From IMG/VR virus record IMGVR_UViG_3300025773_000002, positions 1-54,071 of that record: a DNA stretch of 54,071 nucleotides. One strand, given 5' to 3'. Below the pieces are notes generated by a model. That model had not been told where the DNA came from. It made no database searches and saw nothing but the letters and a program-made list of their open reading frames with translations. The first letter of the stretch is position 1; the number at the start of each line of letters is the position of its first letter. This document shows, one piece after another, positions 1 through 54,071 of this stretch. The translations under genes and the position numbers were made by a program. This DNA is from a virus. Lineage: Duplodnaviria > Caudoviricetes.

Positions 1-119
1 TCCTTGAGGATATTGCCCTGATGGTCAACAGTTGCCTCGACGTTGCAGATGAACTTCAACCAATAGGTAAACCGTGTTGTGTATTTACCATCAGAATAAT
101 CTATGATGTCTTGAATTTT
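1..119. repeat. Terminal direct repeat, left copy (circular assembly overlap)
   Basis: 1-119 is identical to 53953-54071; the endolysin frame continues across the join. Confidence 0.97.
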
Positions 120-418
120 CATAAGTCTTTTACTTGAGGGGAGGGCAATGACTCTGGCTCATCTTCTACTTCATCACTCTCAAATGGCTTTTGGATCAGC
201 TTTGATCCACGATTGGCGGCAAAAATAGATGCTACCCAAGTCAAGGCCGATGAAGGATTAAATTGATTCTCTGGATGGAAGTGATGAGAAATCACGGTGT
301 ATCCAATAAGAACAGCAAAGGCACAAACAAGAATAATTTCCCATACAAGGAATGAGATTCTTAAACTAGATGGAGTGCCATTAGTTTCACTGACAACTCC
401 TTGAAGGAATTTCATCAT
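119..418 (-). CDS. Putative holin / lysis membrane protein
   Basis: Two hydrophobic segments and an acidic C-terminus. ATG at 418 overlaps the upstream stop (ATGA); its own stop overlaps the endolysin ATG at 122. Confidence 0.6.
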   Translation of the reverse strand: MMKFLQGVVSETNGTPSSLRISFLVWEIILVCAFAVLIGYTVISHHFHPENQFNPSSALTWVASIFAANRGSKLIQKPFESDEVEDEPESLPSPQVKDL

Positions 419-897
419 AGGTGTGATAGCAAAGCCCAAGAAGCACCAAATGCTGAAGCACCAGCACCAATACCAATAAACAATCCGTAAGGTGAGAATG
501 CCATTGCAATCCTACCAACAAAGAATCCAGCAATTAATCCAATCAATGAAGAAAGGAAGAACAGAAGTTTGTTGAAGTGAGAAATCTTTTGCTTGAGATC
601 AGCAATTACTTTGTCCTTTTCTTTATCGGCATTCATAAAGAAATCCCTCTGTGCCTGGATCTTCTTTGCTAGATCAGATTCCGTAAATAGTTGGGTCTGA
701 ACTTGCTTGATTTCGCTCTGTGCAACCTCAATAGCTTTGTTTTTCAGTGCTATGCTTTTATCTTTCAGAGCCGCATTTAATGCTTTTGCGGCATTGGTCG
801 TATTGGCAATCGCTGGACTCAAATCCACATACACGGGCTTGGGTACACTGGCACACCCAACCAAAAGAAAAAGTGATATGAAAACCAGATACTTCAT
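415..897 (-). CDS. Lipoprotein, putative unimolecular spanin
   Basis: Signal peptide with lipobox LLVG-C15, coiled-coil middle, C-terminal TM segments, located in the lysis cassette. Confidence 0.65.
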   Translation of the reverse strand: MKYLVFISLFLLVGCASVPKPVYVDLSPAIANTTNAAKALNAALKDKSIALKNKAIEVAQSEIKQVQTQLFTESDLAKKIQAQRDFFMNADKEKDKVIADLKQKISHFNKLLFFLSSLIGLIAGFFVGRIAMAFSPYGLFIGIGAGASAFGASWALLSHL

Positions 898-1079
898 TTG
901 CTTAATTTCTTAATGCTTGCATAAATAGCAATGCAACCAGCAAAGAAAGAAACAATGAAAGTAATGTTCTGCAACCAAATGTGTGACGTATTAAAGAAAG
1001 AGATCAGCAAAGTTACAAGGGAAACTAAAGCACTTGTTGATGCTGTTCCGTCAGGACTTGGAGAGGACGAATGATTCAT
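894..1079 (-). CDS. Small 2-TM membrane protein (holin/antiholin candidate)
   Basis: Two hydrophobic helices, basic C-terminus, translationally coupled to the spanin candidate. Confidence 0.55.
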   Translation of the reverse strand: MNHSSSPSPDGTASTSALVSLVTLLISFFNTSHIWLQNITFIVSFFAGCIAIYASIKKLSK

Positions 1080-1082
1080 GGC

Positions 1083-1379
1083 TTACGCCTGTTTAGGTAT
1101 AAATCCTTGTAGGAATGCCTGTGGATCTGCTCCAAGAACAGCAGTCAATCTTGCATCTGTATCTGCATCAGTCCAAGTTCCAGCTGATACATAATCAGCA
1201 CCTTTCCAAAGCATAACACCAACATTTAGATTTTTAATAATAGCTCTGCAAGTTTTTGCCGTATTGTCATAAACAATTTTGTAATCTAATGAATTAAAAA
1301 TTACGTCAAACGATCCTTTTGTTCCATCTTCATTCGTGGAAGGAATAGTAATTGTGATAGGTGGGTTTAGAGTAATCAT
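1083..1379 (-). CDS. Hypothetical protein (possible spike/fibre chaperone)
   Basis: Coupled to the upstream beta-helix gene; same AT-rich composition. Confidence 0.5.
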   Translation of the reverse strand: MITLNPPITITIPSTNEDGTKGSFDVIFNSLDYKIVYDNTAKTCRAIIKNLNVGVMLWKGADYVSAGTWTDADTDARLTAVLGADPQAFLQGFIPKQA

Positions 1380-2320
1380 AAAACAATTGGGAATGGTAAT
1401 TTAAGAAGTTCAGTTAATAATACATTAGAAAGAGAAATTCCTCCACCTCCAGCAATAGAAAGAGTAATTGAAGAAGCTCCAGCGGCAGATTGAATTGATC
1501 GTTGAATTTGAGTAAGCGTCAAAGGATATGTGTAAATAAGTGATCCAGTAACACTTCCAGATGCTTGAGCATTAGCGTCTGTATAAGAATAGTTAGTTGC
1601 AGAATCATAAAAAGTTGCATTACCATATATTATTCCACCAGTTGATGCACTATTTGCATCAATATCATAAGATGAAGCATTGGTAGAATTGTTATGAAAA
1701 TAAGCATTTCCATAAATGAACCCCGTTGATGCACCTCCATCATTAGATTGTGAATTTGTGGAGTTATTATAAAAATAAGCATTTCCATAAATAGCTCCAT
1801 CATTATTTCCTCCGCTACCAGTTGCGGAGCTATCATAAAAATTTACTATTGCTCCATTGGATAAATAAAGAATTCCATTAGTATCTCCTCCCCCTAATGT
1901 TGTTGTATTGTAAAAATTTATTGATCCTCCAAGTTGATTAAAAGATTGGCCTTGAATAAATGAAACGCCACTAACAGAAGTTAATCCAGAAACATTAAAA
2001 GTTCCATTGGATGACCAAACATATCCATATGGAATGTAACAATTTGAACAATTAAAATCTACATTAAAATTAAATCCATCGCCATCCCAATTTCCATAAT
2101 GAACAGGAGAAACAGTACCAAAATATATTGTTGATACGGTAACAGTTGTAAGGGAATTCATTCCTGATACATTATCACAAATGTAAACAGTATCAGTTGA
2201 ATTTGGTATTCTTCCAGCATGAGTAGTAAAGGATATATTAGTCCACCAATTAAGTGGATCATCCCATACAGTTGGTGTTCCAGCACCAGATACTTGAGAA
2301 TTAAAATACAGCGTAGCCAT
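1376..2320 (-). CDS. Putative beta-helix spike/adhesin virion protein
   Basis: Repeats of IYGNA(Y/T)F(Y/H)(N/D)xxTN; Asn/Gly/Ser-rich; AT-rich DNA. Confidence 0.6.
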   Translation of the reverse strand: MATLYFNSQVSGAGTPTVWDDPLNWWTNISFTTHAGRIPNSTDTVYICDNVSGMNSLTTVTVSTIYFGTVSPVHYGNWDGDGFNFNVDFNCSNCYIPYGYVWSSNGTFNVSGLTSVSGVSFIQGQSFNQLGGSINFYNTTTLGGGDTNGILYLSNGAIVNFYDSSATGSGGNNDGAIYGNAYFYNNSTNSQSNDGGASTGFIYGNAYFHNNSTNASSYDIDANSASTGGIIYGNATFYDSATNYSYTDANAQASGSVTGSLIYTYPLTLTQIQRSIQSAAGASSITLSIAGGGGISLSNVLLTELLKLPFPIVL

Positions 2321-2322
2321 AT

Positions 2323-2565
2323 TTACAGAGTCCTAGTGCAAGAAACAAAAGCAGTTCCACTCCAAGTAAGAACAAGCGTAGCAACTAACGAACCTTTATA
2401 AGAATAATTAATCCCAAGAGGATTTCCATTGCCGTCAGAACTTGTCACAACCACAGAATCGTAAATGGGAATGGAGAACCCACCTGTGGCGTTATAAATC
2501 TGCCACCTCTGTTCGCTATCGGTAGTATCTACAAATGATCCAAAAGAAAGAATTGGGACAGACAT
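2323..2565 (-). CDS. Small virion structural protein (putative)
   Basis: Beta-rich Ser/Thr composition, in the late operon. Confidence 0.55.
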   Translation of the reverse strand: MSVPILSFGSFVDTTDSEQRWQIYNATGGFSIPIYDSVVVTSSDGNGNPLGINYSYKGSLVATLVLTWSGTAFVSCTRTL

Positions 2566-2586
2566 AACTATAAAATTGGTAGAACA

Positions 2587-2611
2587 CCTTGGGGGGATAG
2601 AACCCCCAAGG
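2587..2611 (-). terminator. Stem-loop after the capsid gene block (probable terminator)
   Basis: CCTTGGGGG/CCCCCAAGG perfect 9-bp stem, weak U tail. Confidence 0.55.
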
Positions 2612-2625
2612 CATCCAGAGTTTAA

Positions 2626-3327
2626 TTAGAACAAGTAACCAGTGACGTACACATCACCATAGATCGCACCAATGCGTCCAGCGGTATCAGCCGTGGAAGC
2701 CTCGGTTGTGAGCGAGGGATTGTAGTACGAGAAGGTCGTGCTGGTCGTAGAAAGAACTTGAACAAGACCGTTATAAGCGGCATTGCCAATCGTAAGAACT
2801 TTAACCATCACACCTGGAACCAGCCAAGAGGGAACACTCGACACCGTGATGGTGCTGATGTTGTTGGCGGTAACACGGTTCGTTGAAGCCAGTGAAGGAA
2901 CAGCGGCGGTCGTAACGTTGATACGCACATATTCCGTTGAAGCGGCTCCACCACCACCAGATCCAATAGCAGGATTTGGGTTGGCAACAGGGTCTTGACC
3001 AAGAACATAACCGTTAGTAGGAAGAGCAAATGCCGATTGAGACAGATTGCTAGTCGCATTTGGGCTAGTGGAAATTGGCGTAGCAGGAAGGGTAAGAGTT
3101 GTGAACAGAGGTTCACTTGTCGTACCGTTGTCGATTGCTACTTGTGCAGGGGTTCCATTAGTACCAAGAGCATTCTTATATACAATGAATGCATTCGTAG
3201 GAACGAATACGTTTTCATCGTAGTTAAGATTTCCAAGGTCATAAGTTCCTGCAACCGTGAAGTCAACGGACAATGGGCCGTAACGAACGATTGTCAGGTT
3301 ATTAGGAGTGGGTTTAGGGACGGACAT
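2626..3327 (-). CDS. Putative capsid decoration protein
   Basis: Thr/Val/Asn-rich beta protein downstream of the MCP, with capsid-like codon usage. Confidence 0.6.
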   Translation of the reverse strand: MSVPKPTPNNLTIVRYGPLSVDFTVAGTYDLGNLNYDENVFVPTNAFIVYKNALGTNGTPAQVAIDNGTTSEPLFTTLTLPATPISTSPNATSNLSQSAFALPTNGYVLGQDPVANPNPAIGSGGGGAASTEYVRINVTTAAVPSLASTNRVTANNISTITVSSVPSWLVPGVMVKVLTIGNAAYNGLVQVLSTTSTTFSYYNPSLTTEASTADTAGRIGAIYGDVYVTGYLF

Positions 3328-3349
3328 ATAATTAGTTTTTTAGTTAAGA

Positions 3350-3691
3350 TTAATAGTAGCTAGGAGTGTTATAAATAACATTGTTTTGAGTGTAAGCAAC
3401 TACAACGGTATCAGAAGATGCCGTAACAGTAATTGGATACTGAAGAGGCCCACCACCAGAAAAAGACATACTAGCAAGCAATGTTGTAGTAGTTCCATTA
3501 ATGTTAACGGTTGCCGTTCCAGAAGCACTGGTACTAACCGACCAAGTGAGGGCACTTGTAGGAATAGTAACAGATGCACCACTCGTGACAGTTTGGAAAA
3601 CTGGTGTCAACGGTTGCCCGTACCCTGCGTATAGCAGGGCAGGGGCGTTGAGAACACTCGACGGAGCGTAATTAGCGTTGTTAAGTGACAT
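3350..3691 (-). CDS. Putative head decoration protein
   Basis: Immediately downstream of the MCP; Thr/Ser-rich and almost uncharged. Confidence 0.55.
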   Translation of the reverse strand: MSLNNANYAPSSVLNAPALLYAGYGQPLTPVFQTVTSGASVTIPTSALTWSVSTSASGTATVNINGTTTTLLASMSFSGGGPLQYPITVTASSDTVVVAYTQNNVIYNTPSYY

Positions 3692-3710
3692 CGTGTGTTT
3701 ACCTTATTGA

Positions 3711-5120
3711 TTAGATAGGCTGGCTAACAGTGCTGTTGCAAGCGTAGCAATCAGGGGTGTATTGAGGAGCATAGTTCGGTGACAGTGTGCAAGCCGCAGG
3801 GATCACCAACTGTGCATTGTTCAACCTGTGAAGGATGGAGTGCATCAGAGTAGGATCTTGGAACTGCATACCCATACGGAACTGGTTCCAGAAGAAACCT
3901 TGGTCACGCTTGATGTTGCATTCCCAATCTGGGTTCTTCCACTCCCAATCACCAGCGTAGTTCTGGGTCATGCCTTGAGCTTCACCGATACCACTTTGGG
4001 ATGGGCTGATCCACTTGATCATTGCCTTGTTAACCCAAGGATTCGTGATACCGAAATCAGCATAGTTATAAGCAGTGTTCTGAACATACTTGCAACCAAG
4101 CTCCGTTGTGACGGGTATGTAAGGAAGCACACGAACCAGACGAGGCCAAGTCGTAGGATCGTTCACGTTGAACGTAGGAAGGGAAGCATTGTATGTCCAA
4201 TCCACGTTGAAGCGAACACCGTTGATGTCGTTACAGAAAGCGTAGTTACCGATGACACGATCAATACCAAGAGAGTATTGAAGTTGCTTGTCATCAAAGT
4301 CGCTGACGCTCTCCCACCATCCACTAGACTGCTTGGCATACTGCCAGAGCTGACGAAGAACACGGGAATCAGGAACGATGATCTCAAGGAGAGGGCGACC
4401 AGCGGCCTCACTTACGTCGAGACGATAAGCGTCATCTTCACGCTGAAGGTTGATGAGGATGTCATCAAGGGTGTCAAGCGAGAGAAGACCAATGTTGTTA
4501 AGCTGTGAAGCTGGCATCTTAACATAGACATAGCCCATGTTGTAGCTACCCTCGTTCGTGCCCTCGAAAGGCTGAACGATGAACATCTGATCATCAGGAG
4601 TAACACAAGAGACAAGGGACTGACCATTGCTAACAGGAACCCACTTGTGTCCAGCACCACCGATCCAGTTGGAACGAGCGAACTCCTCATGGACGTTCTT
4701 GGTGATGTTGACATTGGTATTCATGATGTGATCCATCTCCTCTTGAGGGAAGAGACGATACATGAAATCGGTAAGCTGATACCAATCGGTACGCATAGCC
4801 TTGGTGAAGAGGCTGAAGCTGTACGATTCCGTACCAGGGTGAGCAATCGTCTCAAACTGAACGTCATCAGCGTTCTGGATGCAACGACCAGACTGAACTT
4901 GCTCCCAAGGCTGATCTGGATTGTACCATCCACGCCCGAAGCGGAATGCTTTCTGGGTCGGGAGAGTATTCAAAGGCCAAGTTTCTGTCTCAAGACGACC
5001 ATAATAGATCGAATTGATTGCCATCTTTTTGATGAAAAACGGATTGTAATAGGTGCGGGCTTCCCTAAATAGGGTATCCACATCCTGACACGAACTAAAT
5101 GTTACGCCATTTTGCGCCAT
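3711..5120 (-). CDS. Major capsid protein
   Basis: Portal-scaffold-capsid synteny, 469 aa, strongly biased codon usage (long antisense ORFs). Confidence 0.8.
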   Translation of the reverse strand: MAQNGVTFSSCQDVDTLFREARTYYNPFFIKKMAINSIYYGRLETETWPLNTLPTQKAFRFGRGWYNPDQPWEQVQSGRCIQNADDVQFETIAHPGTESYSFSLFTKAMRTDWYQLTDFMYRLFPQEEMDHIMNTNVNITKNVHEEFARSNWIGGAGHKWVPVSNGQSLVSCVTPDDQMFIVQPFEGTNEGSYNMGYVYVKMPASQLNNIGLLSLDTLDDILINLQREDDAYRLDVSEAAGRPLLEIIVPDSRVLRQLWQYAKQSSGWWESVSDFDDKQLQYSLGIDRVIGNYAFCNDINGVRFNVDWTYNASLPTFNVNDPTTWPRLVRVLPYIPVTTELGCKYVQNTAYNYADFGITNPWVNKAMIKWISPSQSGIGEAQGMTQNYAGDWEWKNPDWECNIKRDQGFFWNQFRMGMQFQDPTLMHSILHRLNNAQLVIPAACTLSPNYAPQYTPDCYACNSTVSQPI

Positions 5121-5141
5121 ATGATTAATTTGTTATTTGTT

Positions 5142-5384
5142 AGGTTGTGTGCCTTGAAAAGAGTCGCCTCCTCCAAAACACGGTTTTGGTTTGTGAGCGA
5201 CTGGCAACCTCGCAGGGTCTTTATTTTTTCAACAACTGATGTCAACCTCACACCCCGCTTTTTATTTATGTCTGACGCTATCAGACTCGGTGCTTTGGCT
5301 GAAATCAATCGTTGATTGAACAACGACCAATCCAGAATTAAAATGTCAGAACAAGCTATTAGTGGTTTTCTAATAGCTCGTCAA
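5142..5384 (-). promoter_or_regulatory. Structured leader and promoter region of the major capsid gene
   Basis: TTGACG at 5384-5379 adjacent to the inverted repeat AGCTATTAG/CTAATAGCT; nested stems at 5142-5210. Confidence 0.5.
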
Positions 5385-5392
5385 CAATTAAT

Positions 5393-6715
5393 TTATCTAT
5401 TTCTAAATTTAGCAAATAAACTTGCTGGAGTTCTTTCCTCCACTTCCGTTGCTTTGCCAGATGAAGAAGATCCCATGAGACCATCAGATGTGGAAGATCC
5501 ACGCATCTTTTTGATGGTTTCTTGCAATTCAGCAATTTGTTTTTCTTGTGCAAAAGAATAAGCCTTTAGTTTTTTATATTTCGAGCCTTGGGTAAGAACC
5601 TTCGTTATTTGCTCTGGAGCATAGTTGCTGTTCTCACGCAATGCCGCTTCAGCAATCAACTCATCTTCTGTTGTATCATCATCAATCTTTTGTGATGCAA
5701 TAATCTTTGCAATCTCTTCTGGATATTTAATGGAATCCTCAAGCGACTGCTTGGCTTGGAGGAATGCATCCTGCCAGCGTTTTCCGATTTGGGATTTGGT
5801 CATGTTTGCACGACGAGCCTTCTCCTCATCAGCTTGTGCCTTGGTTATCTCCCAATTCTGGAGAGCTTGGATACGATTCTCAACCTTACCAAGAACATCG
5901 TAAGCTGTAGTATTGAATTTAGCCTGTTCCATAGGAGAGAGATTCTCGTAGATGGCATTAAGAGTCTGTTTGGAAATCTCACGCTGTCTGGATCTTTCAT
6001 TCTGATCTGTTGTGCGAAGTGATGTTTCATATGCGGCAACAGCTTTCTCAAATTCCGTAACGTAAGTTGGGTCTTCCCCAAGGATCATTTTGATCTGACT
6101 ATAACCATTGAGAATAGGTTGATCATAATTCTCTTTGAATACTGGATCAGCAGGAAGGTTGAGGAATGCATTTGCTTTGCGAAGCTGTTCAAGATCATTG
6201 GAGAGTGCTTCTTCACGCTCTTGCTTTTCTTTGATTGCCAATTCCAATTCTTTTTGGAGTTTTTCAACTTGTTTTTTTGTTTCGCTATCGTCGATCTTGG
6301 AACGAAGCTCCTCAATCTCTTGTTTGGACTTCTCATAATCAGCGACCTTGGCTTTTAGTTCAGCGGCTTCTTTAGAAAGCTGTTCGTTGGTTTGCTTTAG
6401 AGTCTTGATGTATCCAGGCTTCTTTTCGTCTTCAACGGACGATGCCTTTATTTCTGGTTCTTCCCTATTTTCTACTGCTTCACGCCTAGCTTGTTTTTCC
6501 TCATCAACCTTATCTTGGAATTGAGAAGAATCTTGATTCAACTTCTCTGCCATTTTCTTAAACAGATCTGTAGGGTTTCCCTTTGGAGCTTCTTTGATGT
6601 CGCTCTTGAAAAAAGCATCAGCTTGTTTTACAGCGGCTTCTCTTGCGGCTTTGTCAGCGGCAGATGCGGCGGTAAGATTTGGGTTCTGTGCAGGGTCAAT
6701 AGGTTGTTCAGACAT
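5393..6715 (-). CDS. Capsid scaffolding protein
   Basis: Highly charged coiled-coil protein between portal and MCP. Confidence 0.75.
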   Translation of the reverse strand: MSEQPIDPAQNPNLTAASAADKAAREAAVKQADAFFKSDIKEAPKGNPTDLFKKMAEKLNQDSSQFQDKVDEEKQARREAVENREEPEIKASSVEDEKKPGYIKTLKQTNEQLSKEAAELKAKVADYEKSKQEIEELRSKIDDSETKKQVEKLQKELELAIKEKQEREEALSNDLEQLRKANAFLNLPADPVFKENYDQPILNGYSQIKMILGEDPTYVTEFEKAVAAYETSLRTTDQNERSRQREISKQTLNAIYENLSPMEQAKFNTTAYDVLGKVENRIQALQNWEITKAQADEEKARRANMTKSQIGKRWQDAFLQAKQSLEDSIKYPEEIAKIIASQKIDDDTTEDELIAEAALRENSNYAPEQITKVLTQGSKYKKLKAYSFAQEKQIAELQETIKKMRGSSTSDGLMGSSSSGKATEVEERTPASLFAKFRNR

Positions 6716-6733
6716 GGTATTTTGTGGTTGTGG

Positions 6734-7009
6734 TTACTTGCGGAGATTAAGTTCTTCTGGTGTTAGTGAGTCATCAAGATCAGGATCAAGATCAAGATCA
6801 TGTGTGGCTATTTTAGATACTTTGGGACGATCAATTGTCTCAAATTTATTGTCTTCTGCTTCTGTTGCCCACTCTTGAAGTGTCTTGAATACGGAAACTA
6901 CAGTTGCATGGTCGTTTTTAACAAGCTCCTCATATAAAGAGGACTTTAATTCTGTGAAGCGTTTGTCGTTGACTATTGATGCGGCTAGGTTGAGTACGTT
7001 TTTATCCAT
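6734..7009 (-). CDS. Hypothetical head-module protein
   Basis: Small acidic ORF between portal and scaffold. Confidence 0.65.
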   Translation of the reverse strand: MDKNVLNLAASIVNDKRFTELKSSLYEELVKNDHATVVSVFKTLQEWATEAEDNKFETIDRPKVSKIATHDLDLDPDLDDSLTPEELNLRK

Positions 7010-9614
7010 TCTGGTTGCCTATTTCGGGGTTGCTTTGTGCTAGTTGTTCTTGCTGTGCAATAGCGGCTTGCTGTGCCGCCATGTCCTGTGTGTTTTGTTG
7101 GTCGTTATGATCCAACTCTTGTTCATGTTGATCCTGCATAGCTTGTGCATCCTGTGATGCCTTTGCCCTGTGGATCTGGATTTCATTAGCGGCTTTTGCC
7201 CTCTTGGTAGCAAGATCAGTTGATGCCCTTTCCATTGCCATTGTGTCATGCAACTTGGCTTTCTGTGCCATTGCCGCCAGCTTGATGTTTTCTTTCTTCT
7301 GAAGGAAATCAGTTTGCATGGATTCTTTAGCAACAAGAGCATGGAGCTTGACTTGCTCTGGCGACATATTCTGATCACCTTGCTGTTGCTGATTGGCTTT
7401 CTCAATTTGAGCAAGCTGGCTACCAAGTTCATCAGTTCCACGCTGAAGCTGTTGCATCTGCTGACCAAATTCTTTGGCAATTTGTTTCTTGGAAGGATCT
7501 TTCTGGATGAATCCAAGGTGAGCAGTAAGGTGTGGGCCTTTGAATCGGATGAGGCAAGCGTAGATATCTTTGATAAGATCAATAGCTTCCTCTGACATAT
7601 TGTTGGCAACTTGACCACGGGTAGGTGCTTGAGGATTAACACCGGCACTCTGCAAGGCTTGTTGTGCTTCCTGCATAGATGCGGCGGCATCTTGGATATG
7701 ACCCTTGAAATGCTCCACATGGTTCTGATCTGGATACACCCTAAAGTTAGCGGCATTACCTTTTGGATCAGTCATACCAATGTTCTCCATTGAGATGATT
7801 CCTTGCTCATCAGGGATCTCAACCTTGGTGTGCTGGAAGTAACGGTTCACATTTTGGCGACCATTCAATGCGGCAATCGCATCAGCGATAGCATTTGCTT
7901 GACCATCATTCATAGGAGTCATTCCCGTGAGTGAAACAGTCTGCTGTGCCGCCATCAGTTTGTATGATGGGCTACCAGAACCAGAAAGCATATTGGATTC
8001 AAGGTTCTCAATGTTTTCCCACTTCCATGCTTCTGCTGGAACATTGTTTTCCTCCATGAAATCAACAAACTTCTGCTTGAGTTTGTAACCATAACCACCC
8101 TTGGTCGTGCGGCTCATGCGTTTGTATAGGAGTTTCAGCCAGCGAGTCTGGTTGTCATTGAACCTACGAATTTGAGTACCTTGTAGCTTGGCACTTTCAG
8201 CGGCATCCATTTGGGATTCAGCTTTCGTCCTAGCCTTCCCTGTTTTGGAGTAATTGCCAATATTGTATGCACCAATTCCACGATAAAGATCAGCTTGATA
8301 AAACTGGATACCAGAAAGCACCTCGTTGAATGGGATGTTTACGGAAACTTGTTGTGGTTCCACATCTTGAGGAAGAACCATGAATGGCATCCACTCCATC
8401 TGCTTGAGCTTCTTGGTTGATTCAGCAGAACCACCCTTGAACATCAAACGAGTATTCCAATCTACGGCATCCATGAAACGATTCATGTGGATGTCATAAG
8501 CTCGGCATTGGATAAAGATAGCTTCAGCAAGACCCTGGATCTCATGCCAGATACCAGAACCAGTTGAGTCAGTCATGGGAGCAATGATGTCCTCCCAACC
8601 ATTCTCATCCTTTTCTACCCAATCTTTTTTGTAATAAAGGAATCCTGTCTGATCACGATACTCTTCTTCCGTAAGATCCTTTCGACCATTTTCTTTGTAG
8701 CCAAGTACAAGACCTCCATAGTTTTGGAGAAGAAGCATCTTGGAGATAGATCCGTTAAACTCCATGATGTAGAGTTCATACAACTCAATGCGGAGAGTGT
8801 ACAAACGGGAAAGATTCATGTTGCCAGATGCAACGTCCCTTAACCATTCCGTATTGGTATAAGTATTACGATAGTTGGTCGTGAACATCCGTAGTGCATC
8901 TACACAAGCCCAGAAGTTCCAACCCATTTCGGTTGCGTGTGCTTCTGCTTTTACTGGATCTTCTTCTCCACCAGTAATTTTGAGCCAAAACTCAAGTGGC
9001 GTATAGCTACGTTTGATGCAAAGCTCACCCAAGTTGGTAAGATCGGCATACGTTTTATCAGGAATCAAGACATTGGAGTTATGGAAACTTTTTGTGGGCC
9101 ACCCATCCCTATCTTCAGCAATCTCAAATCCCTTTCCATACAAGCTCATCTCTTCAACATCCAATTCAACATTGTAGTTATAGGAAGGCCAAGAACGGAG
9201 CATCCGATCAAATCCCACACTGATAATATCACTCCATATTTTCTTTTCGGTAGGATTACCAATCTTGGTTGTGATATTTGCGGCTGTATTTCGCTCCATA
9301 ACCATGTCCACAAAGCTGGACTTTTGGTTATCAACGATGAATTTCATTTGACGGAATGGCACATTGCTCATTCCTTGCATCTGCCTTGCGGCTACCTGAC
9401 TATAATCTGTGGGAGGGAATCCCTTATAACATTTGTAAATACGTCCCCACTTACGTTCACGACCAGCATTGTCTAATCGAAGATTCCAGCAAATTGTAAA
9501 TGCATCATTGGCTGTTTGGACACGGCTAGTAGGTGCTACACCATTGGAGTTGATGGTATTAAAACCCCAACTCGACACACCCTCACGATTTACAATTCTT
9601 TTTGTTTTTGCCAT
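7002..9614 (-). CDS. Portal protein (P22-like, long Gln-rich helical C-terminus)
   Basis: 870 aa, position upstream of scaffold/MCP, C-terminal Q/A-rich coiled coil. Confidence 0.8.
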   Translation of the reverse strand: MAKTKRIVNREGVSSWGFNTINSNGVAPTSRVQTANDAFTICWNLRLDNAGRERKWGRIYKCYKGFPPTDYSQVAARQMQGMSNVPFRQMKFIVDNQKSSFVDMVMERNTAANITTKIGNPTEKKIWSDIISVGFDRMLRSWPSYNYNVELDVEEMSLYGKGFEIAEDRDGWPTKSFHNSNVLIPDKTYADLTNLGELCIKRSYTPLEFWLKITGGEEDPVKAEAHATEMGWNFWACVDALRMFTTNYRNTYTNTEWLRDVASGNMNLSRLYTLRIELYELYIMEFNGSISKMLLLQNYGGLVLGYKENGRKDLTEEEYRDQTGFLYYKKDWVEKDENGWEDIIAPMTDSTGSGIWHEIQGLAEAIFIQCRAYDIHMNRFMDAVDWNTRLMFKGGSAESTKKLKQMEWMPFMVLPQDVEPQQVSVNIPFNEVLSGIQFYQADLYRGIGAYNIGNYSKTGKARTKAESQMDAAESAKLQGTQIRRFNDNQTRWLKLLYKRMSRTTKGGYGYKLKQKFVDFMEENNVPAEAWKWENIENLESNMLSGSGSPSYKLMAAQQTVSLTGMTPMNDGQANAIADAIAALNGRQNVNRYFQHTKVEIPDEQGIISMENIGMTDPKGNAANFRVYPDQNHVEHFKGHIQDAAASMQEAQQALQSAGVNPQAPTRGQVANNMSEEAIDLIKDIYACLIRFKGPHLTAHLGFIQKDPSKKQIAKEFGQQMQQLQRGTDELGSQLAQIEKANQQQQGDQNMSPEQVKLHALVAKESMQTDFLQKKENIKLAAMAQKAKLHDTMAMERASTDLATKRAKAANEIQIHRAKASQDAQAMQDQHEQELDHNDQQNTQDMAAQQAAIAQQEQLAQSNPEIGNQNG

Positions 9615-9615
9615 T

Positions 9616-10014
9616 TTAGCCTAGTGTTTGGTTCATTGCTTGTCTGCGTTTTTGACAAGCGGTGCAACCCTTTGCGGCTTGTTCAAGGTTCGTTTGAACC
9701 CCAAGTGTTGCCGCAACACGATCACCCAAGCTAGCAAATGTATGTATTACATTAGCCACCTTGTCGCCAGCTTCTTGCCAACAGTATTGACCTGGGATTC
9801 TCCCACAAATTTGTTGTTCGATCAAGTAATCTAAATTATCTGGCACTTCCACATTGTTATTTTTCATGTCACTGGCAACTTTGTTGGAGAATTGTCTGCC
9901 ATAAGTCATCTCCATTCCATTGACACGATATTTAGTTCCCTTGTCATCGCTGTACTCATACCAGAGTCCACTTGGGATCGGCCCGTTTTTATCCTTTAGT
10001 CTCATGTAGCTCAA
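9616..10014 (-). CDS. Hypothetical Cys-containing protein
   Basis: C-terminal GCTACQKRR motif; first gene of the head operon. Confidence 0.7.
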   Translation of the reverse strand: MSYMRLKDKNGPIPSGLWYEYSDDKGTKYRVNGMEMTYGRQFSNKVASDMKNNNVEVPDNLDYLIEQQICGRIPGQYCWQEAGDKVANVIHTFASLGDRVAATLGVQTNLEQAAKGCTACQKRRQAMNQTLG

Positions 10015-10057
10015 ATGATTTGCATTCTTTTTATATTTTTGTCAATAGTTAATCCAC

Positions 10058-11983
10058 ATGGAATATAACGGATTGGTTTTGGATGCACCAAAAGACACAA
10101 CATATGGCATCCCATATTTAGAGACTGTTCCACAGTTTGTTCGTGAGCTTTCTTGCTATGCATTAACCCGTGGAGAGTTTGGAAGGATACAAAGGATTAA
10201 ACGAGGCATTAGAATTGAGGATACTGACCTTAAAAATCCTGCTCAACATATGGTTAATTGCTTTAACCTTATTTATGGCAACGATGTGTTACTCCATTCG
10301 CAAGGAATCCCGAATAATTATGCCCTAGACATCATTGATTTGTTCTGCAACGAGAATGATTGGGGAATTGCAGGGTGTGCATCCAGCGGAAAGACGTTTT
10401 CTGTGGCGGCTTGTATCGTGATGGATTGGATTTCAGCTCCCACAGTCACCTCAACATATGTTGCATCTACCTCTTTGGATGCATCTGAAGACCGTTTGTG
10501 GGGTAAAGTTTGCACCCTTTACAGGACGGCAATGCGTAATATTCAAACCCAATACAAGACTGCAACCATTGGAAATCTGGTTGAGTACCGAAGAATGATT
10601 GTTTTTGAGTCGATTGATACTCGTGATACGGAACGAGACTATACAAATGCCATCAAAGCAGTTGCTTTTCCAAAAGGAGGCGAAGGTCAAAAAGCGGTTG
10701 ATAATATGCGGGGTAGGAAAAACGAACGAGTGAGAGTTTTTTTAGATGAATTGGCAGAAATGGATCTGTATTGCCTCAATGTGCGATCAAATTTTACCGC
10801 AGGAAACGATGATGTTTTGTTTGGAGGCATGGCAAACCCATCAAATACGGCAAATAACCCACATACGGAGCTATGCGAACCCGATGATCCTATGGGATGG
10901 GAGTCTGTGAATAGGTACACCAAGAGATGGAAAACCCGTACAGGGGTTGCCTTGCACCTTTCTGGAGAAGAAAGTCCAAATCTTCAAGCTCCAGATGCAG
11001 AAATACCTCCTTTTAAGAACTTTCTGACTTATAAAAAAATGGAGGCAACATTAAAAATATGCTATGGCAATAAAAATGCCCTAGAATATTGGCGAAATGT
11101 TTATGGTTGGTGGCCCGATAACTCTGTAGAACTTACAATTTTATCAAAAGCATTCATTGCTGGATGCGATTTGAACTTTGAACCCGTTTGGAGTGGCAGA
11201 ACTAGGGTTGTTTGCGGATTTGACCCTGCATTTACTGCTGGTGGAGATAGATGTGCGGCATCTTTTTGTCGATTAGGTCAAAATGATACTGGTCGTAACG
11301 TAGGTTTCTATCTCGGAACTAGAGAATATGAGTCTAGCGTAGGTGATGTCTTTGAAGAATCCATAGCAATGCAGTTGGTAAAGGATTGTATTGAGTTCGG
11401 TGTACATCCACGGGACTTTGGATTGGATATATCTGGTGATGGTGGAAAGATGATGAGAGCAATCATCATTGAATGGAGCAAATTCCATCCAGAGGCTATG
11501 TTTGTATTCCCGATTTCCTCGATGGGTATGCCAACAGAGCGTAGGATCAGCAATCTTGATAAGCGTACTTGCAAAGAAGCATACGATAGATTGGTTACTG
11601 AATATTGGTTTGCTGTTCACACGGCATTCTCCACCAGATCATTGGTTGGTATTGACGTAGATGCCCATTCCAAGGTCGTAAACGAGCTTTGTAGTCGCCT
11701 TTATTACCACAAGGGAAGAAAGGTGGCAGTCGAGAAGAAACTCGACATGAAGCATCGTTTGAAGAAGTCACCCGATTTGGCTGACTCATTGACCTATGCT
11801 GTCCAGATGCTCCGCAGGGCAGGACTTGAATTTGCGTTTGAGGAAGAGACAGTTTCTTTAGACATCCAGGAAATCAGCGATTGGGAAAACCGATTGATCC
11901 ATAGCAAAGGAACTACCCAAGAAAAAATTGAGGATGATGAATGGGGATATGGTGGCAAAGGGACGGATGAAGATGGGTTCTAA
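10058..11983 (+). CDS. terL: Terminase large subunit
   Basis: Walker A GCASSGKT, Walker B VFLDE, GMANP coupling motif, RNase H-like GFDPA..GGD and SPDLADS. Confidence 0.92.
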   Translation: MEYNGLVLDAPKDTTYGIPYLETVPQFVRELSCYALTRGEFGRIQRIKRGIRIEDTDLKNPAQHMVNCFNLIYGNDVLLHSQGIPNNYALDIIDLFCNENDWGIAGCASSGKTFSVAACIVMDWISAPTVTSTYVASTSLDASEDRLWGKVCTLYRTAMRNIQTQYKTATIGNLVEYRRMIVFESIDTRDTERDYTNAIKAVAFPKGGEGQKAVDNMRGRKNERVRVFLDELAEMDLYCLNVRSNFTAGNDDVLFGGMANPSNTANNPHTELCEPDDPMGWESVNRYTKRWKTRTGVALHLSGEESPNLQAPDAEIPPFKNFLTYKKMEATLKICYGNKNALEYWRNVYGWWPDNSVELTILSKAFIAGCDLNFEPVWSGRTRVVCGFDPAFTAGGDRCAASFCRLGQNDTGRNVGFYLGTREYESSVGDVFEESIAMQLVKDCIEFGVHPRDFGLDISGDGGKMMRAIIIEWSKFHPEAMFVFPISSMGMPTERRISNLDKRTCKEAYDRLVTEYWFAVHTAFSTRSLVGIDVDAHSKVVNELCSRLYYHKGRKVAVEKKLDMKHRLKKSPDLADSLTYAVQMLRRAGLEFAFEEETVSLDIQEISDWENRLIHSKGTTQEKIEDDEWGYGGKGTDEDGF

Positions 11984-11987
11984 AAAA

Positions 11988-12023
11988 TAACCCCATCCCC
12001 TGTGCGTACAAGGAATGGGGTTA
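11988..12023. terminator. Stem-loop after terL
   Basis: TAACCCCAT/ATGGGGTTA stem; the U-tract is better on the minus strand. Confidence 0.55.
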
Positions 12024-12052
12024 AAAAGATACCCAACAATTTGAATATGGTG

Positions 12053-12081
12053 TTGACATATCAAAACAGCAAGCATATTTT
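12053..12081 (+). promoter_or_regulatory. Sigma70-like promoter flanked by 15-bp direct repeats
   Basis: TTGACA-17-TATTTT; AAAAGATACCCAACA at 12024 and 12085. Confidence 0.6.
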
Positions 12082-12087
12082 CACAAA

Positions 12088-12405
12088 AGATACCCAACAT
12101 CGAAATCCTCGCTGGATCGGTGTTGAGACATACACATGAGAGGGAGTCTAATGCTGACGCACCCAATCTAGGCGAGAACACCAAAGGTTTCTACCCTTGA
12201 AGATTTTGCGGGGTAGTTTGATAAGAGTGTGACGACATGGGAGCTTGAGCAGTTTACAGCCTCATTCCTTCTGCAATTCCATGTTCCAGTAATGGTGTGC
12301 TAATGATCCTTTCCGACGGTATGTGGAAGTAAATGGCATAGTTTAGCCTGTAATGGGCGAACTATGTCTTGAAGCCTTCCTCTGGTGTTGGAAGCATATA
12401 CCATT
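12088..12405 (+). ncRNA. Candidate structured ncRNA A (about 315 nt)
   Basis: No credible ORF; at least five stems with G-U pairs; upstream promoter. Confidence 0.5.
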
Positions 12406-12432
12406 GACTCTGATTTATATGTAGTTCATACT
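12404..12432 (+). promoter_or_regulatory. Sigma70-like promoter of the pentein operon (near-leaderless)
   Basis: TTGACT-17-CATACT, 10 nt before the ATG at 12443. Confidence 0.5.
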
Positions 12433-12442
12433 CCGCTATCCT

Positions 12443-13399
12443 ATGAAGTTTTCTCCCCAAGAATTTAGAAACGGTTCAATCATCCCATCTGTTCTCAATG
12501 GAAAAGTCGATTCTTCCGTCTCTAGCCTCATAGGTAAATCAGAAGTTACTTCATTCGGTGGCGGTCAATACAAGCGGAAACCAAATTTCCTCATGTGTCC
12601 CCCAAAATACTTGTCTACGGCTATCCCGAACAACAAGTTTATGAAGGGTCAGAAAATTGATACTGAACGTGCCATGCGTCAGTACGCTCGTATCAAGAGA
12701 CTCATTACTGCTCTCGGTGTTAAAGTCATTGAACTTCCTCCTACCAAAGGGGCACAAGATCAGCACTTTGTTGCTAACCTTGGACTCTCGGTAGATCCGT
12801 TTATTTTCCTAGCCAAGATGTCTGCCCCTGGTCGAACCATCGAAGAGGAACCTGGTCGTAGGTTCTTTGAGAAGATGGGTTATACAGTTCTCCAACCTCC
12901 TCACTATTGGGAAGGCGAAGCTGAAACAAAACACTGGAAAGACAAAACGTATTTTGGCGGCTATGGAAAATTCTCCGATTGGAAAGCCCAAGAATGGATT
13001 TCCAAAAAGGGTGGTATCGAAATCATACCTATGCGAATGGTGAGTGATGATCTCTACCACTTGGATTGCTGTATCCATGTCCTAGACAAAGAGAACTTGA
13101 TGGTTTGTCGTAGTGGCATTGATTCGGAATCATTTAAGAGACTAGAAAAACTTGCCAATATCATTGTTGTTCCAAAAGAGATGGAAGCAACTGGTGCTAC
13201 CAATCTGATCCGTATCCCTGACAAAAACATTGTGATCAGTGGTATGTTCCAACCAGAGTATGGTCAGTATCGTAACTCAATGGAATGGATGCTTACTACA
13301 ATGGACAAATTCAACAACTCTGTTATTTTTGCTGACATTGATGAAGCTGATAAAAACGGAGCCGATTGTTCATGCCAAGTAATGCACATGACTTTCTAA
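12443..13399 (+). CDS. Pentein superfamily enzyme (amidinotransferase/DDAH/arginine dihydrolase-like)
   Basis: FLMCPP, FVANLG, WEGEAE, YHLDCC and C-terminal catalytic Cys region GADCSC. Confidence 0.85.
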   Translation: MKFSPQEFRNGSIIPSVLNGKVDSSVSSLIGKSEVTSFGGGQYKRKPNFLMCPPKYLSTAIPNNKFMKGQKIDTERAMRQYARIKRLITALGVKVIELPPTKGAQDQHFVANLGLSVDPFIFLAKMSAPGRTIEEEPGRRFFEKMGYTVLQPPHYWEGEAETKHWKDKTYFGGYGKFSDWKAQEWISKKGGIEIIPMRMVSDDLYHLDCCIHVLDKENLMVCRSGIDSESFKRLEKLANIIVVPKEMEATGATNLIRIPDKNIVISGMFQPEYGQYRNSMEWMLTTMDKFNNSVIFADIDEADKNGADCSCQVMHMTF

Positions 13400-13560
13400 A
13401 ATCTCTTTGGAGATGGTTGGTTGGTAGGATTGCTTTTATCAATGGGTATTGTCCAGAGTGTCTAACTGACTTAAAAGATTGTAATAAAAGTCCTTGTCAT
13501 GTCTGTAATGTTCTGGGCTACATAAGGCCGAATCGGGTATGGACTAGATTTAAGACATGA
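13372..13560 (+). CDS. Small Cys-rich protein
   Basis: CPEC..C..CHVC motifs; start uncertain. Confidence 0.45.
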   Translation: MPSNAHDFLKSLWRWLVGRIAFINGYCPECLTDLKDCNKSPCHVCNVLGYIRPNRVWTRFKT

Positions 13561-13665
13561 ATAAAACAACCACATCACCCAATGCCAAAACAAACGTCTC
13601 CACAATGCGAGAATCAAGAGTCAGTTACGGTACAAAAAAAACAAAGCGTAAGCCAAAGAAATAAT

Positions 13666-13983
13666 ATGAATGCTGAACAAGATGCTTTTGAAATATGGAG
13701 CAAAGCTGGTTCAGCAGGATTAGAGAAATATCGTAAAGGCCAAGCAGAACACAGAACAGATTTCTGGACTGCTGGTGCAGGATGGTATGCACAAAACTTG
13801 CGAGATGAACAGTTGGATCTAATTAGCTATCTCCATCACCTAATTGAAAGAATAGATTCCATGCAAGTATTGGCAGAGATGATGGAAAATGAGGATGTCT
13901 CACTACGAGATGCCGCAACAATACTCAAACAATTGACATCCAGTAATCCCCCCAACAAGGCTTGTCACCAATCTAATGACTAA
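13666..13983 (+). CDS. All-alpha NTP pyrophosphatase-like protein (putative)
   Basis: GLEKY..W..NLRDEQLDLISYL resembles the KY..EExxD..Y motif of MazG-like phage proteins. Confidence 0.45.
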   Translation: MNAEQDAFEIWSKAGSAGLEKYRKGQAEHRTDFWTAGAGWYAQNLRDEQLDLISYLHHLIERIDSMQVLAEMMENEDVSLRDAATILKQLTSSNPPNKACHQSND

Positions 13984-14782
13984 AAAACAAAAGCCAGTTG
14001 GAGCCGTAATTGTCTCTGACCTTCATTGCGGTTCCACGGTTGGTCTTTGGCCTGATGGACATGAAACATCCACGGGTAACAAAATTGGATTAGGCAATAA
14101 TCTCCACCAGCAATGGCTATGGCAATGCTGGCAAGACAAAGATGAGAAGATTAAAACTCACTTCAAAGGTAAGCCATTTGCCTTAATCATCAATGGTGAT
14201 TGTATCGAAGGTAGGCATCATGGATCATCTGAAATCGTTGCCGCATTAAACCTAGATCATACCCTGGCCGCTATTGAGTGTCTACGTCCTCTAGCAAAAT
14301 TAGCCTGTGCAGTTTACATGACTGCTGGAACCGAGTGTCACGTTGGTGATTGGGAAAAGATGATCGCCAAAGAAATAGGTGCTACTTGGCTAGGTGACAA
14401 AGGATTACTAGAAATCAATGGTACACTCATTGATATTGCCCACCATATGCCGACAAGTTCTAGGGCATACCTTGAGGCTGGAGCAATGTCTATAACAATG
14501 GGCAATGCCAGACAGAATTACTCCCGTGTTGGTCATAGGGTTCCAAAAATATATCTACGAGGCCATAGGCACACGGGAGGAATCTTTAATGATGGTGCTG
14601 GAATATTCATGGTGACACCAGCTTGGCAGTTACTTACAAGATATGCCCACAAAGTTGTAGGAGATGCGATATGCCGTCCAGGTGTGGGAATACTGGATTG
14701 GAGTGGATGTGACAAAGGAGAACTACCAGCAACCAAAATCATTTCGTATGAACCGAAAGAAAATACACCCATCAGAAGCTGA
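13976..14782 (+). CDS. Calcineurin-like metallophosphoesterase
   Basis: SDLH, NGDCIEG, GTECH, HH and GHRH motifs. Confidence 0.85.
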   Translation: MTKKQKPVGAVIVSDLHCGSTVGLWPDGHETSTGNKIGLGNNLHQQWLWQCWQDKDEKIKTHFKGKPFALIINGDCIEGRHHGSSEIVAALNLDHTLAAIECLRPLAKLACAVYMTAGTECHVGDWEKMIAKEIGATWLGDKGLLEINGTLIDIAHHMPTSSRAYLEAGAMSITMGNARQNYSRVGHRVPKIYLRGHRHTGGIFNDGAGIFMVTPAWQLLTRYAHKVVGDAICRPGVGILDWSGCDKGELPATKIISYEPKENTPIRS

Positions 14783-15047
14783 TCTACGAGAGAGCATTAT
14801 TAAATGTGCGGTTGATCTAATCAACACACCTACAAGAGATGAAGTATCTTATGGTGAATGGTTTTCTGTTAAAGACCTTGCAGGAAAAGTAACCTTTGGA
14901 AAAGATGCTATCCGTAGGAAATTAAGAAAACGAGTGGAATTGGGAGAGGTGGAAGAAAAGATCCAAAAGTGTAGGGTAGGTAATGCAGTCGTATCGTTAA
15001 GTCTATTCCGAATAATTCCCCAAGATGAAATTGCCCGTCCGTATTAA
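14748..15047 (+). CDS. Putative winged-HTH protein
   Basis: FSVKDLA..GKDAIRRKLRKRVELGEV pattern. Confidence 0.55.
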   Translation: MNRKKIHPSEADLRESIIKCAVDLINTPTRDEVSYGEWFSVKDLAGKVTFGKDAIRRKLRKRVELGEVEEKIQKCRVGNAVVSLSLFRIIPQDEIARPY

Positions 15048-15276
15048 GTTGGAAGACAAAAAGCTAGGTAGGGAACGTAACGATGGTCAGGCTATCTTTG
15101 CAGATAAAAAGATAGAAATAGATCCACGCCTATCTACCAAATCCAGACTCAATATAGTTTTACACGAAGGGATACACATCCTTGACCCTAACCTTCCAGA
15201 ACTGAAAGTTAGAGCCTACGCAAATCGTCTATCCGATCTCCTGTGGCGTGACCGCTGGAGACGAATAGAGAAATAA
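15025..15276 (+). CDS. Small zincin-like metallopeptidase
   Basis: IEIDPRL..VLHEGIH..E (HExxH). Confidence 0.7.
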   Translation: MKLPVRIKLEDKKLGRERNDGQAIFADKKIEIDPRLSTKSRLNIVLHEGIHILDPNLPELKVRAYANRLSDLLWRDRWRRIEK

Positions 15277-15474
15277 TTAGGCGTATTCTAAAATACCCTT
15301 GGAATGATGTGCAATAAGTTGGAGGATAGCCTTCCCCTCTTCAGTAGCAACATGACCCGTCCCTTGGCACTTCCAGCAGGGTTCCCCCAAACCTTCATCG
15401 TACCAATCGGTTCCTGTACCACCGCACTCATCACACGCCTTCTCAAGAGCATTCTTGTTGAATAGGTGTTTCAT
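15277..15474 (-). CDS. Anti-TRAP (RtpA)-like DnaJ-type zinc-finger protein
   Basis: LEKACDECGGTG..PCWKCQGTG..TEEGKAILQLI follows the anti-TRAP layout. Confidence 0.7.
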   Translation of the reverse strand: MKHLFNKNALEKACDECGGTGTDWYDEGLGEPCWKCQGTGHVATEEGKAILQLIAHHSKGILEYA

Positions 15475-15529
15475 AGAATCTCACCACTAGACGAATTTTT
15501 TCTAAACACAAGACTTTTTTTATTTATAA

Positions 15530-15754
15530 ATGAAACAACAAAAAGAAGCGTATGAGAAAGCCAAAGAATTGGCACTGAAGGGTGAAGACTTCAGTATCCT
15601 GGTAGGCATCATAGATCCAGAACAAAGGATGAGGCTCCGAGCATTCGTTTTGAACTTGCCAGAGGAGTTAGCAAAGAAGACAATCTACGGAAGAGTACAA
15701 CTCTCACAGCAACCAGTAACCAAGAAATCCAGAGGCAGACCACGCAAATTATAG
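15530..15754 (+). CDS. Hypothetical protein with C-terminal AT-hook
   Basis: KKSRGRPRK. Confidence 0.65.
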   Translation: MKQQKEAYEKAKELALKGEDFSILVGIIDPEQRMRLRAFVLNLPEELAKKTIYGRVQLSQQPVTKKSRGRPRKL

Positions 15755-15787
15755 GGAGTTTAGGAAATTTAGGGAGTTTACAAATGT

Positions 15788-15815
15788 TTGACACTTTTTG
15801 ATAAATGCATAGGAT
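15788..15815 (+). promoter_or_regulatory. Sigma70-like promoter of ncRNA B
   Basis: TTGACA-16-TAGGAT, preceded by 9-bp periodic repeats at 15752-15787. Confidence 0.55.
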
Positions 15816-15822
15816 TTGTATC

Positions 15823-16010
15823 AATAGAACTCATCAAGCCTCTACTAGTTATCAAAACACATTAATGTGGCACTAGCTAGAAAGCTCAAACAGATGAGTC
15901 TTATTTCGGGGGAGGCATTGAGGGGGGTTTTATCAACTTATAGCGTCATGCGTATCCGTTCTGGGTGTTGATAGAATTTAGCGACCTGAACCTCCTCCGA
16001 CCTTTTTTTC
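15823..16010 (+). ncRNA. Candidate structured ncRNA B (about 188 nt)
   Basis: Two closed domains (15823-15905 and 15906-16000) followed by a U-tract; starts at the predicted +1. Confidence 0.6.
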
Positions 16011-16047
16011 TTGTCATTGAATCAGCTTGGGTTTTTGATTGAGCTTC

Positions 16048-16329
16048 ATGAATACATCAACCACCAACACCACACCAACTCCTAGGACGGATGAGTCTTG
16101 CGAGGCAATGGGCTTAAAAGCCTTTGTAGTGCCAGTAGAAATCTCCCGCCAGCTAGAGCGCGAACTCGCCGAGAAATCCAACGAAGTCGAGAGGCTCCGT
16201 GAGGAAAACTCCGAACTAAAACAAGGAAAGGTCTTTGTCGATCCCAAGTGGATCTACGACCTAGAAACCCAATTAGCCAAAGCCCATGAAGAACTCTGCC
16301 AAGCAGGGTTGAGGGAATACGGCAACTAA
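16048..16329 (+). CDS. Hypothetical coiled-coil protein
   Basis: TPRTD..SRQLERELAE motif common in phage small ORFs. Confidence 0.65.
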   Translation: MNTSTTNTTPTPRTDESCEAMGLKAFVVPVEISRQLERELAEKSNEVERLREENSELKQGKVFVDPKWIYDLETQLAKAHEELCQAGLREYGN

Positions 16330-16338
16330 CAGAGTAAT

Positions 16339-16620
16339 CTGTTAAAAAAACCGCTACATATTTTTAACAGCTACCACTCAAAAGTAGTGTTCCTGCTTAC
16401 TACACAGGAGTAGTGTAGTGATCACGCTACATATCCCTCAATTGTGTAGCAGATCGTAGACATCTGTAAAATGTTCATGATCGCAGACACCTGATTATTC
16501 ACCGCATTATACCTGATTGGGTATTATTCATGAGTTATAAATCACAATTATCACCGCAAGGGTATATTGTCATGTCGATTAATCTTTGTTTTCTGTACAT
16601 GAGCGTATGCATATGTACAC
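16339..16620. repeat. Array of diverse short imperfect palindromes
   Basis: About eight to nine back-to-back inverted repeats of different sequence. Confidence 0.6.
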
Positions 16621-16682
16621 AACATAAACATAAGAACCCCCTTTTGCACTTGCTCACAGACAGAGGTGTGGGGGCAAAATTC

Positions 16683-16928
16683 TTATAGTCCCTTAATCAT
16701 ATCCCTATCCCAATCCGATAGCCTAGAATCTTCTATCTTCTCCTTCAATGCCTTGCTCAATCTCTCCCTCTCCAATTTCATGCCACCATACCCCCCAGGA
16801 GAACTATCCGAATCCAACTCCAACTCATTAGCCAGACTCCTCAATAGCATTATGCTCGGCCTATTCCTCTCACTAGGTGGGTATCTCAATGTCATCGTGT
16901 CCAACGGTACTCCCCATCCCATATTCAT
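16683..16928 (-). CDS. Hypothetical protein
   Basis: 81-aa ORF with purine-rich coding-like strand bias. Confidence 0.45.
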   Translation of the reverse strand: MNMGWGVPLDTMTLRYPPSERNRPSIMLLRSLANELELDSDSSPGGYGGMKLERERLSKALKEKIEDSRLSDWDRDMIKGL

Positions 16929-17077
16929 GTCAAGTCTAGGTTATTGTAAAAGAAACTAAAAGGGAGAGAAGTTCCCAGATATAGGTTTTTTTTCATTGGG
17001 GCATGTCGCACATACGCGCCCAATATATAGGTGTGTGTACCCCCTCCCACCTCCCGAAGAGATTCCCTTGGGAGATC

Positions 17078-17632
17078 CTAGGGTGTAGCGTCCACTATCT
17101 CCGCGTCGATTACCGGCGAGACCGGCAACGCCGGCGAAGGAACCGGCAGTGCCGGTGATGACGGGCTGAAGAACTGAACAAGGAAAGAAAACGGGTTGAC
17201 TTGATCGGCTCCCACCTTGTCACTCCAATTATCACCTGCCATATTATTATCGGTTCGTATTGCTTCAATCTTTGACACTAACTTAACTTTCCTTTTAACA
17301 TTGCCATGCTGATCGACTTCCTCCGCATATTCTTGGCATAGTGGAGAATCTGCGTTGACCTGGGAGGGACTATATCGAACTACGTTGGCGAGGAAAGCAC
17401 GTTTTTCCTCTAGGGAGAGAGAATCTTTAAGGAATGCTTTCCTTTTCAGCTTGGTAACATAGTCTGCGACTCGTTCAGTCTTCAGCATTCTGCACCCTAG
17501 AGATCCATAGTCTTCAGATCGACCGCTTTTTACCTGGTAGCCAGCCCGTCGAACACTTTCGGCGATGCTCATTCCCTTGGTGACATGATTCTCAACGAAT
17601 CTCTTTTGTTTAGTTGTTAATGTTTTGTACAT
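17078..17632 (-). CDS. terS: Terminase small subunit
   Basis: N-terminal LTTKQKRFV..ESVRRAGY HTH typical of TerS, followed by helical oligomerisation region. Confidence 0.75.
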   Translation of the reverse strand: MYKTLTTKQKRFVENHVTKGMSIAESVRRAGYQVKSGRSEDYGSLGCRMLKTERVADYVTKLKRKAFLKDSLSLEEKRAFLANVVRYSPSQVNADSPLCQEYAEEVDQHGNVKRKVKLVSKIEAIRTDNNMAGDNWSDKVGADQVNPFSFLVQFFSPSSPALPVPSPALPVSPVIDAEIVDATP

Positions 17633-17813
17633 GATTTACTATGCATATAACACGAGGATTCTTCCCTAGTCAACTTATCTCCATTGAACCGATGCTCGCC
17701 TACGGCTCCGCTCTATCATCTTGTGATGCGGTGGATTTGAAATGATGCGTGAAATAGAGATGATGGATACATACTGAATTTATTATGTATCGGTCATACG
17801 ATAGGATGACCAC

Positions 17814-18031
17814 AAAAAGAGCCTGTCTCTGAAAGACTCATCTTCACCACGGATTTGGAACGACCTATGAACCCTAGTCTTATTAGGTAGACTATGAAGA
17901 GAGGATCACAATCGCAGCGTGATCTCATTATTAAAGCGGGACGGCTAGTACCCCGCTTCCAACCTTCGCACGTGGGCCGACATTCTCGATTCCCAGGTGT
18001 TACACCATCAAGTGATCTTGTCACCTGATGT
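17814..18031 (-). ncRNA. Candidate structured ncRNA C / terS leader (about 218 nt)
   Basis: Promoter TTGCAA-16-TATATT (18063-18036), multibranch stems, terminator-like hairpin with U5. Confidence 0.55.
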
Positions 18032-18103
18032 TCTAAATATATATGAAGAATTGAAGATTGCAACAGAGAATGAAAAAAAGATCATCTTTCCCATAAAAAT
18101 ATC

Positions 18104-18131
18104 TTGCAAGATTCTTTTAGTGTGCTATCTT
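18104..18131 (+). promoter_or_regulatory. Early promoter, probably giving a leaderless mRNA
   Basis: TTGCAA-16-TATCTT with extended -10 TG; ATG 7 nt downstream; -35 lies within the palindrome ATCTTGCAAGAT. Confidence 0.55.
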
Positions 18132-18137
18132 TGTCTC

Positions 18138-18437
18138 ATGACTGAATCACTCACCCCTTCCACAACTAGTATTCATGCGGCTTCCCAGTCTGTTGCCTTG
18201 AATCGCAATTCTATTTTCTGGATGATCATGAAGCGTGAAGATGGAACACTTTTTCCGAGGGAATTCAAGTTCCGTAAATTCAATAGGAAGGCAAATACCT
18301 GCGAGTGGTCACGTTTCGGCACGAGCATTCAAGATGCTCCCATGAAGTCATCGATTGACTATGTGGAGCGTAAATCTTTTCAGAATGTGCATGAAGCACA
18401 TAAAGCAATTTCCCTGCGCTCCATGCGTAGGGATTAA
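18138..18437 (+). CDS. Hypothetical early protein
   Basis: ATG at the predicted +1. Confidence 0.6.
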   Translation: MTESLTPSTTSIHAASQSVALNRNSIFWMIMKREDGTLFPREFKFRKFNRKANTCEWSRFGTSIQDAPMKSSIDYVERKSFQNVHEAHKAISLRSMRRD

Positions 18438-18455
18438 CCAAACACCAACAACAAC

Positions 18456-18620
18456 ATGAAAAAACACGACCCTAAAAATTGCCCTGCATGCAAAAAGCCA
18501 TCAATGCTCTTTATAATCCGAGAAAAAGGGAAAGAGGAGCGAATCAACACAGCTTGCCCTGCATGTTCAATGGCTCACGATGACGCAAAAGGATGGATTT
18601 TTTATCCTTTCCTCAAATAA
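18456..18620 (+). CDS. Small zinc-ribbon protein (54 aa, not in ORF track)
   Basis: Two CPAC motifs, AC-rich leader. Confidence 0.6.
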   Translation: MKKHDPKNCPACKKPSMLFIIREKGKEERINTACPACSMAHDDAKGWIFYPFLK

Positions 18621-18636
18621 CTGACAAAAAAACAAA

Positions 18637-18948
18637 ATGACAACACCAACAAAGACAAAGAAAGTAGGCGACCTGGTCACCGACACTTACCAGGTAGCAA
18701 CCAGGCTCGGCAAATATGAAATCGACCTTTATCACAAGGAGGGAAAGCTTCCCCACGGCTACGAGATGACGAAGGATGGCGAAAGCGAATTCTTTGCGAC
18801 TGGAGAGCTTGAAATGGTAGAGGAGGCAGGGCAAGAGATCATAGAAGGTTATGATGGAACTTACACCTTGCCGCTTCCCTTGGCGAAGCTCCTAGCCTCC
18901 CTGGGCTACGCTTTCGCCGCTTACGTTTTCCCCTATGACAACCTGTAA
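18637..18948 (+). CDS. Hypothetical early protein
   Basis: ORF in the early cluster. Confidence 0.65.
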   Translation: MTTPTKTKKVGDLVTDTYQVATRLGKYEIDLYHKEGKLPHGYEMTKDGESEFFATGELEMVEEAGQEIIEGYDGTYTLPLPLAKLLASLGYAFAAYVFPYDNL

Positions 18949-18967
18949 CCCCTCACCTGGTAACAAC

Positions 18968-19102
18968 ATGAAAAAATCCGATGCAATCACCGCTTGGAAT
19001 CGTTCCAAGCAACTCCACGCCCTAACCCTACGCCTTTCAATCCTAGCGGCATTAGCGGCCATCCTAGCCGCAAGAATCGCTTACCTAGTAACCAACAACT
19101 AA
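18968..19102 (+). CDS. Small membrane protein (44 aa, not in ORF track)
   Basis: Single hydrophobic helix LSILAALAAILAARIAYLV. Confidence 0.5.
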   Translation: MKKSDAITAWNRSKQLHALTLRLSILAALAAILAARIAYLVTNN

Positions 19103-19130
19103 ACACCACCCAACCCAACCAACTAAAAAC

Positions 19131-19424
19131 ATGAACACGAAAACAGAATCAGAACACCTCATCGCTGTAGTGGTACGCTACAAAGGCCCAACGGATTGCA
19201 GGGGATCGAGAACAATCCTTTCCCTCCCACGGTTTGGCAATCAGAAAGTAACACTGTCATATGGTTATGAATTTAATTCATCCAGGGAACAGGCTGAAGA
19301 ATGGTTAACAAGCGAAGGAATGACAGGAATCACGGTGACAGCTTGTCTTGATATGGTAGATCACTGGATTCTCGGCGTTCCCTTTTCATGTGTCGATGCT
19401 TTGAAAGGAGCTTTCAATATCTAA
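19131..19424 (+). CDS. Hypothetical early protein
   Basis: YKGPTDCRGSR motif of a common phage early-protein family. Confidence 0.7.
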   Translation: MNTKTESEHLIAVVVRYKGPTDCRGSRTILSLPRFGNQKVTLSYGYEFNSSREQAEEWLTSEGMTGITVTACLDMVDHWILGVPFSCVDALKGAFNI

Positions 19425-19444
19425 CCACTAAAGGAGAAAACATC

Positions 19445-19636
19445 ATGACAACCGTTCTTTTATTCAAAAAAGACACTTCTCGAAGTTTTATGTCCCTGCC
19501 CTGGTGGGTTTCAACATATAAAGGCGATACTATCGCATCAAAGGGATTCCCCACTGCAAAAGAGGCGAGAGCATACGCTAAATCTAAAGGATGGTCTGTT
19601 CACCGTTCGCCTGGCTGCGACGAATATTTTTCTTAA
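19445..19636 (+). CDS. Hypothetical early protein
   Basis: AAAGGAG ribosome-binding site; FPTAKEARAYAKSKGW motif. Confidence 0.65.
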   Translation: MTTVLLFKKDTSRSFMSLPWWVSTYKGDTIASKGFPTAKEARAYAKSKGWSVHRSPGCDEYFS

Positions 19637-19664
19637 TAATTAAAGCAGACGTAAAGGAGAAAAC

Positions 19665-20345
19665 ATGACAACTTATAACTTCCATTTCACCGCTAAATCC
19701 GACAACGTAAAAACGGGAGACATGCCCGTCACAACGTCAACAGCGGCAACCTGCCCCGACAAATGCCCCTTGAAAAAAGGGGGATGTTACGCAAAAAACT
19801 CTTTTCTCGGGATGCACTGGAAAAAAGTCACGGACGGCAGTAGGGGGGAAAGCTTTACCTCTTTCCTTAAAAAAATAAGATCAATTCTTCCTGGCACCTT
19901 GTGGAGACACGGACAAGCCGGAGACCTACCAGGCAAGGGCGACCGCATAAACGCCCGTGACTTATTACGCCTCGCAAAGGCCGCACGGGGAACGAGAGGC
20001 TTCACGTACACCCACAAGCCGCCGACCGCTGACAATCTAAAAGCTATCCGAGCCGCTACCCGTGAAGGTTTCGTGATTAACCTTTCTGGAAATAACCTCA
20101 AACACGCTGACCGCTTGTCCAGGCACGGGTTGCCAGTTGTGGCAGTCCTTCCCTCCGAATCCGTAAAGGTTAAGAATCTGACTACGCCCCAAGGACGGCC
20201 CGTAGTGGTTTGCCCTGCTACCAGGAGCGAATACATCACCTGCAAAACGTGCGGACTCTGTTCCAAGGCTGACCGCCCCTTTATTATTGGATTTCCAGCT
20301 CACGGGACAATGTCAGCAAAAGCCGATGCAATCGCCAACAACTAA
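19665..20345 (+). CDS. Gp88-like Cys-rich radical-SAM-related protein
   Basis: NVKTG, CPDKCP..GCYA, RHGQAGD, FTYTH, CPA..CKTCGLC..FPAHG. Confidence 0.7.
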   Translation: MTTYNFHFTAKSDNVKTGDMPVTTSTAATCPDKCPLKKGGCYAKNSFLGMHWKKVTDGSRGESFTSFLKKIRSILPGTLWRHGQAGDLPGKGDRINARDLLRLAKAARGTRGFTYTHKPPTADNLKAIRAATREGFVINLSGNNLKHADRLSRHGLPVVAVLPSESVKVKNLTTPQGRPVVVCPATRSEYITCKTCGLCSKADRPFIIGFPAHGTMSAKADAIANN

Positions 20346-20371
20346 CCCCCAACCCCAACACAACCCAACCT

Positions 20372-20572
20372 ATGAAACTACACCCTAGCATAACTGAAGA
20401 CAGAATCATCCAGGCAATCGAAACCGACGATATGGAGGGAATATGTACCGCTTGCGGTGAATCTTCCTCTTCACCTTGTGAACCCGATGCCAGGAACTAC
20501 GAATGCGACTCGTGCGGAGCTTTCAAGGTTTATGGAGCCTCCGAGCTTCTTTTCCATCTCCCTTTAATCTAA
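20372..20572 (+). CDS. Zinc-ribbon protein
   Basis: CTACG..EPDARNYECDSCG. Confidence 0.7.
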   Translation: MKLHPSITEDRIIQAIETDDMEGICTACGESSSSPCEPDARNYECDSCGAFKVYGASELLFHLPLI

Positions 20573-20593
20573 CCCCAACCCCAACCTAAAAAC

Positions 20594-20791
20594 ATGAACA
20601 TAAAAACAGCAGTCGATATTCTTTACGGAAACGCCGTAGAGTCAACAACCCTCACCTTCACGCCTAACTTGGAGAAATTGCAACCCGTACGAGCTAGGAG
20701 CATCCAGGATAGCCTAGAAAGCATCATTGCAACGTGTGAAGCATTAAATCGAGAGATTGAGGACATCAAGTACGCCTTGGAGAACGAATAA
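20594..20791 (+). CDS. Hypothetical early protein
   Basis: ORF with repeated leader. Confidence 0.6.
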   Translation: MNIKTAVDILYGNAVESTTLTFTPNLEKLQPVRARSIQDSLESIIATCEALNREIEDIKYALENE

Positions 20792-20803
20792 CCGCCGCCG
20801 ATT

Positions 20804-20986
20804 ATGAAAAAACCCGAACAATTCCAACTTATACCAGAAAAAGAGATGCCTTTTAACTTGGCAGGGCAAACTTACAAAGAATGGGCAAAATCTCTGCCCG
20901 ATGAACCCGAAGATGGCCCAGAACCGCAAGGAAACTTGACCTGGATCACCGCCGCCGACCTCTGCATGAACTACTCTAACGAATAA
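20804..20986 (+). CDS. Hypothetical early protein
   Basis: Shares the EKEMPFxLxGxT peptide with the 2496-aa protein. Confidence 0.6.
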   Translation: MKKPEQFQLIPEKEMPFNLAGQTYKEWAKSLPDEPEDGPEPQGNLTWITAADLCMNYSNE

Positions 20987-21019
20987 AACCACTAACTAAC
21001 TGAAACAAAAGGAGAAAAT

Positions 21020-21172
21020 ATGAACCCAACACCCTATCAGATAATATTAACCGCCGCCTTTCTAGGTTATCATGTAACCGAATACCAGGCGGTCGAGATC
21101 GCCGCCCTATGGAGAAAATCATGGGACAGCATGGAGAATGCCATAAGAGATTACTTTGCCGCCTACGAATAA
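21020..21172 (+). CDS. Hypothetical protein (50 aa, not in ORF track)
   Basis: AAAGGAG ribosome-binding site. Confidence 0.55.
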   Translation: MNPTPYQIILTAAFLGYHVTEYQAVEIAALWRKSWDSMENAIRDYFAAYE

Positions 21173-21202
21173 CCGCCGCCGCAACCCTTAACTGATACGA
21201 AT

Positions 21203-21370
21203 ATGAAAATAAAAAACGCCACCGCCGAGTTGCTTTCCATTATTTGGGAAGCCGTAGATTGCCTTAATGAAGCAGGAAGGCATGAAGATGCCCAATGGAT
21301 CACCAAACAAACTATTAACCTATGCCATCAGATAAGAAATCAATCAACCGCCGAATCAACCCCTAACTGA
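21203..21370 (+). CDS. Hypothetical protein (55 aa, not in ORF track)
   Basis: Follows the repeated TAACTGATAC leader. Confidence 0.5.
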   Translation: MKIKNATAELLSIIWEAVDCLNEAGRHEDAQWITKQTINLCHQIRNQSTAESTPN

Positions 21371-21377
21371 TACAATC

Positions 21378-21632
21378 ATGAACGAAAAAACCGCCGCCGC
21401 ATTAACTGAAGCAAAAGCATTAGTATCCAGCATCGAACCATTGTTCGCCAACTTGATACGAACATCAAAACATCACCAACTTGACACCATCCAAATCAGC
21501 ACCACACGAGCAAAAGAAATACACGCAGACTTAATTATTCTTAAAAAAAGATTGCAAGATTTGCAAATAACTGAAACAAAAGCAGAGTCAACAATTGACA
21601 GGCATCTCGACGCAATGTTCGGGATTAACTGA
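21378..21632 (+). CDS. Hypothetical protein
   Basis: Follows the repeated TAACTGATAC leader. Confidence 0.6.
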   Translation: MNEKTAAALTEAKALVSSIEPLFANLIRTSKHHQLDTIQISTTRAKEIHADLIILKKRLQDLQITETKAESTIDRHLDAMFGIN

Positions 21633-21642
21633 AACGCAACCT

Positions 21643-21777
21643 ATGAATGAAGACGATTACAATTTGAATAAAGAATTGGACGAAATTGCCGACCAACTCC
21701 GAATTATTGAACTGGAAATAAAAATACTAAACAAACGACTCGACGATGAACAAACCAGAAACACCCAAAATGATTAA
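21643..21777 (+). CDS. Small coiled-coil protein
   Basis: Heptad pattern. Confidence 0.5.
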   Translation: MNEDDYNLNKELDEIADQLRIIELEIKILNKRLDDEQTRNTQND

Positions 21778-22057
21778 ATTCAATGGAGTTGAATGCACAC
21801 TGGCATTCAATGAATATGAAAATGGAAACACTGCAATCCTTCTTATGGAGGGAGGAACACGCTATGCAGTGGCTACCCTAAACGACCCAGAACTGGAGCT
21901 AGAAGCCGACCAAGTTCTGATTAAGGACTACAGCGAGAACGAGGGGATGGTGAAAGCATTGCAAGATGCTAAAATCGTTCAGCCTCTATATCCCCATCCC
22001 GTGGGAACTTTTGGAGCCAGCACCTGGGTATGCAAATTAAACACCATAGAACTATGA
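21746..22057 (+). CDS. Hypothetical protein (DUF4313-like)
   Basis: Y.NG.TAI.L..YAVATLN..IKDYSENEG motif. Confidence 0.6.
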   Translation: MNKPETPKMIKFNGVECTLAFNEYENGNTAILLMEGGTRYAVATLNDPELELEADQVLIKDYSENEGMVKALQDAKIVQPLYPHPVGTFGASTWVCKLNTIEL

Positions 22058-22290
22058 AAACCGATTACACCTGTAAAAACGAAGAATGCCAGCACGACTT
22101 TGAAGTCTCATATTCACCAGAATGTCCAGCATCAGGCCAATACGGTCCCGTTGAGTTATACGACCCTGGACAAGACGCTGAGGTTGATCCCTCCGAGTGT
22201 CCCAAATGTGGGGAGGAAGTAGAGATTGAGGATGTAGAATCCGATTGTATGCCAGACCCCGACGATTACATGGAGCCTGATTGGGAATAA
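22054..22290 (+). CDS. Acidic zinc-ribbon protein
   Basis: CKNEEC..CPKCG, very acidic. Confidence 0.6.
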   Translation: MKTDYTCKNEECQHDFEVSYSPECPASGQYGPVELYDPGQDAEVDPSECPKCGEEVEIEDVESDCMPDPDDYMEPDWE

Positions 22291-22461
22291 TATGAGAGCA
22301 AACGAATACCTGGGCGACCGCCCGAATCTTAACTGGTGCGTGTTCCTTTTATTTCTCTTCAAAGAGTATGATTGGAACTTGACTTCACCGAAATTTCGAT
22401 CAACATATTTTCCCTGCAAAAAAGTCTTGCAAGAGGCTAAAACATCTACAACACTATAAAA

Positions 22462-22683
22462 ATGACAACCACTGAAACACCTGACACATTCACCGCCGAG
22501 CCTATCATAACCGCCGCCGAGACATTCACCGCCGCACCCAGGACAAATGCATTCCTTGGTCTATACGTTCCGCTTGAACTGAAAGCAAAAATCCATGCCG
22601 CCGCAAAATCCGAGCGTCGATCAATGTCTTCATTTGCTGTTGGAGTTTTTGAGGAATACTTTAACGAACCAGTAACCCAATGA
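22462..22683 (+). CDS. Ribbon-helix-helix (Arc-like) regulator
   Basis: LGLYVPLELKAKIHAAAKSERRSMSSF. Confidence 0.75.
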   Translation: MTTTETPDTFTAEPIITAAETFTAAPRTNAFLGLYVPLELKAKIHAAAKSERRSMSSFAVGVFEEYFNEPVTQ

Positions 22684-22750
22684 GCAAGACCATCGCCGCA
22701 TTGATTCTTCTTTTCTTGCTAATCGCTCTTGCAGTATTAACAATGCCACG

Positions 22751-22897
22751 ATGAAAGAAGGACTTTACAAAAATATCCAAAAAAAGAGGGAACGCATTGC
22801 CGCTGGTTCTGGAGAAAAGATGAGGAAGCCAGGATCGAAGGGAGCACCTACTGCAAAAGCATTCCGAGACTCAAAGAAAACCGCTAAAAAGAAATAA
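22751..22897 (+). CDS. Small highly basic conserved phage protein (48 aa, not in ORF track)
   Basis: GLYKNIQKKRERIAAGSGEKMRKPGSKGAPTAKAF. Confidence 0.75.
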   Translation: MKEGLYKNIQKKRERIAAGSGEKMRKPGSKGAPTAKAFRDSKKTAKKK

Positions 22898-22901
22898 TAC
22901 T

Positions 22902-23168
22902 ATGGCTAAAACACCAGCATGGCAGAGAAAGGAAGGCAAATCGGAAAAGGGAGGATTGAATGCCAAGGGAAGGGAATCCTACAATAAAGCAACAGGAGGT
23001 CACCTCAAGCCTCCTGCACCTAATCCCAAGACCAAATCAGATGCAGGACGTAAAGCCTCATTTTGTGCGAGGATGAAGGGACTCAAGAGCAAACTCACAA
23101 GTTCCAAGACTGCTAAAGACCCCAACAGCCGAGTGAACAAGGCTTTAAGAGCATGGAGATGCCACTAA
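22902..23168 (+). CDS. DUF6321-like basic protein
   Basis: PAWQRKEGK..GGLNAKGR..RKASFCARM..DPNSR.NKALRAW.C. Confidence 0.75.
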   Translation: MAKTPAWQRKEGKSEKGGLNAKGRESYNKATGGHLKPPAPNPKTKSDAGRKASFCARMKGLKSKLTSSKTAKDPNSRVNKALRAWRCH

Positions 23169-23213
23169 TAACTTTCCTTTGGAAATTCATCCAAGGATTA
23201 ACCAACAACAACC

Positions 23214-23393
23214 ATGTCACACACACTAGCAGAACTAAACGAGCTCGCCCAAGGAATAGCCAACAAGCTCGGTCACATCAGTCAGGAGCTTCTTTTGGAG
23301 ATCGAAGCACTCATCAACAAGAAGGAGTGTTCTACCGCCCCTTGCCCCGACCAACAGCCTGTATCGGATGCTACCGAGACCCCTGCTGTTTAA
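23214..23393 (+). CDS. Hypothetical protein (59 aa, not in ORF track)
   Basis: AC-rich leader then MSHTLAELNEL; better candidate than the overlapping 23153 ORF. Confidence 0.55.
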   Translation: MSHTLAELNELAQGIANKLGHISQELLLEIEALINKKECSTAPCPDQQPVSDATETPAV

Positions 23394-23400
23394 CTAACCG

Positions 23401-23580
23401 ATGAAAGAACTCTTTGAACGGATGAAGGGAATGTTCAAGCCTATGCAGATTAAGGCACTCCCTAACGAGACTTTGATCAATACTCGCAAGCTGTCACCAG
23501 CAAAGCGTAAGTCGATCAAGACAGAGGCTACCAAGCCAGTAACAAAGGGTCGCAAGCCCACAACAAAAAGGAAAAAGTAA
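23401..23580 (+). CDS. Small Lys/Arg-rich protein (59 aa, not in ORF track)
   Basis: MKELFERMK...KGRKPTTKRKK. Confidence 0.55.
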   Translation: MKELFERMKGMFKPMQIKALPNETLINTRKLSPAKRKSIKTEATKPVTKGRKPTTKRKK

Positions 23581-23581
23581 G

Positions 23582-23689
23582 ATGCCAACGAAAAAAATGC
23601 CAAAGATGGAGAAGGCCAAGCCAGCAAGCAAGGCTACAAAGATGAAAGCCGCTTCATCCATGATGAACAAAGGCTACAAGAAGAAGTAA
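23582..23689 (+). CDS. Tiny Lys/Met-rich protein (35 aa, not in ORF track)
   Basis: MPTKKMPKMEKAKP...GYKKK. Confidence 0.5.
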   Translation: MPTKKMPKMEKAKPASKATKMKAASSMMNKGYKKK

Positions 23690-23703
23690 AAACCTTCCTG
23701 TTT

Positions 23704-23738
23704 GCTCCTAGAGGGACATGAACAAACCCTCTAGGAGC
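23704..23738. promoter_or_regulatory. Perfect 12-bp hairpin before the ERF gene
   Basis: GCTCCTAGAGGG/CCCTCTAGGAGC, no U-tract on the plus strand. Confidence 0.55.
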
Positions 23739-23769
23739 TACTAGCAGGAGCAACCACGCACCCAACAAT

Positions 23770-24441
23770 ATGAACATAAATACAACCACGCAAGAAAGTC
23801 AACTCAACGCTTCATTTGTCAAAGCACTTGGAGAACTCCGTAATGTAGCCAAGAATGCCGTCAATCCGCATTTCCGTAACCGCTACGCTTCACTAGATGC
23901 TATTCTGGACGATGTACGTCCAATCCTAGCTTCCCATAACCTTGGAATCTCCCAAGAACCCCTCTTTGAAGATGGGAAGGCAGGAGTCGTTACAAGGATT
24001 ATCCACGCATCAGGAGAGTCGAGGGAGTCAACTCTGTTACTTCCGATCAAAGATCAGACTGCCCAGGGGGTAGGATCGGCATTGACATACGCAAAGAGAT
24101 ATGCCATCTCATCCATCCTTGGAATCACCGCCGATGATGACGATGATGGTGAGCTTGCCAGCAAGCCAGCAGTCCAGAAGCCTATCATCAAGGCTGAACC
24201 ACCGAAAGCAAAGCCAGAGAAGGCTCCAGAGGATACCAAGGGTCTTCCTATCAATCCCCTTGAAATGCTCTCCAGCATGATGTGGAGTGATGACATCAAC
24301 GATGCTCATGTAATTGAGTTTCTTATTGCCAACAAAGCAATCAAGTCAAGGGACATCAAACTCAAGGATGTTCCAGAGAAGTTGATCGAACGTCTCATCG
24401 CCGCTTGGGACAAGGTTAAAGCATTCAAACCAGCACTCTAA
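23770..24441 (+). CDS. erf: ERF-family ssDNA annealing protein
   Basis: NPHF..RYASLD, QGVGSALTYAKRYAI..GI..DDDDG. Confidence 0.9.
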   Translation: MNINTTTQESQLNASFVKALGELRNVAKNAVNPHFRNRYASLDAILDDVRPILASHNLGISQEPLFEDGKAGVVTRIIHASGESRESTLLLPIKDQTAQGVGSALTYAKRYAISSILGITADDDDDGELASKPAVQKPIIKAEPPKAKPEKAPEDTKGLPINPLEMLSSMMWSDDINDAHVIEFLIANKAIKSRDIKLKDVPEKLIERLIAAWDKVKAFKPAL

Positions 24442-24662
24442 TGACAAATAATTCTACAAATATTACAGCCATGAAGGCATTTCCAGTTTCTTGGAATGAT
24501 GAACAAGATTTTCATGGTGGAATGAGCATCAGGCATTACTTTGCCGCAAAGGCAATGCAGTCATTAATATCTAATAAATCAGAATATCTTACTGATTTTG
24601 ATTACGATAGAGTTGCTCATGTGGCATATCGTTTCGCAGATTCAATGATGGAGTTATTGTAA
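24441..24662 (+). CDS. Hypothetical phage protein
   Basis: GMSIRHYFAAKAMQ..AY.FADSM family motif. Confidence 0.7.
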   Translation: MTNNSTNITAMKAFPVSWNDEQDFHGGMSIRHYFAAKAMQSLISNKSEYLTDFDYDRVAHVAYRFADSMMELL

Positions 24663-24663
24663 T

Positions 24664-25719
24664 ATGGACGAGCGTAACGGAAAACCATCAGCAAGCGGAT
24701 TCTCCCGACTTGCCCTATGCCCTGGTTCTTGGAACCTAGAGCAAACACTTCCCCCACAGGAGGAGAACAAGTACATGGCACTAGGAACAGCAGTCCATGC
24801 TGTCCTAGCTGGTCAAGCAGAATTTGATACTCTCACCGAGGAGGGTCAGGACATCGCCACAAGATGCCTCTCCCAATTCAGTGAGATGATCGGTCAGTTG
24901 GATCTGGGTGAGAGAACCAAGGAGGTTATCGAAGAGAGATTCTGGTACGATGATCTCTTCTCTGGGGCGATTGATAGGATCGATTTCTTTGGGGACGATA
25001 CAGCAGTAGTCACCGACTACAAGACGGGTCGTGTAGCCCAATCTGGAGCCGCTGAAAACTATCAACTCCGAGCCTATGCCGTCCTAGTCAAGAAGGCATT
25101 CCCTAAACTCAAGAGCATCTACGTTGCCATTATTCAGCCTTTATCCGCTGGCAAGACCATCGCTGAATACAACGAAGAGGATCTCGCCAGAGCAGAAAAG
25201 GAAATTGTTGGCATCGTTCATGCTTCATCATTTCCTGATGCTCCAAGAACTCCTTCTCCAGATGCTTGTAAATGGTGTCGTGCTAAAAGCATATGTCCAG
25301 AGGTTCGTGGGACACATAAGGAACTAGAAGTAGTTTCTAATGCCGTTGTTCCTCGACTCTCTAACGATGAGATCCTAGCCATTGATGAAAAGGCCGAGGT
25401 AGTTCTTGACTTCATTGAAGAAGTTAGGAAGGAGATGAAAGCCAGAATGATGGCAGGACAACAATTCGCTGGACGTTCACTAACTGAAGGACGTAAAGTA
25501 AGGAGTGTTTCGGATACTCAATCTGTTATTTCTGCTCTTTCTGGTATCGTTGAACAATCTGACGTTCTGGCTTGCACAAAAATATCAGTCACATCTCTTG
25601 AGAAAGCCTACGCCAAGGCCAGGGGACTTAAAGGGAAAGAAGCCAAAGAAAAGTTTGAAGATGCCCTCGGTTGGCTCATCGAAACAACAACTGGTGAGCC
25701 TTCCATCAAACGGAATTGA
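24664..25719 (+). CDS. Cas4-like / DUF2800 PD-(D/E)XK exonuclease
   Basis: CPGS, GTAVH, GAID, DYKTG, QLRAYA, CKWC..C. Confidence 0.85.
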   Translation: MDERNGKPSASGFSRLALCPGSWNLEQTLPPQEENKYMALGTAVHAVLAGQAEFDTLTEEGQDIATRCLSQFSEMIGQLDLGERTKEVIEERFWYDDLFSGAIDRIDFFGDDTAVVTDYKTGRVAQSGAAENYQLRAYAVLVKKAFPKLKSIYVAIIQPLSAGKTIAEYNEEDLARAEKEIVGIVHASSFPDAPRTPSPDACKWCRAKSICPEVRGTHKELEVVSNAVVPRLSNDEILAIDEKAEVVLDFIEEVRKEMKARMMAGQQFAGRSLTEGRKVRSVSDTQSVISALSGIVEQSDVLACTKISVTSLEKAYAKARGLKGKEAKEKFEDALGWLIETTTGEPSIKRN

Positions 25720-25921
25720 TGATCAAGGGGAAGGTTATGCTCTTGCTATCACTTATATGGGACGAGATTGGATCGTTCTCTATAAAGATGCTGGCAACTT
25801 CACAGCCTTCCCTGCTGATCACAGAAAATCAAACATTCAGCAAGCTAGAAAAGTCATGGAATATCTCATGGTCGAAGGATTCATAAATCCCGAAAACAAT
25901 GAGCCAACAATGTCAGTGTAG
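25661..25921 (+). CDS. Hypothetical protein
   Basis: Fills the gap after the nuclease; start uncertain. Confidence 0.4.
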   Translation: MPSVGSSKQQLVSLPSNGIDDQGEGYALAITYMGRDWIVLYKDAGNFTAFPADHRKSNIQQARKVMEYLMVEGFINPENNEPTMSV

Positions 25922-25953
25922 TAAAATAACCAAACAACAAACCAAATAACCCA

Positions 25954-26310
25954 ATGTTTACAATATCATTAGATGTAACCAAGATAGATAAGTCACTCCT
26001 TAAATCGGTAACGAAAAAGGATGGAACAAAAGCCTCATACCTTAACTTGATCTGCTGGCCCAACCGAGATGGTCAAGATAAGTTTGGCAATGATGGTTCA
26101 GTCAAGCATTCCTTGACCAAGGAACAGCGTGATGCAGGGATCAAGTCAGAGATCCTTGGCAACTACAAAGTGAAGCAGGAGCAGGATTCAGTATTCCCCC
26201 CTGGCTTTGCCGAGAAGATCAAGCCAGCACCAGCATTCAAGAATCGTGCCCCTAAACCACAGCAGGATGATCCATTCGGTGACATTGCCGAGGACGAGAT
26301 CCCTTTCTAA
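25954..26310 (+). CDS. Single-stranded DNA-binding protein (putative)
   Basis: Acidic C-terminal DEIPF tail; next to ERF and the nuclease. Confidence 0.7.
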   Translation: MFTISLDVTKIDKSLLKSVTKKDGTKASYLNLICWPNRDGQDKFGNDGSVKHSLTKEQRDAGIKSEILGNYKVKQEQDSVFPPGFAEKIKPAPAFKNRAPKPQQDDPFGDIAEDEIPF

Positions 26311-26341
26311 ACCATAACCAAGCAAGCAACCACGCACAATT

Positions 26342-26557
26342 ATGGAAGAGCCAACAGAAAACGAAGCAAAGCTAATGGCACAAATTGACTTCCTAAAAAG
26401 GGATGTCAAGGAGCTACAGGAGAATCTCCGATTTCACAGATGTGATATTTGGGATGTTGAGGAGGCATTAGAGACCCTTGTAACAAGGCATCTCATTAGT
26501 TCCCTCATCGTCTTGGGATTGGTTATATCGGTAGCCGTAATGTTCATCCGCAAATGA
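26342..26557 (+). CDS. Coiled-coil protein with C-terminal TM helix
   Basis: Hydrophobic C-terminus. Confidence 0.6.
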   Translation: MEEPTENEAKLMAQIDFLKRDVKELQENLRFHRCDIWDVEEALETLVTRHLISSLIVLGLVISVAVMFIRK

Positions 26558-26778
26558 GCCGACGATACTGCACTTGCGAGGAACGCTACGGAATCGTTCC
26601 AGAATATCATAGCTGTGAGTATGTCACTGCTAGGAACAAACTGATCCCTGATGCCGAGGCACAAGCCAAAGCAATATCTAGGCTAGATAATGGTAGGTTA
26701 GACTTCCTCAAGTTTAACTATACTTTCTCTAATCTCATGGAAAAAGCCGCAATAGAAGCTAAACTTTATGATCTCTAA
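26554..26778 (+). CDS. Hypothetical protein
   Basis: ATGA-coupled ORF. Confidence 0.6.
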   Translation: MSRRYCTCEERYGIVPEYHSCEYVTARNKLIPDAEAQAKAISRLDNGRLDFLKFNYTFSNLMEKAAIEAKLYDL

Positions 26779-26968
26779 AGAAGCACAAGCCTATTGGGAT
26801 GGTGAACACATCCGATTTCTAACTGAAGACAACCAAGTTCCATCAGTTGAGGATCGGGTAAAAGAAGCATTCGATGCAGGGGTAAGATCGGTTCAGCGAT
26901 CCTATTCCAATCTGGATGTTATCGGAAACAATCAATGTGGAATCAATTTCCAAAGGACAACACTATGA
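26768..26968 (+). CDS. Hypothetical protein
   Basis: Overlapping coupled ORF. Confidence 0.55.
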   Translation: MISKEAQAYWDGEHIRFLTEDNQVPSVEDRVKEAFDAGVRSVQRSYSNLDVIGNNQCGINFQRTTL

Positions 26969-27300
26969 GTGATCAATTCGACTTTGACTTCTCACCTATT
27001 GAAGAGGAAATCTTTGATGATATTCAATCAAGGTTTCTCCGATTCCATACCAACAATCCTCATGTCTATAGCAACCTTGTCGTTCTAGCTAGGCAATTCC
27101 GAGAGAAGCGTAGTGATGCCGTGATCGGTATCCAGATGCTCTTTGAAGTTCTCCGTTGGAACTACTGGCTAAATACAGATAGTGACGAGCAATTCAAGAT
27201 GCCTAATGAGTTTGCCGCTGGCTACTCAAGGTTGATCATGAAGCAGGAGCCTGACCTAGCTGGCATATTCAAGCTATCCAAATCTACCTTTGACCAATGA
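26965..27300 (+). CDS. Hypothetical phage protein
   Basis: F..FH..NPHVY..FEVLRW..FK.PN..YSRLIM..P.L.G.F family pattern. Confidence 0.7.
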   Translation: MSDQFDFDFSPIEEEIFDDIQSRFLRFHTNNPHVYSNLVVLARQFREKRSDAVIGIQMLFEVLRWNYWLNTDSDEQFKMPNEFAAGYSRLIMKQEPDLAGIFKLSKSTFDQ

Positions 27301-27641
27301 GAAAGATGTTTAAAGCTAAAGGCAATACCACTAGGCGTGTTGCTGGTAAGATGAACAAGACCGAGGAGGCTTATTCAAGGACTCTCCAAGAGAGGAAACT
27401 CCGAGGAGAGATCCATCACTGGCAGTTTGAAGCTATGGCTTTAAGGCTGGCAGATAGGACAACTTATACACCTGACTTTTTTCTCATCATGGCAGATGGA
27501 AGCATCGCATTCCATGAGGTAAAGGGATTCTGGCAAGGAACAGGGAGAGTAAAGATCAAAGTTGCCGCTGAACTTCACCCTTGGTTTGAGTTCACAGCAG
27601 TCCAACTTAAAAAGAAGGAGTGGGTTTATGAGGAGTTTTAA
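27297..27641 (+). CDS. PD-(D/E)XK endonuclease (DUF1064-like, possible resolvase)
   Basis: MNKTEE.Y..YTPDF..HEVKG. Confidence 0.8.
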   Translation: MRKMFKAKGNTTRRVAGKMNKTEEAYSRTLQERKLRGEIHHWQFEAMALRLADRTTYTPDFFLIMADGSIAFHEVKGFWQGTGRVKIKVAAELHPWFEFTAVQLKKKEWVYEEF

Positions 27642-27642
27642 C

Positions 27643-28407
27643 ATGAAAATATATAGTAAAAAGAAAATAGATAATTTGGATGTTTACCATGATTGCGAAA
27701 TAATAATGCATTGTTCGCCTAAAATTAATTGGATTCACTTTGAATATGAAATCATTAAGGATGGAAAATCTTTGGGATTTAAATATTCGGATGCCAATAC
27801 ATATAATGGTTGGGGATTAAATGAAGGATCTTTTCGATATGGAAGTATTGCAGAATATATTTATACCGAAGATAAAAAAGAAGACTTGTGTGGAAATGGT
27901 GTATTTACTCCATGCCCAAAGATAGAAGATTTATATAATTTGATTACAGAAGATGGCTTATTGTTAAAATTTTATGGGAGGTTTTATAATGGCTCTGGAG
28001 AAGGAGGGGGATATTGCACCATAAAATCATATAAAGCGTATCCTGCTAGATTTTGCTCTATGTGTGCTTGTTTTATGGGAGTAGTAGAACAACTTGATAA
28101 TGTTTTATTTAAGTTTGCACTTTGCCAAAATTGCAAAAAGTTAAGAAAAGAATCCAAATTCAAAAGTCCTGTTTTTGGATCAAGGTTGCCAGCAACCATA
28201 ACAGAAGTCTGTTTCAAACAAAAAAATCCTAGATCATTTTTAAAGGATTTGTTTTTGAAAAAGAAGAAACCATCCAAGACTTTCTTTCAAAAATATATAA
28301 AGAAACATTTGAACAAAGTTAAAAAAGTCCGAGCAATTTCTAGTTCAGAACTATTCTTCTTTCGCTCTTGGCTAGGAGTAAAAGAATTAACAAAAATAGC
28401 CCAATAA
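27643..28407 (+). CDS. Hypothetical protein, AT-rich insert
   Basis: CSMC..CQNC motifs, basic C-terminus. Confidence 0.6.
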   Translation: MKIYSKKKIDNLDVYHDCEIIMHCSPKINWIHFEYEIIKDGKSLGFKYSDANTYNGWGLNEGSFRYGSIAEYIYTEDKKEDLCGNGVFTPCPKIEDLYNLITEDGLLLKFYGRFYNGSGEGGGYCTIKSYKAYPARFCSMCACFMGVVEQLDNVLFKFALCQNCKKLRKESKFKSPVFGSRLPATITEVCFKQKNPRSFLKDLFLKKKKPSKTFFQKYIKKHLNKVKKVRAISSSELFFFRSWLGVKELTKIAQ

Positions 28408-28423
28408 ATAACCACGCAAACAC

Positions 28424-29005
28424 ATGAACACACAAATAGAAGCACCAAATAACCTAATCCAAAAATTTGTATCCTTGATTAACAAAGGTATAGAATGTTG
28501 GGCAAAAGCAGGAGAAGTAGTAGTAGAACTAATAGATAAAGAAGGGTATTCAGTTCATTCAATCTCTAGGGAATCAAAATATCTTACGGAAGAAATTGTA
28601 GGACGATTTGAGCAACTTGGCAGAAAACAGATAATCCCAAATCTTTTGATTTCTGACTTCCCTGCATCAAAGCATTTGTTCAGATTTCCTTATTCAGAAC
28701 AAAAGCGTTTGATTAACGGACAAGTAGAACTTCTTGTGATTTCTGATAAAGGAAACGAAACCTTGCTTGTAAATACAGAAAATCTTACTGCACAACAATG
28801 CAAACAAGTATTTGATAGGACTGCTGTTCGTTCTATTGGGGCACAGAGGGCATATATGGAGAGTCGAAAGGAAGATTACAGAGTCTCTTCTGTAATTGTT
28901 GATGAAGATCCTATTTATAAAGTTAAAGGAAAGAGAGTTATATTCAATAAACCTTGTGAGATGACAGCGAGGCAACTTGCTCAAATTCTTGCTGAAATAG
29001 AATGA
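28424..29005 (+). CDS. Hypothetical protein
   Basis: 193-aa ORF preceded by AACCACGCA. Confidence 0.65.
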   Translation: MNTQIEAPNNLIQKFVSLINKGIECWAKAGEVVVELIDKEGYSVHSISRESKYLTEEIVGRFEQLGRKQIIPNLLISDFPASKHLFRFPYSEQKRLINGQVELLVISDKGNETLLVNTENLTAQQCKQVFDRTAVRSIGAQRAYMESRKEDYRVSSVIVDEDPIYKVKGKRVIFNKPCEMTARQLAQILAEIE

Positions 29006-29463
29006 CATCTGAATGCCCCCATTGTGGTCAGTCATATCCTCCCAAGAATGCTCGTAAAATCGATTTTGAGGCATTCTGGAAGGCTTACCCTCGAAAGATA
29101 GGAAAGGGATACTGCCAAGAGATATGGAAGCGGAAGAAGTTCCCTGCCATTGAGATCATCCTTGAGTCACTCCAGAAGAGCATAGCCTCTGCTGATTGGC
29201 AAAAGGAGGGAGGCAAATTCATTCCCAACCCTAGCACCTGGCTAAACCAAGGCCGATGGGATGACGAAGGAATAGATCACTCCGTACTACGCCAGCAGAT
29301 TTCCAAGCCAGTATTCAAGGAAACTACCAGTAGGGTAGATCACGAAGCATACAAGGCATGGAAGATTGAAGAAGGATACCCACCCCAATTCATTGATTCG
29401 ACTTTCAATGAAGACCCCGAACCAGTACAAAAGAAATACCTAGCAACCATTAAAACAACATGA
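29002..29463 (+). CDS. Replication initiator-like protein (helicase-loader-type C-terminal domain)
   Basis: FEAFWKAYPRKIGK..FIPNPSTWLNQGRWDDE. Confidence 0.75.
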   Translation: MTSECPHCGQSYPPKNARKIDFEAFWKAYPRKIGKGYCQEIWKRKKFPAIEIILESLQKSIASADWQKEGGKFIPNPSTWLNQGRWDDEGIDHSVLRQQISKPVFKETTSRVDHEAYKAWKIEEGYPPQFIDSTFNEDPEPVQKKYLATIKTT

Positions 29464-30071
29464 TTATAATGCCATCCAATAATACTGGATTTGAATGCGG
29501 AAGGCTTTTTGGAATGTTTCCAGACCGACTTGCTCATCTTCATTCATGTGAAAGATTATCAGAACCCAAGCAAGGAATACCTTGGGCATTAGACAATGGT
29601 GTTTTTGGAGCCTTCACATCTGGTCGCACATGGTCAGAAGAACCATTCTATTCATTCCTTGATGCATACTCTGCTTGGAAGCCAATGTGGGCTGTTGTTC
29701 CAGATTGGGTTGGAGACAGGGACAAAACTTTAGAGCTTTGGAAGAAGCATTCTCCAGCATTAAAAGCATTTGGAATTCCTTTGGCATTTGCCGCACAAGA
29801 CGGAATGACTCCTGATGATGTTCCATCTGATGCCGAGGTTGTTTTTGTTGGAGGATCTACATCTTGGAAATGGAGATCATTGTCTATGTGGACAAAAAAC
29901 TTTCCTAGAGTTCATGTGGGTCGAGTAAACTCTAGGAGGCTTTTGGAAATAGCAGAGGAAAACGGATCAGAATCTTGTGATGGCACAGGATGGTTTCGTG
30001 ATCCAAAACGAACCCAAGAACTTGAGGATTATCTCAAGTCAACAAAACAGCAACCACAACTATCATTATGA
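29460..30071 (+). CDS. TGT-fold DpdA-like base-exchange transglycosylase
   Basis: ALDNGVF, VVPDWVGD, AAQDG, FVGGS, VHVGRVN, SCDGTGW correspond to TGT DSG(G)F, D, Q-G, GG, H, S-D motifs; QueD three genes downstream. Confidence 0.7.
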   Translation: MIIMPSNNTGFECGRLFGMFPDRLAHLHSCERLSEPKQGIPWALDNGVFGAFTSGRTWSEEPFYSFLDAYSAWKPMWAVVPDWVGDRDKTLELWKKHSPALKAFGIPLAFAAQDGMTPDDVPSDAEVVFVGGSTSWKWRSLSMWTKNFPRVHVGRVNSRRLLEIAEENGSESCDGTGWFRDPKRTQELEDYLKSTKQQPQLSL

Positions 30072-30451
30072 AAAAAATCATTTATGTTGCAGGCCCAATT
30101 AATGGATGCACTGATTCAGAATGTAAAGATTGGCGTTCTGAAGTAGCACAACACTACCCAAATATTATTGATCCAATGGATCGTGATTATCGAGGTAGAG
30201 AGACAGAAAGCTACAAAGAAATTGTTGAATTAGACAAAGAAGACATTCTTAAATCAAATGTAGTTCTTGTTAGATATGTGAAACCATCTGTTGGAACATC
30301 AATGGAAATTATTTTTGCATGGCAGAATCAAATTCCTGTTGTTGTTTGGACTGAACCAGATGTTTTTATATCTCCCTGGTTAATGTATCATTCCAGATTT
30401 ATCACCTACACTCTTGAAGATGCTTTAATTTTAATTTCTGAACTGCCATGA
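30068..30451 (+). CDS. Nucleoside 2-deoxyribosyltransferase / nucleotide N-glycosidase family
   Basis: IYVAGP, WR, D..DI..S.VV, SVGTSME..FA..IPV. Confidence 0.85.
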   Translation: MKKIIYVAGPINGCTDSECKDWRSEVAQHYPNIIDPMDRDYRGRETESYKEIVELDKEDILKSNVVLVRYVKPSVGTSMEIIFAWQNQIPVVVWTEPDVFISPWLMYHSRFITYTLEDALILISELP

Positions 30452-30684
30452 CAGAACAAGACGAAATCAATTGGGAATACAATCATCCAATTACTCACTC
30501 TCTTTTAATGGAATTGGGTAGGGATATTGTTAGATTATCCAAGCATCAACGAACTTTTATCCAAAAGGTAGTTGGTAAAATGGAGGAAGAAACAAAACAA
30601 GCAAAAGAAGCTCACATGAACCTACGCAACCATGTGATTTGGCACATAGAGAAAAACGGAAGTAAACCAGCATACACAAAATGA
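30448..30684 (+). CDS. Hypothetical protein
   Basis: ATGA-coupled on both sides. Confidence 0.6.
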   Translation: MTEQDEINWEYNHPITHSLLMELGRDIVRLSKHQRTFIQKVVGKMEEETKQAKEAHMNLRNHVIWHIEKNGSKPAYTK

Positions 30685-31058
30685 AAGCAGATAAATACAA
30701 TCAAACATTCAAACTTTGGAAAGACTTCACATTTGAAGCGGCTCACCAACTCACAAAAGTACCACCAGGGCATCAATGTGGAAATCTTCATGGACATTCT
30801 TATAAAGTTAGGGTGCATTGTAAGGGAAAATTACGAGAGGATAGGGATTGGGTGGTTGATTATGCCGATATAGCGGCGGCAGTTAAGCCACTTATTGCAG
30901 AATTAGATCACTCTTTTTTGAATCATATCATTGAGGGTGAAACTACAGCCGAGAATTTAGCTTTCTGGATTGCATTCAAATTGCATACGAAACTTCGTTC
31001 TTTGTATGCAGTAGAAGTTTTTGAAACACCGACAACTTCTGTAATTTTTGAGCTATGA
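30681..31058 (+). CDS. queD: 6-carboxy-5,6,7,8-tetrahydropterin synthase
   Basis: FTFEAAHQL, CGNLHGHSY, LDHSFLN, TAENLA, ETP. Confidence 0.92.
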   Translation: MKADKYNQTFKLWKDFTFEAAHQLTKVPPGHQCGNLHGHSYKVRVHCKGKLREDRDWVVDYADIAAAVKPLIAELDHSFLNHIIEGETTAENLAFWIAFKLHTKLRSLYAVEVFETPTTSVIFEL

Positions 31059-31252
31059 CAAACATATACAACGAAGAGTATCAGAATTGTCTTGACCGAG
31101 AGAAGGAGTCTCTTTGTCAGGAGATAAGCAGACTAAATAGCAAGCTGGCATACCTAGAGAATGTTTTGAGCGAGATCCATCTCCTCAACTCGCTAGGCAA
31201 AAGCCTCAAGATCCATGATGCGGTGAATGCCGCTATTGATGTTCTCAAGTGA
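31055..31252 (+). CDS. Coiled-coil hypothetical protein
   Basis: ATGA-coupled to queD. Confidence 0.6.
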   Translation: MTNIYNEEYQNCLDREKESLCQEISRLNSKLAYLENVLSEIHLLNSLGKSLKIHDAVNAAIDVLK

Positions 31253-31593
31253 ACGTACGCACCTTCACAGGGGTTTTATTACCTATCCTGTTGGTCGAGA
31301 TCCTAACCAACTCTGCTTGGCTATACGTCTCCTACGATGCAAAGATCCGAGAGAATGTGTCACTTTCGTACACACTCTCCATCGTTGCAGGAGCATTGTC
31401 TGGTTTGGCTTGGGCATGGATGGCATTGAGCATCAAACAATCTGATGTTTACTTTGCCAACATCGCATGGGATCTGATCGTTACAGGCTTGTTCTTTACA
31501 ATCCCAATCTTCCTATTCCACATCAAACTAGATATGCAGTCCGTACTTGGAGCATCCATTGCACTGATCGGATTGCTGATTATGAAATCATGA
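31249..31593 (+). CDS. SMR/DMT-like 4-TM membrane protein
   Basis: 114 aa, four TMs, Glu in TM1, Trp in TM3, G-x6-G in TM4. Confidence 0.6.
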   Translation: MNVRTFTGVLLPILLVEILTNSAWLYVSYDAKIRENVSLSYTLSIVAGALSGLAWAWMALSIKQSDVYFANIAWDLIVTGLFFTIPIFLFHIKLDMQSVLGASIALIGLLIMKS

Positions 31594-31844
31594 ACGACCA
31601 CGAAGAAATTATCCTATGTGCTAAAGCCGCTGGAGCCAATCCAGAGGCATCCTATTTCGTCGAGGCATTCCTCGTCGAGAACGCCAAGCCAGAGTTGACC
31701 ATGCAACAGAAACTAGATCGTTCCAACGACCAGCGAGATCGTGCAGTAGCCATTGCCGATGGAGTCATGGCATGGGAGAACTTGGCAGACACACGCAAGT
31801 CCATGAAGGATCTTGCCGCATTAAAGAAAGAAATCAATGAGTAG
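31590..31844 (+). CDS. Hypothetical protein
   Basis: ATGA-coupled ORF. Confidence 0.55.
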   Translation: MNDHEEIILCAKAAGANPEASYFVEAFLVENAKPELTMQQKLDRSNDQRDRAVAIADGVMAWENLADTRKSMKDLAALKKEINE

Positions 31845-32124
31845 TTCGATAGATAAAATACTTAACCAACTAGGATACGACACACCAGAGTTGCCACCAA
31901 TCACCAAGAGGGAAGCAATCGAACAAGGATTGATCCAGGGAGCAGATAAGCCAAAGAAAGGCATATGCGGTAAATCCGTTTACACTTCTGCTTCCAAGTG
32001 TGATGCCGCTATCAAGCACCGACTAGAATCTGGATTCGGAGGGACTAGCTTTCTCCGTTCTTACTTCTGTGAGGAATGTTCTGGCTGGCATATGTCCTCA
32101 TCCCATAATAAACTGAACAAGTGA
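31837..32124 (+). CDS. Zn-binding hypothetical protein
   Basis: CGK.VY..RSYFCEECSGWHMSS. Confidence 0.65.
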   Translation: MSSSIDKILNQLGYDTPELPPITKREAIEQGLIQGADKPKKGICGKSVYTSASKCDAAIKHRLESGFGGTSFLRSYFCEECSGWHMSSSHNKLNK

Positions 32125-32272
32125 ACCCTCTGGAAGCTATAGGTCATGCCACATCAGTATTATTCCTGATAGGTATGATCCTGTTCTTCTGGATGATCTT
32201 TAAGAAAACAAGAAAGGTTTATCGTCGAGGCCAGAAAGCCCAAAGGCGTGAACGTAAATACAACAAATCAAA

Positions 32273-32494
32273 ATGTTCCTAGCACTCATCTACACTGCAA
32301 TCGCACCGATCCAACAACCGATCCAGCAACCTCAAACACAAACCATTTATGTGGCTAACCTATCTGCCACAGATGGCAGAGATGCAGGGGCGTACTACCA
32401 AGTCACAACACTTCCACAACCAGTACAGGAGCCAGCATACCGAATGACGTTACCAGTTATGGATTTGAATACCGATAACCAACAAGACCAATGA
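32273..32494 (+). CDS. Hypothetical protein
   Basis: Hydrophobic N-terminus, Q/P-rich. Confidence 0.5.
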   Translation: MFLALIYTAIAPIQQPIQQPQTQTIYVANLSATDGRDAGAYYQVTTLPQPVQEPAYRMTLPVMDLNTDNQQDQ

Positions 32495-32703
32495 TCAAGC
32501 AACCAACCACGCTTAAAGAATTAAAGAAGTTCCGCTATGCCGTAACGGAAAGCCTTCCCCAAGGACAGGCTTACGATCCAGCCCAATGTGCCATGATCGT
32601 CTATGAGAGAAAGAGACCCAAGTACCATTGGCAATGCTCTCGTAAGTCAGGGTACGGAGTAAATGGATTATGGTGTTCTAACCACGCAACTTCTATTGGA
32701 TGA
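32491..32703 (+). CDS. Hypothetical Cys/His protein
   Basis: C..QCSRK.G..GLWC..H. Confidence 0.6.
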   Translation: MIKQPTTLKELKKFRYAVTESLPQGQAYDPAQCAMIVYERKRPKYHWQCSRKSGYGVNGLWCSNHATSIG

Positions 32704-33401
32704 AAACAGCTTTAATAAGCCTTCATGCCAATCGCCCTAGATACTCTAAACAAGTATTGGATGCTATAGATCATCAAGCAAATGGTCTTTTCCATATCGC
32801 AAGCCTAGAAGATTCTTGTCCAGAAAAAGAAGAGATAAATACTATTTTATGTAATAAATCTTCCAATTATTCTGGAATGGATATTATTTTTCACAAAGGA
32901 ATATCTCATACAAATAACAATTTAATCCATGCTTTAAATCACCTTATTTCATTGGGATTTGATTCTTATATTTATATGGAAGATGATACTTTGTTTAGTA
33001 AATCAGCAGTAAAATATCTCCAGAAGTATTACAGAATACACAAGAATGATCCTAAATTTTCTCATGTGGCAATAGGAACCCTAGAGGATGGTTATGAAGT
33101 GAATGAGAAAAATCTATCCAAGGTAAAATATGAGTATGATTGGTGTTCCCTATGGGGATACATGGCTCCTATAAAAATGGCTTATAGGTTATTAGATACA
33201 ACTAGGCCAATCAAAACAAAAGAAGACCGAGAAGAAATAAGAGAAAACCACGAACTTGTATGGGACTTTTGTTATGGAGATTGGTTCAAATCACAAGCTA
33301 TGTTTTGTATTACCCCTCTTATAAGTAGATTAAATAATATTGGCGTAGAGGGAGGCTTGCATAGCTTTGGTAAAACATGGGAATCCTGGGAAGGATTATG
33401 A
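32700..33401 (+). CDS. GT-A fold glycosyltransferase (putative)
   Basis: NRP.Y, MEDD, WG, WD, SR..NIG..GG motifs. Confidence 0.7.
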   Translation: MKTALISLHANRPRYSKQVLDAIDHQANGLFHIASLEDSCPEKEEINTILCNKSSNYSGMDIIFHKGISHTNNNLIHALNHLISLGFDSYIYMEDDTLFSKSAVKYLQKYYRIHKNDPKFSHVAIGTLEDGYEVNEKNLSKVKYEYDWCSLWGYMAPIKMAYRLLDTTRPIKTKEDREEIRENHELVWDFCYGDWFKSQAMFCITPLISRLNNIGVEGGLHSFGKTWESWEGL

Positions 33402-34039
33402 AAACATTTGTTCTCCATTACTCAAAACTTGTTGATAGGAAAAAAAGCATTCTATCTCAATTCAAAAAAGAAAAAATAACCAACTTTGAATTTGTTGAAA
33501 GTTTCGATAAAAGTGAAATAAAAGAAATCTATGAAAAAAGATTTTCTAAAATACCCATTTCATGTGCTTCAATTAATCTTAAACATGAATATGCTTATCA
33601 AATAATTGCAGATAATTATCATGAAGCATTAATATTTGAAGACGATGCAATTCTTGCGGAGGATTTTATTGAAAAACTTAATTCATATATGGATCAACTT
33701 CCAAAAGATTATGATCTGTTTTTCATTGGCAATGGTTGTGATCTACATATTGAATCACACATAATTCAACATAATAAATTTGTTTATCCAAAAAGAAATG
33801 AACCTACTTCATGGGGAGGCATGGGTAGCAGTAGATGCACTGATAGTTATATTGTCAGCAATAAATGTTCTATTGTTCTAGCTGAATATATTTCAAATCT
33901 TAAACCAATTGACCTCCCTAGTGATTGGTTGCTTAATAAAGCCGCTGTTGATTTAAATCTTAAAGTATATTGGGCTGAACCAACTATAGTTACTCAAGGA
34001 AGTGCAAATAAAACTTTTGACATATCTTATGATTTGTAG
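33398..34039 (+). CDS. GT25-family glycosyltransferase
   Basis: L.DRK, KH..AY, LIFEDDA, T.SYIVS, P.DW, P.IVTQ. Confidence 0.8.
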   Translation: MKTFVLHYSKLVDRKKSILSQFKKEKITNFEFVESFDKSEIKEIYEKRFSKIPISCASINLKHEYAYQIIADNYHEALIFEDDAILAEDFIEKLNSYMDQLPKDYDLFFIGNGCDLHIESHIIQHNKFVYPKRNEPTSWGGMGSSRCTDSYIVSNKCSIVLAEYISNLKPIDLPSDWLLNKAAVDLNLKVYWAEPTIVTQGSANKTFDISYDL

Positions 34040-34041
34040 TT

Positions 34042-35565
34042 TTAAGTTACATTCTTGCTAAAATTAGGACGCTTGAACTTTCCTTCATAATTAAGCGTTT
34101 CTAGCTCCAGTAATGGGAGCTTCCTTTCAGTCAACCATTCCCTAGCCAGCTTGCAGTTGCGTAGATTGGAAGGATCTCTCTGTAGTCCATCACCCTCCCA
34201 CAAGGAAGGATGCCATTCATGGTAGATCAGATCCTCAATCTCTCTACCGCCAGCAGATTTGATTAGCTCACGCATGATGCGATCCCAACTATGCCGTCCT
34301 AGCACCATGTCAGGGAAGAGATGGTGATTCCTTCTCCACCATCCAACCCTCATAGCAAAGAAGTCACACCCTGCATACTTTGCTCCTGCACTGATGCGAT
34401 CATATGGAAGAGGCTCATCTATCCGTTTGAAATCACGACGATAAGAATAAGCAGGGAGTGTTCCCTCTAGTCTCTGGATCAGATTATTGGCAATACAAGT
34501 GTCCGTATTGGTCAGCAAGAGTACCGCTTCATCGTTACGTCCAACACAAGCAAGGCGTAACATATCCTTGATCATGGGTATCCTACGAGTCTCTTGAGGT
34601 ATAACTTCAGCCGAGGATCTTACAAAGCAGTTGTCATCCAAGCGTAGATCAACACATGGGATAGCTTGCCATGTCTTTGCCGCTAGATCATTACGCCTCT
34701 TCTCATCTCCAGTAGCCCAAGGCATCTTCTGATACACATGGACAATATCTGGATAGAGAATGGTAGGCTTATCCTTACGCCTGATCTTCTCCAAGATTCC
34801 AACCACATCTCTAGGGAAGTGCCTGTATCGTGTGTAGGATGCGTAGAATGGCCTCCACGCCGTCCCATGCCACATGGAGGGTCTATCTGTCACAATGGCA
34901 TGAACTGGCTTCTCTGTGGCGTATGAGAGGTGTAGTGGCCCACTATCAGTCAAGATCATGGCATGGGTATTAGGATGATCCATAATACCAAGGAGATCAT
35001 AGAACTTCTCCGCTTTGATCTTACCGAGATCGACGATGTGGAACTCTGAAAGTGAGTTGTTTAGGATCTCCCACAGCAATTCTTGATATTGAAATGGGGA
35101 GGAAGTGCCACCAGTTGATACTACAATCCAAGGCTTATCCTTTGGCAATCCCTTCACTAGCTTCTTCTCCCTCTTGGCATCCCTCTGATCGAATACTAGC
35201 TTTGGTTGCTTGGGCCAGAGATCCAGCTTGTTGCATAGTCTCCACGCATCCATCTGGAATGAATCACAGATAATCTGTGGCCCGACATGATTGCCGTACA
35301 CTTGGCTAACGATCACATCCGTAATCCCAACTACTTGGGTAGTGATTACATTATCCTCCTTGAATTTCTCCAATGCACCCATGACATCCTCAAATGGCCC
35401 ATCATAAATAATGGGATTGACATAGCTAACACCCTCTAGGATGTCAGCATAATCCTTGGATACGATGAGACTAGGCTTCTCACCCGTCTCATCAAACTCA
35501 TTCTTTAGTACAGGGAGGAATGCACATATATCCCCGTAGCGTCCGAGGTTTAGATATGTAGCCAC
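34042..35565 (-). CDS. GT9/heptosyltransferase-like GT-B domain fused to a GT-A-like domain
   Basis: GRYGDI and TDSGPLHLSYA in the N-half; LTNTD, G.DFF, G..WD, HEWH in the C-half. Confidence 0.7.
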   Translation of the reverse strand: MATYLNLGRYGDICAFLPVLKNEFDETGEKPSLIVSKDYADILEGVSYVNPIIYDGPFEDVMGALEKFKEDNVITTQVVGITDVIVSQVYGNHVGPQIICDSFQMDAWRLCNKLDLWPKQPKLVFDQRDAKREKKLVKGLPKDKPWIVVSTGGTSSPFQYQELLWEILNNSLSEFHIVDLGKIKAEKFYDLLGIMDHPNTHAMILTDSGPLHLSYATEKPVHAIVTDRPSMWHGTAWRPFYASYTRYRHFPRDVVGILEKIRRKDKPTILYPDIVHVYQKMPWATGDEKRRNDLAAKTWQAIPCVDLRLDDNCFVRSSAEVIPQETRRIPMIKDMLRLACVGRNDEAVLLLTNTDTCIANNLIQRLEGTLPAYSYRRDFKRIDEPLPYDRISAGAKYAGCDFFAMRVGWWRRNHHLFPDMVLGRHSWDRIMRELIKSAGGREIEDLIYHEWHPSLWEGDGLQRDPSNLRNCKLAREWLTERKLPLLELETLNYEGKFKRPNFSKNVT

Positions 35566-35879
35566 TACTCGTATACTTTACGGAATCTCTCTGGCTCTGG
35601 CTCTTCAGCCGTAATGACCTTCAGTGGAGGAAACTCCTTCTTCTCTTCTGGTTCTGGAGATTGCTCTTCAAGCGGAGGAAGCGGCCCATGCTCCTGCATA
35701 TAGCGTCCTAGTTCAATGAACAAAAACCTACGCTGGTCAAGGAGATATGCCGTACAAGCCTGATAGAAGTTAATCTCTGGCATCTTCTTTGATTCACCCT
35801 CTTCCTTGATCTGTTTCAAGATAGGGTCTTCTTCAAAGTGGGAACGTAATTCAAGTGGGATGATATATTTTTTGCTCAT
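35565..35879 (-). CDS. Hypothetical protein
   Basis: Coupled to the GT gene; Pro/Glu-rich C-terminus. Confidence 0.6.
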   Translation of the reverse strand: MSKKYIIPLELRSHFEEDPILKQIKEEGESKKMPEINFYQACTAYLLDQRRFLFIELGRYMQEHGPLPPLEEQSPEPEEKKEFPPLKVITAEEPEPERFRKVYE

Positions 35880-35930
35880 AGTGGTTGCTAGGAATTAAAG
35901 AGTTACCGAAAGCCTTTCAGAAGGCAAGGA

Positions 35931-38900
35931 TTAAAAACCTCCAGCACCAAATCCCTTACTTCCAAATCCGCTAGATCCAAACCCACCAGAGGAGCTTGAT
36001 CGTTGTTTTGGTTTTAATGATTTTTCGTAATCAGCAATGTCAGCAGGAGTTTCAAGCCTTCCTCCAGAGAATGCGGCAGATGCCGCTTTTGCAACCGCTG
36101 GAATAATTTCTCTTTGAGTTGATGCTTCTGAAATTGGAATAGGAGCAAATTGTTCCTGGATGACTTCACCCCAAGTTAATCTCCTACGACCACGATCAGG
36201 TTGCTCTTTTGACCAAGGAACAACATTTCCAACATAATCCTTACCAGTTGCACCAACTACCATGTCTCTTACAATTGGACTAAATCCACTTCTAAAGTAA
36301 CCATACAAAGCATTTTTCATTGCTTGCTCTTTACCTCCTTCAGCTTTCTCAAACCTATTCAAATCACCAAATATTGCATGATATTCTTGTGCTACTAAAC
36401 GAGCAATACGGGTAAATGCACCAACGGTAGAAAATTGATAGCCAAAACCTTTGTATGCCAACCAATCGTTTTTCTTTGGATTGGTAAAGTTGATGCTCTG
36501 ATTGCTTCCAGTTACAGATAGCAATGCTTGATTTGCTAATAAAGTTCCACCCAAATAGGCCAAGAATTTTGCTTTATTCTTTGCCTCATAAATAGCACTC
36601 ATCCGTTCCTCTGGAGTTACTTTTGTAAATGGGTTTACCATTTTAGTAAATGTTCCAAGCATTCTGGCTGGATCTTGAATTAGCCATTTGAAGCGACTTG
36701 CAATAAGTTTTGGAGCAAAGAAAAGAACTTTAGTAATCGGGCTTTGAAGGATTCCAGCGGTTCTCTTTCCTCCCTTTGTAAATCCAGTAGCATTATTAAT
36801 GCTGTTAGCAAGCATCTCTGCCATCTCTGGAGTCTTTTGTGTAATGCTCAACTTATTCCACGCCTGGTCAAACATATCCTGACGTAAATGGAACAAGGCA
36901 TCGAATCCCCTGCCACCAGAGATTGCATTTAGAGCATTTGCCATAACGGAATCTCCCCTTTCCTTTGTGGCTCCTTCTCTTCTTACCTCTCTAGGATCAT
37001 TTTCCAATCCTGCTCTTCTGGCAGTAATCCAATTAGGTCTATAAATCAAATCCTTGTTCTCAACGATGTTTTTAATCTGACCATTCTTTCCAGTGAAGCT
37101 ATACGAGAAACCTTTTAACCATGCTTTAAATGCGGCTCTAGGGTGAGTGTAAATCGTAGTTGGTGCGTGAGTTCCAATGAATGCAGTCCCGTGACCAAAG
37201 ATTGCCAGCTTGAATGTCTTTTCAGCCAATGCACCAAATGTCTTTCCAATCCAACTTGCCTTTTGGTTATCCAACCAACGCTTTGCATCATCCAAGGCCA
37301 TTTGCCTATTACGTTGTTTTAGATACATTTCATCAGATGCTTTCTTTGCTCCTTTGGGAGAAGAGAACGCTTGCCTGATTTGATCGGGAAGTAATCCAAT
37401 ATCACTTGCCATGTCGTTAATCATCTTATCGTAATCCGACTCTCCCTTATCTAAATAAAATCTCTTGGCAGTCTCCCAAAGTGTCTTTACTTGTTCTGGA
37501 TTTAACTTCTCGCCAACTTTACCTTTTTGGAATAGGTCAGCTTGTTTTGCTTTTAGTCGAGCATTGGAAAGTTCTTGTTTCTTATTGGCAAGATCAGCTT
37601 CCAATCCCTTGATCTCTTCATTAGTTATCTTTTCTACATCTTTCGGAGTTGAAATCTTTCCGCTGTTAATGTCATCAATCTTCTTTTGATATTGGGCGAT
37701 ACGCTTACGGAGATTATCAGCAACTTTTTCCTCTCCAATTTTCTCAACTGTCTTTGCTTTAGGCTTTGGTGTACGAGCAATCCTAACAGCTTTAACTGCT
37801 TTTTCTCCACCATCTTCACCAGCAATTAATTCTTTAGCTTTGGCATATCCTTCTTTTGCATATTGTTCTACTTCTGGCCCGTATTCTTTAACTAGCCTTG
37901 CAGTAGATTCAGCAAGGTTTAATCCAAACTCGCCAATGTACCCACGCAATATTCTTGCTACATCATTAATAATAGTCACATCAGGGAATGCACCCTGGTA
38001 TTGGAGTTTTTGACGCAAACTCTTTCCAGCCTCTTCTGCATCGGCTTTCCATCTATCTACAATCTTTCTTGCCTGTTCTAAAACTTCTTTTCCATATTGA
38101 GGAGCTTGCTGATTCTCAAGATCCTTAATCTTGGCCTCATAATAAGCCTTCAACTCTTCAGCGGTCTGACCTTGAGCTTGCTTTACTTCTTCTAAATCTC
38201 TTTTGATCTTTTCATTCTCTTGATTAAGACGATCAATTTCAGCTTTTTGTTTTGCTCCAGATGCATCAGATAAATCAGCAACTTGCTGGCGAGATTCATC
38301 AACAGATACAGGAGTCTTTACTTCAACATCGGCAAGTCCAGCATCCATCGTATCTCTATGCTGTTGCTGTGCTTGATTTGACTCTTCAACTGTTTTATTA
38401 ACCTTATCTGCAACTTTTCTGATTTGATCATGTTGAGATAAGGAAGGCTCTTCTCCAGTAATCTTGGTGTATTCACGGGCAATATCGGCGGCATCAGAAA
38501 GATCAGTCTCTCCCTGGAATGTCCTTAAAATATCTGAAGCAACAGTTCCAGCTTCACGCAACCCCTCATAGTAATCTTGGTATTGCTTTGCCAAATCTTT
38601 GTACTCTGGAGAGTTTGGGCCATACTTTTTCAGTGCTTCGCTAACCTTTTTGGCTAACCCTTGCACATATGCTTTAGCTGTTGCTAATCCATTAAAGTCA
38701 CCTTGCCTAGCTTTTGCTAGGGCATCAAATGGATCTACTCCAGAACGCAAGTTTGCATTACCGATTTCCGTAATTCCAGCAATGGAAGTGCCTTCTCCAG
38801 CAGGGACAACGCTAGTAAGGATTCCTCTACGTTGCTGATCTTCTTGATCTTTTGTTCTGATTGAAATTTTCTCCCCTTCCCCTCCAGTAACAGGAGCAGG

Positions 38901-41900
38901 AGCAGGGGTTTCTTCTTTGCCGAATTTTTTCTCTACTTGCTTTGATAATTCTTCTTGAGTCGGTTCTCTTCCTAAAACCTTGGTCAAGTGTGCCGCAAGT
39001 CCTTTAGCGTATGTTTCTCTTTCGCTAGGAGGCTTTGTGCCATATTTGGTAGCCTGTTTCTCGTTGTGCAATTGGTTTGCACGACTCCATAGATCCTCCA
39101 AGTGGGGTTGAATTGCTTCACCAAATTCAGACAACATTTCCTTTGACCAAGCGGTGAAATCTTTTACTCCACGGGCAATTTTGAAAGCACCCTTGATTGC
39201 ATATGCAGATAAGACTTCTGGATCAAGGCCGACATTAAGACGTTTCTTTGATTCTTTGATTATATTGTCAGCCCAGTCTTCAAGCCTTGATCTGCTTTCT
39301 TTTGATCTAGCAGATATATCTTCCGCATAAATCCTTCCTGCATGAGGCAATTCAGATGCTTTTTCAAGAATTTCTTCATCCGTATAAAGACCCTTTGTCT
39401 TTTCCTTTATTCTTTCGATTGCGTCATTTCTTTTTTGAATATCTCTACGCAACCTATTTCTAAAGGAAGCACCACCAAAATCACCTAATCTTTCAGCAAA
39501 AGTTCCACCCTCCTCTTCCATTGGAGTTGTAGCAATGTCTAAAATTTCATTTCCAGCTACATCAGTTGATTTATTTAGCTTATAGCTTACATCATTAACT
39601 GTTGCTAAATCCCTTAATGGTTCGGGCCATTTGGAAATTTTATGTAGATCATTAAAGGAGGGCAATTCAGAGGGATGAATCCTAACCCCAAACATATCTC
39701 TTGCCGCATCACTCCATGCAATTTTACTTGGAGTATATGCTTCTTCTCCTTCTTCTGGAGTTCCAGAATATTTTTTCCAAAGAGGATCTTCAATTAGATT
39801 ATATTCTCCTGATGCGTGCTGACGAACTCTTCCCCAAATGTTTTCAAGATGTGGTTTAATTTGTTCTCCAAATTGCTTAACCATTTGTTTTGACCATCTC
39901 GCAAAATCATTAGTTCTTACACCCAAGAAATGTGCTGATTTTACTGCATATGCAAATAACAGTTCTGGATCTAATCCCGTATTAAGACGCTTCTTTGATT
40001 CTTGGATCGTGTTATCAGCCCAGTCTTCAAGATTAGATTTTTTCTGTTCTGAAGATTCACCAAAATCAAATGATCCAGTAAGAGTATCTTCTCGTCTTGG
40101 CTCGGTCTCTGGTGGTGTGGATTCCGTTTCACCAATAAGACCAAATGGCATTTCTTTCTCACCAAAAAGATTTCCCTCTCCAGTAGTTTCAATTGTGGGT
40201 AATGCTGGCTTCTTTATTCCCAACTCTTCCTTGATGTCATCATGTAGCCAGAATTTTGCATACTTGTCTCTCTGTTCTTTTAATTCAGAAATACGCTTTT
40301 GCAAACCTTGGGGGTCTTTTACATCAACTCCCAATTTAGCGGCGGCTTCTGGATTCCTAGCCGCACCTTGTACTGCTCTAATTTGTTCCGACAATTCATT
40401 TGCCCTAGCACTTGCGGCTTTGGAAATTCGCATTGCCTCCTTGATGAAGGATTCATCTTCTCCAAAAAGATTAGTCTGCTCCTCATTTCCTCCTGTTTTT
40501 TCTTTAAGCAGTGCAATGTATCCAGGTAATTCCTCGGCAGATAATCCCTTTGACGCTCCAATTGCGGCTCTTTGAAGAGCAGGATCATTTGGTGCAGATT
40601 CAGCTATTGCGGCGGCTTTTGCCTCACTTATTTTTCCAGTGCGGAAGAGTCCGTAGAGATCGTCTTCAGAATATCTGCCGATTGAGAAGCCGTTCTTTTG
40701 TTTAGAGCGAGAAAGGAGGCCTCCCTGTTGGGCATCTTCCTTGGTAATTGGGTCATTGCGGAAGTATGCCGCAAAGTCTTTAACTGATCCTTTTTCATCT
40801 TTAATATTAAGTTGTGCATCTTTTACAAGAGCGTCTTCTTTTGTGAAACCATCTGCTTCACGATGTATTTTAATCAATATCTCTGGCACTTTGTTCGCCA
40901 AAGCTAATTGCCAACGATGGCGACCGCTGATTACTTCACGATCTCCATTAAGTCTTTCCCAAATGTGTACAATTCCAGCGGCCTCTGGATCGTATTTTCC
41001 TTTGAGTTCTTCTCCTGCAACAACTCCAGTTATTGGATCTGCTCCTTCTTTGAAGTTTGGAACATCCTCTGATAATTTTAGTGATTCTGGATCAACATAA
41101 GCCAAATCATGTTTTGCCATCTGATCTGGTGTTGGCTCTGGAGTGATCTTTTCTTCTTTTGGAGGTTCTTCTTTTGCTTGGACTTGGGTAGTTGCGGCGG
41201 CTTCTGGGCCTGTCTCTACTGGAGCTTCTATTTTTTCTGGAAGATGGGTTGATTCAGCTACGGGAGCTTCGGCTGGTTTCTGTAATTCATCAATCTGTTG
41301 CTGAATCAATTCGTACTGCTTTGAATTCGGATCAAGCTCAAATTGCTGTGAAGCAAGGTCGAGTATTTTTTGAGAATTATCTGTTGTGGCAGGAGTCTCA
41401 TTAAGTCGATCAATCAAATGCTGTGGGTCTTCAGATAGCTGTGATTTGATTTGGTAAAGCTCTCCAGTTCCGATTTTGTTGGTAATGTCTAAAGGAATGT
41501 CAGAAATAGAAACAGATCCCTTTTTGGACAAGATAGCTTGTAATCTCATCGCCAGAAGCTCTTGCTCATCTTGATCAATTCCAGCAACATCAAAGATTCC
41601 TTTTATGGGTCTTGCTTCTTTTTTGGCAGCAGTAGTCTCTGGCGTAATTGGAGTCTCTCCAGATTTAGCCAACTCCTCTGGTGTTGCGGCAGGAAGATTA
41701 ATTACAGGAGAAGGAGTCTCATGTAATTGATCAGCATTAGCTGTAATCTGTGCCTCTTTTTCATTAACCAAAGGATTAGAGGACGGAGCAACCTCTGGAG
41801 TAATGCCACCCAGTTGAGCATCAGCGGACTTCTTTGCTTCTGCTCTAGCTTCCAATCCAGCTCCTAATCCATGAACAGCACCAAACAAAATATCAGGAAC

Positions 41901-43421
41901 CGCTTGTTCAACATTTGGTAAAAATGACTGTCCTTGTGCCGCCCTCAATCCACCAGAGACTCCAAGGTTTACGCCAGTAGCGGCGGCTCCGCCAATCAAT
42001 CCTTGTGTTAGGGGACTTGCTCCCTTAAACAATGCACTGGTTGCCTCTCCAGCAATCGGCCCAAATACCGCATATGGTAAAATTGAAGCGGCAGACTTTT
42101 GTGCCTCCTTGCTTGCGGCTTCATGACCAGCGGCATCAAGCTGTGCAGGATCGGTAACTCCCTGCTGTTTTAATTCGGCAACCTTGGTATCATATGCCTC
42201 CCCATAGGCTTGACTTGCGGCCATTGTCGCCATTGTAGGAAACGCCAATGGCCCAGTGAGCATTCCAGGTGCAAGATCAATAACCCCTCCGATTCCCCTT
42301 CCGATCTGTGCCGCTGTGGATGTGTCCTTTTGAGATACTCCCAAAGCAGGAAACATCCCAGTGGCTTGCTGGCTTAATGCTCCAGCTTGCTGACCAAGCT
42401 GTTGTCTTTGCTGGATTAATTCTTGTTGTTGAGTATCAGAAGCATATTGAGGAAGTTTAAGCGTCTGCTCTTTCTGTGCTTGAAGATCACCAATTTCCCT
42501 TTGGAGATCGTTAATCTGATTTCCATATTCAGCAGTAGAAAATCCTTGCTTCTTAACAATCCCTTGAATGGCATCCAAGGATGCTTGCCTATCAGCAATT
42601 GCTTTATCAAAAGCAGATTTAGCTTCTTGAGTAGTTGCACCACGCTGGAAAGGAGCATTGACTCCAGATATATCTGTTACTGGTGCGGCTCCTGCTCTCT
42701 CAAACCCACCAGCAGTTTGGATTGCACCAGCGGCGGTCTGTGCGGCGGCAGATCTAACCAAAGCACTATACCAAGGCATTGATGAGCTAGTTACAGCAGA
42801 TGGCCCAATGCTTCCTTGACCTCCAATCATTTGAGATCCATAACTACTTTGTTTTGGTATCAGATCAGAAAATGGATTTTCTGTAGCAACACTCTGATTT
42901 GCTTGAGTTGGTATAGTCTGATTTGAACCAGGTATTAAATCTGAAAAAGGATTTTGTTCTTGTTGATCTTCAGCAGATGATTTTGGAACTTTTCCATAAT
43001 TGGATAAAAATCTCTTTAGTTCTGCTGGACTTTTGGGAATCTGATTAAGGGGAATTTGATCAATAGGAATAAGATTCGCTTGTCCTGATTCTGCTCTGTA
43101 ATCAGATGGATCTTTGTAAATATCAACTACATTTGGATTTCTATTTCCATGCCTATCAGCGGCAATATATGCCTCTCCTGTATCTTTATTTAAGAATACA
43201 GTTCCTAATGGATTTACCGATGGATTTACGGCAACAACTCCTGATGTTAGCTGAATATTGTTTACACCCAATCCTTGTGCCGTATATGGATCATATGACT
43301 CATCAGCACCACCCACAGCGGCAGGGATGCTATAAGAAGTAAATGGGGTAGGAGCAGGAGATGCATCCCCTCCCGATGACCCACCATTGGGAATTAAATC
43401 GGCAAATGGATTTTCAGCCAT
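35931..43421 (-). CDS. Large internal virion / DNA-ejection polyvalent protein
   Basis: 2496 aa, last of three ejection-type genes; N-terminal 3D domain, ParB-like domain, duplicated ~70-aa domain. Confidence 0.8.
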   Translation of the reverse strand: MAENPFADLIPNGGSSGGDASPAPTPFTSYSIPAAVGGADESYDPYTAQGLGVNNIQLTSGVVAVNPSVNPLGTVFLNKDTGEAYIAADRHGNRNPNVVDIYKDPSDYRAESGQANLIPIDQIPLNQIPKSPAELKRFLSNYGKVPKSSAEDQQEQNPFSDLIPGSNQTIPTQANQSVATENPFSDLIPKQSSYGSQMIGGQGSIGPSAVTSSSMPWYSALVRSAAAQTAAGAIQTAGGFERAGAAPVTDISGVNAPFQRGATTQEAKSAFDKAIADRQASLDAIQGIVKKQGFSTAEYGNQINDLQREIGDLQAQKEQTLKLPQYASDTQQQELIQQRQQLGQQAGALSQQATGMFPALGVSQKDTSTAAQIGRGIGGVIDLAPGMLTGPLAFPTMATMAASQAYGEAYDTKVAELKQQGVTDPAQLDAAGHEAASKEAQKSAASILPYAVFGPIAGEATSALFKGASPLTQGLIGGAAATGVNLGVSGGLRAAQGQSFLPNVEQAVPDILFGAVHGLGAGLEARAEAKKSADAQLGGITPEVAPSSNPLVNEKEAQITANADQLHETPSPVINLPAATPEELAKSGETPITPETTAAKKEARPIKGIFDVAGIDQDEQELLAMRLQAILSKKGSVSISDIPLDITNKIGTGELYQIKSQLSEDPQHLIDRLNETPATTDNSQKILDLASQQFELDPNSKQYELIQQQIDELQKPAEAPVAESTHLPEKIEAPVETGPEAAATTQVQAKEEPPKEEKITPEPTPDQMAKHDLAYVDPESLKLSEDVPNFKEGADPITGVVAGEELKGKYDPEAAGIVHIWERLNGDREVISGRHRWQLALANKVPEILIKIHREADGFTKEDALVKDAQLNIKDEKGSVKDFAAYFRNDPITKEDAQQGGLLSRSKQKNGFSIGRYSEDDLYGLFRTGKISEAKAAAIAESAPNDPALQRAAIGASKGLSAEELPGYIALLKEKTGGNEEQTNLFGEDESFIKEAMRISKAASARANELSEQIRAVQGAARNPEAAAKLGVDVKDPQGLQKRISELKEQRDKYAKFWLHDDIKEELGIKKPALPTIETTGEGNLFGEKEMPFGLIGETESTPPETEPRREDTLTGSFDFGESSEQKKSNLEDWADNTIQESKKRLNTGLDPELLFAYAVKSAHFLGVRTNDFARWSKQMVKQFGEQIKPHLENIWGRVRQHASGEYNLIEDPLWKKYSGTPEEGEEAYTPSKIAWSDAARDMFGVRIHPSELPSFNDLHKISKWPEPLRDLATVNDVSYKLNKSTDVAGNEILDIATTPMEEEGGTFAERLGDFGGASFRNRLRRDIQKRNDAIERIKEKTKGLYTDEEILEKASELPHAGRIYAEDISARSKESRSRLEDWADNIIKESKKRLNVGLDPEVLSAYAIKGAFKIARGVKDFTAWSKEMLSEFGEAIQPHLEDLWSRANQLHNEKQATKYGTKPPSERETYAKGLAAHLTKVLGREPTQEELSKQVEKKFGKEETPAPAPVTGGEGEKISIRTKDQEDQQRRGILTSVVPAGEGTSIAGITEIGNANLRSGVDPFDALAKARQGDFNGLATAKAYVQGLAKKVSEALKKYGPNSPEYKDLAKQYQDYYEGLREAGTVASDILRTFQGETDLSDAADIAREYTKITGEEPSLSQHDQIRKVADKVNKTVEESNQAQQQHRDTMDAGLADVEVKTPVSVDESRQQVADLSDASGAKQKAEIDRLNQENEKIKRDLEEVKQAQGQTAEELKAYYEAKIKDLENQQAPQYGKEVLEQARKIVDRWKADAEEAGKSLRQKLQYQGAFPDVTIINDVARILRGYIGEFGLNLAESTARLVKEYGPEVEQYAKEGYAKAKELIAGEDGGEKAVKAVRIARTPKPKAKTVEKIGEEKVADNLRKRIAQYQKKIDDINSGKISTPKDVEKITNEEIKGLEADLANKKQELSNARLKAKQADLFQKGKVGEKLNPEQVKTLWETAKRFYLDKGESDYDKMINDMASDIGLLPDQIRQAFSSPKGAKKASDEMYLKQRNRQMALDDAKRWLDNQKASWIGKTFGALAEKTFKLAIFGHGTAFIGTHAPTTIYTHPRAAFKAWLKGFSYSFTGKNGQIKNIVENKDLIYRPNWITARRAGLENDPREVRREGATKERGDSVMANALNAISGGRGFDALFHLRQDMFDQAWNKLSITQKTPEMAEMLANSINNATGFTKGGKRTAGILQSPITKVLFFAPKLIASRFKWLIQDPARMLGTFTKMVNPFTKVTPEERMSAIYEAKNKAKFLAYLGGTLLANQALLSVTGSNQSINFTNPKKNDWLAYKGFGYQFSTVGAFTRIARLVAQEYHAIFGDLNRFEKAEGGKEQAMKNALYGYFRSGFSPIVRDMVVGATGKDYVGNVVPWSKEQPDRGRRRLTWGEVIQEQFAPIPISEASTQREIIPAVAKAASAAFSGGRLETPADIADYEKSLKPKQRSSSSGGFGSSGFGSKGFGAGGF

Positions 43422-43424
43422 AGG

Positions 43425-44363
43425 TTAAACAGGCTGTTCTTCTTCCTCTGGTTGCTCTTGTGATACATTAGAAGGAACCACTGGTTGAGATGGTGCAGTT
43501 GTTGCCGCTGGAATCATTCCACCAGTATTAAAATTTGGATTAATTTGCATTCCAGATGGAGTAGCCATTGGAGAAGCTGATGGTGCAGATTGCTGTGCAG
43601 GAGCAGTGGGAGCTGAAGGTGCAGTTGAAGGTGATGTAGGCTCTCCTGCTGATTGAAGTCTTTTAAGAACAGCGTTTCGATCTGCCCCTTGTGCAATTGC
43701 ATCTTTTGCATGAAGAGCATTTTCAAAGTTCGGATCGCTAAATCCAGGGCGGTCTTTTTTAAGTGCAACGTATTGATTGAGTTTCTGTTGGAACAATTGA
43801 GCGTTATCCATGTTTTTTCCAGTTACCCAATCAGATAACAAATCTTTTGCACCAGTAACATCTTTTCCTCCATTCCATAAATTCATTGCTCCTGCTCTAT
43901 ATTTTTGAAGCATTTGAGATGATTGACCACCTGTTTCTGGACGAGCAATTGGATTCCCACTTGCGTCTACTGGATGAGAAGCATTTGATGAATATAATCT
44001 TCCTGCATAATTTAATGCGGAACCTTGTAATCTAGCATTAGCCAATTCTCTAGCTCTAGCCATTTCGCTAACTTGTTGCATTCCAGTAATAAATTGATTG
44101 GACAAATGTTGAGTCAAAGGATTTTGACCAGCAAGGCCAGCGGCTTGAATTACATCTGACATACCACTTTGATCTCCACGGGCAACTTTTTGCATTCCAT
44201 TAGCATATTGCTGTTGGATCATAGGCAACATTGCTTGTGCCGATTGCGTAGCGGCATGAGTCTCAATAGCATGACCAATCTGTTGACCAAGACCAGCAAG
44301 TTGATTGGCAATATTTGCATTGCCAGATTCAATTGGAGCGAAATTATAATATCCTAATGCCAT
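43425..44363 (-). CDS. Internal virion / ejection protein
   Basis: Q/A/G-rich helical protein; podovirus synteny. Confidence 0.65.
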   Translation of the reverse strand: MALGYYNFAPIESGNANIANQLAGLGQQIGHAIETHAATQSAQAMLPMIQQQYANGMQKVARGDQSGMSDVIQAAGLAGQNPLTQHLSNQFITGMQQVSEMARARELANARLQGSALNYAGRLYSSNASHPVDASGNPIARPETGGQSSQMLQKYRAGAMNLWNGGKDVTGAKDLLSDWVTGKNMDNAQLFQQKLNQYVALKKDRPGFSDPNFENALHAKDAIAQGADRNAVLKRLQSAGEPTSPSTAPSAPTAPAQQSAPSASPMATPSGMQINPNFNTGGMIPAATTAPSQPVVPSNVSQEQPEEEEQPV

Positions 44364-44364
44364 A

Positions 44365-45399
44365 TCATCCAAAAGTTAGACCGCTAGTATAGTTAAGAGC
44401 AGGATTTAATCCACTACCAAAACTTGCTCCGCTTGAATAAATAGATGGTAACGCCCCTGCTGATTGTGCAAATGGTGTGCTTGCGGCTGGATTTGTATAT
44501 CCAGTTCCCATAAGTGTGGTTTGTGCCCCTTGTGCTGGATTATAAGATGCTCCAGTTCCCATACCACCATAATATTGCCCCATTATTCCAGCATTCATGA
44601 GTGCCCCTCCAGCACTTCCTAAAGCACCAAGTCCTTGTGCAATTCCTTGAGTTCCAGCTTGCTGTGCCCCATATTGGTTCATTGCCGCTTGATATTGATT
44701 TTCAGCTTGCGTTGCTCCTTGACCAGCGGCATATCCTGCCAATTGAGTTCCAGCACCAATTGCACCAAGTCCAAGTTGAGTTGCCGTTACTGGTGAAACA
44801 ACCATTGTATTAGCAAGCTGTTGCCATGTAGGGGCGGCACTCAATCCATATTGGGAAAGACCAAGGCTAGTCTGACCAAGATTACGAGCAAAATTTTGTG
44901 GAGCTTGTCCACCACCAGAGAAAAGATTGAATCCACCACCAAGGTTCTGTGCTACTTCACGATTGATATTCTGCTGAACATCAAGAGGAACTTGACCTTG
45001 GATGTAGGAATTAATTTGACGGAGTGCTTCTTCCCTTTGTGCAGAAGATCCAGGTGTAACTTTATTCTGTAGGGCAATCTGTTGTGCAGTTGCTTGTGGT
45101 GCAAACTGCATTCCCTCTTGTGTGGCTTGATTAAAAGCATTAGATCCAAAACCCAATGCTTGAGGAGCCATTTGAGCAAACTGTTGTTGCTCCAATCCTA
45201 ATGCTTGTTGAGGATTATATCCTGGTGCTTTCTTTGAAGCGTTATAAATACCTAAACCAAGGCTTCCAATTCCACCAATTGCCGCACCAGCCGCACCAAT
45301 TCCAAGTGCTGTAGTTGCACTCAATCCCAAGGTTTCAAACACAGGCATTTTACGATGCCTATGCTCTGCAATAGTCTGTGCTGGCGTTATAAATCTCAT
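44365..45399 (-). CDS. Internal virion / pilot protein
   Basis: Gly/Ala-rich hydrophobic N-terminal segment, Q-rich. Confidence 0.65.
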   Translation of the reverse strand: MRFITPAQTIAEHRHRKMPVFETLGLSATTALGIGAAGAAIGGIGSLGLGIYNASKKAPGYNPQQALGLEQQQFAQMAPQALGFGSNAFNQATQEGMQFAPQATAQQIALQNKVTPGSSAQREEALRQINSYIQGQVPLDVQQNINREVAQNLGGGFNLFSGGGQAPQNFARNLGQTSLGLSQYGLSAAPTWQQLANTMVVSPVTATQLGLGAIGAGTQLAGYAAGQGATQAENQYQAAMNQYGAQQAGTQGIAQGLGALGSAGGALMNAGIMGQYYGGMGTGASYNPAQGAQTTLMGTGYTNPAASTPFAQSAGALPSIYSSGASFGSGLNPALNYTSGLTFG

Positions 45400-45884
45400 G
45401 CGAGTTGTAGTTCTTTATGAATCAGACTTGGGCTTACATTTTTTTTCCACATACTAAATTCTGGTTTAGATGTGTCAATTAATGGATTTTCGTTAGGTTC
45501 AGACAATCTTATCACCATTTCATCTGGATCTTCAATATTATCTGGATTTGAGTGACAAGTTACCCAAATAGTATCTTCTATATTATAAAGAAATCTCTTT
45601 GTCCCTGGTCTTGTAATTCCCATATCACCAGCTTCATAAAGTGCCTCTCTCTCAAACTCACCATTTTCTAATGCTTTAAGAACAGCAACTCTTCCTTTAA
45701 GGATAAAAAAAGGATGCGTTGTTTTATGTTTTAAGGAAACAACCAGACTTCCTGCTGGCATTAAAATTTTACGGGTATAAATTTCTGGCGTAAAGAAATG
45801 TTCTAATGGACATTGCACTTGCGGAGCATTTCCAATTTGATGCTCAATCTTATCCATAGAATTTATTTGGGATATTTCTTTCAT
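45396..45884 (-). CDS. Cupin-fold protein
   Basis: HFF...YTRKI.MPAG..V...H...H.F.ILKG..GTKR..W.T.H.NP. Confidence 0.7.
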   Translation of the reverse strand: MKEISQINSMDKIEHQIGNAPQVQCPLEHFFTPEIYTRKILMPAGSLVVSLKHKTTHPFFILKGRVAVLKALENGEFEREALYEAGDMGITRPGTKRFLYNIEDTIWVTCHSNPDNIEDPDEMVIRLSEPNENPLIDTSKPEFSMWKKNVSPSLIHKELQLA

Positions 45885-45885
45885 A

Positions 45886-46893
45886 TCAATAAGGCCATGC
45901 CGCACCATCATCCCACGCATATGTAGGAATCAAAGCATTAAGCATCATGTTATTTTGGAATTGCCTAATGGCACTACCAGTAGGCTCTTCTCTGTCAGCA
46001 GTCTCTCTGTTGACTTCAAAGATAGCGTTCTGGAGGGAAACATTGTAAAGCTGATCACTACCCTTGTTCTCACGATAGACAACTGCCATTACAGCAGAGA
46101 TCATTGCCTCTGGAGTAAATTCTACTTGCTCATTGAGATCGGTAAGATCGTAGTAATTTTTCTTACAATAAAGAATTACCGAATCCTTTACCTTACCTTG
46201 GATGAAGTACCTACGGAAAGATGGGTTGATGTCGTAGGGTTGGTAAACCGATAGCAACATCCTTGCACTATTATCTACGTCCCATGAGTACAGTCTGATG
46301 CGTCCAGCAGTCTGTGACTTCGTGCAAGCAAAGACAGTCTTGAAGAAATTAACGGAGTAAGCAAACGATGGAGCAATTCCAATAGTAATCGTCTCGCTGA
46401 TGCGTGTGCCGTATGCATCCTCACCAAAGAAAGTAATCTGCTTTCCTGCATCAAGGGGAGACTCGGCTTCTACTGCAAGCTGATAAGGAGCAATATCATA
46501 GTTCTGGAAGGTAACGTGCTTGCCTCCCACCTCAATGAATTTCTTGTTGCCACCATTCCATGCATACCCTTGTCCCCAGCCGTTTCCATAACCACCACTG
46601 GCGGCATCACCCCACGAATCTTGGGGGATACTCTGATACCATTCGTTACCCAAGGAGACAGGATTTCCATCAATCCACGCAAGCCTGACTTGCTTGTATA
46701 TGCTAGGCAGAGTCAATAGCTGATTGACGCATTTGATGCATACATAATCACAAGTGGCATCGCTATCGGTTTTGTTCCAAAGCAGACTACGAGCCTTGTT
46801 CATGTACTGAAGCTGTACCGCTTGATTGCAAGTACCACTATTCCCTGCATAGGGACGGATAGTGTTCAGTATGTATGCAACGTCAAATAGCAT
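45886..46893 (-). CDS. Head-tail adaptor / tail tubular protein (putative)
   Basis: Position and helical-beta-helical layout. Confidence 0.55.
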   Translation of the reverse strand: MLFDVAYILNTIRPYAGNSGTCNQAVQLQYMNKARSLLWNKTDSDATCDYVCIKCVNQLLTLPSIYKQVRLAWIDGNPVSLGNEWYQSIPQDSWGDAASGGYGNGWGQGYAWNGGNKKFIEVGGKHVTFQNYDIAPYQLAVEAESPLDAGKQITFFGEDAYGTRISETITIGIAPSFAYSVNFFKTVFACTKSQTAGRIRLYSWDVDNSARMLLSVYQPYDINPSFRRYFIQGKVKDSVILYCKKNYYDLTDLNEQVEFTPEAMISAVMAVVYRENKGSDQLYNVSLQNAIFEVNRETADREEPTGSAIRQFQNNMMLNALIPTYAWDDGAAWPY

Positions 46894-47060
46894 TAGATCA
46901 TTTCTCCACGGGTTATCGGATGACCTACTAGAGAGCGAGTCATAGGACGTTTTGGGCCAGTAGTGGTCTTCACATCCGTCAGTTTGATTGACGGAGATTG
47001 CTTGACCTTGAGCATTTTGCTCCTCATCGCCCCGATTTTAGGGAGCTTTGGAAGAGCCAT
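46893..47060 (-). CDS. Small basic protein
   Basis: MALPKLPKIGAMRSK...; tightly packed in the operon. Confidence 0.5.
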   Translation of the reverse strand: MALPKLPKIGAMRSKMLKVKQSPSIKLTDVKTTTGPKRPMTRSLVGHPITRGEMI

Positions 47061-47061
47061 A

Positions 47062-47307
47062 TTACAGGAAGTCGCTATTGAAGGGAGTACCCTTACCCAT
47101 AGTAGTCTCATTAGCTGGCCCACCTACAGAGAATGCTCTCTGGTTGGACTCACCAATGGACTTGATACGAGCTGTACGAGCGTCCTTGTACGCACGAATG
47201 GTAGGAATATCTCCCTTGATCTGCACCCTCTGCATAGGTTGAGGGGTAGCATGATCGGAGACAATGCCCCTTTCGGTGTTGTCGTATGTGTATTGTTCGC
47301 CAGCCAT
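47062..47307 (-). CDS. Small hypothetical late protein
   Basis: 1-nt spacing to both neighbours. Confidence 0.55.
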   Translation of the reverse strand: MAGEQYTYDNTERGIVSDHATPQPMQRVQIKGDIPTIRAYKDARTARIKSIGESNQRAFSVGGPANETTMGKGTPFNSDFL

Positions 47308-47308
47308 A

Positions 47309-47491
47309 TTACTTCTTGGAAGAACCACGACCTGGGGAAGTGGGTTCGGGCTGGAGTTTGCCAGCGTAGAAAATTCCGCTGAACTCCGTACCCTTTGGAT
47401 GATTGCTCATCCCTTCTTTGATGGTTCCACGAGTGGACATTCCATCGCTCTGAAGTTTAGGCTCTGTTGCCCTGTTGATGTCTTTAGCCAT
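47309..47491 (-). CDS. Small hypothetical late protein
   Basis: AC-rich leader. Confidence 0.55.
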   Translation of the reverse strand: MAKDINRATEPKLQSDGMSTRGTIKEGMSNHPKGTEFSGIFYAGKLQPEPTSPGRGSSKK

Positions 47492-47515
47492 ATGTTTAGT
47501 TTGTTGTTAGTTTAG

Positions 47516-47989
47516 TTAGGTTGATGCGATAGATTGAACTGACCAGTTTACTTTAGTGTAATTTGTAACAGTTGGAAGAACAATTTGGAAGCCAGTAGTT
47601 GTTTGGCTACCATCAATAATAGACCAAGAATTAGCAGGAGCAGTAGTAGTTCCTGATGCACTCACAAAATAAGCTGTAATAATGTAACTTGTATTTGGCA
47701 TTGCAGTAGCAAAAGTAACAATATTTAACCCCGAAGTTGGAGATGAAATTGTTCCACTTTGAACATTAACAGCCAAAGCATTGTACTCATTCTGAAGGTT
47801 TTGGATATTCTGATTGATCGTAGCAATCTGTGCAGGAGTAACTTGCCCAAGGCCAGGGATATTTACCGTACCGTTATTCAGATACAACTGGATAAAACTG
47901 TTAAGAATATCACTCCACTTACCCTCTGGACAATAATTGCTAGGGACAGTTGGGAAAAGCAGTTGTGCTGGAGAACTCTGGTTCTGCAT
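47516..47989 (-). CDS. Short tail fibre/needle protein
   Basis: Short coiled coil then VQSGT..VTF..AM.NTSY..TTTGF beta domain. Confidence 0.6.
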   Translation of the reverse strand: MQNQSSPAQLLFPTVPSNYCPEGKWSDILNSFIQLYLNNGTVNIPGLGQVTPAQIATINQNIQNLQNEYNALAVNVQSGTISSPTSGLNIVTFATAMPNTSYIITAYFVSASGTTTAPANSWSIIDGSQTTTGFQIVLPTVTNYTKVNWSVQSIAST

Positions 47990-48033
47990 AATTATTTGAG
48001 TTGTAACCTTATTTTAAGTAATTAGCAATCCTT

Positions 48034-50238
48034 TTATCCAGAGACAGAAGATATGGCAGTTGGAAGGGGAACTATACGATAGTAATCAAGATCAGGTTGG
48101 CAAGGGCATTGCACTGGTTCTGGATCATTATAGAAAGTATCAGGACAATCTCCAGCAGGGAGATCCAATGAGTCATTGAAGATTCCAGAGAGACGAACCC
48201 TATCCACAATGCAAGCTCCTGTAATGTCTATCTTGAATTGGAACTCGGCTCCCTCTTGTGGGGAAATCTGACCAAATGTTTCGCAATCGTTAATGTCAGG
48301 AGATGGGAACTTCAACTGCTGATAGCGAGGTTGAGATATTGCTGGAACACATCCAGAAGTGATAGGGGTACATTCATCCAAACCAACCGTTATGGGTTGA
48401 GAGAGAGTAAAGAAACAAGCATAGGAATCTGGACGATACTCACAAGCCACAGTAACAGCTTCCTTGAGATTGGAGATCCAGACTTCACCACCAGCAAGTT
48501 GCTTACGAACGAACTTTGATGCACCTGGGTTTGGCGTAAAATCATATCTCTTGGTAATAAAATACGAACCAATTGGAACACTTCCGTATTTTACGGAGTA
48601 ATCATCTACGCCAGTAAGCAACGAGCTACTACTCTGAAGTTCGTAAAGACGATTAATATTGTCAGCATCAAATGAGAAAGCAAACCCACGTTGGACACCA
48701 TTGATTTGAGCTGTGGATAATTGAGTAGGTTGTGGGCCTTCCCATAGACCATTCCATCGTGTAGGCATGGATGCATCTGGAGATATCCTACTTTCTTGTT
48801 CAACGTCTAGGACAATCATTGCCCTACTAGGACGATGCAATCCACAAACAGATGGATCAGCAGTAGAAACAGTGAAAGGAGATACGGTTGCTATGAGTCG
48901 ATTGTCAAAGAACATTGCACTCTCAAATTGCCTCAACCAAGGAGTATCATAGTTTACCCAAGGCTGAACTTCACGGGAGATTTTACGGAAGGAAAGAGCC
49001 TCATAGAAATCTACTTGAGCATTGTTGTAGAAAGCCCATCCATCGTCACAACGGAAATAGACATCGTTGTTGACTCCAGTAATGCTCCAAGGGGATCTGC
49101 AACCACGACCAATAAGAGAAACCTTCTGGATGTTGTTGGCTTGCCATGTTGTGCGATCTTGGGAGAGATCAAGAGTAAATGATCCGTTCTCACAGAATAC
49201 TACAAGCTCACCTTGACCACGCACATTGATGTTGAGGGACGGCATGATCCTCATGCCTGTAATCAATCCAAGATTAGCAGGGGGAGTAAATGAACCACCT
49301 TCTTGCCAATAAGTTTGCTCGGTAAAGTTTTGGGTGTTGGATGTCGTTGTGAATCCGTTTCCGTAGATGATGTCAGAAATGTAGATGTTGTTGTTGGCAT
49401 CACTCACTGCTACACGACCGTAGGCATATGCCATGATTGTTCCAATCGGCATCTGTTGCTTAACAGGGTTAAGTCTAAAACAAGTATTTGGTTGTGCCGC
49501 TGTGATGGTTGTATTGCCAGCGTTAGTTGTAGCAATATTTGACCAAGGAGTAGATGAACCATCTGGAAATACGCTACGGACTTGGAACTCGTATTGAGTC
49601 GTTGAATTAACAGCAGAAAAACTATATCCAACCTGTCCATACGAAACTATGGCAATCGTACTAAATATTGTGCTACCAGATTGAACTTGAATTTCGTTTG
49701 AAGCCGCACCAGGAGCATTATCCGTCCAAGTTAAATTAATAGTTGTAGATCCATTTCCTTGTGCTTGGAGATTTGTTGGAACACCAGATATATCTCCCGA
49801 CCATGCAATAGGATCTTGGTATCCGTTTTGGATATACATCCAATCTTCAGCTTGAACAAACCATGTATGCATCATGGTTGGATCATTTCCATCAATGAGT
49901 TTGTAAAGAGTGCCTACATTGTTAACGATAGAAACAAAGTAAATTGTTCCTGCAACTGAAACTACAAACCCATCTAGTGAGCCAGATTTGATTGCCTTGT
50001 AAGGCCAAGCACCTTGGAAGTTTCCAGTTTGGAATGCAGTAAGGATAGATGGATCTTGTCCATATGCTGGCGTAATTGGGATCTCCGTAAATGGAGGACG
50101 AGTAGCATTTACTCCTTGTCTAAAAGATCGGTTTACGCACGATGAAACATATTCCGCTGGAAGGATTGACGGATGCGTTTCCGCATCCATTCCAATCGTT
50201 ATCGTAGAACCATCGTAGACTCTGCCATCGCTCGCCAT
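48034..50238 (-). CDS. Tail nozzle / DNA stabilisation protein (P22 gp10-like) with FN3 insertion
   Basis: 734-aa beta-propeller-like protein, GRGCRSPWSI motif; FN3 at about 49525-49785. Confidence 0.7.
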   Translation of the reverse strand: MASDGRVYDGSTITIGMDAETHPSILPAEYVSSCVNRSFRQGVNATRPPFTEIPITPAYGQDPSILTAFQTGNFQGAWPYKAIKSGSLDGFVVSVAGTIYFVSIVNNVGTLYKLIDGNDPTMMHTWFVQAEDWMYIQNGYQDPIAWSGDISGVPTNLQAQGNGSTTINLTWTDNAPGAASNEIQVQSGSTIFSTIAIVSYGQVGYSFSAVNSTTQYEFQVRSVFPDGSSTPWSNIATTNAGNTTITAAQPNTCFRLNPVKQQMPIGTIMAYAYGRVAVSDANNNIYISDIIYGNGFTTTSNTQNFTEQTYWQEGGSFTPPANLGLITGMRIMPSLNINVRGQGELVVFCENGSFTLDLSQDRTTWQANNIQKVSLIGRGCRSPWSITGVNNDVYFRCDDGWAFYNNAQVDFYEALSFRKISREVQPWVNYDTPWLRQFESAMFFDNRLIATVSPFTVSTADPSVCGLHRPSRAMIVLDVEQESRISPDASMPTRWNGLWEGPQPTQLSTAQINGVQRGFAFSFDADNINRLYELQSSSSLLTGVDDYSVKYGSVPIGSYFITKRYDFTPNPGASKFVRKQLAGGEVWISNLKEAVTVACEYRPDSYACFFTLSQPITVGLDECTPITSGCVPAISQPRYQQLKFPSPDINDCETFGQISPQEGAEFQFKIDITGACIVDRVRLSGIFNDSLDLPAGDCPDTFYNDPEPVQCPCQPDLDYYRIVPLPTAISSVSG

Positions 50239-50244
50239 TTTTGG

Positions 50245-51456
50245 CTAGATTTTTATGCAGTAAACCATTGCAAGGTTTACAGGACGAGTTTCTGTTCCGT
50301 AGCGAGGAGTTCCATTTGTTCCATCAGTAATCTCGCCGGTCGTTGTTTTAGCAGATCCAGTTAATCCAGATCCAGATCCACCAGCAAATGTATTTGATAC
50401 CGCAGTTCCACTATAAGAATGTTCATGTCCTTGGAAATTATCAGCTTGGATGGTTCCAATAGTTCCAGCGGAATATGTTACACCACCAGATGTTTGAGAT
50501 CCAGCACCACGGATAAACAAACCAGATAGGTTTGGAACACCAAATGTTCCAGTGCTTCCTCCATAAGTATTACCTAACAATGCTCCAAGGGTAGGATATA
50601 CCGCTGTTGTATATACTGAACCATCACACAACAACCATCCAGCAGGAACAATACCAGTAGTTACATTATAAGCAAATGGAAGAACAGCACCAGATGGCAC
50701 ACTGGTTCCTGTGATTGCAGTAGCGGCAACTGCATAAGGATTGCCATTGGCATCAAATGATACTACCTGTCCAGAAGAACCAGTAAGTTGTGCCACACTT
50801 CCAAGGGTTCCGCTTACACTTGGCCTATAAACCAATCCTTGTGATGGAACAATATTCTCAATCGTTCCCCATGCAGTTGTAGTTCCACTAGGTGATATAA
50901 CGGGGAATTGAGTTTCAGAAGATGTTGAAGGCTTAAATGCAACAAGCTGACCAGTAGGAGTAGTTCCTTGAATTGCCCCAACTATTGTAGATGATACTTG
51001 ATTTGAAGAAACTATAGAAGCAGTTCCAGTTCCAGATCCCACTCCTGTAGCAGTAAATGTAACACCTACTGTATTTGCGGATGCTCCAATAGAAGTCCAG
51101 CTAGTTGTACCAACAAAAACAATGGTATAAGAATTACCAGCAATGATATTTTGTGCTGGATAAATAGCACCGTTACTACCTCCCAAGAAAATAGGATTAC
51201 TTGAAGATCCATCTCCCCAATTTACAAGTCCAGTTGATTGATTGTAAGTAAGAATGCTATTTGATAAAATAGTAGGTACAGTGTACTTACAAGAAGAGTA
51301 ATCCTCACCAACTACACGCTGGATCACACCCGTACCAAGAGCTGTACAAGTTGTGGGGAAATTAGGGTTACAGGCTGAAGGTGCGTATTGGACGGTGTTA
51401 TCACATCCACACCCACCGTAGTATCCCGATCCAGTATTGTTACATCCGCAAGCCAT
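50245..51456 (-). CDS. Tail fibre with collar domain
   Basis: PSGAVLPFA..PAGWLLCDG..YPTL..FGVPNLSGLFIRG..ETRPVNLAMVYCIK. Confidence 0.85.
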   Translation of the reverse strand: MACGCNNTGSGYYGGCGCDNTVQYAPSACNPNFPTTCTALGTGVIQRVVGEDYSSCKYTVPTILSNSILTYNQSTGLVNWGDGSSSNPIFLGGSNGAIYPAQNIIAGNSYTIVFVGTTSWTSIGASANTVGVTFTATGVGSGTGTASIVSSNQVSSTIVGAIQGTTPTGQLVAFKPSTSSETQFPVISPSGTTTAWGTIENIVPSQGLVYRPSVSGTLGSVAQLTGSSGQVVSFDANGNPYAVAATAITGTSVPSGAVLPFAYNVTTGIVPAGWLLCDGSVYTTAVYPTLGALLGNTYGGSTGTFGVPNLSGLFIRGAGSQTSGGVTYSAGTIGTIQADNFQGHEHSYSGTAVSNTFAGGSGSGLTGSAKTTTGEITDGTNGTPRYGTETRPVNLAMVYCIKI

Positions 51457-51497
51457 AGTTTTTTAGTTGTAGTTGGTTTTTAAGAAAAGATCAATAG

Positions 51498-52478
51498 TTA
51501 TGTAGTATATGTGCCGTTACCAGTAAAAGTCAAAATGGTGTTTCCTGCTCCATCAGATGATGGTGTGGCATTAGTATAAACACCAGAGAAATATTGATTA
51601 GGAATAGAAAGTATGGCAACTCCCTGTACTGCTGGCGTTGATCCAACTCCATCTATACCACCATTCCCTCCACTTCCATATCCACCCCATCCCGTACCAT
51701 TGGCTCCTGCTACATCATTTCCAGCACCTCCACCTCCAGCAGAATAATACTTGGATGTTCCAGTAATAGAAGATTGGTATCCTGTTCCTCCTGTGCCACC
51801 GACATCAAATCCTGTAATTCCATTAACATATCCAATAGAACCAATACTTGATGCACCACCACCCCCTCCTCCACCATGAATATTTCCTATTGCTCCAGAA
51901 AATCCTTGTGATGCTATAGATGATCCTGCTGATCCAAATCCACCACCACCCCCTCCTCCAGAGCCACCATTTAATCCAGAAGAATTACCAGATTCTCCAC
52001 CACCACCACCACCTCCGTAAGCAATTATATTTTGAGATGCAAAAGATAAAGTTGTATTTCCTCCAGTTTTACCTGCACCGCCATTTGATCCATTTGATCC
52101 AGCAATTCCTACTGATACATTAATTATATTTGTACTGCTTAATGCAATGGATGATGTCAATATACCTCCACCACCTCCACCTCCTTGTGGACTTCCTGTA
52201 GAATCACCGCATCCTCCTCCTCCACCAACTAGAAGATAATTAATAGTAATACTGGCAAAATATCTTAATTTAGACAAAACCCCTTGTGCTGTGGCACACA
52301 AAAGAAATGGTGCGTTAGACACATTGGAATGCTGAATGTAGGGAAGATTAATTGGAAGCTGATTACTTCCATCTGCAACGACAAACTTCTGTCCATCCCA
52401 AGTAACAAGGGAGGGATTAGATCCAGGGACTATTGGGTATTGGTTTCCACACCCACAGAAGTTGGTTGTGCCATACAT
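51498..52478 (-). CDS. Glycine-rich tail fibre/adhesin
   Basis: YLLVGGGGG..GGGGGGG..AYGGGGGG glycine-rich domain. Confidence 0.75.
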   Translation of the reverse strand: MYGTTNFCGCGNQYPIVPGSNPSLVTWDGQKFVVADGSNQLPINLPYIQHSNVSNAPFLLCATAQGVLSKLRYFASITINYLLVGGGGGCGDSTGSPQGGGGGGGILTSSIALSSTNIINVSVGIAGSNGSNGGAGKTGGNTTLSFASQNIIAYGGGGGGGESGNSSGLNGGSGGGGGGGFGSAGSSIASQGFSGAIGNIHGGGGGGGASSIGSIGYVNGITGFDVGGTGGTGYQSSITGTSKYYSAGGGGAGNDVAGANGTGWGGYGSGGNGGIDGVGSTPAVQGVAILSIPNQYFSGVYTNATPSSDGAGNTILTFTGNGTYTT

Positions 52479-52481
52479 GGG

Positions 52482-53279
52482 TTATCGCATTCTACGAGCC
52501 GTAAGATAACAAGCAATGCTTACATTTCCAGAGGTAAACAATGGAGCTTGAGCAAAAGCATAAACTGTGCCTCCTGTATTTTGAATAACATTTACAATTG
52601 GACTACTTAATTCTGCAACAAAAGTTACACCAGATAATGATGTAATTATTGGATATTGAAGTCTATTTGAAATTACAGGAGTTCCTGTTGCGGTGCTTAT
52701 TCCTGCTATAAATGCAGTAGAAGTTGATGTTGTAATGTTACTGCTATTAAATGAGAATACAGCAGAAAATTGCCAATCTCCATTGGTTAATGAAGGAGAA
52801 GAAGCTGATGTAATTGTTAACAACTCTTGTTGTTGACCAGATGTAAAAGCTACGTTTCCAGTTGACCAAGAAAGAACTTCTCCCACAAATCCAGTAGTAG
52901 CCGAAGTAACAGTTCCACTTACTCCTACAATTCCTGTCTGCCAAACAGTTGCAGTAGCACTACTATTTGTGGCTAGGATTTGATTTGATGTACCAATTCC
53001 AATGTTATTGTTGAAAAGATAATATCCTAATTGTCCATTTGAATCTGCTCCCAAATACCTATTTGCAATACCAGATACTTGTTGGACGTTTGGGAGATAA
53101 ATAGGAGCTTGGATAGATCCATCACCAAAACGAGTTACAGAACCATCATAAATAACCAAGGATGGGTTTTGGGGAATGTTTAACCTATTAATCTGGCTAC
53201 CATTCTGCCACACAAGCGGCCCAACTCCTTGGCTTGTAGGAGGGATAATGCTAATTGGGACTGTATTGTAGCAAGACAT
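52482..53279 (-). CDS. Tail fibre/spike protein
   Basis: Shared N-terminal module; G.VGE..L..GDW..ARRMR C-terminal beta domain. Confidence 0.7.
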   Translation of the reverse strand: MSCYNTVPISIIPPTSQGVGPLVWQNGSQINRLNIPQNPSLVIYDGSVTRFGDGSIQAPIYLPNVQQVSGIANRYLGADSNGQLGYYLFNNNIGIGTSNQILATNSSATATVWQTGIVGVSGTVTSATTGFVGEVLSWSTGNVAFTSGQQQELLTITSASSPSLTNGDWQFSAVFSFNSSNITTSTSTAFIAGISTATGTPVISNRLQYPIITSLSGVTFVAELSSPIVNVIQNTGGTVYAFAQAPLFTSGNVSIACYLTARRMR

Positions 53280-53280
53280 A

Positions 53281-53517
53281 TTAAACTATTTGAGATAGAG
53301 GAACTAACACAAATGTTCCAGTTGCGGTAAGTCCCACAACATATTGGATATTGGAAGCATTTGATTGTTGAAGATTTGGGAGGGAAATTGGGTTTTGGGT
53401 AGATCCATCTGCAACGACAAATGTTTGCCCATTCCATGTCTGGAGAGATGGATTAGGGGGCGTAGGCACAACATAGGAGTTATTTGTGCCACAACACTGT
53501 CCATTGTTATAATTCAT
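53281..53517 (-). CDS. Mini tail adaptor protein
   Basis: Consists almost only of the module shared with the three fibre genes. Confidence 0.65.
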   Translation of the reverse strand: MNYNNGQCCGTNNSYVVPTPPNPSLQTWNGQTFVVADGSTQNPISLPNLQQSNASNIQYVVGLTATGTFVLVPLSQIV

Positions 53518-54071
53518 TAGGCAAAGGTTTGGATCATCTGCTGGTCACGGGACAACCAGCCTCGGAGATTATTACGCAAATCAGGTCTTCTGTCAGCTAT
53601 TTCTTTGTAATGCTGATCATTGTACTGACCAATCTTGATTGCTAGTTGGTGAGCATCCTCTTGGAATGCCGCTTGCTCTGTATTGGAACCAATCTTTCCA
53701 TCAATAGCAATGTGGACACCAAGTGCATTTATTGATTCTTGGAGTATCTTGAATGCCGTTCCGTATCCCTCGTTGACAGCAATATTGGCTACCTCTTCTC
53801 CCACGCCTACGGGCAGGAAATCGGCTCTGGATTCAGACCAGTAATAATCATGGTAGGTATCAGCTATCCATTCTGGCGTAGGATTGTCAGGCAAATGATC
53901 ATCTTTTTGGGTAAGCCCACAGAATGTAATCCCTGCACCATCGTGATCATCTTCCTTGAGGATATTGCCCTGATGGTCAACAGTTGCCTCGACGTTGCAG
54001 ATGAACTTCAACCAATAGGTAAACCGTGTTGTGTATTTACCATCAGAATAATCTATGATGTCTTGAATTTT
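53517..54071 (-). CDS. Endolysin, GH108 family with C-terminal PG-binding region (true start at base 122 across the junction)
   Basis: E..DHDGAGITFCGLT, Y...YW, VNEG, LQ, DGKIGSNT, RGWLSR; joined N-terminus MKIQDIIDYSDGKY. Confidence 0.8.
   Translation of the reverse strand, partial: KIQDIIDYSDGKYTTRFTYWLKFICNVEATVDHQGNILKEDDHDGAGITFCGLTQKDDHLPDNPTPEWIADTYHDYYWSESRADFLPVGVGEEVANIAVNEGYGTAFKILQESINALGVHIAIDGKIGSNTEQAAFQEDAHQLAIKIGQYNDQHYKEIADRRPDLRNNLRGWLSRDQQMIQTFA
53953..54071. repeat. Terminal direct repeat, right copy
   Basis: Identical to 1-119. Confidence 0.97.

Follow-up and report, generated by a model that had tools for sequence, protein, structure and literature searches.

The window analysed here, which is the whole stretch of 54,071 nucleotides of the IMG/VR record IMGVR_UViG_3300025773_000002, belongs to a tailed double-stranded DNA phage that encodes an Erf annealing protein, a PD-(D/E)XK exonuclease, the small terminase subunit (terS, 17078-17632, on the strand opposite to terL) and a QueD/PTPS protein, together with a nucleoside deoxyribosyltransferase and tail-collar fibres. 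The gene for the large terminase subunit (terL, 641 aa, 10058-11983; phrog_2, E 1.1e-8) is followed by a spacer of 459 nt (11984-12442) and then by the plus-strand gene of a pentein-fold protein (318 aa, 12443-13399; PF19420, E 4.2e-10), from which a long plus-strand early operon extends from 12443 to about 34039. The phage genomes of INPHARED contained no match to the window by blastn, the host and prophage search of the genome contig collection with terL patterns gave 0 relatives, and ARAGORN detected no tRNA genes in the window. Among the 37 window proteins scanned, no reverse transcriptase, Ro or Cas protein was found as a candidate RNA partner.

A collection of 129 IMG/VR loci, obtained by searches with terL and with the pentein gene, revealed how variable this spacer is. 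For the 78 loci in which both neighbours are present, the terL and pentein matches are separated by 50 to 1108 nt, and the spacers proper measure 44-1105 nt, with 66 distinct versions among 125. The minimal ones (44-54 nt, 14 of the 78 loci) correspond to the promoter of the pentein gene alone. On the other end, the terL and pentein genes of L001 are 99.7% and 99.4% identical to those of the window, yet 1105 nt of unrelated content lie between them, with a similarity that ends at the terL stop codon and restarts at the pentein -10 box. Near-identical flanks holding unrelated content, variable lengths and sharp break points thus define the spacer as a cassette slot, which among relatives is occupied by the proposed structured RNA of the window (RNA A) with its candidate small RNA, by an alternative element (B), by a tRNA, by HNH-type or PAPS-reductase-like genes, or by nothing. 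In this regard, L027 carries a tRNA-Trp gene on the side of the slot where the minus-strand promoter and small RNA are proposed in the window, whereas other loci hold a 256-aa ORF that reads by motif (SFGGGTQS) as a candidate PP-loop/PAPS-reductase-like protein, minus-strand ORFs that are HNH-type candidates also by motif reading, or, ahead of B, another ORF-free element of ~190 nt (L013, L021 and L077). A swap is seen directly in L024, where RNA A precedes a 59-aa Cys-rich ORF instead of the pentein gene, and this same gene follows B in L010, L021 and L023. The content of the spacer is probably an optional and horizontally exchanged RNA cassette, swappable between near-identical genomes, a judgement made jointly for the whole two-RNA explanation developed below.

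Upstream of the region described by the first-pass annotation, the sigma-70-type promoter TTGACA-17-TATTTT that it had reported is present on the plus strand (12053-12081). The corresponding promoter in the relatives L024 and L049 reads TTGACA-17-TAGATT, and the three alleles retain both hexamers at a distance of 17 nt despite a promoter/leader region that is only 41.6% identical. RNA A would start at this promoter and cover ~315 nt (12088-12401), with a 5' end deduced from the -10 box, a 3' end set at the end of conservation and a conserved body at 12104-12401. No terminator-like site was detected on the plus strand of 11800-12700, and for this reason the 3' end of RNA A is undefined and may read into the pentein gene. 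The region had also been described as ORF-free, and no ORF of conserved coding capacity is found there. The ORFs of at least 30 aa touching 12088-12405 are three on the minus strand (34, 32 and 108 aa), which are not kept in relatives owing to 1-nt indels and lost starts, and a 45-aa GTG ORF on the plus strand over the promoter; a single short plus-strand ORF, discussed below, is common to the three alleles. Two other candidate features were discarded: a mini-ORF of 6 codons behind AGGGAG at 12150, which is not kept in L049, and CsrA-type GGA motifs, whose 5 occurrences in 318 nt are about the chance number.

Copies of RNA A were found by blastn in L007 (100%, truncated at the edge of the contig), L008 (99.3-99.5%), L024 (90% over 307 nt, window 12103-12409), L049 (84% over 185 nt, in a contig that ends inside A) and L094 (91% over 117 nt, in a contig that starts inside A). 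The contigs L049 and L094 share 9 nt at their ends and might derive from a single genome, but were kept unjoined. The collections searched thus contain only three effective alleles from one phage lineage. Scans of viral and metagenome sequences with patterns of A gave no further version, the extra matches being chance occurrences in unrelated sequence, and a covariance model of the 3' domain (R2) retrieved from 97 sources only the 5 known copies. The comparison of the window with L024 delimits the conserved element sharply: the body 12104-12401 is 89.9% identical, against 41.6% for the promoter/leader and 50% for the downstream flank, and the third codon positions of terL are 56% identical.

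As a single sequence, RNA A does not reach significance, with a minimum free energy on the plus strand of -95.3 kcal/mol (z -1.37, 11/100 shuffles; the minus strand of the same stretch gives z +0.56), and the significance of its fold comes therefore only from comparison. RNAalifold on five rows produced a consensus of 73 pairs in 10 helices, with 99.3% of paired cells, 2 broken cells and 6 pairs changed on both sides, in comparison with 1.5 +/- 1.0 in shuffled data (0/500). Covariation appears in 5 of the 10 helices, and no compensatory pair is left when the partners are slid by 1-3 columns. As the structure had been predicted on the same alignment on which it was tested, a column-shuffle control was run on 4 rows, dropping the near-identical row of L008, and resulted in an alifold energy of -23.0 versus -9.1 +/- 2.7 (z -5.2, 0/200) and in 6 compensatory pairs versus 0.9 +/- 1.0 (0/200), numbers to be read as those of three alleles and 4 informative rows, two of them partial, which are too few for R-scape-type statistics and whose relatedness can inflate shuffle tests. 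The first-pass suggestion that G-U compatible mismatches indicate an RNA read from the plus strand agrees with these data: 10 of the 73 pairs in the window sequence are G-U, and the reverse-complement alignment reaches only -10.1, no better than shuffles, against -23.0 for the plus strand.

A close-up view of the consensus shows four consecutive domains. Domain 1 (12108-12176) is closed by the long-range helix 1 (12108-12117/12166-12176; one compensatory pair and one G-U to G-C change) and includes the inner helices 12142-12143/12162-12163 and 12146-12148/12156-12158, the latter with one compensatory pair. Domain 2 (12178-12230) is formed by the helix 12178-12181/12227-12230 around the hairpin 12191-12197/12210-12216 (2 compensatory pairs), and domain 3 (12236-12283) by the helices 12236-12242/12277-12283 (1 compensatory pair) and 12249-12252/12271-12274, with a loop of 18 nt that is invariant but for one base. 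Domain 4 (12295-12399) has the closing helix 12295-12301/12393-12399 (one G-U to G-C change), a helix 12312-12329/12376-12392, for which two local hairpins fit the substitutions equally, and the hairpin GGCATAGTTT/GAACTATGTC (12335-12344/12359-12368; 1 compensatory pair). Three of the four helix sets drawn initially from the window alone reappear in this consensus with slightly shifted limits, namely 12191-12196/12211-12216, 12235-12242/12277-12284 and the domain closed by 12291-12301/12393-12405, which contains the hairpin just mentioned. On the other hand, the 5' hairpin 12095-12103/12117-12125 belongs to the minimum free energy fold of the window itself, has no equivalent in the other alleles and is in competition with the conserved helix 1, which is in turn absent from the single-sequence folds.

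Altogether, the comparison supports RNA A as a selected structured RNA of the plus strand with a sharply bounded conserved body. An opposite reading would be that the element has no function, its body being conserved by recent exchange and its compensatory changes arising by chance or hitch-hiking in a decaying remnant of earlier cargo. Such an explanation would fit the narrow distribution (three alleles in one lineage, according to the viral and metagenome pattern scans) and the highly mosaic character of the slot, but it seems very improbable in view of the L049 allele, which at 84% identity over 185 nt keeps every covered helix with 4 compensatory pairs, of the promoter hexamers kept within 42%-identical sequence, of the strand-specific signal and of the co-variation between seed and target described below.

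Initial inspection of the sequence had failed to match the RNA to any known class, and a check with the covariance models of Rfam came to the same result. With Rfam 15 at gathering thresholds no match was obtained in the whole window, and at E values up to 10 the region 11900-12550 gave 6 sub-threshold matches, all with E of at least 2.1 and at most 20.8 bits, none of them over the body of A. Membership in the families of tRNA, tmRNA, RNase P, riboswitches, self-cleaving ribozymes, phage pRNA, GOLLD/ROOL/HEARO and others was not found. A search for antisense targets of A elsewhere in the window gave a longest complementarity of 13 nt, which is the chance level.

The relationship of RNA A with the genes downstream deserves attention. 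The pentein gene has its own promoter, as anticipated in the first-pass annotation (TTGACT-17-CATACT, 12404-12432, plus strand), located outside the cassette RNA and conserved even in relatives without the cassette whose entire spacer is 44-54 nt. Because of this promoter, RNA A is not simply the leader of the pentein gene, and the proposal of a stand-alone structured RNA is backed by the plus-strand covariation, the boundaries of the body and the separate pentein promoter. A more elaborate version, in which RNA A acts in cis as the leader of the early operon (12443 to ~34039) and the small RNA gates read-through by antitermination, Rho access or occlusion of the pentein promoter, is to be considered unlikely. 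The lack of a plus-strand terminator between A and the pentein gene speaks for it, as does an orientation that agrees with the operon, with the cassette always directly upstream of a plus-strand gene. However, the downstream gene has a conserved promoter that alone makes up the spacer of 14 of 78 loci, the leader inferred from that promoter has only a few nt with no Shine-Dalgarno before the pentein ATG, and the cassette is optional and stands before a different gene in L024. Moreover, a fold of 300 nt and four domains exceeds the needs of known leader devices, such as the ~70 nt put leader of HK022. A riboswitch or leader specific for the pentein gene was also considered and rejected: the association is not constant, since L024 differs and most pentein genes lack A, and no expression platform is found, with no plus-strand terminator in 11800-12700 and with a promoter located between A and the ATG.

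The other half of the slot appears to be read in the opposite direction. Directly after the terL stop codon, a run of A on the plus strand would give on the minus strand the U6 tail (11982-11987) of an intrinsic terminator, whose hairpin (11988-12023) comprises 16 uninterrupted pairs including 2 G-U. Read on the plus strand, these two pairs become C-A mismatches and the U tail is missing. This hairpin is the strongest terminator-like site in 9500-29400, and its minus-strand orientation is reflected in the folding energies, which for the minus versus the plus strand are -25.6 vs -17.7 kcal/mol in the window, -23.1/-20.2 in L024, -24.9/-18.3 in L049 and -22.8/-13.8 in L008, with stems that differ in sequence. 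In all four sequences folded, the hairpin is uninterrupted and U-tailed on the minus strand only. Next to the hairpin lies the first copy (12024-12038) of a 15-nt exact direct repeat, named here X (AAAAGATACCCAACA), which in its minus-strand reading would offer a single-stranded 5' seed, UGUUGGGUAUCUUUU. The second copy (12085-12099, plus strand) would provide, from the inferred start at ~12088, the first 12 nt of RNA A, and no more than these two exact copies exist in the window. Neither this repeat, which links the two halves of the slot, nor the candidate small RNA partner on the minus strand had been noticed in the first reading of the sequence.

A promoter for the minus-strand transcript is proposed at 12044-12072, with TTGCTG as -35 (12072..12067), a 17-nt spacer and CATATT as -10 (12049..12044). 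In the window this -35 is weak, matching the consensus at 3 of 6 positions, but 7 of 10 slot variants show TTGACN (5/6) with the same geometry, and two variants lack it. The minus and plus promoters interlock, with a geometry shared exactly by the window, L024, L049 and L050. The predicted transcript of ~57 nt (~12038 to 11982) would consist of the free 15-nt seed and the terminator (-25.6 kcal/mol, z -5.4). A small minus-strand gene explains both the terminator that works on this strand only and the 15-nt direct repeat, and the cassette appears to hold such a gene for a candidate small RNA (sRNA) of ~57 nt. An 18-nt match of 78% between the domain 3 loop of A and a terminator arm was examined separately and rejected, as it is not kept, by inspection, in L024 or L049.

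The seed of the candidate sRNA is a perfect complement of the ~12 nt with which RNA A would begin. In L024 and L049, both equivalent places carry a different repeat, ATCACAAGTGC, together with a second block, in which L024 shows one C/T difference between the DNA copies that would correspond to a G-U pair in the RNA duplex. Since both copies bear the changed sequence, pairing is kept in these alleles. Duplexes were tested with the seed only against the first 45 nt of A, replacing tests that included the terminator hairpins and were uninformative. The cognate duplexes reached -18.1 kcal/mol in the window, -33.7 in L024 and -32.1 in L049, none of which was surpassed by any of 1000 shuffled seeds. 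Seeds and targets of L024 and L049 cross-pair, whereas the combinations of the window with either of them stay at chance (369-816/1000). In the three alleles, the best site for the seed on the full RNA A is its extreme 5' end. For the type present in L024 and L049, part of the complementary sequence is exposed in hairpin loops of both partners, as is likewise the case in classical antisense systems.

The same repeats might instead be DNA operators, at which a DNA-binding protein of the phage or of its host would shut off both divergent promoters with no RNA-RNA regulation involved, RNA A being still a structured RNA. We give to this explanation a small probability. The copies of X sit indeed at both inferred transcription starts, flanking the overlapping promoters, and operators also co-vary between heteroimmune phages. 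Nevertheless, a dimeric protein acting on divergent promoters would be expected to use inverted instead of direct repeats, and the first copy adjoins a terminator whose predicted action is confined to the minus strand. Moreover, the C/T difference in the second block of L024 is accommodated as a G-U pair in an RNA duplex, the window holds no further copy of X, and a repressor-like gene was not identified among the 37 window proteins scanned. The regulation by RNA pairing remains thus the preferred reading of the repeats.

Most relatives harbour in the slot the alternative element B, an ORF-free stretch of ~300 nt that immediately follows the terL stop codon and has a TTGAC promoter of its own. 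Its fold, based on 25 sequences, contains 76 pairs, 16 of them compensatory, with 83 cells changed on both sides in comparison with 25.7 +/- 3.7 in shuffles (0/500). A search of B and the other slot variants against Rfam, at gathering thresholds and at E up to 10, retrieved only tRNAs elsewhere and no family for B, and a motif of B gave no matches in a collection of genomes from 185,579 species. On the other hand, a covariance model of the B core (R1; 25 sequences, 17 pairs) matched 29 of 74 further viral loci, and 24 of 28 complete matches adjoin a homologue of terL or of the pentein gene. B is absent from the window by blastn, and R1 with filters off gave no match in 12088-12405 at E up to 10; its 16 matches over the whole window at the same limit reach a best E of 0.45 (33725-33811). 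The possibility that A and B are homologous was rejected, since blastn found nothing and R1 does not match A, so that both elements are to be regarded as positional alternatives. They resemble each other in position, orientation, a TTGAC-type promoter, similar length (~300 nt), lack of ORFs and covariation, but not in sequence or in covariance model. Complementarity of the seed type with a minus-strand RNA was not seen in the loci with B.

On the strength of the sequence comparisons, the finding is real and goes beyond chance, and the locus holds more than was first described. Conservation of the promoters, structural covariation on the plus strand, a terminator specific for the minus strand and co-variation of seed and target are shown by the alignments of the alleles. 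That both RNAs are produced, which sign the regulation has and what RNA A does are inferences. The model that we regard as rather likely is a two-RNA cassette with overlapping divergent promoters, in which the sRNA gates the structured RNA A. The plus promoter (12053-12081) would drive the synthesis of the ~315-nt non-coding RNA A with its four consecutive helical domains, and the minus promoter, sharing the same 30 bp, would produce the ~57-nt sRNA with its free 15-nt 5' seed and its strong intrinsic terminator. Pairing of the seed with the extreme 5' end of A, in a duplex of 12-21 bp, would act negatively. To judge from other antisense regulators of the divergent type, the most likely effect of the duplex would be to mark A for cleavage or decay, or else to refold its 5' end. 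In the latter regard, blocking X during folding raises the probability of helix 1 from 0 to 0.27 in the window and from 0.025 to 0.066 in L024, which is a weak shift. The sRNA would thereby set the level of A, probably as an on/off control, and define an allele-specific regulation.

As for the output of the cassette, RNA A is tentatively viewed as a trans-acting, protein-binding accessory RNA that might serve in host take-over or in the competition with related phages. This option is favoured by the optional nature of the cassette, by its exchange between genomes that are otherwise nearly identical and by the accessory cargo that occupies the slot elsewhere, although we hold it only as one possibility. 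Still less probable would be a self-contained two-component system made only of RNA, in which the activity of A matters between co-infecting relatives, for example as an accessory origin primed by RNA, or an incompatibility determinant, of the type known from ColE1 and MRB plasmids but carried by a phage, or as an RNA toxin with an RNA antidote. If so, the seeds of the window type and of the L024/L049 type would represent specificity groups.

If real, RNA A would found a new family of structured RNAs and would be a non-coding RNA with its own dedicated antisense regulator of co-varying specificity, an arrangement known for toxin mRNAs and plasmid primers that was not found for a phage non-coding RNA in the literature searched. 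Moreover, a whole phage lineage would have beside its terminase gene a slot that trades RNA genes (A with its sRNA, B, a tRNA and ORF-free elements), alternating with homing endonucleases (HNH-type) and a PP-loop enzyme, both assigned by motif. Such a slot is a natural place to look for RNA-based functions in host take-over, anti-defence or competition between phages. Since the promoters are sigma-70-like and the cassette has only ~440 bp, the predictions can be directly tested by cloning.

Among known systems, the architecture is closest to that of divergent type I toxin-antitoxin loci, from which it departs in the missing toxin ORF that defines them. The loci zorO/orzO, tisB/istR-1 and shoB/ohsC are described as encoding a small, non-overlapping sRNA, with close paralogues that differ in the seed (PMC3919570, PMC5397157). 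OrzO is presented as a divergent sRNA with an 18-nt 5' seed that depends on RNase III, and both OrzO and IstR-1 as acting through their 5' ends and RNase III (PMC3919570). The cassette shares with them a terminator-ended and non-overlapping sRNA, whose 5'-end seed is directed to the 5' part of the neighbour transcript and is detected in silico in the three alleles. Unlike in those loci, the partner is a covarying fold of 300 nt, and the target is its very 5' end instead of an internal site of the untranslated region. This likeness raises the question of whether RNA A encodes a toxin behind a long, structured 5' UTR and is countered by the sRNA as antitoxin, as in tisB/istR-1 or zorO/orzO. All three alleles contain a short ORF (MGELCLEAFLWCWKH...) from 12352 that could be taken as the coding part, and the divergent sRNA pairing through its 5' end with the 5' part of its partner is what would be expected. 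However, this ORF, the only one on the plus strand common to the alleles, has 23, 23 and 16 codons with unrelated tails, is only moderately hydrophobic, lacks a Shine-Dalgarno and is conserved just where the RNA body is, with substitutions that are explained by helix covariation; the starts of other plus-strand ORFs are lost in L024. With neither a conserved small hydrophobic toxin ORF nor a ribosome-binding site found in the alleles, the toxin mRNA is a highly unlikely identity for A, and the structured non-coding RNA is retained.

A second group to be compared is that of plasmid replication control. In ColE1, RNA I is fully antisense to the 5' part of the long structured RNA II and overlaps with it. 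For the marine MRB plasmids (pB1067) an ORF-free region is described with a small RNA fully antisense to an overlapping long RNA, the latter being structured and without a clear terminator and the former of ~60-110 nt on its 5' part (PMC3035462). The cassette resembles both in its ORF-free region, in a predicted long structured RNA without a clear terminator and in related replicons that differ in the interacting sequence. The two complementary RNAs predicted here differ, however, in that their genes do not overlap and their complementarity is restricted to 12-21 nt. In any case, the cassette cannot be the sole origin of the lineage, because it is absent from the 14 of 78 loci with minimal spacers.

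Large orphan RNAs of phages and bacteria, such as GOLLD and ROOL, are likewise reported as phage-borne, ORF-free, supported by covariation and often near tRNA genes (10.1101/2024.12.08.627333). RNA A has no covariance-model similarity with them, is smaller and of very narrow distribution, and counts with a candidate antisense partner of its own. Finally, in other phages the c4 RNA of P1/P7 and the CI RNA of P4 are short immunity RNAs directed to complementary boxes close to the start of a neighbouring transcript, with partners that differ together between related phages; each is cut out of the very transcript that holds its target, and a protein-coding operon is under its control. In the present cassette, the sRNA has instead its own putative divergent promoter and terminator, and its target is a non-coding fold, but the short boxes of both partners co-vary as they do in those phages.

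In most relatives of the window, terL is directly followed by element B, an ORF-free RNA of ~300 nt with its own promoter, which is different from RNA A, the predicted structured RNA found at this place in the window, where B is lacking. An alignment of 25 loci, including L026 (2069-2417) and L070 (5927-6278), gave for B a fold of 76 pairs (16 compensatory, 0/500 shuffles), and neither the Rfam search nor the search of the genome collection returned a match to this element. B is built of modules, with 5', core and 3' parts that recombine among loci, and a diverged form is present in L055, L118 and L013. The core was also detected in contigs with neither terL nor the pentein gene close by (L276:540-612, L290, L291 and L244), which indicates that B is not confined to the slot, the variable spacer between these two genes. 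Two of these four contigs carry a terL at a distance of 2.5-3.7 kb from the B core, with an identity of only 23%.

Protein cargo is a further occupant of the slot, and in some loci its ORFs replace the 3' half of B. Such ORFs occur on the plus strand in the L001 spacer (38-808), on the minus strand in the spacers of L013, L055, L077 and L100, and in the L038 spacer (38-793). They include a 256-aa PP-loop/PAPS-reductase-like ORF with an SFGGGTQS motif and HNH-type endonuclease ORFs with a CxxC...HH...CxxCH signature, names that derive from motif reading alone.

RNA genes also use the minus side of the slot, as revealed by a minus-strand tRNA-Trp gene (L027:5983-6059) located between terL and the B promoter, at the place taken in the window by the proposed anti-A sRNA. 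In L050, the first ~75 nt after terL resemble the L049-type sRNA in having a seed-like stretch (UUUGGAGG) together with a terminator on the minus strand, but B and not A comes next; this looks like an orphan sRNA module. A conserved ORF-free element with CCTTGCCCC...GGGGCAAGG hairpins, which may also be a minus-strand RNA, occupies the first ~190 nt after terL in L013, L014, L021, L022 and L077, with a TTGAC-N10-GTCAA double promoter downstream.

Regarding RNA A itself, the end of contig L049 and the start of L094 break at one point inside it (window equivalent ~12283-12287) with a 9-nt overlap, probably an assembly break within one genome, and this point is the junction between the 5' and 3' halves of the RNA. 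A short plus-strand ORF, MGELCLEAFLWCWKH... (window 12352-12423), is common to the three alleles only in its first 15 codons (total lengths of 23, 23 and 16 codons), has no ribosome-binding site and was judged to be probably non-coding.

At the start of the pentein gene (window 12404-12445), the -10 box ends 10 nt upstream of the ATG, and a Shine-Dalgarno sequence is lacking, so that the mRNA is predicted to be leaderless or nearly so; this applies equally to the relatives with minimal spacers of 44-54 nt. The small terminase subunit is encoded on the minus strand (17078-17632), opposite to terL and separated from it by 5 kb. Elsewhere in the window, genes for QueD/PTPS (30068-30451) and a nucleoside 2-deoxyribosyltransferase (30681-31058) suggest a modified-base pathway of the 7-deazaguanine type, of which the pentein adjoining RNA A may be a member.

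Follow-up and report, generated by a model that had tools for sequence, protein, structure and literature searches.

The window, by which we mean the whole 54,071-nucleotide stretch of viral DNA that was analysed, represents all or much of a phage genome. It carries a small terminase gene and a large-terminase-like ORF, with tail-collar, ERF and Cas4-like nuclease domains elsewhere, and no tRNA gene was found in it. Window DNA is present in 24 sequencing runs, all of them freshwater DNA metagenomes, and the 50,697 phage records of INPHARED yielded neither DNA matching 15760-16040 nor a protein matching the terminase-like ORF. Roughly 1 kb from the small terminase gene, between two short ORFs, lies a candidate RNA gene with two structured domains. 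The main features are as follows.

10058-11983: large-terminase-like ORF
Upstream of the RNA: flanking ORF of 74 aa
15747-15782, plus strand: tandem 18-nt repeat of TAGGGAGTTTAGG-type units (family D2 of the repeat search), directly 5' of the -35 box
15788-15815, plus strand: sigma-70-type promoter, TTGACA (15788-15793), a 16-nt spacer and TAGGAT (15810-15815)
15823-15835 and 15893-15905, plus strand: domain 1 helix, AATAGAACTCATC with GATGAGTCTTATT, enclosing CTAGT/ACTAG and CACAT/ATGTG stems
15906-15915 and 15991-16000, plus strand: domain 2 closing helix, TCGGGGGAGG with CCTCCTCCGA, enclosing TTTTATCAAC/GTTGATAGAA
16003-16009, plus strand: U-tract (seven T), two bases 3' of stem P1 of domain 2 and, with P1, the presumed intrinsic terminator
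16039-16329: downstream flanking ORF of 96 aa
17078-17632, minus strand: small terminase gene

The promoter, helices, inner stems and run of seven T that the initial annotation described are all present, and its prediction of a self-contained RNA gene is supported by the promoter, the covarying structure and the U-tract. Minimum-free-energy (MFE) folding of the plus strand yields both domains at -54.8 kcal/mol (z = -2.89), and 2 of 200 shuffles fold equally well; the minus strand folds more weakly (-46.6 kcal/mol, z = -2.11). The structure exceeds chance, and each domain is found again, with covarying pairs, in further viral contigs; covariation was one of the checks originally proposed. The accompanying statement that no plus-strand ORF covers the RNA was nearly right: a 34-aa ORF starting with GTG lies inside it (15867-15971), and we rejected it as coding because comparison with a 94.8%-identical relative, L061, gives 0 synonymous and 4 non-synonymous changes. 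Repeats linking the RNA to nearby sequence (I3, I5 and D4) were treated as chance, and there was no evidence in favour of self-cleavage.

The promoter is the top site of the promoter scan, with 10 of 12 consensus matches and a predicted +1 at about 15822-15823. Promoter-like sites number 12 in the interval 14500-17500, against 5.8 +/- 2.0 in shuffles. Three to four units of 18-nt repeat also precede the promoter in relatives L190, L191 and L031, and the tandem repeat may be a UP-like or regulator-binding element. Across about 25 related loci, the segment 15760-15820 is 83-97% identical irrespective of which RNA lies downstream, and relatives diverge immediately 3' of TAGGATTTGTA, the predicted +1. 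Taken together with the 3' end (15979-16040), identity in these loci is 83-100%, and the middle differs.

By its sequence and predicted pairing, the first of the two domains is an expanded abiF-motif hairpin of the RF03085 kind, a motif that serves as type III RNA antitoxin to the HEPN toxin AbiF (Abi_2). The initial annotation had not recognised the family of the RNA. This still holds for domain 2, which matches nothing in Rfam 15, and does not hold for domain 1, for which the cmscan proposed at the time returns RF03085. The parts of the hairpin are these.

15823-15905, plus strand: long hairpin of domain 1 in the MFE fold, with a lower stem (15823-15827/15901-15905) and an abiF-type outer stem (15829-15835/15893-15899)
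15830-15899, plus strand: abiF-motif match (RF03085), with outer stem CUCAUC/GAUGAG, a bulged A, inner stem AGC/GCU, CCUCU and 3' internal loop CAAACA
15844-15883, plus strand: apical-loop insertion of 40 nt, holding the CTAGT/ACTAG and CACAT/ATGTG stems; the most variable part

A permissive Rfam scan covering 15500-16300 gave one meaningful match, to RF03085, at 28 bits against a gathering score of 37 (E 0.0098) and spanning model positions 1-37 of 37. The shortfall in score accompanies the 40 inserted apical nucleotides, where the consensus has 7. Every part of the hairpin plan is found in the window, namely the outer stem, one bulged base, the 3-bp inner stem and the 6-nt 3' internal loop, with all pairs formed, and the same plan is visible in the alignment of bacterial and phage copies described below (A7). 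The conserved A-AGCCUCU ... GCUCAAA stretch (AAGCCUCU...GCUCAAA) is identical to the consensus in the window copy and occurs once in the 54-kb window, counting either strand.

Comparison with close relatives separates a fixed core from a drifting insertion. The window and L061 differ at 13 positions in 248 nt, none of which falls in the abiF core (15830-15843 and 15884-15899). Six lie in the apical insertion, where they weaken predicted pairs rather than compensate for them. In the lower stem, 15827 G>T together with 15901 T>A turns a G.U pair into U-A, a compensatory change. The conserved abiF nucleotides are unchanged in both L061 and L064.

Copies of the motif occur in other phages, some of them without the expansion. 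L011/L010 carry a hairpin of normal size downstream of the same promoter and between the same flanks, and this hairpin scores 40.9 bits (cut-off 37); the copy in L142 reaches 41.9 bits. Searching 148 related viral records with RF03085 gave 19 with a match at E <= 1, 3 of them above the cut-off, and inspection led us to accept 11 records as holding real copies (G015, G001, G002, G120, G005, G003, G004, G040, G041, G114 and G147). The matches in G053, G049, G011, G012, G032, G054, G109 and G140, and second matches in G040 and G041, were discarded: they score at most 22.7 bits and are either without the inner motif or located in sequence that looks coding. None of 14 control genomes had any match.

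We turned to bacteria for copies associated with Abi_2 genes. The bacterial order sampled, which is relevant to freshwater and contains a Polaromonas MAG, is a convenience sample rather than an inferred host group because that MAG was reached via a chance pattern match. Abi_2 genes are present in 26 of its 401 sampled genomes, and Abi_2 accompanied by abiF-type RNA exists there. Among the first 20 loci, 5 have an RF03085 match immediately 5' of the Abi_2 gene (4 over the cut-off). Each of these linked copies is preceded within a few bases by a promoter of its own and followed by a U-run. Copies carrying insertions fall below the RF03085 cut-off or are missed; apical insertions of about 20-35 nt are found in the Abi_2-linked bacterial copies L226, L229, L227, L225, L240 and L241. 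We also used R2, a model built from 6 bacterial (Abi_2-linked) and 3 phage copies. It places a hairpin directly 5' of the Abi_2 gene, on the same strand, in 12 of 31 Abi_2 loci, and finds the window copy at 15827-15902 with 29.8 bits (E 2.4e-5).

Phage and bacterial copies share both pairing and unpaired nucleotides. Alignment A7 brings together 12 copies from bacteria and 8 from phages. Pairing is intact in 97.0% of its cells, and both partners vary in 8 of 9 pairs; 0 of 500 shuffles score as high and slid controls pair at 24-45%. The values favour the structure in that A7 was fitted to R2, for which 9 of the 20 rows had served as input. An alignment of 9 copies made by MAFFT only still pairs in 95.1% of cells, with 5 of 9 pairs changed on both sides. 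The apical loop CAACGAU is the same in phage L011, bacterial L215/L223 and the Rfam consensus, and a ACGCCUCU...GCGCACC subtype is common to phage copies L192/L207 and bacterial Abi_2-linked copies. Genome G462 holds two long Abi_2 paralogues whose leaders share CUCAU-A-(C/A)AGCCUCUACUAG with the window. A short-word blastn of the regions upstream of 30 Abi_2 genes against the phage cassettes gave only matches of 14-22 nt (E 0.002-0.04), which we took as chance. We do not regard the sub-threshold score of the window hairpin as a false match, because syntenic copies pass the cut-off, Abi_2-linked antitoxins resemble it and its pairs covary.

AbiF is a widespread abortive-infection toxin, and to our knowledge its RNA antitoxin has so far been described beside the toxin. 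The window departs from that arrangement. None of its 59 ORFs matches Abi_2 (PF07751) in Pfam at E <= 0.01, and PADLOC, run on the same 59, matched no AbiD/F-type model. An HMM of 23 Abi_2 proteins, searched in six frames with filters off over all stop-to-stop frames of at least 40 aa, gave a best window E of 2.2 (23 of the 23 proteins recover themselves). Both flanking ORFs lack the R-x4-6-H motif of HEPN proteins. Nor was Abi_2 found in five related viral records holding the hairpin, most of which are fragments. We call the domain 1 antitoxin an orphan because no Abi_2 gene was found in the window, and, since none lies downstream on the same strand, the locus is described as carrying an AbiF RNA rather than classed as an AbiF system. 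The early suggestion of an antitoxin-mimic RNA is apt for the 5' domain in view of the abiF match and the missing Abi_2 gene, with the function itself inferred; for the sponge proposed alongside it there was no evidence in favour.

We considered whether the phage might own a type III toxin-antitoxin or superinfection-exclusion system whose toxin is too divergent to detect or encoded elsewhere. Prophages are known to carry AbiF systems, phi027 of C. difficile being an example (PMC12373285), and Pfam and the Abi_2 HMM can miss remote HEPN proteins. Against this, the hairpin sits directly upstream of a same-strand Abi_2 gene in the 12 bacterial R2 loci, whereas its window neighbours encode 74-aa and 96-aa proteins devoid of R-x4-6-H; six frames give no Abi_2 signal; and the flanking genes vary among phages with the same RNA. 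We give hardly any credence to this explanation.

Domain 2 follows at once and constitutes an RNA family new to Rfam, with clear covariation. Its layout is as follows.

15906-16000, plus strand: domain 2, with P1 (15907-15915/15991-15999), a CA bulge (15916-15917) and P1b (15918-15923/15985-15990)
15924 and 15980-15984, plus strand: core of domain 2, an asymmetric loop of G15924 versus AGCGA, next to P1b with its G.G mismatch
15925 to 15979, plus strand: P2, with a variable apex

At gathering score, Rfam 15 gave 0 matches in the window, and over 15906-16000 at E <= 10 it gave only noise. Rfam searches of 6 and 14 related loci likewise matched neither domain 2 nor M_GGGGATC, a module that often precedes it, nor the other modules. 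Likenesses to K-turn, T-box, Y-RNA and retron structures were dropped because none of them fits the pairing pattern. Using the pattern GGCAWTGAGGG-N30-60-AGCGACCTGA, we found 94 matching stretches in IMG/VR, corresponding to 65 unique sequences. The same pattern matched 21 stretches in a 596-Gb genome collection, of which 2, both on MAG contigs, are real; the other 19 lack the closing helix and were judged by inspection to be chance.

RNAalifold analysis of the 65 unique sequences (alignment A2) gives a P1 of 9-10 bp and a P1b of 5 Watson-Crick pairs around the G.G mismatch. Across the alignment 91.3% of cells are paired and 9 of 16 pairs change on both sides, with 0 of 500 shuffles as high. 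P1 covaries strongly: at the pair adjoining the bulge, 35 sequences have A-U, 29 have U-A and L033 has G-C. The base of P2 also covaries (G-C in 28, C-G in 22, U-A in 7 and A-U in 5), and its apex exists in at least ten unrelated versions among the 65 sequences. Invariance of the core columns is not independent evidence, because those columns were fixed by the search pattern. The covariance model R1 finds the window domain as its one match there (74.2 bits, 15904-16009). It adds further copies that are only slightly divergent (L071, L030/L031 and L033) and has 0 matches in 151 genomes of the sampled bacterial order.

P1 presumably serves as the terminator stem, because 57 of the 65 unique members keep a run of at least four T within 10 nt after it. 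The stem is GC-rich, with 9-10 pairs, and encloses 75 structured nucleotides, which is why a terminator scan makes no call at this position.

Might domain 2 itself be a decoy or inhibitor of another RNA-binding host factor, making the transcript a double decoy? Its conserved asymmetric core of CA bulge, G.G mismatch and AGCGA loop is framed by covarying helices, its matches are nearly all viral (the two real ones from the genome collection, out of 21, being on MAG contigs), and it is linked to other presumed counter-defence cargo. However, domain 2 has no bacterial counterpart by R1 in the 151 genomes of one order and no Rfam family, and the invariance of its core is partly circular. We consider a double decoy distinctly unlikely.

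What lies between the conserved promoter and domain 2 differs from phage to phage. The long abiF hairpin stands behind the promoter in the window, L059/L061 and L064, and the short hairpin followed by M_GGGGATC as a second module in L010/L011. Elsewhere the same position is taken by M_GGGGATC alone (L012/L013 and L030/L031); by an atypical tRNA-Trp-like gene with M_GGGGATC (L016/L032 and L065), the gene being called by ARAGORN and not by the Rfam tRNA model at gathering; by other unknown modules (L029, L019-L021 and L071); by domain 2 alone (L067, L069 and L074); or by none of these RNA modules (L056-L058, L060 and L062). Short AU-rich linkers (UAUUU, UAUAAU) separate the modules. We surveyed what precedes domain 2 in 73 unique contexts.

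Same-strand tRNA gene within 450 nt upstream: 34 of 73
tRNA-Trp among the tRNA contexts: 22 of 73
M_GGGGATC within 130 nt upstream: 32 of 73
AAGCC-type abiF hairpin upstream: 5 of 73
Promoter directly before domain 2: 7 of 73

Clustering the ORFs around these 73 contexts revealed no single conserved protein partner, the largest clusters being spurious frames over RNA or promoter repeats, which we set aside. These surroundings bear on a cis-acting role, in which the RNA would be an attenuator- or riboswitch-like leader controlling read-through into the 96-aa gene (16039-16329). The RNA does sit between a promoter and this ORF, which begins ~40 nt past the U-tract, and passages of PMC12373285 report that bacterial abiF RNAs also act in cis via premature termination. 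However, when loci were fetched via relatives of the 96-aa ORF, domain 2 lay within the 3-kb flank in only 14 of 55; near-identical RNAs in L059/L061 and L064 precede different sequence; and domain 2 terminates a tRNA array in many contigs while keeping no single partner gene in the 73 contexts. We give little credence to such a leader.

The same survey bears on another alternative, which takes domain 2 for the functional RNA and the abiF-like hairpin for only one of several interchangeable 5' hairpins unrelated to AbiF, for example a 5'-end protection or processing signal in a phage stable-RNA or tRNA transcript. Domain 2 alone behind a promoter (7 of 73), its usual position after tRNA genes and M_GGGGATC, and the AU-rich linkers between modules would all suit such a transcript. 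Yet the hairpin retains the unpaired nucleotides of the antitoxin (CCUCU, the bulged A and CAAAC), which goes beyond a mere stem, and these recur together with the loop CAACGAU upstream of bacterial Abi_2 genes. A mere stabiliser would have no reason to keep unpaired bases, which are invariant between the window and L061 while the insertion drifts. We regard this alternative as unlikely.

Weighing these observations, we propose that the locus encodes a phage decoy RNA directed against AbiF and stabilised by a cap at its 3' end, a reading to which we assign a probability of about 0.5; among the roles considered, the RNA most likely disarms AbiF defence. Host RNA polymerase would transcribe a two-domain non-coding RNA of ~188 nt from the near-consensus sigma-70 promoter, and P1 with the seven U would end the transcript. 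Domain 1 would offer the same protein-facing bases as the host AbiF antitoxin, so that a hairpin abundant early in infection could bind host AbiF in trans. AbiF would then stay inhibited when host transcription or antitoxin supply collapses, and infection would not be aborted. Domain 2 would act as a stable, possibly protein-bound 3' cap for whichever RNA cargo precedes it.

Several observations count against the decoy reading. The window copy lies under the Rfam gathering score, and the 40-nt apical insertion could impair AbiF binding. In the 3' loop, position five is C in the window and U in the Rfam consensus; passages of PMC12737573 name C32 and U38 of a single-stranded bulge as the inhibitory bases. 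The abiF hairpin precedes domain 2 in just the 5 contexts listed above, and only 26 of the 401 genomes of the sampled order have Abi_2.

Known AbiF RNAs provide the closest comparison. [quoted passage not shown] AbiFr RNA is described as blocking the HEPN active site of AbiF (passages of PMC12737573 and PMC13064643), a toxin presented in the former as an evolutionary precursor of Cas13. The window hairpin is like these RF03085 RNAs in its 6-7-bp outer stem, bulged A, 3-bp inner stem, CCUCU and 6-nt 3' loop starting CA, as well as in being preceded within a few bases by a sigma-70 promoter of its own and followed by U-rich sequence. It differs in that no Abi_2 gene was found in the window, in its 40-nt apical insertion, in its single motif copy where RCd22 has two, and in being fused to a second, unrelated structured domain within a phage RNA island.

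Inhibition of AbiF by a phage RNA has a precedent, because PMC13064643, in a passage citing Rince 2000 and Zilberzwige-Tal 2025, reports AbiF inhibition by a hairpin from the cos region of lactococcal phage sk1. Like the window RNA it is phage-borne and near the packaging region; the sk1 hairpin is reportedly unlike the AbiF non-coding RNA, whereas the window hairpin clearly resembles it. Phage PhiTE similarly escapes ToxIN through an RNA antitoxin mimic, pseudo-ToxI (PMC3475682). The two cases are alike in that a phage RNA resembles a host type III antitoxin, lacks a toxin partner and is expected to neutralise in trans: the window RNA resembles a host antitoxin, and no toxin was found in the phage window. 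ToxI differs in being a tandem 36-nt repeat processed by ToxN, with another fold and toxin family. The PhiTE mimics, moreover, were seen as laboratory escape mutants, while the window RNA occurs naturally as a gene in single copy that has a promoter of its own and is common to several environmental phages. Racr RNA anti-CRISPRs (PMC10651486) are likewise stand-alone RNA genes of viruses mimicking the RNA partner of a nuclease used in defence, although they copy CRISPR repeats and act on Cas complexes rather than on a toxin-antitoxin pair. For domain 2 the nearest parallels are GOLLD and ROOL (passages of PMC5737381), structured RNAs that also occur beside phage tRNA genes, as domain 2 does in 34 of its 73 contexts; they are several hundred nucleotides long with their own Rfam models, and domain 2, at ~95 nt, matches neither. 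In the full-text literature searched, and in the main text of the 2017 paper that defined the motif, we came across no account of phages carrying the abiF motif in the absence of the toxin, although an earlier mention elsewhere is possible.

It has been proposed that tRNAs encoded by phages replace those host tRNAs that defence nucleases cleave (PMC10264068), and for this reason the company of the hairpin fits a counter-defence island. We tentatively extend the argument to the cassette as a whole, as a possibility that we consider less likely than not: it may be a natural, recombining 'RNA anti-defence slot', in which RNA cargoes are exchanged among freshwater phages downstream of a single conserved early promoter, some perhaps mimicking the RNA partners of other defence nucleases, and all capped by one new RNA domain.

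If the decoy reading is true, this antitoxin-only phage gene with its strong promoter would be a naturally evolved RNA inhibitor of AbiF, parallel to pseudo-ToxI and to RNA anti-CRISPRs. It would also provide a reagent for testing directly whether a 70-nt RNA can turn off nucleases of the AbiF family when supplied in trans. With it comes a second RNA family, so far uncatalogued, represented by 94 viral stretches with clear covariation, and the swappable cassette suggests that synteny can reveal non-coding counter-defence genes. Should the idea of a shared slot be true, domain 2 would represent a new class of functional viral RNA, for instance a nuclease-resistant or protein-recruiting 3' cap, and phages would possess, in orphan antitoxin RNAs, a general class of counter-defence genes that has gone unrecognised.

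Immediately 5' of domain 2, the phage RNA family without a catalogue entry, we found a second conserved RNA module of ~60-70 nt in 32 of the 73 unique contexts compared. This module, M_GGGGATC, is missing from the window and returned no match in an Rfam search. Its first hairpin carries GGAUCUUCGGUGAA enclosed by GUGG/CCAC, GCGG/CCGC or CCGG/CCGG, and its second pairs CUGAU with GUUGG around a GAAA loop and varies in length. The slot behind the promoter can also be filled by a gene that resembles tRNA-Trp(CCA) and whose CCA end is encoded. ARAGORN calls this gene, the Rfam tRNA model scores it below gathering, and its top Rfam match is tRNA-Sec (27.6 bits). The product may be a tRNA of atypical or decoy type. 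Both elements recur across related loci (L-numbered).

L013:2140-2210; L032:2545-2610; 30 other contexts: M_GGGGATC
L032:2464-2540; L065:1669-1744; 20 other contexts: tRNA-Trp(CCA)-like gene (ARAGORN)

Further features flank the RNA locus within the window itself.

15277-15474, minus strand: 65-aa zinc-ribbon ORF, Pfam Anti-TRAP (PF15777), 38.2 bits against a cut-off of 32
15747-15787: tandem TAGGGAGTT-type repeats, directly 5' of the -35 box
16339-16370: palindrome CTGTTAAAAA...TTTTTAACAG

The tandem units number three to four in relatives; in the RNA promoter they could bind a regulator or act like an UP element. The zinc-ribbon ORF probably encodes no more than a zinc finger of the DnaJ type. 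This ORF adjoins an RNA island that in relatives contains tRNA-Trp-like genes, and an Anti-TRAP match in such a position is a curious coincidence with tryptophan-tRNA biology.

Downstream of the RNA, the 96-aa ORF contains ACGGATGAGTCTT followed by GAGGCAATGGG (16087-16115). These two recall, and keep in order, the abiF hairpin's 3' stem (15890-15902) and the first part of the core of domain 2; the likeness reflects chance or else a scar left by recombination. The ~750 nt that separate the 96-aa gene from the small terminase gene (16330-17078) hold no convincing ORF and abound in short repeats, including TACCACTCAAAAGTAGTGT and TACTACACAGGAGTAGTGT spaced 26 nt apart, two copies of CGCTACATAT and the palindrome listed above. 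Relatives L062 and L063 conserve this stretch, which might serve as a packaging site or an origin, or might consist of additional RNA genes.

Hairpins resembling the abiF motif also occur in other settings.

L206 (138-kb record G120), about 130415-130452: abiF-like hairpin, 34.7 bits, inner stem CGC/GCG
L240:1096-1170 and L241 (minus strand), bacterial genome G462: expanded abiF-like leaders

In the large phage, tRNA genes immediately follow the hairpin and domain 2 is absent; the hairpin therefore also moves with ordinary phage tRNA arrays. The bacterial genome has six Abi_2 matches, among them a pair of long paralogues (472 aa and 483 aa) in which the Pfam match is broken into two parts. Each is preceded by one of the expanded leaders, which neither the Rfam abiF model RF03085 nor R2, our covariance model from Abi_2-linked and phage copies, detected. 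These long paralogues may form an AbiF subfamily not described before, one whose RNA partner is larger.
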